64,000 nucleotides of DNA from Eledone cirrhosa (lineage: Eukaryota): the NCBI GenBank assembly GCA_964016885.1, contig OZ024741.1:393142001-393206000 (forward strand). Reading direction: 5' to 3'. Below are positions 1 to 64,000 of this stretch, piece by piece. Below the pieces are notes generated by a model. The model worked only from the letters and a program-made list of their open reading frames with translations, had not been told where the DNA came from and did no database searches. Both the position numbers and the translations under genes were made by a program. Numbering within the stretch: position 1 is the first letter of the stretch; each line of letters opens with the position of its first letter.

Positions 1-126
1 CTTTCCAAGCTTTGTTCATCGTTCACAAAAAAAGTTGAACTCGCCATATTTGTTACACCAAAGCCTTTCTTTCTGTTTCATCATATTATCACGTTCACAC
101 ACGAGTTTTTCAAAATGGCTGCCAAC

Positions 127-277
127 AACCTTGTTTCGGCACGTGTGGGCAGCACACATCTCGACTCACTGAGATACCACACGCCATAGAAATATATTTT
201 TTTACAACTTGACTTTAACCTTGTTTCGGCACGTGTGGGCAGCACACATCTCAACTCACTGAGATACCACACACCAT
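127..277. repeat. 61-bp direct repeat (127-187, 217-277; 2 mismatches)
   Basis: AACCTTGTTTCGGCACGTGTGGGCAGCACACATCTC(G/A)ACTCACTGAGATACCACAC(G/A)CCAT, period 90. Confidence 0.92.
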
Positions 278-1342
278 GGATAATGTTTCTCGCCAAGGAT
301 TCTCCAGCCTTAAGCTATATTCTCCTATTTGCCGGTTTAAAAATTTACCACATAAATTTGCCGTTGAAAACTGCGCATTTATTCAGAATGCTTATTTCTT
401 TGGTCGCTGGCCTCTTGACCCTTCCAGATCAACGCATTCTCAACATCGACCATCAACTTTGGCTGTTATTTCTAGCCCTTTGCGCAACTCATTTTTTCTG
501 GGAAAAATTTTACTGTGAATTTAAAGATCGAATACGCTCACTCCGCGAGACAACAACATCAACAACAACAACACAGCTTCATCAACAACCAAAACCAGCA
601 GAAGCCAGAGAATTTATTTTTGCAGCACTCTTCCTGTCAGAATTTCCCTTCGGAGGTTGGAAATTTCACGTTATACCACAGACCAGAAACCACCTGCATT
701 CATCTCTGGAACACACTTTCTTTCCTGCTGTCATGTGATTGCACACCTGTGAACTGTATTGGGAACATTTGAACTTTGACCTCTTCTTTTACTTTGATTA
801 CATTGTATCTTTGAGTGATGGATAGATAGTTCTCTGGCCAAGAGCGGTTGGCTACCTTGATATCTATCATTGATTTTTGCATGCATATATTTTGCTGTTT
901 TCCTTTTATTGCAAACCTTTTTTCCGTAATTTTAATGCCTGTTAAATGCTCGCCATCTTACTCCATACATGTTTCATTCGATTTTTATGTTTTAAAAATC
1001 TGGCGGGAGATAATGTAGCAAGAGTTGCCTCCCTTGTTGTGACGATCACATCACCAATAGAGTAACGCTCTCTAGACAGGAAGTAGCTGGAGTTGCTTCC
1101 CGTTGGGGTGGCAGAGCCCTTTTTGTCACTTCCGTCCCAGGACCTATAAAGGGAATAACTTTCAGCTCTCTACCTCTCATTTGCCCTCTTCTAACCTGTC
1201 TGGCCCTTCGACCAGGCGCGTTCGACTGGCAACCCTAACATGGTCTCTTGTGAGCCATTTAAACTGACCCAAAATTCTCTATGAAAGCAAATGATATCAA
1301 ACTAAAGCAGTTTATGTTAGCAATACAAGCTATATGTATTAA

Positions 1343-1564
1343 CCCCTTAATCTTTTTGTTACCAAACTGCTTGAAACTGCCCCTGATTCTATGATAGAAA
1401 ACTGTTTATTTTAAAGTATATATATTTATCTAAAAATCATCCACCATATTTTTATATAAAAACCTTTGTTAAGTTATAATTCAAACAGCTTAATAATGAG
1501 AAAGTTAGTTATATTACTGAATCCCTTCAACTTCGTGATTATTTTCAATACTATAATAAAAGGG
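1343..1564. mobile_element. piggyBac-like MITE (partial relatives near 21095-21190 and 51230-51320)
   Basis: TTAA|CCC...AAAGGG|TTAA termini; shared internal sequence. Confidence 0.6.
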
Positions 1565-1959
1565 TTAAGTATGCCCCAGAGAGGAAGGTCAATGTTCACA
1601 AAATTAAAATTTCTAGGAAAAGCAAAATTTCCATTGGACAAAAAATAAAGGATTTAAATTACTAAAAGGATAAACCAGAAAAGGTGAAAGAATGTCACTT
1701 ATAAGGATTGAAAATAAAATAACACACTTCCACAAAGCATTTTCTCCAAATGTTCAAAAGAACCAGCTCCACACAATAGAGCCTTTGTTAGAAGGAAATG
1801 GTTGACATCATAAGGTAAGGAATGAAAAATTAAACATTATTTGCACTACCCTGCTGGTAGATAAGTTAGATGAATTACTGTAAAACAGCATAAGGAAGTG
1901 ACAACTATCAATTACATCGATAAAAAAAGAAAATGCAATATCTTCTATACAAAAAAATG

Positions 1960-2580
1960 AGTCTGAACCCATCAACAGTTATTGATGTTTTCCCAACAAT
2001 CTCCAAAAATTATGAAAAATCCTTCAGCTAAACCATTTCAGATACAATTCCAATTGTAAAATTACAGGGCATCTTCTCAATTTCCCATATCAAAAAGTCT
2101 TAGAAGTATATAACATGATAAGTGAAACTCAACAGTTTTGATCTAAACAGATGCTACCTCAAACAATTTCTACAGCATTATGACAGGATAACAAAAGCAG
2201 TTGCTCAACTAATCAAACAAAGATGTAATATACCTGGGATTTGCAAATGTTTTTGAGAAATTTAACCAGGGGATAACATGTCATAAGCTATGTAATCTCA
2301 GCTTAGTGGGGGAAACTGGTGAGAGTAGTTGTAAGACATTTTAATGAATAAAAGTCAAGTTGTTGCAACCAAAGGTACTCTAGGACCATTATAGTTTTGA
2401 GTAGATCTCTCATGCATATTCAGTTATTGGAATAGCTAGAAATTTACAGAAAGACTTAATGTTATTTACAGGTGGTTCATAAAAACAACATGCAAGTCAA
2501 TGCTGGAAAGTAAAGTTTCAAGTACTCTCCAATTAACATTTACAACCTGGATACACAGGACCAAGAGGAATAACATTCCG
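1960..2580 (+). mobile_element. Very degenerate CR1/L2-group LINE RT remnant
   Basis: NYR..S, DVIYLGFANVFEKFNQGITCHKL (cf. DVIYLDFAKAFDKV), GTLGPL. Confidence 0.6.
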
Positions 2581-3114
2581 AGGTGACATGATGAAAAAGC
2601 ACCCAATCCACTTTGTTAGATGGTCATTATGGTGCTACTATATAAAGTACACAGTCCACATTGTAATGTGCTTGAAATTAGAAAGGGCATAAGAGACTGA
2701 GCCAAAATAAATATATTATATAGATATATATTTCATCATCATCATTTAACATCTATTTTCCATGCTAAAGGCAAGTTGGGTCGGATGACCGTGTCTTGCT
2801 CATATAAGACTGTTTCTGGCTAGATTTCTACAGCTGGATGCCCTTCCTAATGTCTACCACTTTTACAGTGTGTTCTGGGTGCTTTTTGCCATGTCTCCTG
2901 CATGATCACTTTACAGTGTGAGCTGTATATGATATCATCATCATCACCGTTTACCTTTATTTTTCCATGCTTGCACGGGTTAGATGGGTTGTCCACGCCG
3001 GAAGGCAAGTCTGGCCAGAGTTAGCCATGCCGCACCTTGCTCCGATGAGAACTGTAAATTTAGCCGGATATTTTACAGCTGGATGCCCTTCCTAACACCA
3101 ACATTTACAATGTA

Positions 3115-3761
3115 GAACTAGCTTGCATGCTCCGATGGATGTGTAATAGTAATGTGCGCGAAAGGCAAAGCATAAACAAATTAAGAGAGAGACTAAGCAT
3201 AAGAGGTATCAAATGTTGTGTTCTGGAGAGGAGATTGCGTTGGTATGGACATGTGATGCGTATGAAGGACAACAGCTGTATAAAAAAAACGTGCAGAGCA
3301 ATGAAAATTGATGGAAGCTACAGAGTGGGTAGACCAAGAAAAACCTGGGACGAGGTGATAAAACCTAACCTTGCTCACCTACACCTCTCTAAGACAATGA
3401 CACTGGATCGAGACCTTTGGCACCATGCAGTTGTACAGAAGACCCGACTCCCATTGCATACAAACCTACAGTCAGTAGGCACTTCTTAACCCAATATACA
3501 CCCCACTGCTGTTCTGTCCACTGTGTTGATGACACAACAGTCCACACTGTAAGGTGGCCATGTAGAAGACACAGTAAAAAGGCTCCCAGTCCACACTGTA
3601 AATGTGGTTGGTGTTAGGAAGGGCATCCAGCTGTAAAAAACCTGCCAGAGACGCTCCGTGCGAGCGAGACAGTCTCCCGACCATTCCCGCATCAAATGGA
3701 ACAAAACCATCTAACCCAGGCTATCGTGGAAGATGGACGTTAAACGATGATGATGATGATG
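3115..3761 (+). mobile_element. RTE LINE 3' fragment
   Basis: MLRWMCNSN...RRLRWYGHVMRM...GRPRKTWDE plus shared 3'UTR and (GAT)n. Confidence 0.92.
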
Positions 3762-3764
3762 AAC

Positions 3765-4550
3765 TGGATAGCTCAATTATGAGGAGGGGCGGTCAGTCGG
3801 CCATGCTGAACCCGTCTTACAATGGAACCATAGTTTTGGAGCCCGACCCATCTCACAGCGATACCATACTTTTAGAGCACAGTAATGGATGGCACTGATA
3901 TTAGGAGCCCAACCCATCTTTTGGGGCCCAGTACTGGATGTCACTGCTATGAGGAGGGGCAGGCCAGTCGGCCACGCCAAACCCATCTCACATTACCATA
4001 GTTTTGGGGATCGGTACTGAATGACACCCCTATGAGGAGGGACAAGTGTGGAACCACAGTTTGGGAGCCTGACGTTGAATGGCACCACTATGCAGGGGGA
4101 CCAGTTGGAGCCCAATACTGGATGGCACCGATATGAGGAGCCTAATCCATCTCACAGCGTAGCCATAGTTTTGTGGACTAGTACTGGATGGCACCACAAT
4201 GAAAAGGGACAGGTCAGTTGGCCATGCCAAACCCATCTTACAGTGTAACCATAGTTTTGGGCCCAGTACTAGATGATGTCACTATGAGAAAGGACAGGTG
4301 TGGCACCAGAGTTTGAGAACCCGGCTCACAGCAGAAACACAGTTTTTAAGCCTGGCACTGGAAGACATCACTATGAGGAGGGACAGGCCAGTTTGGCCAC
4401 ACCTAACTCTTCTCACAGTGGCACCCCGGTATCAGAGCCAGGCACTCTCCACGCGACAAACCCTTCTCAATATGAAACCGCATTTTAGGAACCTGGGACT
4501 GGATGGCAGTGCTATGAGGGCGGACAGGCCAGTTGACTATGCTGAAGCCT
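3765..4550. repeat. Degenerate GC-rich minisatellite; second array at ~16310-16720
   Basis: Recurrent GAGGAGGGxCAGGCCAGTyGGCCA..CCCATCTCACAG..CCATAGTTTTGG..CCAGTACTGGATGGCAC modules. Confidence 0.8.
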
Positions 4551-4567
4551 TCACACAGCTGAATATC

Positions 4568-4600
<33 letters not shown>

Positions 4601-4721
4601 GTAGAGAAGTGACACACGAGTTGATATATATAACGAAATAGTAAAAAAAGAAAAAAAAACAGTAGAAAATCCCTTTACCATTTTCTACTGTTTTTTTTTC
4701 CTCTTTTACTATATATATATC

Positions 4722-5022
4722 GCAAATGAGAGGTTGTGAGTTTAATTCTTGGATCAGGCAATACGTTGTGTCCTTGAGCAAGACACTTTATGTCACATTA
4801 CGCCAGTTTACTCAGCTGTAGAAATGAGTTGTGACATTACTGGTGCCAAGCAGTATCAGCCATTGTCTTTCTCTTGGATAACATCAGTAGCATGGAAAGG
4901 GGAGACTGGTATGCATGGGTGACTGCTGGTCTTCCACAAAACAAACCTTGCCCAGATTTGTGTCTTGGAGGGAAACTTTCTAGGTGTAAAACCATGGTCA
5001 TTAGTGACCGATGGGGGCCTTA
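4722..5022 (+). mobile_element. CORE-type SINE, related head with a different body
   Basis: GGTTGTGAGTTTAATTC...GTTGTGTCCTTGAGCAAGACACTTTA...TTTACTCAGCTGTAGAAATGAG. Confidence 0.7.
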
Positions 5023-5034
5023 AGATATATATAT

Positions 5035-6795
5035 ATTATATTATTTATTTATGTTCATAGACGGAACAAAAGCACAACCTAAGGTTTCAAGGCCCAATAT
5101 CGACCATATCTTCAGAATGTAAGAGGGATCAAAGTTGTGACCTAATCTCTAGACACTTATACGAGCTTATAAGATACCATTAAAAGTAAAGTGTGCTAAA
5201 ACACTAGTTTACAAAATATGTCTTATAACAAATGGAAGCAAGTCCAAGATGTAAATTTGGAATAGTGTACTCATGTTAGTATCCGTGGGCTATAGCAGAT
5301 GTATGGTATTGTGTGGTTGTATATAATATAGAGATGATAATATTTATTAAGGTATTAAGTAGAATAGTATAGAACGTGTACTGTATTATGTAAGTGTGGA
5401 ACAAGAAAAAGGAAGCATAAAAAGGAAAGATATTAAGAAAGTATATAAATTAAATTAAGGTCGTTGAAAATCAGTTGAAATTGTTAAGTATTTCCATTTA
5501 GCAAGCAGTTGGCTTTTAAGATGGAGGCATTCTCTAAAAATTTTGCTCTATTAGTTCAAATAATTATTGTTCGAAGACGACAAACTATGTAATATTCTAA
5601 ATTTCTCACTAAGACAAAGACAACATCTCTTGGTACCATTGATGTAAGGTCTCGATCTTTCAAGTATCTTCCAAGTAATCTTATATGGGACTCCTTTCTC
5701 CTATAATTGCCAGACTTATTTTGCCAGGGCTGTACTGGTCCTCATATCAGATTCCTGAAGGAGTGGAGATACAAGTAAAAACATTTAAAATGATCTTGCA
5801 CTATACCGACATATCTTTCGCAAACTTCAGAACTTTCTGTTGTGTTGTGTGTAATCTCTGCCTCATACACAATGGATTTGATATAACATTTCTGTTGAAG
5901 AGGGCAGTTCTCTTTAATCAAACAAGAGCAACTTAGATTTATGCCAAGTATATTCTTTACAGTCATTTTTGATCTCATAGTTGGGCCACATGAATAGGAT
6001 ATGTTGATGGTATTACGATTGAATATTTTACTATATCTATATTGTGGTGGGAAATGTCTATCTAATAAATCTAAAAACTTCTTACCTACATTAGTCTTTA
6101 CTTTAAGGGAAAAGTGGGGTGCAAATCAGATAATTCTTCTTTTTCTGTTAGTATTTTTAGCATGGTTGGGTTAGGAACGATTGGGTGTGTACTTAATTAT
6201 GTCCTTAAAACCACTTTCTAGGAGGGTTTGGTTGTAGTAAGGTGCAGCCTTACGGAAAATCTCCCTGGTTGCTGATAGATTTGAGATCCTACGATTAATA
6301 TTAGAAACTAAACTTTTAAAAACTGCAGGGGCTGGCATGAGGCTTTATTAATATATTTCGATTATGTATGGTTTATACAAAACTGTGGTTAGGTCTAAGT
6401 TTACATCAATATTACATACCACCACACAATACCATACACCTGATGTAGCCCACTAATACTAACATCACACAATACCATACACCTGCTATAGCCCACCAAT
6501 ACTAACATATGTACAATACCATACACCTGCTATAGTCCACCAATACTAACATATGTACAATTTGGCTATTTCAAATGTACATCTTGGAGTTATTTCCTTT
6601 TGTTATAATACATTTTCATAAACTAGCTTTTTAGCATGCTTTACTTTTAACAGTATCTTACAAACTCGTATAATGTGCCTGAAGACTAGGTCACAATGCT
6701 GATCCCTCTTAGGTTCCGGAGATATAGTCAATATTGGGCCTTGAAACCTTAGGTAGCGCTTTCCTTATGTGTATGAACATAAATATATAATATAA
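5035..6795 (-). mobile_element. Penelope-like retroelement, 5'-truncated, with inverted pseudo-LTR
   Basis: Minus-strand decayed ORF: IIWFAPHFSLKVKTNVGKKF..., CSC....CPLQQKC...IVYEAEI...RYVG (GIY-YIG), ...WKILERSRPY...CCLCLSEK. 5040-5325 is an inverted homologue of ~6410-6790; a ~43-bp unit occurs x3 at 6425-6560. Confidence 0.88.
6675..6759 (+). ncRNA. Hammerhead ribozyme with long stem II in a Penelope pseudo-LTR
   Basis: GTGC-CTGAAGA-CT-AGGTC...GGCCT-T-GAAA-CCTTAGG-TA-GCGC; GUA triplet. Degenerate homologues at about 5071-5156(-) and 12811-12898(+). Confidence 0.65.
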
Positions 6796-6950
6796 AATAT
6801 CAGCTCTCTTCCCGATTGAACACCGTTTTCCTTTTGCTTTTTTCACACTTACTGATATTTCTACATATCCCCATCCTCATCATTTCCATTTAGCGTCAAT
6901 TCTTCTATGCTTGCATGGGTTAGACGGATATATATATATATATATATATA

Positions 6951-8861
6951 TTGGTCACCCGCATAGTTAACCAAGTCGTACAGAATGGGGTTGTTCCGAA
7001 GGACTGGCATAACAGCATCATCGTTAACTGTTATAAGGGTAAAGGAGACGCCCTAGATAGGAGTAACTATAGAGGCATTAAATTAATCGACCAGATCATG
7101 AAGGTCACGGAAAAAGTAATAGCGCAACTAATCAGAGAGAGAATTGACCTAGATGAAATGCAGTTCGGGTTTGTGTCAGGAAAAAGCACCACAGACGCTC
7201 TTTTCATAGTACGACAACTACAGGAGAAGTACCTAGCTAAAGGTAAACCCCTCTACTTAGCTTTTGTCGACCTGGAGAAAGCCTTCGACAGAGTCCCCCG
7301 CTCCATTATCTTGTGGGCTCTTAGAAAACTAGGCGTTGACGAATGGCTTGTGAGGGCTATACAAGCCATGTATAAAGAAACAGTCAGCAAGGTTAGAATT
7401 AACAACGAATATAGTGAAGAGTTTAGCGTAAAAGTTGGCGTCCATCAGGGCTCTGTTCTCAGCCCCCTACTATTTATTATTGCCCTTCAGGCTATAACAG
7501 AGGAGTTCAAGACAGGCTGCCCATGGGAACTCCTATACGCAGACGACCTGACACTCATAGCGGAATCAATGGCCGAGCTAGAGAAGAAATTCCAAACATG
7601 GAAGCACGGCCTAGAGTCAAAAGGACTTAAAATTAACCTGGCTAAGACCAAAGTTCTAGTTTGTAGGAAAGAAAACAAGGCGGCGGTCCCTTCTGGGAAA
7701 TGGTCGTGCTCGGTGTGTAGGAAAGGCGTAGGTAGAAACTCCATTTTATGTCCTAAATGCAAAGTATGGGTGCATAAAAGATGTAGTGGGATCACAGGTA
7801 AGCTAACTAAGAACATAGATTTTACATGTGGCCGGTGTTCTGGTGCAATAAGTAGCAGCAAGTGCCCACAAAATACTAGCTCTTTCAATTGCGCAGAGGG
7901 TTCTATAGAAATAGTGGACAGCTTCCGTTACCTGGGCGATAAAATCAGCAGTGGGGGAGGGTGCTCTGAAAGTACTGTAGCTAGAGTCAGAACTGGTTGG
8001 AAAAAGTTCAGAGAGCTTATACCACTATTAGCTGCTAAAGGGTTCTCCCTAAAAATGAAAGGCAGGTTGTACGATGCCTGCATACGAACAGCAATGTTGC
8101 ATGGCAGTGAGACCTGGGCATTGTGTGCAGAGGATATACGCAGACTAGAGAGGAACGAAGCTTGCATGCTCCGCTGGATGTGTAACAGTAATATACGTGA
8201 ACGGCAAAGCATAAACGAACTAAGGAAAAAATTAGAGATAAGAGGGATCAGATGTTGTTTACTCGAGAGAAGGCTACGTTGGTATGGACACGTGATGCGC
8301 ATGAAAGTCGATAGCTGTATAACAAAGTGCAGGGCAATAAAGATAGACGGTAGCCACGGAATAGGCAGACCTAGAAAAACCTGGGATGAGCTGATAAACT
8401 CCGACCTCACACACTTACACCTCTCCAAGACAATGTCACTGGACCGAGACCTTTGGCGGTACTCAGTAACAGAGAAGACCCGCCTTGCCAGTAGGCATCT
8501 CTAACAAAATACACCCCGTCCCGCCACCACCCCACCCCATCCACACCACCCCGTTCTATGTAAAGTTATGTTGGTGCCGCGCCATCCAGGCCGAAACAAA
8601 TGAGATCGTGTAGGTGTCACGACAAAAAAACACACAGTCCACGCTGTAATGTGGCCGTGTAGGCAACACGGTAAAAACCTCCCAGACCCACACTGTAAAT
8701 GCGGTTGGTGTTAGGAAGGGCATCCAACTGTAGAAAACCTGCCAGACAGCCCTATGCGAGCAAGACAATCACTCTTGCCTCAAGTGGGACTACCCCCGTC
8801 CAAACCCATGCAAGCGTGGAACACGGACGTTAAACGTTGATGATGATGATGATGATGATGA
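6951..8861 (+). mobile_element. Young 5'-truncated RTE-clade LINE (intact 517-aa RT remnant, 3'UTR, (GAT)n tail)
   Basis: NYRGIKL, QFGF, FVDLEKAFDRV, GVHQGSVLSPLLF, YADD, FRYLG, RRLRWYGHV, GRPRKTW; inserted in (TA)n. Confidence 0.97.
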
Positions 8862-8934
8862 TATATATATATATATATATATAAACATGAAGTACAACTC
8901 AACAGGTTATAATTCACTTTGTTTATTCATAATC

Positions 8935-8993
8935 GCTGTTATATATAGTTCGGTGATAATCGTTATACAATAGCTATGACCTCATCAGACAGC
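8935..8993 (-). ncRNA. Hammerhead ribozyme motif with A15.1>C (probably inactive)
   Basis: GCTGT-CTGATGA-GGTCATAG...TTATCACC-GAAC-T-ATAT-A-TA-ACAGC: 5-bp stem I, C-C mismatch at stem II position 4. Adjacent to a GIY-YIG fragment. Confidence 0.72.
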
Positions 8994-9049
8994 TAGAAGC
9001 TGAACAGAAAAAACTGAAAAACATAAAGAAAAAATAAAGCTTACTTCTG

Positions 9050-9900
9050 TTGTTTCAATTCATTGATACCAGAGCGTCATGTTCATGGATGCAACCTCTT
9101 GAGGTGAATTAACATACCAATTTAGAAAGGCCCTCAGAAAAATCTATCTAAATATCAAAGTGGTAGAAAAGCCAGGAACTACCATAAAATCCCTGATCAG
9201 TAAAACTTACCCCTTTAAGCAAACCCACTGCACAAATAAGAAATGTGTAATATGTAGAGTAAGTCCGCAAATAAATCGTAAAACTAGAAATGCAGTCTAT
9301 AGCATAAGATGCACAGTGGGTGCCTGCTGAAACATAACATACATGAGAGACACCAGACAGCCAGTAGCATATGAAAGAGAATAGATGAACGCTGGAGTGA
9401 ACTAAAAGGACAAAAAGGCAATTCAGTACTACATGAACAAGCCAGACGAAGACATGATGGGAAAATAGACAACATAAAAATCAAAGTAATATCTAAACAT
9501 AGAAATGACTTGACACTTAGACAAATTATGGAGGCTACAGAAATAGAATTAAGAAAACCTAGGCTGAACAGTACATATGAATGGCATAACAAACATACAC
9601 AATAGTGATCTAAGATAGAATATAAATATACACAGATGCAATAATAACACTCACACAAACACACTCTAGTGACCAAAAGTAGAATATAAACACATATACA
9701 CACACTCAGACACGAATACACAAGCGCACACCAAACGGAATACGCGCACACAAACACGTGGAAACAGAGACAACATAAATAAATAAATAAATAAATAAAT
9801 AAAATAAAAATCATTATAGGAACACAACAGGATGAAAAATGGAAACATGATAATCACTGATGATGTCAAAGATATGTGTGATGAAAGAACTTTGAAATAC
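9050..9900 (+). mobile_element. Penelope-like element fragment (GIY-YIG), second family
   Basis: IKVVEKPGTTIKSLISKTYPF..HCTNKKCVIC...AVYSIRC...LRQIMEA.EI....PRLNS.YEW, with frameshifts. Confidence 0.75.
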
Positions 9901-10069
9901 TATAATTACATTTGTATATTTAACTGTTGGTCAATCAATGATAAACATTCATTGCCAACTGAATTTTTTATAGAAATATAAATATATACTGAAGCGACGA
10001 CCAAATCAAACAATGTGTTTTATTATATTTTTCTGGCAATATCAGGAGATGATTCTCCCCAAATATAAC

Positions 10070-10420
10070 AATATCTGTTTCAACGACTCAGGCAATGACA
10101 ACAAGCACAAAAAACATACATTAGTATGATATCTAATAACTTTAAGACCGGGTGGTATGCCCATACCCACTCTTTCAGAAGACCGGACAAATCAAGCCAA
10201 ACCACACTAACCGTCTATGTATGGGACCTCAAGAAGAATTTCATCCTTTTCACGCTCAAATGGAAAAGAGGTGGGCATAAGTGCTGTGACCTATGTATCT
10301 CGGAGAACTATGAGATATAATTTGCCAAGACCCTGACCCTGAACAAACTCTCTGAACACTGCCCAAACTGCATGCACAAAAACCATGCAACATATAAATC
10401 TTACAAACCAGATCTGCCCC
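10070..10420 (+). mobile_element. Penelope-like element GIY-YIG fragment, third copy
   Basis: TYISMISNNFKTGWYAHTHSFR....QTTLTVYVWDLK...LKWK...CCDLCISE.YEI. Confidence 0.75.
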
Positions 10421-10734
10421 CAGAACGATAGTTTTCGACAAAATACTACCCCAACCTAACCCCTTTTCGGACCATCTTATAGAACTGAGGTTATGTAAGT
10501 ACTCTTTGCCTACTTGTCTTTTTCCATGGGTAAATGCACAAGTGTTAGTGTCTATGTGTACAAAGGTTTCTGAGGACCCTATAAACTTGTGTCAGTATGT
10601 AGATAATTGTATTATTTGTGTATTTTTTGTGAGTGTGTATCCATGTGAATTAATGTATATATCCACCAGTGTCTGCATACATATGTATGTGTTTGTTTAA
10701 GTAAGTTGTTTTATCTGTATATTTTTAAAAACGA

Positions 10735-11343
10735 GAAAATAACTTGATGACCTATAGATCAGGGGAACACGCCAGCCAGATAGATTATATCCTTACTAGA
10801 AGACAGGACAAAGTGTCTGTTGTAAACACTAAATCCTTCCCCCATGAAGAATGCACCTCCCAACATAGCCTAGTAGTTAGTGACCTCATAGTCAGGAATA
10901 GACGTACTCGACGACAGAGGGGGACTACTTTGAGGAGAAGAATATGGAAGTTGAAGGATCCCACAGCCAGTGACAAATTTAAAAGCTTATTACTTGATTC
11001 TTTTGACAGTAAGGAAGAGCAATTAGAGACGTACAATGTAGAGGAACAGTGGGAATTCTTGAAAGTGAACCTGCTGAAGGTGATGGATGAAATCTGTGGC
11101 TGGAGCAGACCTATTGGGAGGAGGAGAGTAACTTGGTGGTGGAACAGACAATCAAGGCCAAAAAGCAGGCTTGGAAAGTATGGCAGGATGCGGGAAGTAG
11201 AGAACACTATCAAGTGGCCAGGAGAGAAGCTAGGAGACAAGTATACTTTGCAAAAAGGGAAGCAGAGGATAGAAAGTTCAAGCATGTTCTACAATGTGAG
11301 ATGTTTAGGATTGCGACACAATGTGTCAAGGAAAACCGTGATA
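10735..11343 (+). mobile_element. RTE LINE internal fragment (end of AP endonuclease and linker)
   Basis: TYRSG....QIDYIL...SQH.LVV.D...TWWW. Confidence 0.85.
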
Positions 11344-11714
11344 TTGCGTCCACTTTTCCCTGCTTGCAAGGGTGGGACGGGAACTGATTCTGGCTTGATT
11401 TCTACAGCTGGATGTCCTTCCTAACACCAACCTCATTTACAGTGAGTGCTGGGTGCTTTTTTGCCGTGGCACCTCCACGACCACTTTACAGTGTGGGCTG
11501 GGTGCTTTTTTGCCGTGGCACCTCAACGACCACTTTGCAGTGGAATGATAGGGACCCCAGTCCCTATCATCTCATTTCTACAGCTGAGTAAACTGGAGCA
11601 ATGTGAAATAAAGTGTCTTGCTCAAGGAAACAACACATCACCCGGTCTGAGAATTGAACTCACAACCTTTCGATTGCAAGGCCAATGCTCTAACCACTAA
11701 GCCATGTGCCTCCC
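11344..11714 (-). mobile_element. tRNA-derived CORE-type SINE with RTE-like 3' tail
   Basis: A box TGGCTTAGTGG, B box GAGTTCAATTC, CORE-like TCCTTGAGCAAGACACTT, tail shared with the RTE 3'UTR. Confidence 0.88.
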
Positions 11715-11715
11715 A

Positions 11716-12212
11716 ATTTTACATAATATTCTGAAATCTATGCCTGCTTCTGCAACTAACCATTTTGTCAATGATTATTTGTGGACCTTCCAGCAGACTT
11801 GAGCCACCTCCCATACAACAAATGTCACACAAGCCTGGTGCAGAGACCACCTTCCAAGGTACTGGTCAAAAGAAATGTGGCCTCCTCGTTTTCCTGATTT
11901 GAACCCTATGGACTTCTCAGTATGGTCTATCCTTAAAAAGCCTGTTCAAAAGTCCATAAGAAAGTCAATGATTTAAAGTCATCTTCACTGAGCACTTGGA
12001 AAGAAATTCCCCAAGAAATGTTGCGTACTTTGGTGAAAGATGTTCAACGGAAGTTAGGGGCTGTTATTGCTGCATGAGGGGTCATTTTGAATAAACTCTA
12101 TACATTATATTCTAAAGATATGTATAATTACGTATATATGTTGCTGGTCAATACAGTTAGTAGTTTTGTTATTAAAAGCATTTTTATTTGCTTCCAAACT
12201 TATGCCCCACCA
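11716..12212 (+). mobile_element. DD37D-like Tc1/mariner 3' fragment
   Basis: WTFQQ...HTTNVTQAWC...MWPP..PDLNPMDFSVWSIL. Confidence 0.82.
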
Positions 12213-14529
12213 TATACACACACACACATATATTAAGTAAAGCGATGAAGTTTCATTTAAATGTAGTTAGTTTTTTTTTTATTGTGTATTAATCTGTTGC
12301 ACACATTTTTGGCTGTAGGTCACCTTTAGAAGTCATGTACCTGACTCCATTATCCATCTGCTCTGGTGATCCAACAAAATATAGTGTTGTGATCTGTGAG
12401 ATGTTGGGTATATATAAACATCAGACTTATTTATTTTCATGGATGTGGGCATGTGTAAGTATTTGAGTGCATAGACAACGCTACACGTGCATATATATAC
12501 ATATTGTCATGTGCATCTGTGTACGTGTGTGTTTGTGCTTTTGTTATTAATTGTGATGTTTATATATGTGCATAAGTCACAGAGTAAATAAATATATAAA
12601 TGAATGAATGAATGGACTCGTCCATAATGAATATAATAATAATAATAAAAACACAACAATAGCAATAATAATATTGTGTATACATATATATGTACACACA
12701 TACACATGCACGCACACATACACACGCATATATATATTGATATATATATATAGTGGTGATTTGGGAAGAGAGCTGATATATTATATCATATGTTCATACA
12801 TGGAACAATAGCGCCTCCTAAGATTAGGTCACAATTTATATCCCTCTTATAATCTGGAGGTTCGGTCAATATTGGGCCTTGAAACCTTAGGCAGTGCTTT
12901 TGTTTCATGTATGAACATAAATAAATAATATAATATATATACAATACACACACACATATATATAACTCATTTGTTTGTCTGTTTGTTTCCAATGCATTTA
13001 AAAACCAATCATGTTCAAACTTGGCATGTGAGTTCCTTAGACTGAGGAATAGGTTTTCCTTACACTTGAACCTATATTTATTTGTTTATATGTTTGTTTG
13101 ATTGTCAATCTGTGGTAACGGTGACCATCATGAGTTATCGTCTTCACTATGATGGAATGTGATAGAAAATAGAGAGAATGAAGAAGTGAGAATTTGAGAG
13201 AATATCACCACACGTGAAATTAAATAGAGCGCTGAAAGTCAAAGATGGAACTAAGCAAGTTAACAATGCATGAATAAGGAGAGAAAGAAAGGGAGATAAA
13301 AAAAACCGAAGAAAGTGAGTGACGTGTTCAACATAGTAGCTGACACTAAAGTAACAAACACACGCTCGATTCAGTATTAAACATCCCCCTCTTTCTCTCC
13401 TGCATGAAAGGAAGTGCAACTAAAACAAGTGAGTGACACACATTCAATCAACATAAAGCAACAAGGCACGTCTGCTTTAATATCAAAATCCGCTCTCCCC
13501 TCTATTTGACTGCATCACATTTCATCATACATATTTGTAGGTGTCATGAGAAAAAAAACACACAGTCCACGCTGTAATGTGGCCGTGTAGGTAACATGGT
13601 AAAAAGTTCCCAGTTCCCACTGTAAATGTGGTTGGTGTTAGGAAGGGCATCCAGCCGTAGAAAACCTGCCAGATAGTCCTATATGAGCGAGACATGGTCT
13701 CCCGACAAACCTTGCCTCAAGTGGGACAACTCCTGTCTAACCCATGCTAGCGTGGAAAGTGGACATTAAACGATGATGATGATGATATTTTATATCTTAT
13801 ATCTACTTCATATTTAGCCAGTGAACAAAAACGACCTCCATACCATTCGAGGACATTGTGTTTGTATTTTAACACATGCTAAGGAAACTTAGTAAGTCGT
13901 AGATGTAGTTGGCATTACCATGACTACCTACATCCTTTTTCCAAATTCAAGTTTCTAGATAGAAGTTTTAAAATGGAGGCAATGAAGAGGAGTTCCAACT
14001 AGATCCTGTCAGCAAAATCTCCATATGGTTTCAATACACAACAAGCTTCCAATATACAAATGGCTAAATGTAAGCCAAAGGGCCCCCAGGAGTCATGACA
14101 TAAATGCGATTTGGATCCCTTAGAGTGTAAGACGTTAAGGGCCGAAACACTTGCTTGAGAGTGTGTGTGTGTGGGGGGTTCTTATCTGAAGAAATTCTGC
14201 TGTTCAGCTCTCCTGAGAGTTTCTTAATATATTCCCTCGGTGTGTGTATATATGCCACATTTTCATATATAGCTCCGTGTTGATCAGCCTCTCATTAAAT
14301 TTTGGGTTATTTATTTGATTTATACTACTAAAAATAACACATGTGAAACCTGTAATATTATTTTGCATATTAATTTCCATTAGTTTTTAGTTGTTGTTTC
14401 CGAAAAGTAACTGAGAGTTAATGCAGTTAGTCCTCATTCAACAAAATTTTACTTGACTTAAGTCCATCATTAACAGAAAAATTTTAAATGTTTAGATAAA
14501 TAATACTGACATTGGAAGCTGCAAGCAAA

Positions 14530-15390
14530 ATATGCCCCCAAAGAATAGACCATCATTTGGAATAAAGTCTCATAAAGCTATGGCAAAGCACCTACAAGGG
14601 GAGAATGGAAGTGAGGAGCAGCAACAAGGAAGACTCCCCCCAAAAAAAGAACAAAGGTCAAAAAGGCTTGTTGAAGATAGGACAATGGATGTAACTATTC
14701 ATCAAGAGGAATCAGATGTATGAAAATCATCAAGACAGCAAATGGAGAGAAATATAGCAGCTCATAGGTGACATAAAAAAAATGAGGCTCAAACAACTCC
14801 TCAAAGGCTATGTGAACAAAGAGCAAGAACAAAAGATTTACTATTTCAAAAGGTTGTCGAATGGAACTTTGCTGCTTTTAGTTACATTCCACAGCATAAC
14901 TATGCCTCAGAACCTTTATTTGAATTTCCTCAATAAACAAAATGTGGTGCTAAAACATGGAATGGTGGGTCAACTGGATTGTGTTGTTTAAATGGAAGGA
15001 TTAAGTTTAGACTATTACCTGAACCACCAGAACCCTTGATGGGGTTGCTGATTGGTTCAACTACTGAATCAAGACACTTTCTTCAAAATATCCAGAAATA
15101 CAATAATGCATTCCAAATGACATCATTTGGTGCAAATGTCATCCATGAAGATGGCTTTATACCCACTTTCAAGGTCCAAAGGCAAGTGTACCATAGGATT
15201 GGACCACTTCAGCCACTTTCAGAAGAACCAAAATATTTACCACTGTATTTCATCAGTAATATGAAAACCCAAGCACAGATAAGATATGAAAAGAAAAAAT
15301 AAAGAAAGAATGAAATCATATTGCAAGATATGTTACATACAAGAAGCAGCTATATTAGAAGTTTCAAATATATCCTAGAAAAAGTTTTCA
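14530..15390 (+). mobile_element. Helitron RepHel N-terminal fragment
   Basis: CCLNGRI....LPEPPEPL..LL....ESRHFLQNIQKYNNAFQMTSFG....FKVQ.QVYHRIG.L. Confidence 0.9.
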
Positions 15391-15451
15391 ATGAAATTTC
15401 ATTATTTTCTTTAACCTGGGCAATGCCAGGTACTTCTGCTAGTGTATATAT

Positions 15452-15822
15452 CCAGCCCACACTGTAAAGTGATCATGTAGGTGTCACGACAAAAAGCACC
15501 CAGCCCACACTGTAAAGTGGTCGTGTAGGTGTCACGACAAAAAGCACCCAGCCCACACTGTAAAGTGGTCGTGTAGGTGTCACGACAAAAACCACCCAGC
15601 CCACACTGTAAAGTGGTCATGTAGGTGTCACGACAAAAAGCACCCAGCACACACTGTAAATATGGTTGGCGTTAGGAAGGGTATTCAGCCATAGAAACTA
15701 AGCTAGAAACAGTTCTGTGTGAGGAAGACACGATCCCCTGGCCCATCTTGCCTCAAACGGGACAACCCATCTAACCCATGCTAGTGTGGGAAAATGGACT
15801 TTAAACGATGATGATGATGATA
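15452..15822 (+). repeat. RTE/SINE 3' tail with 48-bp unit x4
   Basis: CCAGCCCACACTGTAAAGTGGTCGTGTAGGTGTCACGACAAAAAGCAC repeats; (GAT)n end. Confidence 0.9.
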
Positions 15823-15858
15823 TATAAATAGATATATATCTATATATGTAAATATATA

Positions 15859-15895
<37 letters not shown>

Positions 15896-16999
15896 TCATC
15901 ATCATCATTTAACGTCTATCTTCCATGCTAGCATGGGTTAGTCGGGAATTGTCCCACTTGTCTCACTCGTATAGGACTGTATCTGGCAGGTTTGCTAGAT
16001 GCCCCTCCTAATACCAACCACATTTACAGTGTGGACTGGGAGCCTTTTTACCATGTTTCCTACACGACCCCTTTACAGCGAGGACTGTGTGTTTTTATAT
16101 ATAAATATAAATGAATTATCATTTCATCATTTCCGTTTAACATCAATTTTGCCACACTTGCATGGGGTAGACAGGTCGTCCATGTCGGGAGACAAGTCTG
16201 GCCATGTGTCGCACCTTGCTGCAGCGAGGACTACAAATTTGACCAGGTATTTTACAGATGCCCTTCCTAATACCAACCAGGTTTACAGTGTGGAATTGGG
16301 TGGCTCAATTGTCAGTTAGCCGCACCGAACCCGTCGCACAGTGGAACCATATTTTTGGAGCCCGGTACTGGGAGGCTCTGACATGAGGAGCCTAGACCCA
16401 TCTCACAGTGTAGCCACAGTTTTGGGACAAGGTACTGGGTGGCACTGCTATGAGGAGGGGTAGCCACGCGAAACCCATCACACAACGTTACCACAGTTTT
16501 GGGGCCTGGTACTGAATGGCACCGCAATGAGGGGGGACAGGTGCAGAACCACAGATTGGGGGCCTGGCGTTGGATGGCACCGGTATGCGAAGGACTACTA
16601 TAAGGAGCGACAGGCCAGTTGGCCATGCCGAACCCTTCTCACAGTGACACCCCAGTTTCAGAGCTGGGCAATCTCCATGCAATGGACACTTCTCAATGTG
16701 AAACTGGACCCTGGCAGCCTCGGTTTCTCAGTACGAAACCACCTACATGACACCTATATGACCACTTTACAGTGTGGTGTGGGGACTTTGGTGCGAGGTG
16801 TGTGGGGATTGGGGAGGTGGATATTTAGCCATGTGTGAAGGGCGGAGTGTTAAGATGTGGGAGGTAAGTGGAAGAGGGATGAGGTGGAACATGTTAGATG
16901 TATACTTTAGCCTGTGCTCATGGGAGGTGTATGGAAGAGTGGGGTGAGGTTGAGGTGAAGGTGGTGTATACTTTATATATGCTTCATCTTGTGTTCATG

Positions 17000-18335
17000 G
17001 GAACGTGGATCTTCTGTATTACTGCATAATGACAAAGATCTCAGTCCTGTGTCATCACCTTTGAAAGGTGCAATTAGGCATGGTCAGCTTTTATCACCTC
17101 ATTCCAAGTCTTCCTGGGTCTCTTCAGTCCAAGGCTTCCATCAACTTTCAGCACTCTGCTCATTTTATACCACTGCCATACCAACGTAATCTCCTCTCCT
17201 GTACACAGCATCTGATTCCTCTTATGGCTAGTTTCTCACTAAGTTCGTTTACGCTTTGCCATTCACGTATATTACTATTACAGATCCAATGAAGCACAAG
17301 CTTCATTTCTTTCCAATCTATGCAAGTCTTCAGCAGACAGCACCCAGTTCTCACTACCATACAACATTGGTGTTCATATGCACGCATTATATTGTGTGCC
17401 TTTTGAAGGAAAAGCCTTTTGTAGCCAGCAGTGGTAGTAGCTCCCTGAACTTCTTCCATCCCGTTCTTACTCTGGCTACTGTACTTTCAGAACACACACC
17501 TCTACTGCTAATTTGGTCATCTAGGTAACAGAAGCTGTCTACTGTTTCTACTGAGCCCTCCCAGAATTTGGTAGTGCTTGTTTCCTGTGGTCTTTTGCTG
17601 CTTACTGTCCCGGTGCAGCTGCTACATGTAAAGCCTACATTCCTAACTAAACTTCCTGAGATCCTACAACATCTCTTGTGTACCCATAATTTGCATTTGG
17701 GACAGAGGGCGGAATTTCTACCTACACCTTTCCTACATACTGAGCAAGGCCACCTCCCTGAGGAGATCGGGGCTCTGTTTTCTCTTCTACTTACAAGGAC
17801 CTTTGTTAGGTTGACTTTAAGACCCTTTGTTTCTAGTCCTTGTTTTCATGTTTGGAATTTTTTCTCTAGTTCCACCATAGATTTTGCTATGTGTGTAAGA
17901 TAATCTGCGTACAGGAGTTCCCATGGGCTTCCGGTCTTAAACTCCTCTGTTATAGCCTGTAGTACAATGATAAACAGGAGTGGGCTGAGAAGAGAGCCCT
18001 GGTGCATGTCAGCCCGCATGCTAAATTCCTCGCTTTAGTCATTGTTAATCCTAACTTTGCTGACTGCTCCCTTATATGTGGCTTTTATAGCCTTCACAAG
18101 CCACTCATCTACTCCTAGTTTTCTAAGAGCCCACCAAATTATAGCATGGGTAACTCAGTCGAAAGCCTTTTCAAATCAACAAATGCCAGGTAGAGCAGCT
18201 TACTTTTAGCTAGGTACTTCTTCTGTAGCTGTTTCATCAAGAGAGCATCCGTGGTGCAAATTCAAATTGCATCTCATCTAGATTAACCCGGTCCCTAATC
18301 AGTTGCGCTATGACTCTTTCTGTTACTTTCATGAT
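17000..18335 (-). mobile_element. Degenerate RTE LINE RT fragment
   Basis: Reverse-strand similarity to the 6951 element (WELLYAD, RRLRWYG), with frameshifts. Confidence 0.88.
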
Positions 18336-18918
18336 CTATGTATGTATGTATATTTATATATAAAGTTTAACATGACAAAGTTTCACTTAAACATTTTTAT
18401 TGATAATCGACCATTACATATATTTCACAAATGATTGGCTCAAGGTCCATATGGATGTTATAGACATGACTCGACTCCAGTATCAATCTGCTGATCAGAC
18501 ATAGTGATTCAGTTAAAAATGATTACATCTCAGGGTATCCAACATCATAAGGAATATATATACACACAAGTAGCATAGTACCCATACAAAATTAAATATA
18601 TTTTATAATTTCTTCATTACAAAATAACATTCTACATAAGGATGCTTGAATCCTCAAATTTCCTCGTCACTCTGGTCCTCACCATATTTCATTTTACAAA
18701 CATTTAAATCAATTAAAATAATTTTCTTCCATATTTTCTGTGATCATTATCAAACATATAATTTTTAAATTATAAGGAATTTGTTCGGACTGCTATTGGG
18801 ATTTGTGATTCATTGTTGTTATTGTAGATAGATAAGTAGAGAGCTATAGATAGACAGATAGATAGACATAGCTAGCTAGACAGTCAGAAAAATAGATAGA
18901 TTAAATAAATTGACAGGT

Positions 18919-18959
<41 letters not shown>

Positions 18960-19081
18960 CAAAAGGGATATTTAATTTGTTGGTAATTCAACAAATATAT
19001 ATGTTTATAACTGATTTGAAGCACTTGACAGGATTTCTGGAGTATAATATTCAATGATATTAAATAAATGGAAACCATATT

Positions 19082-19142
19082 TATTCTATTATATATATTT
19101 CAAGGGTACCAACACTTTGGTACGCTCTCATCAGATAAAATA
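19082..19142 (-). ncRNA. Minimal type-I hammerhead ribozyme (inverted copy)
   Basis: Reverse complement of 19276-19336 with one change at the tip of stem II; intact CTGATGA/GAAA/TA core. Confidence 0.85.
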
Positions 19143-19275
19143 CAAAGTTTGTTTTATAAATATTGACATATCCAGGAAGATCTTAACGGTTCAAGTTTTT
19201 CCTGGATAGTCAGGAAAAACTTGAACCATTAAGATCTTCTTCCTGGTTATGTCAATATTTATAAAACAAACTTTG

Positions 19276-19336
19276 TATTTTATCTGATGAGAGCGTACCA
19301 AAGTTTTGGTACCCTTGAAATATATATAATAGAATA
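19276..19336 (+). ncRNA. Minimal type-I hammerhead ribozyme (Penelope-like)
   Basis: TATTTTAT-CTGATGA-GAGCGTACCAAA(GT)TTTGGTACCCTT-GAAA-T-ATAT-A-TA-ATAGAATA: 8-bp stem I, stem II with one C-C mismatch, intact core, AUA triplet, palindromic loop 3. Confidence 0.85.
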
Positions 19337-19381
19337 AATATGGTTTTATAAAAATAGTTTCCATTTATTTAATATCATTGA

Positions 19382-19415
<34 letters not shown>

Positions 19416-19424
19416 TTAAAAATT

Positions 19425-20477
19425 ATCATCATAATCATCATCGTTTAATGTTCATCAGAGGTAAGATGGGTCAGGTGACCATGTCATACTCATATAGAAC
19501 TGTTTCTGGCTAGGTTTCTACAGCTGGATGCCCTTCCTAATGCCAACCACATTTACAGTATGTGCTGGCTGCTTTTTGCCGTGATTCCTACACAACCACT
19601 TTAACAGTGTGGGCTGGGTGCTTTTTGTCGTTACACCTACACAACCACTTTAACAGTGTGGGCTGGGTGCTTTTTGTCGTGACACCTACACGACCACTTT
19701 ACAGTGTGGGCTGGGTGCTTTTTGTCGTTACACCTACACGACCACTTTACAGTGTGGGCTGGGTGCTTTTTGTCGTGACACCTACACGACCACTTTACAG
19801 TGTGGGCTGGGTGCTTTTTGTCATGACACCTACACAACTGCTTTACAGTGTGGGCTGGATATGTTTTGTTCACAGTGTAAGGGTGGTATGGACAGGAGTG
19901 GGTGAGTGGGGGTATAGTGGTTAAGAGGTGCCTACTAGGTGTATGTTTGAGTTTGTGCGCATAGGACGGCATGTCTTCTGAATTAAAACTCATCCTGTGT
20001 CATTGTCTTTGAAAGGTTTAGTTGCACAAGGTCTGCTTTTATCACCTCGTTCCAGATCTTTCTGGGCCATCCTACTCCAAGGTTTCCATCAATTTTGACT
20101 GCCCTGCACCTTTTTATACAACTGTCATCCTTCATACGCATCAGATGACCATACCAACGCAATCTCCTCTCTAGCATACTGCATCCGATCCCTCTTATGC
20201 CTAATTTCACACTTAGTTCATTTACACTTTGCCTTTACTTTGTATATTACTATTACACATCCATCAGAGCATGCATACTTCATTTCTTTCCAGTCTTCGT
20301 AGGTCCTCTGCACAGTGCCAGGTAACATTGATGTTCGTATATGTGCATCATACAATCTGCCCTTTATTTTAAGGAAAAAACGTTTTATAGTGGTAGTAAC
20401 TCTCTGAACTTTCTCCATCCCGTTCTTACTCTGGCTACTGTACTTTCAGAAAGCCCTCCTCAACTGCTGATTTCATC
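19425..20477 (-). mobile_element. RTE LINE 3' fragment with ~48-bp unit x6 in the 3'UTR (19552-19860)
   Basis: ORFs 19983..20210 and 20218..20418; tandem TTTACAGTGTGGGCTGGGTGCTTTTTGTCGTGACACCTACACGACCAC. Confidence 0.9.
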
Positions 20478-20753
20478 AAAAGAAATAAGTGACTATGTCA
20501 CTTATTTCTTTTCGGCGAAAGATGGGAGAGAAGCTGACAGTCTGTTTCATGCTTGTTGGTGTTCATCAGAGCCACGTACTCCTCTGCTTTCGTCGAAAAT
20601 CATAGAAGCTGGATTCTTATAGAATTCCAATAATAATCAGAAGCTGATTATACAGAGCGATTGCCAGTCCAGCAAAAATTAGGTATTAGAATTGGTGCTC
20701 TTGTCAGCTTCTCTCCCTTCTTTCGCCGAAAAGAAGTAAATGACATAGTCACT
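20478..20753. repeat. Inverted repeat (52-bp arms 20488-20539 / 20702-20753) plus a perfect 16-bp hairpin at 20478-20512
   Basis: Direct reading of complementary arms. Confidence 0.9.
20533..20572 (-). ncRNA. Degenerate minimal hammerhead (GUC site)
   Basis: GCT-CTGATGA-ACAC(CAACAA)GCAT-GAAA-CAG-A-CTG-TC-AGC. Stem II is restored as ACGC/GCGT if two CpG decays are reverted. Confidence 0.6.
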
Positions 20754-23479
20754 ACTTTAAAACTGATAGCGTATGGTCTTCTAAATGTTTTTAATTAAAC
20801 ATACGGTATATTGCCAAATATACTATACATACATTCATGTATACATCGCTATTTCAGAGCACCAATCCTAATATAGGTAGGTAAACAAATAGGTAGCTAT
20901 ATAGATAGATAGATCAATGTTTTTTCTTATTGTCCAAACTTCATATATATACATGTCTATATAAATAGAGGTTTAGTGTGTGCACACTGTATCATCTGGC
21001 CAGTGTGTGGTTCTATCATTTTGTTGATTTATCTGGGTTTCTCCCTATTCACTCTTTCTTTTCTTCTTTGTAGCTGCTTTCATTTCATTTTTAACCCTTT
21101 AGTTACCAATCTGGCCCAAACTGGCTCATTCTATGAAATAAAACCATCCGTTTTCAAGGTTTCCAATCTAAATTAAAATCTTCCAACATAATTTTATATA
21201 TGAACTTTACATATTTTAAAATATACCAAAGTTCTATATATCCTCTTTCAAAAGGAATTATCATAGTGCAAGTGTACAAACATTCAATGATACCTAGGTT
21301 TAAATGGATTGTCAAAGCTTTCTATTTATACAATAAATTATATATGCCACACTCATTTCCTCCTCTACCTTCCTATACTATCAGGGTTCTTAAGAAGTAG
21401 TGTAAGCCTGGTTTAATGCTGTTAACCAAATGGAAGATCAACTCTTTTGACAAGCCACCAGTCTATCACAGGTAGCATTCCCTGAAGATCTGGTACTTAT
21501 AACCTAGGCAATGCAAAATAAAGTGTTTTTCTAAATCCATAACTGAAACATTTACATCAGATGTAATTCTTACTGACCTGTCCACACAGAACTGCATTAG
21601 CAAAACATTATTGAAACGTAAAAAGCAACACTGTGACTGCATCACGTTAAAAATGAAAGTCTTTACTTTAATACTGCAAATTTTCACAATCTATCCACAT
21701 ATGAATTAGTAAACCTGGTTTGAAATATTTTATGTGAAATCATTACTAGTTGTATAAGTAGATACCGTAATATTGTATCTACTCAGTCACCTTATTTCTA
21801 TTATTGAACTAAAATAATTTCAAAATGACTGTTTTTTTTCAGGGCTTCTTATGTAATAAACAAGAAACCACTATGATTAGATCATCAACATGATGATCTA
21901 ATGAAGGGCAGAGGAAATAATTTATTCATTTGAGACCTTCCCTAAGAAATTACCTTCCAACAAATCAAATATCATTTTCATTAGTGTATGCCTAATTAAA
22001 AATGTAGATATATATTTAAAAGCATAATTTATCCTATAGAATGTAAGAGATGAAACAAGCATTACATATTCACATATAAATGTGAAAGCCTCACTTGCAA
22101 AATGCACTCATTAAGGAATTAAACAAAAACTTCCCTTGCTAGAAATAGCAACCAAATTCTCCTCAAACAACACCTTATCATCTTAAAAAAAGAAAGGACA
22201 CATTGTTTGAAATTAAGATGGAATGGACATGACTGGAATGTTGTGATCATGTTTTAGACCTAAAGCACTTAAGGCTAAACAATAACCGATGCATTCAAAA
22301 TGCTATTCTAAACAAACATTTACACACAAAACTGACAGAGGAAAGAAGCTTCAACACTCATAAAACGTAACTGTCTGATTTCTGATTTGACTGTTCCATA
22401 ACAAAGCCCCCTCATCATTTCTACAAGGCTCTACATTTTGTTAGTTTATTTTTAATGTTTCACCACCATGTTTTCATTTAATAAACTGGATAATTTTCGA
22501 TTAATTACATTTTCACTTTTTCATAAGCAATGTTGTGACATTCATCACTCGTATTATGTTTTTAATAATAAACTGAATAGTAACCACATTGACCATAACT
22601 TGTCTAGGCTCTCCTGGACAGAGGGAATATGTGAGTAGGGTGAGAGAGAGAGAGATGGCAGCTGTTTAAGAGAGAAGGAATTGGATATATCAGTTAGTAT
22701 GGAGTGCAGGAAGTAAAAGATACCATTGATGATGAGAGGAAAAGGTGTCTATGTGAAAATGGCTTAGTTAATAGTTTCAGAGAAATCAAAGCCTCCTTAG
22801 CAAAAGTAGTAGGAGGATAAAGCAAAACTCAATATTGAGGGTGTCAGTATTGTTTTGTGTGTCATATTAATGACTTTTTCACTAATTATGGGATAGAATG
22901 TATGTAATGACATCTGAAGAAGTGAAAAGTACATAAAACACATTTTTCTTAATGAGTTATTGATTGTTTAAGGCTAAAGTATTTTTCAGACCCCTAAAAA
23001 ATGTTAAAAAATTGCATCTTAAAATCTAGGTTACATGGAAATGATGATTATAGTTGTCGTTGCCAGTTGCATCATTGTTGTCATTGTCATCATCCTTATC
23101 ATTATTTTTACACCCGCTTTCCATGCTGGCATCAGTTGGACAAGTTGTCACATTCTGAGGCTTGACAGGTTTGATGACCTCATATTACTCATGTTCCCAT
23201 ATTTGGTATGATTTCTATAGCTTGGCATTACAGGGTGTACTAAGTGCATTTTTTCAAGGCACCAGCAATACCACTTTACAGAGTGGATTAGAAGCATTCT
23301 ATTGTAGCAACAGCACTAAAAACATTTTTACATAATAATCCAGAATGAAGAGTCCTGTCACATTCTTTATTGTTTTGGTTCAATTGCTTAATATTGTAAC
23401 CTTCAGTCTCTCATAAGGCTTTTTTATAATGCTGCTGTGGACAGGTCTTTTGAAATGTGACATATTGCGAGTGGGCTCT

Positions 23480-26400
23480 TTTCTGTATCATCTCTTTCAT
23501 GAGGTTATTTCTCACAACTTTGTCTCATGTCTTCTTTGGTCTCTCTCTCACACAGATTCCATCCATTTTAAGAGTTCGGCACATTTTTTTAAACAGCTCT
23601 CATTTTCCCTGTGCCCCACATGCCCATACCAGTGCAATCATCTCTCTTGCAAGCTACATTCAATTCCACTTATACTCAATTTTTATCTCGCTTCTCTTGT
23701 GCTCTATCGTTCATGCATACTAACATTACACATCTAGTGAAGCATGCTTGCTTTATTTCTTTTTAGCCATCACAAATCTTCTGCACTCAAGGACCATTTC
23801 ACACTGCAATGCAACATTTTAGTTTGAACACATTATATAATGTTCTTCAATCTGAGTGAGAAGCTTTTTGTTGCCAGCAGATGTAACTTTCTTCCACCCC
23901 ATCTTTACTCTGGCTACAACACTTTCAGTACATCCACCTCCAAGATTAATGAAATCACCTAGATAGCAGAAGCTTTCTACTACTTCTAGTGATCTTTCTC
24001 AGCATATGAAAGAACTTATTTCTTGAGTACCCTTACTGTTCACTACAACTGTGCATCTGCCACATAGTCTGCCTTTCTTGTCAGCCTACCTGTAATACCA
24101 CTACATCTCTTGTGTGTCCACTGACTACATTGTATGAAATTCCTACCTTCTCTTTTTCTACATATTGAGCATGGTCCTTTATGCTTACTACTAAAACCTT
24201 TGCCAGATCATCAGCATACAAGAGCTCCCACAGACAACCAGTCCTGAATTCCACTGGTATGGCCTGGAAGACAAATAGGAGCAGACTGAAGACTGAGCCT
24301 TAGTGGATCCCCACCTGCACACTAAACTCCTCATTGTACTCATTGCTGACTCTTACTTGTGCCTCTGTACATGGCCAGTGCAGCCCACACAAGCTAGTCC
24401 TCTATTTCTAATTTCCTAAGTGCCCACCAGATTACAGAGTCTGGCATTCTGTTAAAGGCCTTTTCCAGGTCAACCAATGCTAAATATAGTGCTTTACTCT
24501 TAGGTACTTTGCCTGCAGCTGTCTGACTAAAAAGATGGCATTGGTGATGTTTCCCCTGGACACAAAGCCAAATTAGTTTTGTCCCTAATCAGTTGCGCGA
24601 TAATTCTTTGTGACCTTCAAATCCTGATTCAATGGCTTGAACCTCCATAATTTCCTTTCTCTAATGTATCACCTTTACCCTTGTAACAGTTGACAATGAT
24701 GCTGCTATGCCAGTCATTGGGTATTACATCTTCCTTCACAACCTGATTAACTATGCCGTATGACTATTTTGTGGCCTATTCCACCAGATAGACTAAACCA
24801 TCACAGTAACAATCTCTGATGGGCCAGCTGGTTTTCCTATGTTGATATCCTTAACCGCTTTATCTACCATACTGCTGTCAACTTTGATGGCTGGTCCCTC
24901 AGGTCTACTTGGTATAAACCCTGACATTCCTATGAATTCTCATAGTAATACTTATATGCATCTTTCTTTTTGACATCAGTAAGTGAACAACTGTTATTCT
25001 GCACACACTTCTCTCCCACAACATTTCAGTTCCCATCATTTATGAAGATCATTAAATCGCAGCTCCAAGAACATCGTGAGCAGACCACCAGATAAGAGCA
25101 AGCTGGTTTCCGACCTGGGCACAGATGTTGCGACTAAATCTTTGCCCTTCGTCAGCTGCTAGAAGAACAAACACACTGTGGGCAGTGAATAGTGGTTTGT
25201 ATTCAAAGACTTGAGATACACCTTTGACTGTGTCAATTGCACCACCCTATGGAGATTGTTGGAAATCAAATAAGTGCCTCAGAAAATCATTGTGTTCCTA
25301 CACTTGGCCTATGTTGGTTCAACAGGCCTAGCTTGGATAAGAAATGACCTCTCCGAGGAATTCACCATCAGGACAGGCATGCGACAAAAAGATGTGGTTT
25401 TGCCTCTACTGTTCAATGTTAACATTGACAGCATCATACAGCAAGCTTTCAAAGGTTGAAATGGTGTACAATTTGATGGCAACAAATCCGTGACTGACCT
25501 TTTGCCTATGACAGCACCATTTTCACCGACAACGACGTCAAAGCAACAGAAATCTTACAGAACATTGCCCATTTCACTCGGCCTTATGGTCTCAGGATCA
25601 ATGCGAGCAAAAAAAAAGTTCTAACAACAGGTGGGTCACGGGCCATTGTTCATCTTGAAGGCATTCAATTTGAGATCCAGGAGTTCAAAATCTTGGCTCA
25701 CTGGTAGCAGAGAAAAAGTGGCGTCAACAGCAGAGATCAACTGTCGAATCAGGTTTGCGACTTCTGCGTTTCGATCCCTTCGATGTATGTCTGGAAGAAG
25801 CCTCATATCTCCCTAAGGACCAATATCCATCTTTTCTGTATGCTGGTTCGACCTGTCCTCTACAGCAGTGAGACGTGGACCATTCTCAAACAAGACCAGA
25901 ACAAGCTCAAGGTGTTCCAAATTTGATGTCTTTGTCAGATCCTTGGTGTCTCTCTATGCGACCAAATCTCAAACAACATCCAAGAACACTGCCAGCAGCA
26001 GCCAACCATTGAAGACCAAATCTGGCAACAGTGGTTTGACCACATCTGCAGGATGAGCATCAGAAGACTTCCACACCAACCTTTGTCATGACAGTGGCCC
26101 ATGCACTAGAAAATCCAGCACAGCGTACCAAAAAAGACATGGGCAAAACAAATCGAGGAGGACCTGAAATTGCAACGCCTCGATCTCAACCACACTAAGG
26201 TCAGTGCCATAGATAGAAAAGTGTGAAAGAACAATACCATTGGAGTCCATCATCCAGTGGCACGAGAGGAGCATATTGGTTGAAAGGACAGCCTCTCCCA
26301 ATTGCCAACTACGGATTGAAGATACTGTCTTATGATCCAGAACACTTCATACTTCTGATCCACACATTGCAGAACATTGGCAAACCTCATTCTTTCAGGC

Positions 26401-26575
26401 GCTTATCTTGTTAGATAGACCTGGCATCTGGCTTCTCTTCTAGCTACTTAATATAATTCCTCGCTATCCTTGGCCTTCAAAATTTTCAAAACCTGTCTCT
26501 TAGCTTTTATGGCCCTATCTACCGTACTGTTCCACCACCATGTCACCGTTGTTTGTCTGGTACCTTGCACCAATA
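23480..26575 (-). mobile_element. Old RTE LINE, interrupted by a plus-strand RTE-type LINE at ~25040-26320
   Basis: Minus-strand remnants (DWHSSIIVNCYKGKGD, LVDLEKAF, TWWWN) on both sides of a plus-strand RT (EQAGFRPG, G.RQ..V.LPLLFN, LYSSETW). Confidence 0.8.
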
Positions 26576-26843
26576 CATAGTTGAATATATTTTTAAATGT
26601 TTAAACATGCTTCAACATAAATCTAAAATCTTAGAAAGCATTTCTAAGTTACTCTGCGACATAATAGTGTATTAACTGCCCTATACACAACCAGAAAATA
26701 ACAATTGCATATTAAACAAGATGTACATTTTTGTCTCATGAATAAATATGCCACAGAATTAAAATGAAATGTATGACCAAAGCTATCAAACATCAAAATA
26801 ATAGGAATGGTGTTTATAAAATTATGAGAATTAAGATACTCAC

Positions 26844-26893
26844 CTGGTCGACGAGATAACTCCTGACGTCGAGAATTTGAACTTTCCTCATAT
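26844..26893 (-). CDS. CCDC9: CCDC9-like small exon ((E)YEESSNSRRQELSRRP)
   Basis: T-rich tract + TAG acceptor, CAG|GTGAGT donor, 50 nt, phase 2-1. In frame with the 45818-45999 exon; CpG-rich patch in AT-rich surroundings. Confidence 0.72.
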
Positions 26894-27429
26894 CTAAAAT
26901 TAAAAAATAAACTAAAATGAAAAATCCATCATTTTTACTCTTTCAATCAATTTATCTCTAATCTTACATTGATAATTGCCATTTTATAATCTTCAATCTA
27001 TTTTGAGGGCATATGAGTTTTATTTATTTCCTATATTCTTTATAATTTCTTCCATTACTTAAATTTTTTTCTTTTATCTTTTCATTCAGTTTGTTTCAGT
27101 TTTTAGTCACTAGCTTACTTATATAATGATTTATCACTTGTATTATGAAATGCAATTCCAGTGTTTGTCCCTTGGTACATTACCTTTTATATACACACAT
27201 CTACTGCATATATTTGTGATAGTTTTGTCTAACTGTGACAGCTAGTTACAAATTTTAGCCTCCATTTAGTTTAAATTGGTCAGATAAGCAGTTAAATTTG
27301 AACAATCCTTCTGAAACCTAAAATTCTAATCATTAATTTCATAGTCATCAGGCTACTTTTAATGATTAAATATTTCTAACCATAGTAAATATGATCTACT
27401 ATCCTCCCAGACTTAAAAGCCTTAGAGCT

Positions 27430-28300
27430 TGTCAAAATCACACAAATATAACTGAAACACCTAAGGCAATAACTACACCCACCAATAGCTACAACTACTT
27501 GCACCTATTATAATCAAATTTCCATAATAGGGAAATTTAGCAAAACAGTCATATCTCTAAAGCCCAACAAAGATTCAAGTGAAGTAGTGTCATGCAGAGT
27601 CAACACCTTAAAAGGTTTTAGAAAAGATCTTTGACATCAGTAACCCTCACATTTCTTTCACTAAATCACAATATGAATTCAAACCATTACATTCAACCAA
27701 CATGCCACACTCACAAACCTTACAAAAGACAACAACAACAAAACATTCTAATTACTACTGACATTAGCAAATCTTTCAATTCCATTTTCAACTATTCACT
27801 TATAAACAAAATACTCAAAAATATTTTCAGAATGGAATATCACAAATATGTCCACTCAACCAAATTTCTAAATCTATACTTACAAAACTTACCCACATCT
27901 CTAAACAGACAACCTTATACTCAGATGTTATTACAATCACATTCCTCCATCACTCTCTAGATACAACAGCAGAACTACTTTAACTACATTATATCACCTA
28001 GAAACCTGGCTTCACAACTAGACGTAATTCACTGTCTCCATTCTTACCAACAATACTAAAGAAGATGAAATACAACCATCCATCACAAAAACATATACAT
28101 ACATACTACATACATAAAAGACAAAAAATATCAGGAGTTCCATACAATATTACTTTACCATTCACAACACATACAGAAGACATAAGTAAAGAAAAACAAA
28201 GTAGAAATATACTTGACCATAAGGTTGCTTCATCAGAATTGACCTGGGGTTACACAACAATAACAACAAGCATACAAAAATAGACTGGACAGTAGAGAGT
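27430..28300 (+). mobile_element. Very degenerate Jockey/I-group LINE RT remnant
   Basis: LKPNKDSS...SCR (cf. LKPGKD..SYRP), ITTDISKSFNSI (cf. DISKAFDSV). Confidence 0.5.
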
Positions 28301-29291
28301 ACAATTTGTACATACTATCACACTTTATGCTATATGAATATTCACCATTACATATGAGAATGTGCAGTATGGTCTTCAGTCAACAGTAAGTCTTGAACAA
28401 TTGATTGCCTCTGTGCCATATATATGCTCAATCAGAACTAGCTGGCCTAGGGTTCACAATAAAAATAATAACATAAAATATTGATTTTTATTCATATATC
28501 ATCCCTGCCAGTGCCTTTCAAACAAGTACAACTCCTGTAAACATTGTGCACTACAAACTTCAAAATGACAAAGTGTCATGCAATATATGACAATAACTTG
28601 AGAGAAAAACATGCCATAAGATGAATAGGATGTAGTGTGCAGGAGGGAAGAATGTATTGATGCAGGCATATGATGCAAATGGAGGCTGACAGTTGGGGAA
28701 AGAAGTGTTATGAGATTGAATTGGAATTAACCCGCAGAAAAGAACACCTAGAAGGACATGGGACCATGATACATAACAAGACACTATGTTGGAGAATACC
28801 TGTCCAACAAAAGTAAGCATGAGAATACCAACATAAAAATAAACGTGATAATCATTTTATGGTCATTTTCCCTGATAGCAAGGGTTAAATGAGTTGTCAC
28901 AAATTAAATCAGTAGTGTTGGAGCTACTGACCTTTCATTCCCACACTCTTCAGAGTGTATTGGGTGCATGTTATTATGGCACCAGTTCTAAAGAAGTTGT
29001 CATGTTTATGACACAACTGAAGAGTCATTTTAAATAAGTTTGTCAGGTTTTCTACAACTGGATGCCCTTCCTATCAGTAACAACTTTACAGAGTGTAGTG
29101 AGTGTTTCTATTGTGTAGATAATAAACATGAGGGAGGTCGTCATACCTTTGACACAACTAAAGTGTCTTCTCAACCCACTTTTTGCTTGGTTTCTACAGC
29201 TGGATACCTTTCTCTCTCTCTATATATATATATATAGAGGGGGGGAGGGGAGAATTAAAGTTTTTACTCCAACATAGCTGTATAGATATAA

Positions 29292-29607
29292 GTATGTGAA
29301 TTTTGTATATCTAATGATATACGGTGTGTTTACAAATAAACATTTGAAAAGCTCTTTAACTATGAATATTGAAAAGCTGACAGCTAGTACCATCTAACGG
29401 ATTGCAGCAGAGAGCAGGACGGGGGAAACATTGTCCTGATGTCGGCCTGAGCCAGAAACGAGTTGGCAGTTATCCCCCTCTACTGCTTCTGCTGGGATCT
29501 GCTAAATGGCGCTAGCTGTCAGGTTTTCAATATTCATACCTAGAGGGCTTTCTGAATGTTTATTTCTAAACATACCATGTATCATTAGATATACAAAATT
29601 CACATAC
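29292..29607. repeat. Older foldback element with ~144-bp diverged arms
   Basis: GTATGTGAATTTTGTATATCTAATGATA... pairs with ...TATCATTAGATATACAAAATTCACATAC through to TTGTC/GGCAG. Confidence 0.9.
29432..29468 (+). ncRNA. Degenerate minimal hammerhead at the tip of a ~145-bp hairpin
   Basis: TGTC-CTGATGT-CGGC(CTGA)GCCA-GAAA-CGAG-TT-GGCA. One core change (A9>T); stem I is continuous with the foldback arms. Confidence 0.5.
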
Positions 29608-29807
29608 ATAGATATAAATTGAAGTAGTAGCTGCAATAGGGCAGATACCAATTAAATTATTTGAGGCAGTCACAGAGTACTCAATGGTGTGAAGAGTTAA
29701 TAAATTTTTCGACCAGAGTTAACACATGAAGTTATATAAGGGTGACGCTATGAACATATTGACAAGGTGTATGTAGGAATAGTAAATAACCACAACAACA
29801 AATTATA

Positions 29808-30811
29808 TATCATCATCATCATCAACGTTTAACGTCCGTGTTCCACGCTTGCGTGGGTTTGGACGGGGGTATTCCCACTTGAGGCAAGAGTGATTGTCTT
29901 GCTCGCATAGGACAGTCTGGCAGGTTTTCTACAGTTGGATGCCCTTCCTAACACCAACCACATTTACAGTGTGGGTCTGGGAGGTTTTTACCGTGTTGCC
30001 TACACGGCCACATTACAGCGTGGACTGTGTGTTTTTTGTCGTGACACCTACACGATCTCATTTGTTTCGGCCTGGATGGCGCGGCACCAACATAACTTTA
30101 CATAGAACGGGGTGGTGTGGATGGGGTGGGGGTGGTGGTGGTGGTGGGACGGGGTGTATTTTGTTAGAGATGCCTACTGGCAAGGCGGGTCTTCTCTATT
30201 ACTGAGTACCGCCAAAGGTCTCGGTCCAGTGACATTGTCTTGGTGAGGTGTAAGTGTGTGAGGTCGGTGTTTATCAGCTCGTCCCAGGTTTTTCTGGGTC
30301 TGCCTATTCCGTGGCTACCGTCTATCTTTATTGCCCTGCACTTTGTTATACAGCTATCATCCTTCATGCGCATCACGTGACCATACCAACGTAGCCTTCT
30401 CTCTAGTAAACAACATCTAATCCCTCTTATTTTTAATTTTTTCCTTAGTTCGTTTATGCTTTGTCGTTCACGTATATTACTATTACACATCCAGCGGAGC
30501 ATGCAAGCTTCGTTTCTCTCTAGTCTGCGTATATCCTCTGCACACAATGCCCAGGTCTCACCGCCATGCAACATTGCTGTTCGTATGCAGGCATCGTACA
30601 GCCTGCCTTTCATTTTTAGGGAGAACCCTTTAGCGGCTAATAGTGGTATAAGCTCTCTGAACTTTTTCCACCCAGTTCTGACTCTAGCTACTGTACTTTC
30701 AGAGCACCCTCCCCCACTGCTGATTTTGTCACCCAGGTAACGGAAGCTGTCCACTATTTCTATAGAACCCTCTGCGCAGTTGAAAGAGCTAGTATTTTGT
30801 GGGCACTTGCT
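29808..30811 (-). mobile_element. Same young RTE LINE family, shorter 3' fragment
   Basis: ORF 30164..30754 is nearly identical to the C-terminus of 6951..8504; same 3'UTR and tail. Confidence 0.96.
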
Positions 30812-31360
30812 ATATATATATGTAATGTGGCCGTGTAGGCAACACGGTAAAAACCTCCCAGACCCACACTGTAAATGTGGTTGGTGTTAGGAAGGGCATC
30901 CAACTGTATAAAACCTGCCAGACAGTCCTATGCGAGCAAGACAATCACTCTTGCCTCAAGTGGGACTACCCCCGTCCAAACCCATGCAAGCGTGGAACAC
31001 GGACGTTAAACGTTGATGATGATGATGATGATATAGTTATATATAGTTATACTTTTAGAGGGTCATGTTGCCAATAAAAACACACACACCTGTTGGTTTT
31101 CACTTCAATTTATTATAAATTTTACACACCTCTCCCATCAGAGTCCCCAGCCCACACTGTAAAGTGGTCATGTAGGTGGCATGACAAAAAGAACACACTG
31201 TAAATGTGGTTGGTGTTAGGAAGGGCATCCAGCCATAGAAAGCAGGTCAAAATCAGTTCTGTATGAGAAAAACAATGGGACAACTCATCTAACCCATGCT
31301 AGCGTGGAAAAATGAACATTAAATGGTGATGGTGATGATGATGATGATGATGATGATATA

Positions 31361-32597
31361 TGAGATAGTATCAAAACGTTTCTGTAGTGCACCAAAAATT
31401 GCAACACAAGATAGCGTTCACAGTGAGAGCTAGCAGTGGTCTACATGCACCAGTGAGCCAAGTGACATCACAGTGTTTACTTTGCAAATTGTGAAATTTG
31501 TGTTTTTGTGATTGCGTGTAGCCTGTAGCCTGCAATTCTTTCATGAACAGGAAGTTGGAACAAAGAGCCAATGTGAAATTTTGCATTCAACTTGTGAAGT
31601 CTGCCACAGAGACATTGGAGCATGCTCTGGCAAGCTTATGGCGAGGAGGCAATGAGTCGTACACAATGTTTTGAGTGGCCAAGATGATTCAAAAGTGGAA
31701 AAACACCCTTGCAATGCATGCCATGAGCGTCACTTCTGGAAATATAAAGAAAATTAATCAGCTTGTGCATCAGGATCGTCGGAGGACAACCAATGATATT
31801 GCTGTTGATGTTGGTCTGTCGTATGGGACTGTGCAGGCAATCCTAACATCTGAATTGAACAGGCAGCCTGTTGATGCCAAGTTTGTCCCCAGTCAGCTGA
31901 TAACTGAGCAGAAAGAACATCACGTCAAAGTCTGTCAAGATCTCCGTCAGTGTGCCACTGACGATCATCCATCATGTCGAGGATCATCTCTAGTGATGAG
32001 AGTTAGGTCTACAGGTACGACGCTGAGACAAAGCAGCAGTTGACACAGTGGAAAAGCCCTTCATCTCTATGACAGTAGATGGCACGAAATGCAAAGAATG
32101 TTCATTGTTTTTTTCAAAATCTGTGGATCAATAATTCACCCACCAAGGCAAGACCAGAGTTCTACTGCAACGTTTAGAGGTGCTTGAGGGAGGACATTCA
32201 GCGAAAGCAACCAGATCTGTGGAGCATGAAGAATTGGATTCTTCATGATGACAATGCACCCTGTCACCGAGCTCTCCGAGCTCATTTCGCCAAAAATAAC
32301 ATTGTATCACTTCTGCAGATTAGCACCTGCGGACTTGTATCTCTTCTCGAAGCTGAAAAGGCAGTTCAAAAGTCACTGTTTTAACACAATTGCCAAGATC
32401 CAGAGCAAATTGCAGAAGGTCTGACTCACTTATGGAAAATGACTGCCAGGTAGAATTCCAAAAGTGGCAGGAATGCTGGGACCAGTGTATTGCTGCACAA
32501 GGTGACTATTTTGAAGAAGGAGATGATGTTAAAACTTATGTAAATATATTATTTCTTTTAAACATAACTAGTCCAGGAACGTTTTGATACCATCTCA
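31361..32597 (+). mobile_element. Full-length degenerate mariner transposon
   Basis: TIRs TGAGATAGTATCAAAACGTTTCTG / CAGGAACGTTTTGATACCATCTCA, TA flanks; EQRANVKFC, LHDDNAPCH, LAPADLYLF.KLK remnants. Confidence 0.92.
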
Positions 32598-32607
32598 TAT
32601 ATATATA

Positions 32608-33286
32608 CAGGGTGCGGACAATATTTGTTCGCAATTTTCAACTGCTAAATTTATGCACATTTTTTTTTACTTCATAAAAACAGTGACTATATTTCCATTA
32701 TTTATTTTCAGAATAATTGATTATGAATAATTTTGAAACTCCAAATTTGTGGAAGAGACACAGAGTTCCTGAACATCGATGGCTACATCCGCATGCTGAG
32801 CGAGGTAGTAAAGCCCTGGATCGACCAGGTAGCTGCAGGTAGGCCGTACGTGGCAGCAAGACTCAGCGCCCTGCCATACCAGCCGAAAGACCCAAGCCTG
32901 GCTGTCAGAGAACTTCATCGACCACACTTCACCTGACATCTGGCCTCCCAGCTCGCCTGACTGCAACCCCCTCGACTTCTTTGTGTGGGGCGCAGTGGAA
33001 CGAGACACCAACAGATCTAGCTGCAATACGAAAGACAATCTGAAGGCCAGGATCACAAGTGCCTTTAGGGGCCTAAGTCGGGGGACAGTGACGAAGGCCT
33101 GTAGCCGGTTCCAAGGCCGCTTTGAGGCCGTCATCAAAGCCAATGGTGGGTTTATCGAGTGAGATTGAAAGAACAAGTCATGAAGATAAACTGACTCAAG
33201 TTTGATAAATAAATCTTAAAAAATAAAACTACTGTGTTATATTTTCCTAGACAGTAATCTTGCGAACAAATATCGTCCGTACCCTG
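32608..33286 (+). mobile_element. Internally deleted DD37D (maT-type) Tc1/mariner element
   Basis: 27-bp TIRs CAGGGTGCGGACAATATTTGTTCGCAA, TA TSD; QQDSAPCH...WPPSSPDCNPLD with 37 residues between the Asp residues. Confidence 0.92.
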
Positions 33287-33299
33287 TATATATATAGTT

Positions 33300-36200
33300 C
33301 CAAGGTTACTAGGCTGAAAATGTGGCAGTGGGAATGAGCTTGCACTGCTCAAAAAATGCTCCTCACGGTGTGTGCCTCAAATAACTTCTGGCAACCAAGT
33401 CCAACTCCTAGCCTCCTCCTCTGACAGGAGAAGGGGCGTAGGCAGGCTCTGGCACCTTCAAACTCGTGCTCCGGGTATATGGAGCTCGTCAGCCTAGGGG
33501 GGCAGTCCATCTAAAAGAAAGCAAACACTGAACTCAAACGTCTGCTGCTTTGCAGCTATACACACTTATGGGAAAGATTTCAGGAGTACACCCCGAGGAT
33601 AAATCTGGAGCCAGAATCCCTAAGGCAGTTCGATGTAATATCCAACTTCATTCTGGCAACGACTGTGGCCCCCACCAGTGTTAAGTTGTACTGGCCTCTG
33701 TTTTTATCCTTGGACAACTGCCGATATCCCATAAAATCTTGCCAGGCCTGTGCCCTGGAGAGGTTATGCCAATGTCGCTCATTGTAGTAGCAAAACATAG
33801 AAAGCAGCAGTCTACCGGATATAAGTCTGCACATGATTGGCGTATGAGCAAGGCGGCAGGGGCTGCTTTTGATGGAGAGAGAGGCCATTGTGCCTCACTG
33901 GACAGCTACTGCCCACCTCAAGCTGGGCAGCCCCCAGCCAGTACGGTGCTGTCCAAATGCACAACTGGGTGTGTGGGGCTTAGGGATATTAATTAATACA
34001 CTGAATCGTGACTGCAAACACTGCACCAAGAAAAACAATGAATAAACAAACAAACAATGTAAGACACTGGCATTCAGACTTGGATGTTGGAATATATGCA
34101 CCCTGACTACTGGTCATGCCATATGACCTTCAAAAGATCAGTGACAGCCGCAAAACAGCAGTTATCAACAACAAATTGCTATGAATTCGAGTGGACATTG
34201 CAGTGCTTCATAAGACACAGCTCCCACATCTGGGGACCCTTCGTGAGAGAGAATATACCTTTTTCTGGCAGGTAAAGGCATAGATAAAGCTAAAGATAAT
34301 GGTAACATCTTTGCCGTGAGGAATTCACTGTTGAATATGGAGGAACTCGGTAGCAACGGCTCGGAACAGATCCTCTCACTCTGATTGTACACTTCAGATG
34401 GGCCTGTCAACCATGTCAGTGCTTATGTCCCAACCCTCTATTCCACACAAGACGACAAGGATAAAGTTTCACAATCAGCTTTCTAGAAAAATACAGGCGA
34501 TCCCACATGGTGAACAGCTGATGCTACTTGGCAACTTCAATGCCAGAGTGGGAGCTGACCATGACTCCTGGACAGTGTTGGGATGGCATAGGGTCAGTAA
34601 CATGAATGACAACAGGCAACGATTGTTTGAGCTCTGTATGCTCCATGGACTATGTGTCACCAACACCTACTCCGAAGCCAAAGTTCAGCACAAAGTTTCC
34701 TGGAATCATCCTTGTTCAGGGCACTGGCACCAGCTAGATCTGATCTTCACAAGACACAACCACTTGAGAGATGTACTTCTGACTCGGTCCTTTTAGACTG
34801 CTGACTGTGACACAGATCACTCTCTGGTTTGCTTCAATCTCAAACCAAAAATGATACTCTATGCCAAGCCTCTGGACAGGCAACATATCAATGCTACTGC
34901 AATGTAGTAGTCAGTCACAGTAGCTACATTCATCAAGTCTCTGGAAGATGCCCTCCTTGCAGACCCACGAGAAGGTGATGTTCAGCAAAGATGAGATTCT
35001 CTCAGAGGCACTATCCATGACACTGCATTGAAGAACTTCGGGAAGATGCAAAGAATCCCACATGACTGGTTTGAGGCGAGTCAGGATGAGCTCATTGTGA
35101 CCATGGAGCACGCTGCTCTGTTGAAGTACAAACACCAACCCACAAAGGCAATGCTCAAGCATTGACATCAGCTAGAAACAAAACACAAAAGATTGCGAGG
35201 CACTGTGCAAATGACTACTGGTTACAGCTATGTGAAGGCATCTAGCTGTCATTTGATACCATTCGGGGAATGTATGAGGGCATCAAGAAAGCCATCGGCC
35301 CAACCCAGAGCAAGATGGCCCCACTCAAATCCAGAACGGGTGAGGGCATCAAAGGCAGTTGGAGAGATGGGTGAAATATTACTCCAAACTCTACGGCAAG
35401 GAAAACAGTTTCTCGGACAACCCGCTAGACACAGTCGAACACCTACCCATCATGGAGGGGCTAGATGCATTGCCAACTGTTGAAGAACTGTGCAGAGCCA
35501 TTGATGGCTTACCTGCTAGGAAGGCACTAGGGTCTGATGCCATCCTCCCAGAGGTCACCAGGTGTGCAAAGGGAGTCCTACTTAGCCACTTGTTGAAAGT
35601 ACTATGTCAATGCTGGGAAGAAGGAACAGTCCTGGAAGACATGAGGGACTGTAACATTGTTACCCTCTATAAGAGTAAAGGGGACAGAAACAATTGCAAT
35701 AGCTACTGGGGCATCTCGCTCCTAAGTATTGTTGGGAAGGTCTTTGCCTGCATGGTCTTGAACAGACTACAGAAAATCACTGAGCGGGTATACCCCAAAT
35801 CTCAGTGTAGTTTCAGGTCAGAACACTCCACCATTGACATGATCTTCTCCCTTCAACAGCTACAGGAGAGGTACCAAGCACAAAGGCAGCCACTCTACAT
35901 CACCTTCATCGTCCTCATGAAAACATTCAATCTAGTTAGTGGGGACAGCCTGTTCAAAATCATTGCCAGGATTTGTTGTCCTCCAAGGCTTCTTAGGATA
36001 GTCCAGTCGTTTCATGCAGATATGTAAGGTGTAATTCAATTTGATAACTCTTATTCAGAGGCATTTAACATAGTGGTGTGAAGCAGATCTGTGTGCTGGC
36101 CCCCACCCTGTTAGGCATCTTTTTCACAGTCATATTAAAACATGCATTTGGAGAGTCAACTGAAGGTGTCTACCTCCTCACCAGATCAGACGGGAAGCTG

Positions 36201-36560
36201 TCTAGTCTGTCAAGGTTGAAAGCGAGATCTAAGGTTTGTCAGGTACTCATCAGAGAAATGCCATTTGCAGATGATGTAGCACTGGCAGCACACTCTAAGG
36301 AGCAAATGCAGCACCTCATGAACAAACTTTTGAGAGCCTGCTAAAAATTCAGCTTGACCATTAGTCTGAAGAAAACCAATGTACTGGGCCAAAGTGTCAA
36401 GTACCCCCCACCACCATCACCATCAACAACTATGAGCCACAAATTCCCCTACTTTGTTTGGCTCCTCTATCACTGACCACCTCTCCCTGACCCTGAGATC
36501 GGCCGGAGAATTGGACGAACAACCTCTACAGGCTGACAAAGAGAGTCTGGGAGAAAGAAA
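33300..36560 (+). mobile_element. Near-full-length degenerate RTE (BovB-like) LINE, different family
   Basis: APE motifs (YTFFWQ, LLGNFNARVG, HWHQLDLI, TDH) and RT motifs (YWGISLLSIVGK, LAPTLLGIFF, FADD); many stops. Confidence 0.88.
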
Positions 36561-36564
36561 ACTA

Positions 36565-37610
36565 ACCACAAATACCAACATTTGAAAAATTTAGCAAATA
36601 TAAAGACCTGGAAATAAAGATTGGAAAAATGTGGAAGTTGAGAGTTAAAACAATACCAGTGGTTGTAGGTGCTCTAGGAATGATACCCAAGGGGGCTAAA
36701 CCTGCATATAGAAGAAATACAAAAGATAGTACTAATGGGAACTGACCATATACTAAAGAAAATTCTGTTAAGATGAGTATTTCACAAGTGGAAACACCTC
36801 TAAAGATACATGTGTATATGTGTGTGTTTTTGCTTGAACATGGCAGACCTTGTTGTCTAGAGAGATCAAGGCCAACCAACCAGATATTATAGTCAAAGAC
36901 CACAAAGAAAAAAATGCCTTCTAATAGATGTATCTAGCCCCACAGACGACACTATATCTTCCAATGAAATAGAGAAACTCTCCAAATATAAAGATCTAGA
37001 GATAGAAATAACTCAAATGTGGAAAATGAAAACAGAAACAATACCTATAATAATAGGTGCTCTAGGAATGATAAAAAAACACACAGACAAATACATAGTC
37101 AAAACCCCAGGACTTACAAATATATACAGCATGCAGAAGATAGCACTACTAGGCACTGCACACATATGAAAAGTACTATCAATACAATAGAAATAACACC
37201 AGCAAAAAACTACACTGCTCATACCCAAGGCACACAGAGCTGTGCTCGGTAAAGCAGTAATGATGCGCAATAAAAATAATGGAAATAATAATAATAATAA
37301 TAATAATAATAAGATCAACATAACAAGGTCTGTTTATTGATAGATATGAGCATCCCATGTGATCACAATATCGCGGCAAAAGAATTTGACAAGCTACGAA
37401 AATATAAAGATCTGCTTATTGAAATTGAGAAAATGTGGCACCTCTAGGCCGTTACAATACCAGTAATTGTGGGGGGGACTGGGAATGATCAAGAAAGGAA
37501 CAGAACAATATTTGCGAATGATTCCTGGTTTACCCTCTCTGCACGAGGTGCAAAAAATTGTTTTGACTGGTACTGCATACGTATTTAGAAGAGCACTATC
37601 TCTGTAAGAT
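36565..37610 (+). mobile_element. Three adjacent 3' fragments of R4/Dong-like LINEs (REL endonuclease)
   Basis: NQPDIIVKD...LIDVS.P...EKLSKYKDLEIEI..MW...TIP+++GALG repeated three times; (AAT)n at 37284-37311. Confidence 0.8.
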
Positions 37611-37724
37611 TGATATCCCTCCTTGTATTTACATATGCATATATGCATATATGTATGTATATATGTATACTGTTTTTTTTTTTGTTTTTTTTTTAATTAT
37701 AGCCCACACTACAAACATGATTTA

Positions 37725-38657
37725 TGCTTAGGAAGGGCATCCAACAGTTGAAAATCCCAGCCAAAACAGAGTCCTGCTATGAGCAAAGTGCGATACGGAC
37801 AACTGACTAGACCTCCACCCATGATGGTACCAGTCCCATGGCGCCAAACTTGCCTCATAAGTGGGACCACCCAGTCCTACACTGTTTAAGTTAGTTGGTG
37901 TTAAGAAAGGCACCCAGGTCCCATTATGTGAAAGGTCCAGCGCAGCCAACTGGCCACACCTTCCTCATAATATGTCCACCCAGCTCCCAAAATATGGTTC
38001 AGCTATGAGCAGAGTACAGCGCATCCAACTTACTAGACCATCCACATAATGGGACCACCCAATTCCATAGTTCTGCTATGAGCAGGGTACAGCGTGGCCA
38101 ACTGGTCAGACCCTCCTCATAACAAGACCACCTAGTTCCATACTGTAAACGTGGTTGCTGTTAGGAAGGATATCGAGCAGCTATAAAAACCCAGCTGAAA
38201 TGTGATCCAGTGTGAGCAAGGTACAGCGCAATTAACTGGCCAGATTTGTCTTATAAGTGAAACCATCCAGTCCTACACTGTAAACGTGGTTGGTGTTAGG
38301 AAGGGCATCCAGCAGCTGTAAACACCCAGCCAAAACATGGTCCTGTATGAGCAAGGTCTAGCACTGCCAACTGGCAGTACCACACTGTTAGAAAGGACAC
38401 CTAGCAGCCATAAAACTCACCTCACAAATATGGATCCACTTATGAGCAGGGTATGGAACGGCTAATTGGCCTGACTGCTCTCATAACGGGACCACCCAGC
38501 TCCAAACGGTTGGTGTTAGGAAGGGCATCCAGCTGTAAAAATCCCAGCCAAAATGCAGTTCCATTTGAGCAAGGTACAGCGTGGCCAACTGACAAGACTT
38601 GCCTCATAACGTGTATGACCCATCTGACCCATGCAAGCATAGAAAATAAGACATTAA
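37725..38657 (+). repeat. Degenerate tandem array of SINE/RTE-tail-like units
   Basis: Repeated GTTAGGAAGGGCATCCAGC..AAAA.CCCAGCCAAAA..ATGAGCAAGGTACAGC..GGCCAACTGG..GGGACCACCCAG. Confidence 0.75.
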
Positions 38658-38854
38658 CCCTTTAGCATTTACATTACTCTATATTTACTATTATACTTTC
38701 ATGGTAAAGGCTTTACCTCACATAATATCAAATCTATGAGATTCATTTTGAGAACAATAGCTTAACATCACAATGAGTGGCCAGTTACAGCTGGTTTAAA
38801 CAGAAAGAGGCGAGAGAATTCTGGCCAGATATGACCAGTTTAAATACTAAAGGG
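38658..38854. mobile_element. piggyBac-like MITE
   Basis: TTAA|CCCTTTAGCATTTA ... TAAATACTAAAGGG|TTAA, inserted into a SINE/RTE tail. Confidence 0.8.
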
Positions 38855-38872
38855 TTAAATGGTGATGATGAT

Positions 38873-38910
<38 letters not shown>

Positions 38911-39453
38911 CTAACACATTTATGACTGTTTGGTTAAGAAGTTTGCTTCGCAAACACAAAGTTTTAGGTTCAAGCTATGGACATAGCATTTTCGGTAAAT
39001 GTCTTTGACAATCTTAGACCAACCAATGCAAAGGAATTTGGTAGGTGGAAACTGAGGAAACATGTTGTATATGTCTGTGTATCCCCATGCTTCTTAATAT
39101 CAACCATATTTAAAAGAGTGACAATTGTTTATGTCTTGCATAAACAAAACCCCATAGCTTAACAGTATGACAGAGTGCAGCAGTATATACATATTTAAAA
39201 ATAAAGTTGGTGTCAGAAAGGGCATTCAGCTGAAAGAAAACTACCTCAAAAGAATTTTGTCTAACACAAAACCAACATGAAAGAGTAGGTGATTATGATA
39301 TATATATATATATTTAAAAGTTAAACAAGGTTCAATGAATACATCAAAGAATGAGTTTTACAATAGATTGGAAGCACTCAACAGTAATGGTTTTCCAGAG
39401 TTATTAATATTAATTCAAAATATTAACAAAATAGATATTCTTGTGATCAAGTA

Positions 39454-39520
39454 TATTTTATTATACATATTTCAGAGGTACTGAGTTAAGTTCAACAGTA
39501 TGTCCTCATCAGATAAAATA
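39454..39520 (-). ncRNA. Minimal type-I hammerhead ribozyme (inverted copy, sense to the CCDC9 pre-mRNA)
   Basis: Reverse complement of 39624-39690 with one CpG-type change in stem II; core intact. Confidence 0.8.
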
Positions 39521-39623
39521 AGATGATGCATGACATACCCTGACATAGTAGATGGTTAAGATTCATGACTACCATGACTGAATCTTAACCATCTACTATG
39601 TCAGGGTATGTCATGCATCATCT

Positions 39624-39690
39624 TATTTTATCTGATGAGGACGTACTGTTGAACTTAACTCAGTACCTCTGAAATATGTATAATAAAATA
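39624..39690 (+). ncRNA. Minimal type-I hammerhead ribozyme
   Basis: TATTTTAT-CTGATGA-GGACGTACTG(TTGAACTTAACT)CAGTACCTCT-GAAA-T-ATGT-A-TA-ATAAAATA: perfect 8-bp stem I, stem II with C-C mismatch. Confidence 0.85.
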
Positions 39691-39730
39691 TACTTGATCA
39701 CAAGAATATCTACTTTGTTAATATTTTGAA

Positions 39731-39780
<50 letters not shown>

Positions 39781-39789
39781 CAGAGCTGT

Positions 39790-41480
39790 TCTACTATAGA
39801 ACAGGTTGCAGGTGGTGGATAGCTATATGGCCACCAAATACGAATGAAGAGGCCCTAATAGACTTCTGTTCTAACAATGAACTCTCTATCATGAACGCCT
39901 TTTTCCAGCAGAGACATCCATAAATATACATGATATAAGGGGAATCAGGGACAGAAATGAATAATTGATTTTGTAACTGTCACTGATCTCTTTGATTCTC
40001 TGCTGGATGATCATGTTAAGAGAGAGGCTGAGATGTCAGCTGATCACCATTTAGTTATAAACTGGACTTCAGATCAACAAATAAAGTGTTCTGGCAAACC
40101 ATCCACCGACTTCCTAATAAGAAGTCTCCTTCAACATCTGCTATCAGGAACGTGTCTGGGGTTCTCCTCTCCTCAGAGAGGTACACCCTCATAAGGTGGA
40201 GAGAATACTTTGCTGATCTCCTAAACCTGATCACAACAGCATCTTTGGATGTACATGAGGTGCATCTGGGAGCGGTGACTAATCTATCAGAGGCTGAAGT
40301 CACAAGAGTAGTTAAAGAGCTGAAATGTAGCAAGGCCGCTGGGGAAGATGAAATGCAGCCAAAAATGTTAAAAACCTTAAATAGAGATGGTATTTTATGG
40401 TTGACTTGTGCAAGCCAGGTAGTCTGGATCTCTGGAAAGGCACCTAAACAATGGCAATTGGGAGTGATAATCCTTTCTCTTCTTTTCACACTTATTCCTG
40501 AGAGGATCGTGGGGGCAGACTCCTTCCAGCGGGTCCTGTCTTAAGCAACTGTTTTTAACTGATCTGGCTGGATCCCCAAACATGACTAGCCAAGCTCATA
40601 GATGTTATCCAACCATCTTGCTCAGAGTCCATCCCTGGGTCTCTTGCCAGTTGCTTTTGCCTGTAACATGTCCAGCAATTCTTTCCTGACACATTCTAAC
40701 CTCGTGCACATAGTATCGGAGTTGTGATCTCTCAATTTGGAGAAGCAGCGACTCTACATGGAGTGATTCCCTGATTTCCAAGTTATACACTTTATCGAGT
40801 AATGTTACTTCAAAGACCTGTCGGAGGAATCCCATTTTAACTGTTTCTATTGGCGATTGTATTCTTTCAGTCATTACCCAAGATTCATGACTATAGGTAA
40901 GGGTTGGTATGAGTACCCAACTGAAGATAGCGAATTTGGCTTTTACACCTACCTCCCTCCTATTACCGAATGATGAAGCAGGCGCATTACTGCACCAGCT
41001 CCTGCAATTCATGCACTTAATTCAGCCTCCTGCCTTCCATCACTTGTGAAAATGGTCCCGAGATACCTGAACATCTCCACCTGCATTAGTGGAACTCCAT
41101 TCACATGTAGTGTGCACTGTGCAGGCTTCCTTGAGGGGACAAGTGTTTCAGTATTCACAGCACTGATTTTCATTGCAGCCATGCAGCACCCAGCATCAGT
41201 CCTATTAAGTGCAAGTCAGAAATCACAGCTCTGAAACTATAGGCATGTGGTTAGAATGACTCAGGAAAGAATTGCTGGACAGAACTTAAGGGCAAAACCA
41301 ACCGGCAGGAGACCCAAGCAAGATGGTTGGATAACATCAATCAGCTTGACTGGTCTCGCTTGCGGATCCAGCTGGATCAGTTGGAGATGGTTGCTTCTGA
41401 CAGGACCTGCTGGAAATAGTGTTTGAGGAGTCTGCCGCCATGACCCTATCAGGAATAAGTGGGCAAAGGAGAAGAAGAAT
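39790..41480. mobile_element. Cluster of old RTE-type LINE pieces (+ 39790-40470; - 40475-41240; + 41245-41480)
   Basis: RWREYF..LLN, KAAGEDE; LTYSHESW, RSQLRYY.HE.RM. The 3' ends at 40475-40700 and 41245-41480 are inverted homologues; a further remnant lies at ~62020-62145. Confidence 0.75.
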
Positions 41481-44400
41481 ATATATATATCAATTTTACA
41501 TCCCCTTGCCATGCGTTACAGTCTGTGACTAGATAGGGTGGAATGACCTTATCTTGCTCTTACATTCCATATTTGACATGGCTTCTATATTCATCATGCT
41601 CTTCCTAATTGTCAAATGAACTTCTAGTCTTTGTTGAAGATATGCTCAAGTTTATCATTAGCAGAACCAAACACATCAATAATAATAATAAGACAAGATT
41701 TCTCAAGTTAACTTAGAAAACAGTTCTGTGAAGTAGAATTGTTTATGCAATATTAATTGTTTCTACTTTAGGCACAAGGCCAGCAATTACCCAGTGCATT
41801 ACTGGTACTTTATTTTATCAACCCCGTAAGGATGAAAGGCAAAGTTAAGCTCGGCGGCAATATTAATAACAGACAACTATAACAAATATATATTAAAATT
41901 TTAAGCAAATGCTAATTTTTTTTCTATAGATAGGATTACTGAATGACATAAGACAAGAAAATGAAAATAAACAACAGAAATCTTCATACACAATGCAATA
42001 ACTGAAAGCTTAAAAAAATATATATTAAATAAAAAAAAAGAGTACCAAAAATATGAAATAAAAATACATACAATATATAAATATCATTATCATTTACTAA
42101 AGACACTAATGAAAAAAGTTTTGCTAAACACCACTTAACACAATGAATAGGAATACTAAAAAAATGGCAAATGAATAAAAAGGTAGATACAAAAACAAAA
42201 CTAGCTTTCTTGGAATCTAATGACTCAGAAAGAGTGCTTTAAGGTGTTAAAAGTATTATCACAATGAGACATTGTAAAAGTTATGATGTAACTTACATTG
42301 GAGAAACTTGCATTATTTTGAGCTGTTGATTGACATTGCACCTGCGAAAATTTACACCTTATTTATTAATAGTCAATTTTTATATTGACTAATTTATACC
42401 TTGAAATACGAGTCACATTACATTAAAATTAAGCAGAAAATATATACAAAATCAATAGCCCTTTTCTGTAATTTTCTAGATTTAAATCACAATAAAAGAG
42501 CACATTTGATCTTTGGTGAGCACTTTGTGCTGGAATAAACTTGGATCAAAGAAAATACAATTCTTTCTATAATTGATATGGAAAGATATTGTATTTAAAC
42601 ATTATATCCTACTAAATATTACAAATATCTTTCGATTTAATATAGATGATAACCAGGATGAAGGTATATAAATATAGAATTTATTCAATTTAAGAAACTG
42701 AAAAAAGGACTCATAAACTTTTAGAAAAAAAATATATAATAGAAAAGGGATTTTATTCTTCATAGCAAAACCTATTATAATAAAATCTATTATTTGAATA
42801 GTAACTGTCACTTTTCTTTTCTTTTTTTTTCTGTTGCAATTCTAACTTATTGAAAGTTTGTTGTGGGTATAATACCAAAATATTTTGTTTCTCCAGAAAG
42901 AAATGAGCTGAGTATGATTCATTGTATGTACAACTAAATCTTCTTCAAACATGGAACGCAAATCAACCAAGAAAATAGCTGCTGAACATTAAAGACTTCA
43001 TATGGGATGCAAAGGCCCAACACTTACTGGGTATTGTACCTGTGGCAGAGAAAAACCAAGCATGAAAGGGAGAAAAATGGTGAGGTCAGAGTTTAGGATA
43101 TTGAGACGCACAGACATGATGATGCAATACCAAGGAATGCTGCTGTTATATTGCAGACGATTTCTATTTGCATCAGTAGACAAAAACAAAATTATTGTTA
43201 TTATTTTGATGTTTGGATTTTGCTTTGTGCTTGTGTGAACTGACTCCAAGTTTCACTCAGAGACCTCAAAAGATAGCAAGTTATAAGTCCATGCAGGCAT
43301 TATGACTAGGATGGTTGATAACTGCTATGTTATTGGAGAGGAATGAAGTTTGGTGATAAGGATTTGTGCTTTAATTGTGTCTTGGGTTCCTAAGAAGTTC
43401 TAGAAAATGTGTCAAAACATTAGAAAATTATAAGTTTGTCTAAAAGTAGTTTGGTGCTAAAATGATAGTATGACAATAAAATAACAATAAAAACTATTTG
43501 CTATTAGGTACTTTTAAAAGGTTTTTTTGATAATATTTAAGAAAAGGTTTTTGGAGTTACATAGTGTTTTATGAAGGATATGAGCAGTCCCCATGAGTAC
43601 TATTTTCTGAATTTTTTCCATTTTGGGATACCCTGGGATTTGAGATAGGTAATAATCAGCCCCATTTCTTTTCTTTTGAAAAAGCGGTCCAAACTTTGAA
43701 ATATTGTTAAATATAAGGTAATATGTAAGCTGTTGTTTTGTTTTCTTGTCTTTGTATTTCTAATTTGCATTGTACACCATCTAACACATGCAATTGTGGA
43801 AAAATAGATGTTAAATGATGATGACACAATAGTTACTGTTACTGATGGCCCTAGCAGAAATTTGGGAGAAGATATGAAGACGAAAAAATCAAACTTGCTT
43901 TATTCAAAAGTAGTAGAAGAAAACAATACATAATGTAAAAAGAAATGTTTTTGCATGGAAAGATTTGTCTGAACATTCCAGAACATTTATTCTATATTAA
44001 TTTTTTCAACCACATACAAGAAACACTACACCATAGATGTTTCTTTCATATTCTTCAGTATTCCTCCTAATTTTTTGTTTGTGGCTCTTGTTGCAAATGA
44101 CTCTCGTAGAAAGAGATGCAAAGGAAATAGAAAAAAGTCAAATATTTTCTTTCCATCTCTCATAAGTACATTAACTCTGTTAACTTAGTACCCACAAGTT
44201 TTTTTGTCTTGTTCGTTGCTAGCAAGTAATGAGTAGAGATTTGCTTGCTAAACTGCATAAATCACAGACCCAACAACCTGTCTTATTTTCCAGTTGTCTT
44301 TGCTACTGTTTGTTTTTATCTAAATTGATTTATCTTTACTTGCCAGATGCTGCAGATCTCACAGGGTAGAGAGGGCCCTGAGTCCAGAAAGATAAAATAA

Positions 44401-44490
44401 TTTCTTTAGTGCTGATGACAAAATAAAATTAATACCTTTGGTTCAAGCGTTGCAGAAGCACGACTTGCAGGACTCTTGTAGCAAGAAATA

Positions 44491-44898
44491 CTGTATATAC
44501 TCAAATATAAGCTGATCCCCTATTTTATGCCTGAGAAATTGGCAAAAATGCAAACCCTGTATATAAGCCGAAGTAGATAATCAACACATTATGTTTAGAT
44601 GGTGCAGTTTTGAAAATATATTTATGAAGTTTTAATATTTTGATATTTAAAATGTTTTAAGTATCATTTAGAGTATAGTTTTTGTTTCACAACTCCATTA
44701 CATAATGATTTTTTTTTTACCATTGAAATTAAAACCAGTGTTAATATTCACATTCAAATTGAAAATATTTTAACCTTATTTACATAGAATTTTGAAGTTG
44801 GTGAAAATCGGCAAAATATTAACCACAAATATAAGCATCAATATTTTACCATCAACTTTTTGTCACATATTTCTCAGCTTATATATGAGTATATGCAT
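44491..44898. mobile_element. Tc2/pogo-like MITE
   Basis: Ends CTGTATATACTCAAATATAAGCTGA / TCAGCTTATATATGAGTATATGCA, preceded by TA. Confidence 0.65.
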
Positions 44899-45817
44899 CT
44901 TGGAAAGAGAGACTAGATTATATTGTGGACTAATTTTTCTACAAACAAACAAAACATACAGACAGCAACATTTGCATTCAACAAGATGCAAAACTATACT
45001 CAATCCTCAAATACTAAAGCAAAGATTGTGATTAGCAGAGGCTTCTGTTGGATATCCCAGGTATGAGACTCCTATTTAGACAGTTATGGCAGAGGTGCCT
45101 GTTTCACATATGTGTGTTTTGTCCTTTCCTCATAATGACAAAACAGCTTTATCTGGATATCCCTGCTTTCTCTATACAGCTAAGATGGTTCCCCAAATTA
45201 TGTATTCTTACCTAAACTTGTCATTCACTGACTGTTCACCCTGATACAAATGCAACCAAATGAATCTGCTGTAAATGTTGTGATCAAACAGCCTAGGATA
45301 TAAGGCTGTCACTCCAATACTTGCTGTCCTCTCCACTGAAGAATTGCTGACTGTGAACATCTTTTTGGTATTGCTTATTGTGATTAGCAATTAAAATTTG
45401 GACATCCATGAATGAAAACTGAAAACTACCACAAGCAACTCCAAATATATGTATAGAGAAACTAAGTTGAATCTATACAATAGGTCATTTTCAAACCACC
45501 ATTTGACTCAAATAATTACAGGTAAGAAAAAAAATTCAAGGTACTTGTTTTTGTAAGTAAAGTATAAAGTTTTTGAAAATCATATTCCCTTAGAAGAAGA
45601 ATGATATTTCAGACCTCTCAAAGTGTGGTAATGGTGAAGAATTAAAATTTCTGCAGAAATTTTAATTCTTCACTACTTTTACACTTCAGTACATGAAGAA
45701 CACAAAAATATTTTTCTCTCTCTGATAAAGGAGTTAGTCCAAAATCTCAGGAAACTCTTCTTCCAACAACATACAAACATGAAAAGCTTAGTACTTTATC
45801 AAATAATTACAACTTAC

Positions 45818-45999
45818 TCTTGCTGATGTTTCTCAGCATCCCATTCTCTTCGCCATTCTCCTGAAGCAGATTTTTGTCTCTCAATTCTTTCTTTGTCAAC
45901 TCGTTCTCTCTCTGCTTTCCATTCCATGTATTGACGTCGCTCACGACCTGTCATCGATATAGACATCTCCATTTTTGTCGGAGGAGTAGAATTGAAACT
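45818..45999 (-). CDS. CCDC9: CCDC9-like exon carrying the conserved core (SMTGRERRQYMEWKAERERVDKERIERQKSASGEWRREWDAEK)
   Basis: T-rich tract + TAG acceptor, GTAAGT donor, 182 nt, phase 0-2. Strongly resembles the recalled CCDC9/DUF4594 signature SMTGRER..Y..WK.ERE..D.ER..R....G.WRREWDAEK. Confidence 0.92.
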
Positions 46000-47631
46000 C
46001 TATTAATAGAAAAAATAAAATAAAATCAGATTTAAGGTATCCAACTATAAACTGGACTTCAATATAAATAATTGTACTAAATTCCCAAATATATCATTAC
46101 AGAGTTAATATTTGTTAGTCTGAAAAGTATTGAAAGTGATGTGGTATGTAATTATCATTGAATGTCAAAATCAGGAAGACTTGCAGAATTTAATTAGGTC
46201 TCATTATAGTCAAATTTCACCAAGGTTGACTATACTTACCATTCTTCCTGGATTGATAAAATAAATGTCAGTACTGTGATTGATTTAATCAACAGTTCTC
46301 TATTCCGAAATTTGTGGCTTTATTATATGTATTTTATTATATCACTATGAATTTCATAGATATATGTTGTCAAGTACACAAATTAGGACAAATATCAGAG
46401 TGTACAGTAAGTAACAAGAACAAACTTAGCTTCAACTGCTAGACAGTTACATTCATCATCATCATGTAACGTCCATTTTCCACACAATTATGGGTTAGAT
46501 GAGTTGTCCCGTTGTGAGACAAGTCCAATCAGGTGACTGTGTCTTGCTCATACAGAACTGTTTCTGGCGTGGTTTCTATGGCAGGATGCCCTTCTTAACT
46601 CCAACCACATTTCTGTCTCAAAGTATAGGTAAAATAAGTTGAGAAGAACTACTAGTTGCTTCAGATCTTGCAACGACAGACTTCATCTAATATTTGGTGA
46701 AAGGTTTTTGAAACAGTTGGGTTGGTGCCATATATGGATCATTTCAAGTGCAAGCCAAAAACAACATCTGAGTCTTGAAGAAGAAATCTATCATGGCATG
46801 AGTCAATGAAACAAGAATGAAAAATCAGCATGATGATAAACCAATATTAAAGATTTTCAATAGGGATAGTTTATCAATGAAGCAGATGACTTTTTCTTGA
46901 ATGTAATATATATAATACCAGGGATCAATAGAGGTGCAATATTCCCAATTTAACTAGTGAGGTTGACCTTATGAAATGTTAACATGAATTGCAAAGCTGA
47001 AATATTACTTGATTCAAAAGAGCAAGCCAAGTATCCTTGATGCTATTTTAACAGTTTTGCAAATATTGAGCTTTCAAGAAAGATCACTGACAATGTTGAC
47101 TGGAAGATGAGCTTGAGCAGTGTTTCAGTGAGGTAGCAGGCTTACGAATCAGTTGTTGAATGCTGCCATCTCATCCATGCATTTAAAACATACGATTGTG
47201 AAATCCTTTATTGATGGAAGGGAGGAGGGGGGCATGTAGGACTGCTTTTATCAATGCAAACAATATGAGATTTAAAAGAAGAGGAATAAACTTTGGAGAA
47301 AGGGATAAATTAGCATATATTTCATGAAGACAAGAAACAAAGTCAGAAAAATGAGTAGCAAACTGAGTCAGAGAAGAAATGAAGATAAAATTATTTTAAA
47401 AGTGGTTTGCACTTTTTAAGAATACCATTTTGTCAGGATTTTAGTATACTAAAAAAAAAGTAACAGAACACTGAAGATATATTTTGAAAAATCTTTTTGA
47501 ATAACAAATGTGTAGTAATGATAAAATGTTAGAGTTTAACAAATATGTCTATTAAAGTAATAACTGTTTTAACACAATTTCAATCCAACTCTTTTAAAGC
47601 ATTTCTCACAATGTTGAACTTTGTTGCTTAC

Positions 47632-47883
47632 CTGTCTATCTCTTGCAGCTTTCATTTTTGATTTCACATTTTGAAAATCAATTCCACCATAGTTTTTGGG
47701 GTGCCTACGAATATCTTTTATACGATTATCTTTTATGCTGCATTCTCCCCCTCCTCCTCTCCCGCCACTGCCACTACTTCCCCCTCCTCCTCCTCCTCCT
47801 CCATCCCTGTCGCCTCGGTCATAACCAGGACCTTCACGGCGTCTATCTGCAAGGAAGTTGTAGGCAGGGTCAGGTGGTGGGCC
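47632..47883 (-). CDS. CCDC9: CCDC9-like exon (GPPPDPAYNFLADRRR...Gly-rich...RHPKNYGGIDFQNVKSKMKAARDRQ)
   Basis: TAG acceptor, GTAAG donor, 252 nt, phase 0-0. P-x-x-NFL-x-D-x-RR and N(Y/W)GG-x-DF-x-x-V motifs resemble vertebrate CCDC9 as recalled. Confidence 0.88.
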
Positions 47884-47976
47884 CTATAAATTACAAAGAG
47901 AAACAACAAACATTATAAGAAATAATCTGAGATGTTATTTTACAGACTAACAATATAATAGTATCACATCATTTCA

Positions 47977-48299
47977 CTTTACATCCGCTTTTCCCTGCTT
48001 GCAAGGGTAGGACGGGAACTGATTCTGGCTTGATTTCTACAGCTGGATGCCCTTCTTAACACCAACCTCATTTACAGTGAGTGCTGGGTGCTTTTTTGCC
48101 GTGGCACCTCCACGACCACTTTGCAGTGGAATGATAGGGACCCCGTCCCTATCATCTCACTTCTACAGCTGAGTAAACTGGAGCAATGTGAAATAAAGTG
48201 TCTTGCTCAAGGAAACAACACATCACCCGGTCTGAGAATTGAACTCACAACCTTTCGATTGCAGGGCCAATGCTCTAACCACTAAGCCATGAGCCTCCA
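47977..48299 (-). mobile_element. Second copy of the same SINE
   Basis: Near-identical to 11344-11714, with one fewer tail unit. Confidence 0.88.
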
Positions 48300-50866
48300 C
48301 AATATATATATATATAATTAATACACCTCTCAAAGGCGATGACACACGACCGTGACCTCTGGCATCACGCAATAATACAGAGTACCCGACCTCCCATGGG
48401 TACAAGCTGAAGCATATAGACAATATGCCCCCACACCCCCCACTGCAAGGTGGTCGTGGAGGTGCCACAGCAAAAAAGCACCCAGCCCACACTGTAAAGT
48501 GGACGTGTAGGCGCCACGGAAAAGCACCCAACACTCAGTGTAAATGAGGTTGGTGTTAGGAAGGGCATCCAGCTGTAGAAATCAAGCCAATTCAGTTCCT
48601 GTATGAGCAAGGCATGGTCAGCCGACCAGACACTGCCCACAACAGGACAACCCGTCTAACCCATGCTAGTGTGGAAGAACGGACGTAAAACGGTGATGAT
48701 GAAGAACAAGGTGTCAGAGTACCATCATTAAGTTTATTCAGGTGTGACATGTGTTCCACTATTGTTCAGCTCAAGGTTTGATCTGTATTACTCATGCCCG
48801 ACTCTGGAATAAAAGGCTCATCAGACTCTTGGTCTGTTAATGATGGGAGATATCCTATCTGCTTACAGCTTAAAAAAAACATTTCTCATTCAATTGGGGT
48901 ATTCTGTCGTTCTTTGTTTTTATTGGTTGTTTGGGGTAGAAAGATGTAGAAGATTACACCACCTAGCGTCGTCTTTGGAGGCAGTCGATTAACTGCCCTT
49001 AGTTCTGACGTCAGTAGCTGAATAAACCCTCTTCGGCTTTTGTATCTCGAGGTGAACAGACGTGTTTTCACAGCAACGAAACAGCGACATCACATCATGC
49101 GGTCACAGGATAATTGAAGACCGCTAATTAATGATAATTGGCAATTATCATTAATAACTGAGAGGCTTCAAGGGTAAAGAATCTGCTTTGGTGTTGATTT
49201 GGGTTCTTAATCTCTTTGGGGTGGTTGGCTTTAAATGTTTTCTGCCAGGGTCATTTGGTTGACCATAGCTATATTTTATGTTGTCATGTATATTGGTATA
49301 GTTATCAGAACATACACACAAGCACATATACAAACAAACCCGACACATGTGTATACGGGTTCACACACATGCGAGGACATGATTACATATATATATATAC
49401 ATTGACTATTCAATCTCTTGGAGAACGATTTCGAAAGCGCCCGCATACCGAAATATGGCTCTGTCAGGAATTTGTCATTTATGTATTGAAGAAATATTTC
49501 ACATAATTACCAATCAAAAAGAAAGTATTATTTAACTCTTGTTTGCATCATCAGTCTAAGACTTTTGGAAGTATCTATAATCTATAGAAAATATTATCTA
49601 TAGCCTCTATATCTCACCTGTTTACATTTTATATGTCTTCGCCGTGCTTTGTTGGGTTTTTTGTGATGTTTTTAAATGATATTTTTGAATGTATTTTTTT
49701 TTTGCGATGCTTTTGATATTTTCGAATATACTTTGGATGACTGTAGAATTTTTTCCTAATAGACTCTATAGGCATTGTAAATCCATACATACAAATACTT
49801 AATATCATTAAACTTATGCATAGATTATAAGGAATGTTATCAAAATACGTACAAAAATTTTTATCTTAGAAAATATGTAATATATGATACTATAAAATAA
49901 TTTTTCCATATATCATAATTAGAATATTATTTTGAAGTAAATTCTAGAATAAACGGTAAACATAACTTAACTATCTAAACTAAGAAATATTAGTTATCTT
50001 TTCCTTTGAAATACAACACACATTTTTTCTAAGTAACAGGTAAACTTTACGTAAATATTAAAAGTCATTAAAACTTCGTAAATTTATTCCTATCTAGATG
50101 CAACTATTGAATATATAAAATAGTGTACATCTTCTATACTAAAATAGAACTACTTAAACCATATATTGAAAATGTAAACAAAAATTATCGTAACTCTTCA
50201 TATATAAAAAATATAAAAAATATATAAATTATCTATCCATTAGAAAAAAAACATATATACTCACCAAAATTATTTATATATATATATAACTAACCTGTCG
50301 TAATATAATAAAATAAAATATACTTACAACTCTAATCTTCATAAAATATACTTATAAATACTATCTTTATAAATACTATTTAAAACACACCAATAGAATA
50401 GACCCAATCGTATATATGATTACAATATTTCTCACTCTTTAAATTAATATTCCCTCACTTTAACAGTTATAATTCTCACATTATATTATAGATACTCCCA
50501 AAATATAAAATTAAATAATAAAATAAATATAATTATTTCACTCTCTCTACACCCTCACAAATATGCTCCATACAATTATATACATATATTCCTATTAATA
50601 GTCTATTAACTCTAATATATTTCTTCTCGTACACTTTCCTTAAATTTCTTCCACCCTAATAATAACCTCTATTTCCTTTTCCTTTAAAAATAATCCTAAT
50701 AATTATTTAAATTTACCTAGCGTCTAAACATAACTATCTTTTTCAATTTTAACATTATCCTCATTAGCATATTCATCCTACGATTTGAAGTTCTTCACTA
50801 TTCAAACAGAACTCAAAACGTTAAGTTCTAGTTTTGAATATGTCACTATCTGTAAAACAACTTTTG

Positions 50867-50927
50867 TATTTTATCTGATGAGAGCATACTAAAAATGTTG
50901 GTACCCTTGAATATATATAATAAAATA
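50867..50927 (+). ncRNA. Degenerate hammerhead of the 19.1-19.3 kb family (GAAA shortened to GAA)
   Basis: TATTTTAT-CTGATGA-GAGCATACTAAAAATGTTGGTACCCTT-GAA-TATATATA-ATAAAATA; flanks similar to 19211-19370. Confidence 0.7.
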
Positions 50928-50953
50928 AATATGGTTTTATAAAGATAGTTTCC

Positions 50954-51075
50954 ATTTAGTTTATAACAGATTAGAAGCAATCTACAGGATTTTTTCTGGA
51001 GTATAATATTAATATTATTGATATTATACTCCAGAAAAAATCTGTAGAGTGCTTCTAATCTGTTATAAACTAAAT
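50954..51075. repeat. Inverted repeat (~56-bp arms) of the same family as 18960-19060
   Basis: ATTTAGTTTATAACAGATTAGAAGCA...CTGGAGTATAATAT / ATATTATACTCCAG...TGCTTCTAATCTGTTATAAACTAAAT. Confidence 0.85.
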
Positions 51076-52223
51076 TTGTTGAATAACCAACAAATTAAAT
51101 AACTCATTGCTTATAGATATTGGTGTTCTTGACAATATCCAAATGTAGTAAAGGAATGAGGTTAAAATGTATCACTTTAAAAAATTATATCTTTAGTTAT
51201 AAAAACATTTTACTAAATGCTACTTGTCTTATATAGCTGTTCTATTGTGTCTTTACTAGTTCTATGAAACAAAGCCACCCATTTTAAAGTGCTCCAATTT
51301 ACATTAAAATCTTCCATCATTATCATCATCATTTAAGGTTTTCTCTGTTAGTCAGTACTCAAGTGATGTCACTGACTTTTCTGATGAGCTAGGGGTATGC
51401 ATCTTGCTTACATATATTCCATACTCTACGAAGTGCATTTTCTCATAACACTAGCACTAAGGAGATTGTCATGTCTTTGATACAACTAAAGAGACCATCC
51501 AACCCTTTGTTTCGCAAGCTGTCTTTGGCCTGATGCCTTTCCTACCATCAACCATTTTGCAGAGGGAACTGGGTGTTTTTATCATGTACATCACTAACAC
51601 TAGGGAAGTTGTCATGTCTTTGACACAACTGAAGAGACTATCCAACCCTTTGGCAAGCTTTCTACGGCTGTACTGGGTGTGTTTATCCTGTAGAATACCA
51701 ACACTAGAGAGGCTGTTATGTCATTGATACAACTGAAAAGTCCTCTGGACCCTTTCTAGCAGGATACCCTTCCTATCGCCAACCATTTATAGGGTACACT
51801 GGATGCATTTTTCATGGCACCAGCACTAGACAGGTTGTCAGTCATTGACTCATCTGTAAAGACTTTTCAACCCTATGGGAGAGACGGAAGATAATATTAT
51901 TGGTGTATGATGAGTGTGGTGCAATTTAACAGGGTGATGAGTAGGAGAGGGGTGTGACCTTCGATAGCATGAGGGATCATTAAAATTGCTAAGGTAACTT
52001 TCTATCGTCCTCACTTTTTTATTCTTCTATCTACTTTCTCAAATTCTTATTACGTTGACATGTTTACCTAACACACATTGTTGAGCTTTCAAATAACCAA
52101 ACTTATTTCCTAGTCATATTTATGTCATATTCCACAATGCTTCAAGCAAACTACAACATTCTATATGTATTCACACACACATATATACACATGCACTTAC
52201 ATATATATATATATATATATATA

Positions 52224-53893
52224 TCAGGGCTCTGTTCTTAGCCCCCTACTATTCATTATTGCTCTTCAGGCTATAACAGAGGAGTTCAAGACCGGCTGCC
52301 CATGGGAACTCCTATACGCAGATGACCTAACGCTCATAGCTGAATCAATGGCCGAGCTAGAGAAGAAATTCCAAACATGGAAGCACGGCCTAGAATCAAA
52401 AGGCCTTAAAATTAACATGGCTAAGACTAAAGTTCTAGTTTGTAGGAAAGAAAATAAGGCGCTGGTCCCTTCCGGGAAATGGCCATGCTCAGTGTGTAGG
52501 AAAGGCGTAGGTAGAAACTCCATTTTATGTCCCAAATGCAAAGTATGGGTGCATAAAAGATGTAGTGGGATCACAGGTAAGCTAACTAAGAACACAGATT
52601 TTACATGTGGCCGGTGCTCTGGTGCAATAAGTAGCAGCAAGTGCCCACAAAATACTAGCTCTTTCAACTGCGCAGAGGGTTCTATAGAAATAGTGGACAG
52701 CTTCCGTTACCTGGGTGACAAAATCAGCAGTGGGGGAGGGTGCTCCGAAAGTACAGTAGCTAGAGTCAGAACTGGATGGAAAAAGTTCAGAGAGCTTATA
52801 CCACTATTAGCCGCTAAAGGGTTCTCCCTAAAAGTGAAAGGCAGGTTGTATGATGCCTGCATACGAACAGCAATGTTGCATGGCAGTGAGACCTGGGCAT
52901 TGTGTGCAGAGGATATACGCAGACTAGAGAGGAACGAAGCTTGCATGCTCCGCTGGATGTGTAATAGTAATATACGCGAACGGCAAAGCATAAACGAACT
53001 AAGGAAAAAATTAGAAATAAGAGGGATCAGATGTTGTTTACTCGAGAGAAGGCTACGTTGGTATGGTCACGTGATGCGCATGAAAGACGACAGCTGTATA
53101 ACAAAGTGCAGGGCAATAAAGATAGATGGTAGCCACGGAGTAGGCAGACCCAGAAAAACCTGGGACGAGCTGATAAATTCCGACCTCACACACTTACACC
53201 TCTCCAAGACAATGTCACTGGACCGAGACCTTTGGCGGTACTCAGTAACAGAGAAGACCCGCGTTACCTAAATACAAAGTAAAACCTACTACAGTCAGTA
53301 GGCATCTCTAACAAAATACACCCCCGTCTCACCACCCCCACCCCATCCACACCGCCCCTTTCAATGTAAAGTTATGTTGGTGCCATAAAATCCAGGCCGA
53401 AACAAATGAGATCGTGTAGGTGTCACGAAAAAAAAAACACACAGTCCACGCTGTAATGTGACCATGTAGGCAACACAGTAAAAACCTCCCAGTTCCACAC
53501 TGTAAATGTGGTTGGTGTTAGGAAGGGCATCCAGCTGTAGAAAACCTGCCAGACAGTCCACGCTGTAATGTGGCCGTGTAGGCAACACGGTAAAAACCTC
53601 CCAGACCCACACTGTAAATGTGGTTGGTGTTAGGAAGGGCATCCAGCTGTAGAAAACCTGCCAGACAGTCCACGCTGTAATGTGGCCGTGTAGGCAACAT
53701 GGTAAAAACGTCCCAGTCCCACACTGTAAATGTGGTTGGTGTTAGGAAGGGCATCCAACTGTAGAAAACCCGCCAGACAGTCCTATGCGAGCAAGACAAC
53801 CACTCTTGCCTCAAGTGGAAAAACTCCCGTCCAAACCCATGCTAGTATGGAACACGGACGTTAAACGATGATGATGATGATGATGATGATGAT
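52224..53893 (+). mobile_element. Same young RTE LINE family; 3'UTR contains a 112-bp unit x3 (53441-53776)
   Basis: ORF from QGSVLSPLLF is near-identical to the 6951 copy; starts at (TA)n; (GAT)n tail. Confidence 0.96.
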
Positions 53894-55043
53894 ATTTGGA
53901 GAGAGAGTTTTTTCCAAAATACATTTGAACAATGCATTCCAGGCAAGTCTGGTATATTACTACAATAACTATTCTACATTCATGAAAGCCAGTACACACA
54001 CATTGTTAGCCATAACACATAAATTGTTTTATAAAAACTACTGATACCAAGGACCTCTTTCAGCTGACTCCCTCCTCCCACATAGCCATGAATTGAAACT
54101 TTCATTACTAATTTACAGTTCAGAGATTAGTTTTAAGAAGGGCATCAACCTAAAAATAATTGCTTCAACAAAAACAAATTAATCTATGTTAGATGTGTCT
54201 GATGAGTATAAGATGACAATTTCAATTTGTTTAAAATTGGAATAGTATTTGAACAGTAGGAAAAATAACCAATAACCTGCACTTTTCATTTTTCGTTTAT
54301 TATAGTCACTGGAGATGAATTTATAATCATAAATTCAAATAGAATACTTCACTGGATAATCACCAAAGAATCTGCAATACTACCACTAGCACTATGCTTA
54401 TCTGTATGTGACTGTAATTATTTCAGCTAGAAATATATTACCTATGCAGGGTTAGAAAACTGAACACAAAATTATTTATTATCAAGAAAAAAAAATAGTA
54501 ACATGTTAGTTAACAAAAAGAAAGGAAAAAGATAAAATTGGTCAAAACAATGAGTAAAGCATATTGATTTTATATAAAGCACAGATTTGTACATGCAAGA
54601 ATTGAAATAAAACATCCATTTCACATCCAAAATGTTAAACATGTAATGAATTACAATTAGAAATTATTTGTTAGTTCACAAATCTATTTTGAATTTCTTA
54701 TTAGTCAAGAGAATTTTTAAATATTTAAGTTCATCAGGAAAATTTTTAAATATTTAATAAGCATACATAAGTATACACAAACTTAAAACCTTAGAAATAT
54801 CCCATGAAGTATAGAATCAATGAGATGACTGTGATATCAAGGAGAACGTTTCAGTTGTAACAACAGAAATTAATTCCTAACCTACAATTATCTAGAAACT
54901 CTCTTTTGGCATGTAAATGGATTTGACCTTTGACCAATACTGTGTATACAAGTGAGTGTATGTGTTGTGTGTAAGTACATATATAAACATTAACATGTAG
55001 GTATAGGAAGAAATAAATAGATGTGTGTAGTTATAAAACTTAC

Positions 55044-55289
55044 ATTGAAGTCTGTAGTCTTTTCTCGCTCTCTCTCCCTATGTTTATCTCTGGTTTGCCT
55101 TATATTAGCGAAATTTGGCCGGTACTCAGGAACGTTGTCAGTAATTTGAATATGAATCTCATTCATTTCATTATTAGGTACAGTGGACATTCGCTCAAGC
55201 CGATGCTGCCCACCTGTTGAACCCACTGCATGCATAGACCGGCGACTTCGATACACACTGTCGATGCATAGATCTCCATTCTCATCCTG
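55044..55289 (-). CDS. CCDC9: CCDC9-like gene, internal coding exon ((Q)DENGDLCIDSVYRSRRSMHAV...REREKTTDFN)
   Basis: TAGCAG acceptor (exon end 55289 or 55286), GTAAGT donor, 246/243 nt open, phase 0-0. Matches ORF 54990..55256(-); CpG-containing, unique-looking sequence. Confidence 0.7.
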
Positions 55290-56519
55290 CTATCCATTGA
55301 TGATCACAGCAGCACAAGTAGGATTAAAGAAGAACAACCAGTATAAGCAGCCATATTACAGTCCATTACCAATAGTAAGAAAAGAAATATTGTGAAAAGC
55401 ACAACAAAAATAATTATAAAAGTTTTTAAAGCATCAGGTATAGGAGAAAAAGAGAATTTATGATATTCATGCCTTTCTAGAAAGGAATGGTTCTAATTGA
55501 AAATTGAAGCAGAGACTCAAGGTTTGGTTTTCTGAGAACCTATTACTACACAAAAATACTACCTGCATATGATGCTATCAAGAAAATCAAAATTCAATTC
55601 AATGATCAATCAACATGCAATTTCTAAGTAAATGTTTAAAGGCTACAAGTTACTAGTTAGTTAGTTATTGCCTCTAATGAAATTTGCCTAAAAAGGACTC
55701 TACATACATATTCTCACCAGCTTTGTCTATTCTGTGCTTTGGTTTCAACCTCTGCTAATTTTGATCTCTTACTCTACATTGTTCTCAGCTATGTGGGTCT
55801 AGGTCTTTATCTTTTTCTGGTAATGTGAATTGTCCATTTTACTACTTGTGGTTACCCAATAACCGTCATTTACTCCTCATTATGATACTTTCATTATATC
55901 TTAAATCACTTTTCTTACAAAATCATGTCATTTCTTTCTAATATTTTGATGACTCTCTTTCATATATCAAAACACTTCTTATTAGTTCAATTTTCATATG
56001 AAGCAACAATCGATATGATTTCCATACATTTGAAAGCTTGGTTTACTTTCTTAAAATCTCCTATTAAATTCAGTTTCTTCTTATTTGATGAAGCTTTTTT
56101 TCATGTTTCAAAATAAAACAAACCCCAAAAATCAAAGTCCACAAAATGCTAGCCATAAATCCATTAATTTCCTTTTCTTCCACCTCAGATTGCTTCCTTC
56201 ACAACATAGTTTATTAGCACTTCACATCCAACCTCAAATTCATTTCAGAGCTGCCAGTCTTCTTTTATACAACATTTATGCCCTTAATATATTGCACCTA
56301 ATAGACTGACATACTCTTCCAGCAAACAATAGTAATGTAGTAGTACCTTCCAGACTAAACCATAACCTTATGTACACCTACAAAGGTTATTTGAATTCAA
56401 TTGTTATTTAATGAACCTGAGCAAAAATATCTGGTCACTACAACCTTGTGCTGGAAGCCTGCTAGTTCTTTTATTTCACTCTATAAGATCCTTTATTCAA
56501 GAACTTTCAATAGTCTCGT

Positions 56520-57805
56520 TGGTGAAGCCCCATTTATTTGTCAAACAGCCTGCTAACTGTTGTTTTGTGTTTACCTACTGTACAGTTTGGACAAGTCCAT
56601 TCTCTTCCATTTCCTTGATTCCACTGATCTCCAACCACAATCTCTTCTCAGTCACTGATTTATTAGAGTGTACTACATCATACAAGGAGTGACAGTCTGT
56701 GATGCACAAAACTGCTGGATTTTGTTATCCACTTAATTCTCTAAATAACGGTGACAGAAAGACACCCATGTCAATTCCATCAGCTATTGCCAGTGTTTCA
56801 CCAGCAAATGTGCTGTGCACAACATATTTTCTTTGAATTCCAACAAAAAGATAACACTTTACCACAAACTTCAGTGAGAAAGATCACATGTCCTCCTTGC
56901 TAGATTCCCGAAAATAGGTTCTGATATTTCAGACACACTTTTCAGATTTTATTTTTCTGATGACCTTGTAAACTGCAACCACATGTTCTACTTTAGCATT
57001 TTTAAAACTAGTTGCAAGCTTACATGCATCAAAGATAACATCTGGTCTGTTTTGCTTTGCTACCCATAATATCTGTCCAATCTTTGATCTCAAAGTCTGC
57101 CTTTCAATATCATTCAATATTGTATAGCTTTACAAATTGTTTCTTTTGATCCATTTTGCTGAACAGGATTTCTGCTTGTGGTATAGTTTCCTTCTAATCA
57201 GTACTATCATGCACATTGAGTATTTCTGTATTTGATTCAATGTTTCTGTTTTGTTTTCTGTCTTTCCTTCTAATATCTATGCAGTAGAGACCAGTTGAAG
57301 TCAAATCAAGAACCTCAGGTTTGTCAAACATCATTACCTGATCATTTGGTAAATCTAGAACAGTTTTAGCCTTCTTAAAAGAAGGTTTTCCAAGTAACAA
57401 GAGAATAACTGAGTCTATAACTTTTCTGTGTGGAGACATTCTTTTTCCCAGTGAAAAATTGAATGACATATAATACAACATCTTTTCCCCAATTTATTCA
57501 TGGGATTAGTTCCCCTCTCAGTCTGATAATTATACCTTGATCTACTATTCCTCAATCATGAAAATGCTGAACTTTGTTCTGTCTCTGTCCAAATTTACTA
57601 TTTCCACTGTAGAATTCTAATTCTTGTTTAACAGCTACTGTTGAATCTGAAGCTTGTTCATTTTGACCTCCAAATATTCTTTTTAAGGCTGACTTCATAG
57701 AATCAAATTTTCTGCCCTGTGCTGCAGTTAACACAAGTTGCTTTTCTTTCTGTGATAAACTTGAACTATCAAGCAACTTGAACAATAATACTACATCTGG
57801 TAACA
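56520..57805 (-). mobile_element. Internally deleted Ty1/copia relic (GalEa-like)
   Basis: Gag-like LPDVVLLFKLLDS..L...EKQLVLT; RT-like LRSKIGQILWVA.Q.RPD; RNase H-like STFAGETLAI.DG, TDC.SL.D, EKRL..EI..IKE, QLA.CLT. Confidence 0.78.
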
Positions 57806-59413
57806 CTCATTATTATCATATTCAATATTACCAGCTGTTAAATCTAAGATAATTAGTATTAACAAAGCAAGAAATAAACAAAAGTAGAAAATCAACATGC
57901 TGATTGAAGCTTGTAAATATAATAAGAAAAATATAAAATATGCAACTGTCATGCTATTCAAACCAAAACAAAACATTTAAAATGAACATGTTTACATCTG
58001 CAGATACAGTTTTATTATCACAAAAATAAAATGCATTCACAAACATATAATGCTCTCAATGTCTTATATGAATGTATGCCCAGTGTGTACATGTAATTCC
58101 TTAAAAGATTAAAATTTTGTTAAATATTTTAATCTTAGAAATTCAGAGAACTTCTATATTTATTTTCAGTGTATATTTTTTGCTTACCTAATAAAAATTA
58201 TACCCAATGTCACCCACAATAGGGAACATTTTTTTCTCCATAAGTTTGAATCATATTTATTTCATTTATTATAAATTGAGAATTGCTCGAAGAAATTTGT
58301 TAAAAACTAAAATAATAAACACTTATTACATAGCATCCATTCAAAAGTATAAAGTACACACATATTTACCAAAGGGAATGAATGCTACAGTTTAAGATCC
58401 AAAGCATGTTCAAGAAAATCCATGTTAAAAGAATTATGATTCAACAAAAATGAGAAAATTATCAAGTTATGATAAAGAATAATGTAAATTTTTTTGTCGT
58501 TTCCTTAATACATATTATCTTAGTGAATGACTGGTATTTATTTCATGAGATATCATCATCATCATAATCATTATTGTCATCATCATTTTCAATCTGTTTC
58601 CCATCTTACTTCCTTCCTAGATGGGACAGAGATGATATCCCACTTATACATTCTATTTCTGGCATGCTGTCTATGGAAGGGTACCTGTTGTATTAACACC
58701 TTACAGGGTGTATTGGATGCATCATATCATGGCAGCAGATAATATCCAGAAAATAAAGAAATCATTTAAAATTAATAGAATGATTTTTGTATGTTTTATT
58801 TTGATATTTATTTTCTTTAGTTAATCCAATCAAAATGTCTACTCAAGGCTATTAAGCAGTGTTTTATATATTGTAAAACATCTGGCTTACGCCTTAATAT
58901 TTTATGCTCTCATGGCTATTTTATTTGATTGCTTTTCATCTAATTTTCCATGATTGAATGAGTAAAATATATTATCAGTCTGATACACAAACAAAAGTAT
59001 CACTTCATTGTAAAGTAGTTAGCATCAGAAATAATTCTAAGATTAGGACATCAATTCCAAATATAAAAATTTGAAATTGCAGAGCTACCCAGGGATTGTA
59101 AAATATACTAGAAATTGAACATATAAAAACTAATCTAATTAAAATTGATAAAATAAAAGAATTATTAATCTTTAATTAAGGACAATCTTCATGAAGGTTA
59201 AATACATAAAATTTACTGGGTAAACTAAAAGTTTCTCAAGAACTTCAAATAACTATTCCAATAAGGAATTAAATCCAGGCCATAGATAGAGTTCTCCAAG
59301 AATTTCCTACAGTAAACTCCTGTCGAGTTAATAAAGTAAATGAAAAAATTACTAAGTTATGTAACTATTACTACAAAATTAAGATCAAAGATGACCACAC
59401 CAAGTGAGAAATG

Positions 59414-60420
59414 CAATGTCAGGTTTGACTACTTTGGATGGCAACAGGCCACCTTGGCTGTTAGAAATGGTGGCCTTGGTCTCTGGACTTGCTGGCTTTG
59501 CCGGCATTTCTTTCATCAGTAACCTCTTGCTGTGTCCTCATCATACAATGGAACCCACTGCGATCAAGGAATGTGAGGCCACCTGTGAAACTTGGAAATG
59601 GCTCGGACTTTGCCCTGTAGTTGCCTCTTCTTTTCTTCTCCCTGTTAACATCAGATCCCCCCCCCCCCCCCCCCAGATTATATGAGAAGCCATCCAGTGC
59701 GGCATGGCCTCGGACAGGCTAGCACACCAGCTCGACCAGCACCTCGTCATACATTTCTGCTCAGCCTCACAACCCCACAGTGGTGCCTGGCTCAATGTCG
59801 TATCCTTTTTCGACTGGCACACAGCTGGACAATGATATCCTGCAAATTGGTGTTTCCTTGAGAATTGACCTCCGGATCTGCGGGCCACACAAATGTCACT
59901 GCAGATTTTTTTCAGCCTCCACCAGCTTCCTGGTCACCTTCTATGCCACGCTGCTCTCAATGAGATCATAAAGCATGGCTTGAATGCTGCAGTCTTTCAC
60001 TTCCAGCTCGAGTCGGTGGGGCTGGACTGAGGGGAGGGGAAAAAGGACAGACGACAAGACCATCTTCCTGTTCCACGGTGGTAAACCCCTTGTCTGGGAT
60101 GCCACATGCAGCAACACATTCTCCATCGGTAACATGGTGTAGTCTGTGATTCACCCAGACTCTGCTGCACTTTAGACTGAGGAGGATAAACTCTCCAAAT
60201 ATCAGTCACTCTCCGACAAGTTTGCTGTCAAGTCCATAGCAGTGGAGATTTCTGGTTTCCTTAGCTCTAGGACCACCTCCCTACTCACCACCATTAGCAC
60301 GGAGTTGGCTGCCTGCAGATGTGAACCTCGCGAGCTGGAATGGCTCTTCCAATGCATCTCCCTCATCATTCTCTTGGGAGATGCCTTCTCTATTCTGTCA
60401 GCCAGGACCGCGGGGTGGCC
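59414..60420 (+). mobile_element. Degenerate CRE-clade-like non-LTR retrotransposon 3' part
   Basis: WQQATLAVRNGGLGL, HSGAWLN, H.ALNEII, GKPLVWDATC, KLSKY, IAVE.SG, LFQCIS+.+..G.A (REL domain pattern). Confidence 0.78.
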
Positions 60421-60852
60421 AGCGAGTGGGCTCCCATTTGCATATAATAGTGAGAGATGGGGGGAGCGAAAGAGATGGAAGCAGTGAGTGAAAAAGAGAG
60501 AACATCAATGCACACATGCACTTGATAAGACAAGACAGTTGAGAAGAAAGTAACCAGCTCAGTTGCATTCACACAAATATATCTCTACACATACACTAAA
60601 TCCACATATACAACATTACACCAATTTACATAGTTATTACTAAAAAATCAAGATCAAAGATGATCACATCAATGGGAAATCTTAAGCTGTAATGTAATAA
60701 ATATTCTGAAACTTTCTTCATACAGTAAAGAAGAATCGTTAAAGACACATCTAATATAAGATGAATCATTATTAAAAATACCTAATGTGTAACAAAGTAA
60801 TTTATAGATACTTCAATGCAACTAAATAAAACATTTACAATGAAATACATAC

Positions 60853-60945
60853 CAAGGACTTTGGTCGTTCTTTGATTCTGTTACCTGGGCCTTTGCCACG
60901 TGCAGGTGGTTTTGGTCTCCGCTTGATTTCCAATTCAGAAAGAAT
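60853..60945 (-). CDS. CCDC9: CCDC9-like gene, internal coding exon (ILSELEIKRRPKPPARGKGPGNRIKERPKSL)
   Basis: Minus strand: T-rich tract + CAG acceptor, GTATGT donor, 93 nt open, phase 0-0, compatible with downstream exons. Assigned to CCDC9 by position and phase, not by motif. Confidence 0.7.
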
Positions 60946-63900
60946 CTGAAATGTTGAATTTAAAAGAAGAGATGTAGTAACAATTCAATCAGCAAATATT
61001 TAACCCTAGATTTTATATCCTACTATATATTATCAATAAATTTTTAAAATAACCCCTCTTATCTCTGCACTGTAGAAAAGGAAACAAATGGTGGATTGCA
61101 TGTCTCAGATAAAGCAAAGATCCCCAGCAAAAGTAATATGGAAATCATATTGCTAAAAATTGATTTCATATATTGATATGAAGTGTTTAAAAGAATGCTT
61201 AACCTTTTTGAAAATGTTAAAAGCAAATTAAAAAATGGAAGAAACCCCAGATATGAAATGGCAAAAAGGAAAGAATTCTTTCAAATTGAAAACTTCAAAA
61301 GTTGCTTACTTATTAATTTAATACAATAACTTTTTGGAAACCCCAAACTAATGTGCTAAATATGTCAGGATATAATGGGCTTAATATTCATTTAGATGCC
61401 TTACTAAATAAGTAAAGTAGAAGTGAAAAAAACAACAAAAAGAAAACAAAATTTAAAATAGTAGGGTTAACTGAACAACTCATGAAACTGAATACCAACA
61501 TTACATTCACAATGCTGGCATTGAGTTACATGTGTTCTGTTTATAAAATGTTCATTAATCACAGCAACAGCAAATCAAACAGCAATTAAAAGTAAATGTA
61601 TTCTTCTGTTTGAAATATATTTGTATTTTATGTTAAGAAGAGAAATAGGTTTTTTCTAGGTTTGAGGATCATTTATTGGAAAAATGAATTTAAATATATA
61701 TTCCTAAATTATCTTTTTGTTTAAACAATTGATTAAAAATTTGCTCTTTAAATGGGAAATCCTCTAGTTCTTGAAAGTAAGACTATAAACTCCTGTGGCA
61801 GTATGTACAACCTTGTATGATTGCTTTCTGTAGTAGGTAGCTAGCTTTACACCTAACTTTCCTTCTCTTATCAACAGTACTGAGCTGAGTATTAAACGCT
61901 CATGAAACACTTGCCTATTTTAGAACTGGCATTGCTAACTGTTCAGAGTTAATTTTTTGGATTAGAAATGTTATGTAGTACTGATGACAGGATATAAATA
62001 TGGAGTGTAATAATTTTGCTGGCAGGGGACCCAAGGGTAGACCCCGGGCAAGATGATTGCTTCTGACAGGACCTACTGGAAGGCGCGCTTACAGACTCTG
62101 TCCCCATGACTCTCCCGGGAATAAGTTGGCAAAGAAGAAGAAAGCTCTAACTCAACACAGGTTTAAACTACATCATAAAAGAAAGACAAAGCCATGCGAG
62201 CTTCTAAAAGAATTCTGAGGGAGCAAAGACAAAGCGACATTGTTTTTTTGTAGCCTTGAACAACCAACAATGAAAACTGAAAATAATTTTATTCATAACA
62301 TCTTATTTCCTTTAATCATTTTTAATTTCTAAATAGGTAGTGTAATAATTTTGAAAAAAAAAACATCTAATTTAACATAGGTTTAAATTACATCATAAAA
62401 GAAAAACAGCATCCTGCAAGCTTGGACACTATACAGGAGAAAAGGAGTCCTTTCGTGGAATGATAAGCTTAGGGACAACAGTATTGTCGTCTTGTACAAA
62501 ATGTTTTTTTTTTTTAAAGTTTAAAATTAAAAATAAGTATGTAAACCTAATAATGTATAAAAAGGAATTAAGAATGCCAAAGAAAACTTTTTAAGACAAA
62601 ATACTAGATACTCCATGTTTGATGAGTAAATTCTTGCTCCCCTTTGTATTATGAAAGAGAGCCTAAAATCCATACAGAAAATATCCTTGGTATCCATTCT
62701 GACAAAATCAGGTTTCATGGAGACAATTTTACTTCACAAGACCTGCAAGGAAACTCAGAACATCAATATGAAGCAAATCAATGCAATAGTTGAGGCATGC
62801 CTTACCAGTTGCATGAACTGCATATGCATGCACTCTATGTAGCTTTCTTGCAAGATCTAGTGCTAGACTAGCATTATGCATGCTTCCCCATGATCAAGAG
62901 GTGGTAAATTCATCAGAGATGAATTAATACAAAATAAGGATTAACAAAATTAAAAATCATTAAAAAAACAGAAGCCACTCTCATAAAGCATATGTGAATC
63001 CTAACTACAGAAAAGGAGCCGTAATTCAGGATCAATTTAGGGAATTAATTCACACACACATATTGAAAACATGATTGCTCAAGTTTTACCATATATCTAT
63101 TGTCAGCCTTAGAGAAAGTACTGTACATCAGACATACAAGAGACCATAACAGCACATTACACTACAGTACACAAACAAATTCTTAATTAACAGCACTATA
63201 CAACCCTGTGAAAATTAAAACATTTTCTCTATGGCTATGAACTGTTTCTTTTCAATATCATGGTAACAGATTAGGAAAAATCTGACGAAACCATAAAACG
63301 GTTCAAAACTGTGAAATCAGTTCAATACTCAAGCTGTACTGCCATGTATTTGGCCCATACTCCCTAACTTTTATTCCACAGCATGACTATATATGTTCTA
63401 AATAATAAAATATACCCCTGTAAAGTAAATAACAAATATATATATATAGAGAGAGAGAGAGAGGAGGGGGAGAACAGTACTTTAGAAAGCCAGGGCAATG
63501 CAGATTAAATATAAATAGGAAAAAGATTAAACTTTTACCTTAAAATATTTAATAATCTTGATATATCAGTGTGTATATGTGTGAATATATAGGGAGAAAT
63601 AGTTTGTTACATGTGTATATATGTAGTTAACTAAACTATTAAACCGATCCCAGTGTTTCAAGAAGGTATCTGTGTGGGTATCAGCAGTCATTGCTGAATG
63701 GAATGAAAGTGGTGGTGTCCGTGTATATGGCCATATATATCACATGTGACATCAGCAGGACAAACTCATTGAACCTTACTGATCTATACATATTTTACAG
63801 GCCCTCACCTATGCATAAAAACTACAATGAACAGGGATAAATTTCATCCTAAATGAAATTATCTCACTCCAAAGTAATTGCATTAAAAGGAAACATTCAT

Positions 63901-64000
63901 TGAATGTGATGGTGTATTTAATCCAAACTACAGGAATTATAAGCAAATAACAATTAACTTTGTAGTTGAAGATGAACCTGTTGCTAGCTGATATAACAGT

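Follow-up and report, generated by a model that had tools for sequence, protein, structure and literature searches.

Two hairpins of about 330 bp, element 1 (19047–19385) and element 2 (39407–39737), lie in the window, i.e. the whole stretch of 64,000 nucleotides of Eledone cirrhosa DNA that was analysed. The features of both are as follows.

18928–18957, no strand: tail-end (TA)n target tract of element 1
18958–19046, minus: unduplicated 3′ tail of element 1, about 90 nt, homologous to 51015–51118 (76/109 columns)
19021–19043, minus: tail motif variant of element 1 (ACTC, 3-bp inner stem, 2-nt bulge, AAGTGC), beginning at the short-arm end
19047–19205, minus: tail-side arm of element 1
19082–19142, minus: type I hammerhead, core 19134, predicted cut after 19090 (AUA)
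19206–19209, plus: loop of element 1, 4 nt, closed by G-T
19210–19385, plus: inverted (short-end) arm of element 1, running into (TA)n 19382–19399
19276–19336, plus: type I hammerhead, core 19284, predicted cut after 19328
39298–39313, no strand: tail-end (TA)n target tract of element 2
39314–39406, minus: unduplicated 3′ tail of element 2, 93 nt
39374–39401, minus: tail motif variant of element 2 (ACTC ... TT GAGTGC), 5 nt past the short-arm end
39407–39565, minus: tail-side arm of element 2
39454–39520, minus: type I hammerhead, core 39512, with a private stem II A-C mismatch, predicted cut after 39462
39566–39578, plus: loop of element 2, 13 nt
39579–39737, plus: inverted (short-end) arm of element 2, running into (TA)n 39734–39777
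39624–39690, plus: type I hammerhead, core 39632, predicted cut after 39682

The near-perfect hairpins reported in the preliminary description were borne out by the predicted folds (−230.9 kcal/mol, z −32.8 for element 1; −257.1 kcal/mol, z −43.7 for element 2) and by comparison of the arms. Between those of element 1 there are two indels (14 and 3 nt) and three substitutions; its tail-side arm lacks 14 nt, which in the other arm, as in the 50.9-kb copy, form the distal helix I strand. The arms of element 2 are two substitutions apart across a 159-nt arm, and both differences look private when the arms are compared for one versus two templates. The lack of an ORF was also confirmed, the longest stop-free frames being 57 and 30 aa.

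We observed (TA)n at both outer ends of element 1 and of element 2. The hairpins had been said to lie between (TA)n tracts; the tracts are indeed there, but they enclose the hairpin together with a tail, and the left (TA)n does not adjoin the hairpin. As this left (TA)n sits 90–93 nt outside each hairpin, we concluded that the left flank belongs to the element, as its tail. The related left-flank segment noted earlier for the two hairpins was recovered by global alignment at 61/105 columns, with a score barely above 200 shuffles.

Both fold points lie on element sequence capable of pairing. The loop of element 1 falls on a native imperfect stem-loop, and the same stem-loop is still unfolded in the 50.8-kb copy. 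The loop of element 2 is element sequence from the sense strand, just upstream of the stop of the tail-side arm, with no spacer.

Hammerhead motifs on both strands

Consistent with the earlier claim, each arm carries one outward type I hammerhead, one per strand, and the 8-bp stem I pairs in all four. A strict hammerhead descriptor recovered three of these four motifs in the window and none in 100 block shuffles. The motif with core 39512 (minus strand) was missed because of its stem II A-C mismatch (39501 T>C), which is absent from nearly all other copies. Over the core (CUGAnGA, GAAA, UH) and helices I–III, 68/70 cells were paired with three compensatory pairs, counted in two independent families only. 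No hammerhead family of Rfam was matched in the whole window, in a single arm or in nine relatives; the only Rfam matches were sub-threshold, miRNA-like and caused by the hairpins. The exact hammerhead pattern gave 0 matches in the metagenome contigs.

The hammerheads of the hairpins lie on the sense strand of the pLTR near its 3′ end. Both their position and their type match File S2 of PMC8557442, in which Hydra-clade hammerheads commonly show G-U or U-U at the stem II base together with a short palindromic helix III. A sense hammerhead follows the ORF in 22 of the 61 coding relatives having at least 150 nt downstream, and stem I of two relatives (L048 and L050) is the same as that of element 2.

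In folding predictions, forcing the ribozyme fold within the full hairpin RNA costs ∼80 and ∼100 kcal/mol, and a read-through RNA is predicted to form one long hairpin that buries the ribozyme. Related minimal hammerhead motifs show weak cleavage, as dimers or with protein. A single hairpin cannot supply such a tandem dimer, as its two arms are on opposite strands. With one ribozyme per strand, predicted to be buried in the read-through hairpin, the hairpin copies are probably dead on arrival.

Related loci and the tail stem-loop

Several related loci were found in the same window.

5025–6830, minus: separate Hydra-clade element, (TA)n, same layout around a Penelope-like ORF remnant
5115–5085, minus: its degenerate hammerhead
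6410–5503, minus: its RT-thumb/GIY-YIG remnant
6396–6800, plus: its inverted pLTR copy; a motif variant lies in the tail, which is about 30 nt
12752–12941, plus: short asymmetric fold-back of the 5025–6830 family, between (TA)n tracts, with a tail
49401–49584, plus: Hydra-type GIY-YIG C-terminal remnant, starting at (TA)n 49387–49399
50785–51118, plus: third copy, element 1 family, 81–89% identical, hammerhead core 50875 with GAAA reduced to GAA
50780–50822: native stem-loop of the third copy
50954–51075: tail-region inversion of the third copy
51028–51052: tail motif of the third copy

Four of the five related loci examined in the window consist of a tail and an inverted truncated copy between (TA)n. 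The fifth is the third copy at 50.8 kb, a family member missed in the preliminary description, with one hammerhead and a different inversion point. It extends upstream past the element 1 fold point and enters a long G-poor stretch, beyond which lies the endonuclease remnant at 49401. This remnant (score 20.1, iE 1.7e-5; best of 10 controls 5.6) is on the same strand as the third-copy hammerhead and 1.3 kb upstream of it, the distance in relatives being 87–533 nt. It likely belongs with the element 1 family; given its distance and the (TA)n at 50275–50288 in between, it may instead be a separate insertion.

The 5025–6830 family retains a remnant of an ORF for RT plus, at its C terminus, a GIY-YIG domain with a CxCX5C linker. 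The remnant matches Hydra-clade alignments in this linker and in FAPHFSL, common to Hydra-1_Obim; Pfam did not recognise its GIY-YIG part at 5745–6125. The 5-kb arms match each other (99/118) no better than they match the 12.8-kb copy (106/122 and 97/119). In the 64-kb window we saw no RT/GIY-YIG remnant of the element 2 family and no full-length partner of either hairpin family, and the arms showed no DNA similarity to 77 coding relatives (blastn, E≤0.01). A partial tandem pLTR-ORF-pLTR arrangement was observed only in relatives (e.g. L003, L019 and L045).

In the coding relatives, a covarying stem-loop (GCTC, 3-bp covarying stem, 2-nt bulge, GAGCAC) is present in two copies, 59–79 nt apart, just before the ORF start codon, and insertion ends lie 0–4 nt before either copy. 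A variant of this stem-loop was found at the short-arm end of both hairpins. A model of the tail motif (R1) ranked the element 2 motif fourth at 10.6 bits and E 1.1, i.e. below significance; at E≤10, the element 1 motif was not among its matches and the third-copy motif was also not listed. The tails of elements 1 and 2 are longer than the motif spacing of the relatives, and also exceed the 30–40 nt published for the Hydra clade. The motif may set two priming sites. We found no description of a twin stem-loop in the literature searched, which did not include the supplements of PMC4209133, PMC11167929 and the bioRxiv retrozyme preprint.

Origin of the hairpins

It is very probable that the two hairpins are short 5′-truncated head-to-head insertions, likely from one event, of the 3′ end (pLTR) that bears the hammerhead in Hydra-clade Penelope-like retrotransposons. 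Of two origins offered beforehand, one was a very short Penelope-like insertion accompanied by an inverted copy, and the tail, the (TA)n targets, the Hydra-clade GIY-YIG remnants and the similar hammerheads behind coding relatives all support it.

An autonomous partner would supply the RT and the GIY-YIG endonuclease. After a cut in a (TA)n tract by the element enzyme, reverse transcription would fold back on itself. The two cut ends would each prime a cDNA; one cDNA would start at the tail end and the other ∼90 nt further in, both just 5′ of a stem-loop motif. In symmetric hairpins, a single cDNA would snap back at the native stem-loop, and in asymmetric copies two cDNAs would be joined through microhomology; the doubled ribozyme would be a by-product of insertion. 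Head-to-head inversions with junction palindromes have been interpreted as self-priming (PMC3846280), and in an in vitro system both target strands are cut and extended, with two RT start sites bounding the tail (PMC11167929). We tentatively propose, at somewhat less than even odds, that in the Hydra clade a dimeric RT-endonuclease binds both copies of the twin stem-loop and initiates a cDNA a few bases 5′ of either copy, one per end of the (TA)n double-strand cut. Such priming, rather than the ribozyme, would fix both outer ends and make the tail and the head-to-head hairpins, of which those described here would be the shortest products.

The alternatives were weighed against short-read contigs of the 39.3-kb family, whose summed depth reaches up to 765,000. 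The contigs come from the sequencing runs with larger shares of the family; no RNA run was among those listed, which carries no information on expression. The joint list (at least 15 joints, 82% likeness, sides of 20–49 nt) is biased toward the reference supplied; the read mapping left out bins 39280–39326, which are repeat, and the tail end is not covered. Thirteen of the 15 joints listed are inversions, at 13 different places, each in 1–2 contigs at a depth of 5–32, and no go-back joint is among the 15. The (TA)n joins at 39407 in five contigs of organism label X1 and in one of another label. Outer ends recur among the contigs, and inner junctions vary. As 11 of the 15 listed joints enter the sense arm at 39565–39574 and one contig spans the element 2 loop with 10 differences, some other loci have a fold point very near that of element 2.

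A short SINE-like Penelope-like family would also yield hairpins only upon insertion, from a single RNA of pLTR size whose 5′ end is fixed near 260–280 nt, with no long parent co-transcribed. Both long arms are about 250–260 nt, sense-arm starts are frequent near 39565–39590, and no ORF lies beside elements 1 and 2, as this would predict. It is nevertheless unlikely, since element sequence continues past the sense-arm start in three organism labels (as loose ends, one of 180 nt) and the third copy runs on upstream toward the endonuclease remnant. The mechanism is common to this reading and the preferred one; the template alone differs.

The other origin offered beforehand was a discrete non-autonomous family: the double-hammerhead hairpin would be transcribed in full, and a Penelope-like enzyme would mobilise it again as one unit. 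The check on boundary recurrence went against it: fold points differ among the loci of the window, where other junctions are found in the third copy and at the 5-kb and 12.8-kb loci, and the left ends differ in all 13 listed inversion joints. Two diverged families with hairpins nearly equal in size could speak for such a unit, as could the entry into the sense arm within 10 nt and the loop-spanning contig; a native snap-back stem-loop, however, also predicts recurrent folds. The summed depth at the loop edges (1,187–1,728) indicates more than one locus, yet it is <1% of the family peak, depth being no copy number and hairpins perhaps being under-sequenced. Non-autonomous Penelope-like derivatives are known (PMC8557442; bioRxiv 10.64898/2026.07.22.740005), but a hairpin RNA would be a poor template with its ribozyme hidden. 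We therefore regard this origin as very improbable. The abundance claimed with it holds for the 39.3-kb family, but within it the symmetric hairpin seems to be a minor form.

A fold-back DNA transposon or MITE (Tc1/mariner type, TA target) containing a hammerhead by chance would explain long inverted repeats ending in TA, but is hardly credible: instead of symmetric fixed termini and a uniform interior, we found a one-sided tail homologous between families, variable inner junctions, a retroelement-type hammerhead with the tail motif, and coding GIY-YIG neighbours with the same layout. Although no contig among those listed spans the whole stretch, a sequencing or assembly fold-back artefact was rejected as scarcely conceivable, given arms diverged by indels and substitutions, older fold-backs with 82–83% arms in the same window and the many inversion joints of the family in short-read contigs.

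Known systems and implications

The closest comparison is with the Hydra clade of C-terminal EN+ Penelope-like elements (e.g. Penelope-13_HM and Hydra-1_Obim; Craig et al. 2021, PMC8557442). Shared features are the (TA)n target and a type I hammerhead, about 90–200 nt from the 3′ end, whose stem II has G-U at its base and whose helix III is short and palindromic; Hydra-type ORF remnants are present in the same window. As in the hairpins, an inverted 5′-truncated copy in Penelope-13_HM places a hammerhead on each strand. Unlike Hydra-clade elements, the hairpins lack an ORF and have A-U, not C-G, after GAAA; their hammerhead sequence differs from that of Hydra-1_Obim, these being other families.

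Dual minimal hammerheads 100–700 bp apart on opposite strands have been ascribed to truncated elements (Cervera and de la Pena 2014, PMC4209133). The metazoan minimal hammerheads of that study share the long helix II, the tiny palindromic helix III and the predicted need for a dimer. In contrast, helix I is longer here (8 bp, to which the element 1 family adds a distal helix), and G10.1-U11.1 replaces the G-C conserved there. Penelope pLTRs of Adineta vaga (Arkhipova et al. 2013, PMC3846280) likewise have an inverted pLTR, a one-copy tail and an inversion palindrome, for which self-priming was proposed; the present hairpins, however, are reduced to two ends, and their microsatellite target leaves no readable duplication. 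The non-LTR retrozymes of animals (Cervera and de la Pena 2020, PMC7229834) are similarly non-coding, 150–450 nt long and of low GC, with a type I hammerhead and ties to Penelope-like elements. They are head-to-tail, with one-strand hammerheads that release monomers and circles, whereas our hairpins are head-to-head with one hammerhead per strand. No head-to-tail tandem with at least two hammerheads on one strand was found in the two hairpins, nor any go-back joint among the 15 listed, and a retrozyme tandem was rejected.

The hairpin structure is thus ordinary, an inverted pLTR and tail with hammerheads on both strands having already been described for Penelope-like elements. In annotation, hairpins of this kind look like MITEs and miRNA precursors, and Rfam misses their ribozymes. 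If read through, they would likely be a large source of double-stranded RNA. The twin-motif result matters more than the hairpin structure. PMC8557442 describes the way in which these elements make tandem and inverted insertions as an open question. A short covarying motif, its two copies predicting two insertion ends, is directly testable in the in vitro system of PMC11167929.

Hairpins and their hammerhead motifs

The two hairpins of the preliminary description (element 1, 19047–19385; element 2, 39407–39737) were recovered in the sequence and are most likely dead-on-arrival ends of Hydra-clade elements, which matches its option of short Penelope-like element (PLE) insertions. Folding against controls gave −230.9 kcal/mol (z −32.8) for element 1 and −257.1 kcal/mol (z −43.7) for element 2, and both lack an ORF, as had been stated. 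The (TA)n tracts said to flank the hairpins are present, but the left one sits 90–93 nt beyond each hairpin; therefore, each element comprises a hairpin and a tail on one side.

On both window strands, the pattern CTGAnGA...GAAA had 20 loose matches. Four were within hairpin arms, one outward core per arm and on both strands, as described earlier:

19134 (−), hammerhead core, element 1
19284 (+), hammerhead core, element 1
39512 (−), hammerhead core, element 2
39632 (+), hammerhead core, element 2

All four have the 8-bp stem I reported for them. Their described intactness holds for three, which pass a strict type I descriptor; the 39512 (−) motif fails, having a single stem II A–C mismatch that is absent from nearly all other copies in short-read contigs. 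The descriptor found only these three sites in the window and none in 100 block shuffles. When five hammerhead motifs were aligned, 68 of 70 cells were paired, and three stem II pairs were altered on both sides between the element 1 and element 2 families, both counts coming from two families only. In the element 1 family, stem I is continued beyond an internal loop by a distal helix; the 14 nt absent from the left arm of element 1 form the 3′ strand of that helix. The Rfam search returned no hammerhead match. Loose CTGACGA...GAAA cores failing the descriptor, possibly decayed hammerheads, lie at 25107–25155 (−) and 63282–63316 (+).

The hairpin layout is already published; the families themselves are new. 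The portions of the literature consulted describe inverted truncated copies with a tail in PLEs (PMC8557442; PMC8969392), head-to-head inversions whose junctions are palindromic (PMC3846280), pairs of minimal hammerheads 100–700 bp apart on opposite strands (PMC4209133), and one hammerhead per strand in Penelope-13_HM (PMC8557442 supplement). Retrozymes, as characterized there, are same-strand tandems, unlike these hairpins (PMC7229834; bioRxiv 10.64898/2026.07.22.740005).

Related loci in the window

We observed the following related loci, the last of them overlooked previously:

5025–6830 (−), 5-kb locus of another family: (TA)n, degenerate hammerhead, ORF remnant, inverted copy of the hammerhead-bearing end repeat (pLTR), tail
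12752–12941, short fold-back of the 5-kb locus family
50785–51118 (+), third copy, element 1 family, single hammerhead

The ORF remnant of the 5-kb locus, near position 5.7 kb, is 39–46% identical to five RT/GIY-YIG proteins and fits the Hydra-clade description and alignment rows of Craig et al. (PMC8557442); it has a peptide in common with Hydra-1_Obim, which hints at a cephalopod host. The third copy (81–89% identity to element 1) extends upstream beyond the element 1 fold point, and its inversion falls in the tail instead. The position at which element 1 folds is occupied in this copy by an imperfect, native stem-loop (−7.1 kcal/mol when folded as DNA; none of 500 shuffles as low). Upstream on the same strand, beginning at (TA)n, is a C-terminal piece of a GIY-YIG endonuclease (score 20.1, iE 1.7e-5; best of 10 controls 5.6). 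As 1.3 kb including a short (TA)n lies in between, we grade their belonging together only as likely. About 1 kb at 49800–50790 (+) is nearly G-free on the sense strand (1–9 G per 100 nt), resembles the 5-kb element UTR, and is possibly a long 3′ UTR.

Another Hydra-type GIY-YIG remnant (score 57) occupies 10096–10398 (+), with no hammerhead seen behind it. An older fold-back at 29283–29705 (129-nt arms at 83%), beside (TA)n at 29222–29236, includes a core near 29437 that resembles a decayed hammerhead. An RT-encoding LINE whose RT is followed by a PHD-like finger (Pfam RVT_1 and PHD), and which we take to be RTE-like, has recent copies at 6924–8504, 30164–30886, 52114–53271 and 17387–17845. 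An abundant repeat of tandem 48–49-nt or 112-nt units terminating in (ATG)n (19534–19870, 15451–15726, 53433–53906 and others) is probably either this LINE's 3′ end or its SINE partner.

The element 2 family in short-read contigs

Contigs from four of 17 listed runs were compared with 39280–39600 at 82% likeness. The family is clearly very abundant in run X1, possibly the source sample, with 2,881 pieces and a summed depth up to 765,000, which is no measure of copy number; single joints had depths of 5–32. The counts cover at least 15 joints with flanking sides of only 20–49 nt, and those listed comprise 13 inversions and two deletions.

The listed inversions do not support a discrete fold-back family, the other proposal of the preliminary description: they exit the antisense arm at 13 different positions, with eight falling in the tail. 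Every one of the 13 has its sense arm beginning upstream of the point at which its antisense arm ends. Eleven enter the sense arm at 39565–39574, a clustering that arises partly because the reference covered just 35 nt of the second arm; the letters between joint sides show that the actual starts are dispersed. At the edge of the loop, depth was 1,187–1,728, below 1% of the peak. A single contig spans the element 2 loop and shows 10 differences; folds that are nearly identical therefore do recur at some loci. Under three organism labels, loose ends carry the element on beyond 39565 into sequence reverse-complementary to the loop (in register, 11 of its first 13 letters match), and (TA)n is joined at 39407, the short-arm end, in five X1 contigs and one from run X5. 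A discrete double-ribozyme unit is very improbable.

Proposed priming and the twin stem-loop

For dead-on-arrival Hydra-clade ends, the element's enzyme would cut (TA)n and both cut ends would act as primers, the first where the tail ends and the second immediately 5′ of the tail motif; one cDNA might then snap back on the native stem-loop, or two cDNAs might join via microhomology. The native loop lies in the tail arm of element 1 and in the other arm of element 2, and the second arm of the 5-kb locus is 1 kb longer. Single-cDNA fold-back accounts for element 1, but not for element 2, the 5-kb locus or the asymmetric joints; these require either a second primer or a subsequent deletion. Double-ended priming is modestly favoured. 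In vitro work on an anole element (PMC11167929) reports that both strands are cut and extended, that two RT starts bracket the tail and that ribozyme cleavage is dispensable; the protein is predicted to dimerise. Minimal hammerhead motifs need a same-strand dimer (PMC4209133), which the two ribozymes of one hairpin are unable to form; forcing the ribozyme fold within the full hairpin has a predicted cost of 80–100 kcal/mol.

An alignment of the five RT/GIY-YIG proteins yielded 600 candidates, of which 265 were confirmed; the best 77, all metagenome loci, serve here as coding relatives. A sense hammerhead follows the ORF in 22 of the 61 with at least 150 nt downstream. L048 and L050 have the stem I of element 2, and L044 and L064 nearly so; blastn of the hairpin arms against these 77 gave no alignments. 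One relative (L069:1413–3188) has a long inverted duplication around a 5′ truncation.

The relatives' pLTRs contain a GCTC-stem-YT-GAGCAC stem-loop in 36 of these 77 loci (56 sense-strand copies, one opposite). Among 28 loci with 130 nt upstream, two copies 59–79 nt apart directly precede the ORF in 16, one copy is present in five and none in seven; in L003, L011, L025, L042, L045 and other loci the twin lies 14–110 nt before the ORF. Covariation is seen in the inner stem: across 24 copies, 30 cells are altered on both sides (0/500 shuffles). Out of 27 comparisons of 3′ copy with 5′ pLTR, six end at a contig end and six continue into the ORF. In seven of the remaining 15 (two being one insertion), the 3′ copy stops 0–4 nt before motif copy 1 or 2, in two it stops 2–5 nt before a GCTC recognised by eye, and six break earlier for other reasons.

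A variant, ACTC...RAGTGC, a pattern defined after inspecting these same sequences, occurs in the tails of elements 1 and 2 and the third copy, 0–5 nt past the short-arm end in the two elements. In a model from the relatives alone, the tail of the 5-kb locus, at position 6.8 kb, came third (E 0.32) and was followed by the element 2 variant in fourth place (E 1.1), those of element 1 and the third copy being absent among the matches listed. The best match of the tail-motif model was 29673–29705 (−) (E 0.0006), within the older fold-back. Position and pairing suggest that the tail variants may be tied to the relatives' motif. In the literature covered, which excludes closed journals, neither a twin motif nor twin priming is described for these elements. 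Deposited Hydra consensus sequences do show the motif, which goes unremarked in the material covered. The twin-motif idea is a testable lead from this analysis.

Follow-up and report, generated by a model that had tools for sequence, protein, structure and literature searches.

The hairpin at positions 29292-29607 of the window (the whole 64-kb stretch of DNA analysed here) consists of two decayed copies, joined head-to-head, of the ribozyme-bearing end of a repeat that is abundant and built like a Penelope-like element (PLE). The loop between the two copies holds a degenerate hammerhead core, and the joint between them appears to lie in, or just outside, an extended form of the ribozyme's own stem I. 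The mechanism, which is read wholly from end products, is considered below; our leading but tentative reading, held at somewhat less than an even chance, is that two cDNAs started on opposite strands of one target cut and annealed via this extended stem I, giving a head-to-head truncated pair. The locus has the following features:

29210-29250, no strand: (CT)n(TA)n microsatellite and G-rich run, the likely target at the left end, judged from the sequence and the neighbours of other copies
29251-29291, minus strand: 'tail' of 41 nt by which the left copy alone is extended, belonging to the family according to run depth
29282-29291, plus strand: left copy of an exact 10-bp direct repeat, inside the tail
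29292-29411, minus strand: copied part of the left arm, in which the sequence following the ribozyme is repeated in inverted, 5′-truncated form (identity in 101 of 120 columns)
29412-29435, plus strand: probable native 5′ strand of the extended stem I, with a G5 tract (29421-29425), an internal loop and the proximal strand (29431-29435); 17 of 25 columns identical, boundary inferred
29436-29464, plus strand: decayed type I hammerhead core with A9 changed to T, a short stem II, GAAA, a short helix III and a GUU triplet
29465-29607, plus strand: right arm, in which the 3′ strand of stem I (29465-29479, with a C5 tract at 29474-29478) is followed by downstream sequence as far as the main 3′ terminus, from alignment and run depth
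29608-29617, plus strand: right copy of the 10-bp direct repeat, AT-alternating, the start of another repeat

A hammerhead core in the loop of the hairpin

The original prediction described a hairpin with arms of about 144 bp around a 29-nt hammerhead core, and its coordinates proved exact. The left arm (29292-29435, 144 nt) and the right arm (29465-29607, 143 nt) are identical in 118 of 145 alignment columns (81%), and the outermost 28 columns are all identical (permutation p 0.0016). The loop (29436-29464) reads CTGATGT, C, GGC-CTGA-GCC, A, GAAA, CGAG, TT and is closed by TTGTC/GGCAG. The GAAA box, the NUH triplet and a stem I that closes the core are all present, and as RNA the pair probabilities are 0.8-0.99 for stem I and 0.84-0.89 for the 3-bp stem II. 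Cleavage is predicted between 29464 and 29465; with T at 29442, this copy of the ribozyme is presumed dead. The core also deviates from the canonical one just before GAAA, where the G10.1-C11.1 pair would be expected to adjoin and an extra A (or a C-A mismatch) follows stem II; the 40 of 197 variant rows listed contain no variant at this place.

A strict descriptor, fitted around the core of this hairpin, matched once in the 64 kb on both strands, at 29436-29464, and 0.02 times per window in 150 shuffles. With a relaxed descriptor, the score of 29436-29464 was reached 1.4 times per shuffled window (60 shuffles). The hammerhead model of Rfam gave no match in the whole window or in 29400-29500; the other hammerhead motifs of the window were equally unmatched, so that Rfam is a weak test for such minimal forms. 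In a scan with the hammerhead pattern, viral contigs yielded 0 loci and metagenomes 3, none of them alike beyond the pattern. The chance level thus depends on the descriptor, and taken alone the motif is suggestive of a hammerhead, short of proof; decisive are the letters of the repeat family.

The differences between the arms gave no sign of selection for an RNA rod (G-U bias 11 vs 6, p 0.33). A coding role of the arms was rejected: their three short open frames have no match in Pfam, and the frame is interrupted in the relative at 20702. No close second copy of the hairpin was found inside the 64-kb window.

The repeat family in other sequence data

Four runs were aligned to 29250-29795 at 80% likeness. 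X1 and X2 are two contig sets from one sample, possibly the source of the window, and X4 and X5 are RAD read sets from other individuals; they gave 1282, 1346, 499 and 514 records, respectively, with those of a separate repeat in the right flank included. Depth is given as summed contig depth, which is not copy number, and the rows listed comprise 40 of 197 variants, 15 of 38 joints, 24 of 667 loose ends and 16 of 2731 pieces.

At position 29442, A is found instead of T in 10 contigs of X1 and 10 of X2 (depth 96.9/119.6 and 111/146.6) and in all 4 X4 reads at this position, which is not covered in X5. This restores the CTGATGA core that had been predicted for the family, which thus has the CUGANGA box although the hairpin copy has T. 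At position 29461, 6 + 7 contigs carry C instead of A, which makes helix III palindromic.

Among the loose ends listed, those behind 29411 (22 + 23 contigs and 33 reads) lead into the 3′ strand of stem I, then helix III and GAAA, all in reverse complement, and therefore the arms consist of sequence downstream of the ribozyme and it is the left arm that is inverted. Arms lying 3′ of the ribozyme and joined head-to-head are as an event at the cDNA level predicts, the origin that had been proposed. Non-inverted copies of the family, which had also been expected, exist: one 486-nt contig aligns only from 29443 on, as such a copy should. A 281-nt contig (X1 record 4) spans arm, loop and arm with 34 other letters and 12 gaps and is a probable second hairpin of the same kind. 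One contig joint could be placed precisely; it connects 29314 to 29585 with 7 letters between, is symmetric and lies 23 nt from the terminus. The remaining 14 of the 15 joints listed (38 in all) were not placeable to the base and were excluded from the breakpoint count.

The depth in X1 was about 11000-12000 at the terminus (10918-12118) and about 115 over the core (111-129 in the loop), that is, about 1% of the terminus, with the 80% likeness cut-off itself lowering the inner depth. The family is abundant and mostly 5′-truncated, and its depth is highest at the 3′ terminus.

A probable joint at an extended stem I

The arms had been interpreted as a direct extension of stem I. The match of 29292-29435 with 29465-29607 holds, but within the left arm the ~24 nt next to the loop probably represent native, imperfect stem I rather than a copy. 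Whereas the outer 120 columns contain 15 transitions, 4 transversions and no gaps, the inner 25 columns contain 2 transitions, 3 transversions and 3 gaps (p 0.025 versus the outer arm). A listed family variant is available for 15 of the 19 outer differences, and in 15 of 15 cases it is the letter of the other arm (8 left-private, 7 right-private). The outer arms are two copies that have drifted about equally. Depth at 29428 versus 29417 is 111.5 versus 65.6 in X1 and 130.1 versus 96.3 in X2, a step that is consistent with non-inverted copies sharing the G5 tract and diverging just outside it.

Proximal stem I is weak in cDNA because its G-U pairs turn into A-C. On the cDNA strand its pair probabilities are at most 0.35, compared with 0.88-0.98 for the G5/C5 tract, and the calculated duplex energy is -1.8 kcal/mol for the proximal part and -9.9 kcal/mol with the G/C tract. 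These values speak against the short native 5-bp stem I as the primer, the role it had originally been given. We infer a joint at 29412-29430, in or just outside the extended native stem I. Native pairing of 21-30 nt between upstream and downstream sequence was also found at four other hammerheads of the window (11, 39, 103 and 3 of 3000 shuffles), a comparison that is partly circular, stem I being selected.

Ends, tail and flanks

Family sequence extends to the left as far as 29251, and the arms that begin at 29292 are not the limit of the element; the tail had been overlooked in the original prediction. In X1 the depth was 10918 at 29288-29306, 4949 at 29269-29287 and 966 at 29250-29268. Contigs among those listed run unbroken from 29254-29272 to 29403-29411, and in each run 40-42 contigs extend beyond 29251. 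The tail is found on the left side only; the right arm has none. Other copies of the family that end near 29295 or 29254 adjoin (TG) or (TA) runs.

The 10-bp direct repeat is no more than a candidate for a target-site duplication. The left copy sits in the tail, both copies are AT-alternating, and shifted controls match at 6-7 of 10 positions, yet both have G where the family has C (at 29285, C in 5339/6011 of the depth). The reading of this repeat as the target duplication of a 316-bp unit was withdrawn. The right flank (29613-29740) is a separate multi-copy repeat with an X1 depth of about 2000-2500 at 29649-29686.

Other hammerhead-bearing inverted elements in the window

Further inverted elements were found by a relaxed hammerhead scan and self-comparison of the window, and 6 inverted junctions from at least two families were compared. 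One of the 6, that of 29292-29607, folds at stem I; in 3 of 6 a breakpoint lies no more than about 35 nt from the start of the core, and the other 3 lie elsewhere. The more general claim of the original prediction, that stem I serves PLEs as the priming hairpin, is not supported by this comparison: stem I is one usable joint hairpin among several, not the rule.

The element at 20488-20874 is a distant relative of 29292-29607, with alignable downstream sequence (0 of 2000 shuffles). Its minus-strand core begins at 20569. Of its two copies, the one on the plus strand has its start at 20702, 4 nt ahead of the position of the cut site, and the other reaches 132 nt upstream; a LINE remnant interrupts the left arm. 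The sequence upstream of the core at 20569 opens with 17 of 18 letters of the element's own tail (23 of 3000 shuffles). This match hints at a unit of about 316 nt, which we treat as a lead only.

The elements at 19047-19385 and 39407-39737 belong to a second family, in which stem II is long; each has a left-hand tail of ~90 nt. Both fold 53-76 nt upstream of the core, at a palindrome that is also present in the copy starting near 50785. The first fold-back (18958-19390 in all) is head-to-head, lies between microsatellites, carries one hammerhead per arm, at 19134 (minus) and 19284 (plus), and has a 6-nt loop ~75 nt upstream of the core. The second (39313-39777) is young, with 157/159 identical arms, hammerheads in opposite arms at 39512 (minus) and 39632 (plus) that both look intact, and a 13-nt loop; its tail is on the left and a long (TA)n on the right. 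The copy at 50785-51120, also of the second family, begins at the upstream palindrome and has its hammerhead at 50875; near its 3′ end, 96 nt beyond the cut site, it folds internally (51015), and the tail follows.

The short inverted copy at 8884-~9000 has a degenerate hammerhead core (8988), begins 5-15 nt upstream of it and ends in (TA)n. It stands head-to-head with a broken PLE-like ORF remnant at 9004-9602 (linker with CX4CxxC, GIY-YIG region), and a weak direct copy lies at ~9559-9649. HMMER found 143 relatives of the ORF remnant; of 10 scanned, 4 matched GIY-YIG and 1 RT, weakly, and a word-index protein search with 9103-9327 gave no match. The remnant belongs to another family than the hairpin at 29292-29607. 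The motifs at 20569 and 8988 have descriptor scores at chance level and are supported by homology and context.

Possible origins of the head-to-head pair

The two copies of 29292-29607 face outward and share the sequence that follows the ribozyme; the left copy extends 41 nt beyond the right one at its outer end, and the core has the sense of the right copy. In vitro work on another PLE, PAc, has described that both target strands are cut and extended, that reverse transcription starts at two sites bounding the tail, that a dimer is predicted, and that ribozyme cleavage is not needed for insertion (PMC11167929). By analogy, the protein of the present family would have cut and extended both target strands and started reverse transcription at two tail-delimiting sites. 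Starting at the inner site, the right cDNA would have included the uncleaved ribozyme and stopped a little beyond the 5′ strand of stem I (perhaps at the 5′ end of the RNA), and the left cDNA would have started at the outer site. The 3′ end of the right cDNA could then have paired with the left cDNA over the G5/C5 part, a flap, if any, being trimmed, and both would have been extended; the later, about equal drift of both arms is visible in outline. Stem I would act here as one of several native joint hairpins, and catalysis would not be required. Such a two-primer scheme permits the loop to be in either copy and also fits the asymmetric junctions at 20702 and about 8993-9003. On the other hand, symmetric hairpins with loops of 6-13 nt and near-identical arms (157/159 at 39407-39737) fit a plain fold-back equally well, and five sites have the same letter in both arms while part of the family differs, as a single template would give.

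A single cDNA that had passed the ribozyme, paired with itself via the extended stem I and copied itself, one tail being trimmed at resolution, is a real but doubtful possibility, and an amended form of the original prediction. It explains that the arms are downstream sequence and that the core is kept in the loop, and it agrees with the symmetric small-loop hairpins at 19047-19385 and 39407-39737 and the symmetric contig joint from 29314 to 29585. The available text of PMC3846280 already proposes self-priming at pLTR palindromes, and that of PMC8557442 ascribes the tails to endonuclease resolution. The proximal stem I is, however, unstable in DNA, and the junction near 9000 would require a loop-back of >600 nt. 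The tail is a further difficulty. Under target-primed synthesis, the loop belongs to the primary cDNA, which here is the right, tail-less copy; coming from the inner site, it has no template for the left tail, so that an extra trimming step is needed. In its simple form, the fold-back of a target-primed cDNA is not supported, as it would make the tailed arm the copy. Whether the loop and the tail belong to the same copy discriminates between fold-back and two-primer models, and such cases can be scored in any assembled genome. The loop belongs to the tail-less copy at 29292-29607 and 39407-39737 (24.5 vs 12.0, weak alignment) and to the tailed copy at 19047-19385 (39 vs 29, weak alignment); the three scorable cases of the window stand 2 to 1 against the simplest fold-back, two of them on weak alignments. 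What endures of the self-priming interpretation is the CTGATGA core, the origin of the arms and the non-inverted copies, while the short stem I primer, the simple fold-back and the generality of the process were not upheld.

It is quite unlikely that stem I had no pairing role at all and that the copies, ending at the 5′ end of the RNA just upstream of the ribozyme (or at the cut site), were joined by microhomology or end-joining, the agreement with stem I then reflecting where the template begins. The copy at 8884-~9000, which starts 5-15 nt upstream of the core yet joins the interior of an ORF, would suit this explanation, as would the 20702 copy with its start 4 nt before the cut-site position and a 4-nt match, and the fall in depth between 29428 and 29417. 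At 29292-29607, however, the left arm takes over in the register of the stem, leaving a hairpin without unpaired spacer, and the same crossing occurs in one more contig (X1 record 4). A later inverted duplication of a single insertion at the DNA level, by break repair seeded at the stem I hairpin, seems very improbable. Self-annealed DNA ends do give inverted duplications at L1 sites, according to the part of 10.1101/2024.12.14.628481 at hand, but here the left arm ends in a family tail that is absent on the right, the host flank is not duplicated, and the same layout is repeated in other elements of the window. Even less credible is a MITE or Mutator-type DNA transposon, in which a constant unit of 316 bp would be bounded by long terminal inverted repeats and flanked by a 10-bp target duplication. 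The exact 10-bp direct repeat at both ends and the perfect outer 28 bp (permutation p 0.0016) resemble one, but the family continues past the left 'end', where the left repeat copy is family sequence, and with a loop depth of ~1% of the terminus most copies do not continue into the loop. The hairpin is not the multiplied unit, and this reading is largely refuted.

Comparison with known elements

Insertions of endonuclease-positive (EN+) Penelope-like elements, as described in the accessible portions of PMC3846280 and PMC8557442, have a pLTR with a hammerhead, an adjacent inverted 5′-truncated copy and a one-sided tail of 30-40 bp. At 29292-29607 an inverted 5′-truncated copy is joined head-to-head, and the one-sided tail is present as 41 nt (29251-29291). 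As to the 8-10 bp target duplication or microsatellite target of such elements, the locus has microsatellite neighbours and a 10-bp repeat that on the left is part of the tail. The locus further resembles such insertions in the hammerhead ~140 nt from the terminus, the AT-rich or (TA)n neighbours and the hairpin at the junction. Unlike the insertions described in those portions, the hairpin copy has no ORF and its junction hairpin is the ribozyme's own stem I. The layout seems to work like a PLE end, the family being a candidate rather than a proven member: no ORF ties it to an autonomous element, and the hairpin copy contains no ORF for a telomerase-like RT or a GIY-YIG endonuclease. The architecture of inverted copy and tail is published and common, and this single locus is a real, ordinary insertion of PLE type.

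PAc, the Poseidon element of Anolis carolinensis, is similar in vitro: its two termini both lie beyond the ribozyme and delimit a tail, and the uncleaved ribozyme is copied (PMC11167929). From cut site to first terminus the distance is 143 nt here and 85-92 nt (by subtraction) in PAc; a further difference is that the present core contains no recognisable ORF start. The main text of the PAc study contains no model for inverted copies.

In the parts of PMC4209133 that we could compare, both the minimal hammerheads of PLEs and canonical metazoan type I hammerheads share with the present family CUGANGA, GAAA, the base between 9 and 10.1 and a short palindromic helix III. The PLE minimal forms have a stem II of 7-8 bp, whereas the 3-bp stem II found here is closer to canonical type I; the extra A, or C-A mismatch, at the base of stem II distinguishes the present core from both groups.

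Non-LTR retrozymes have monomers of ~300 bp, according to the available sections of PMC7229834 and bioRxiv 10.64898/2026.07.22.740005. A canonical-like type I hammerhead, coding capacity of which none was found and the hint of a ~316-nt unit at 20488-20874 recall these elements as they are described there (PMC7229834; 10.64898/2026.07.22.740005). The present copy is inverted and not head-to-tail, and it is known from DNA alone. With regard to the head-to-tail units of a few hundred nt that retrozymes form, each with a type I hammerhead, there are the 18-nt tail match at 20569 and, among the joints listed, four that go back, the letters between them not being readable.

Small insertions such as this one record the joint, and they bear on how PLEs acquire their inverted copy and one-sided tail and on the role of their hammerhead. 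One speculative and unlikely combination is that a ~316-nt unit of retrozyme type was inserted by Penelope machinery as two oppositely primed cDNAs, with the extended helix I kept partly as a programmed annealing site. If true, programmed annealing would be a second, non-catalytic job for the hammerhead helix and would explain the inverted pLTR and one-sided tail of PLEs. Within the literature searched, which covered few subscription papers and no supplements, no publication identified stem I as the joint or formulated a two-primer model of PLE inversions; the accessible parts of PMC6962438 and 10.1101/2024.12.14.628481 added little.

Further repeats in the window

A third family is represented at 5028-5335, 6500-6810 and 12815-12945. 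Its copies have a degenerate hammerhead-like motif and an AT-rich end, and the first two stand head-to-head ~1.2 kb apart. Two further short hairpins (45621-45686 and 4623-4721) showed no hammerhead core. LINE remnants are plentiful in the window, and we take them to be RTE-type and cephalopod-like in look. Three LINE copies (6924-8504, 29809-31030 and 52114-53890) are young, being 91-96% alike, and have an RT frame with a cysteine-rich insert; the copy at 29809-31030 lies between 209-bp inverted repeats that are 98% identical.
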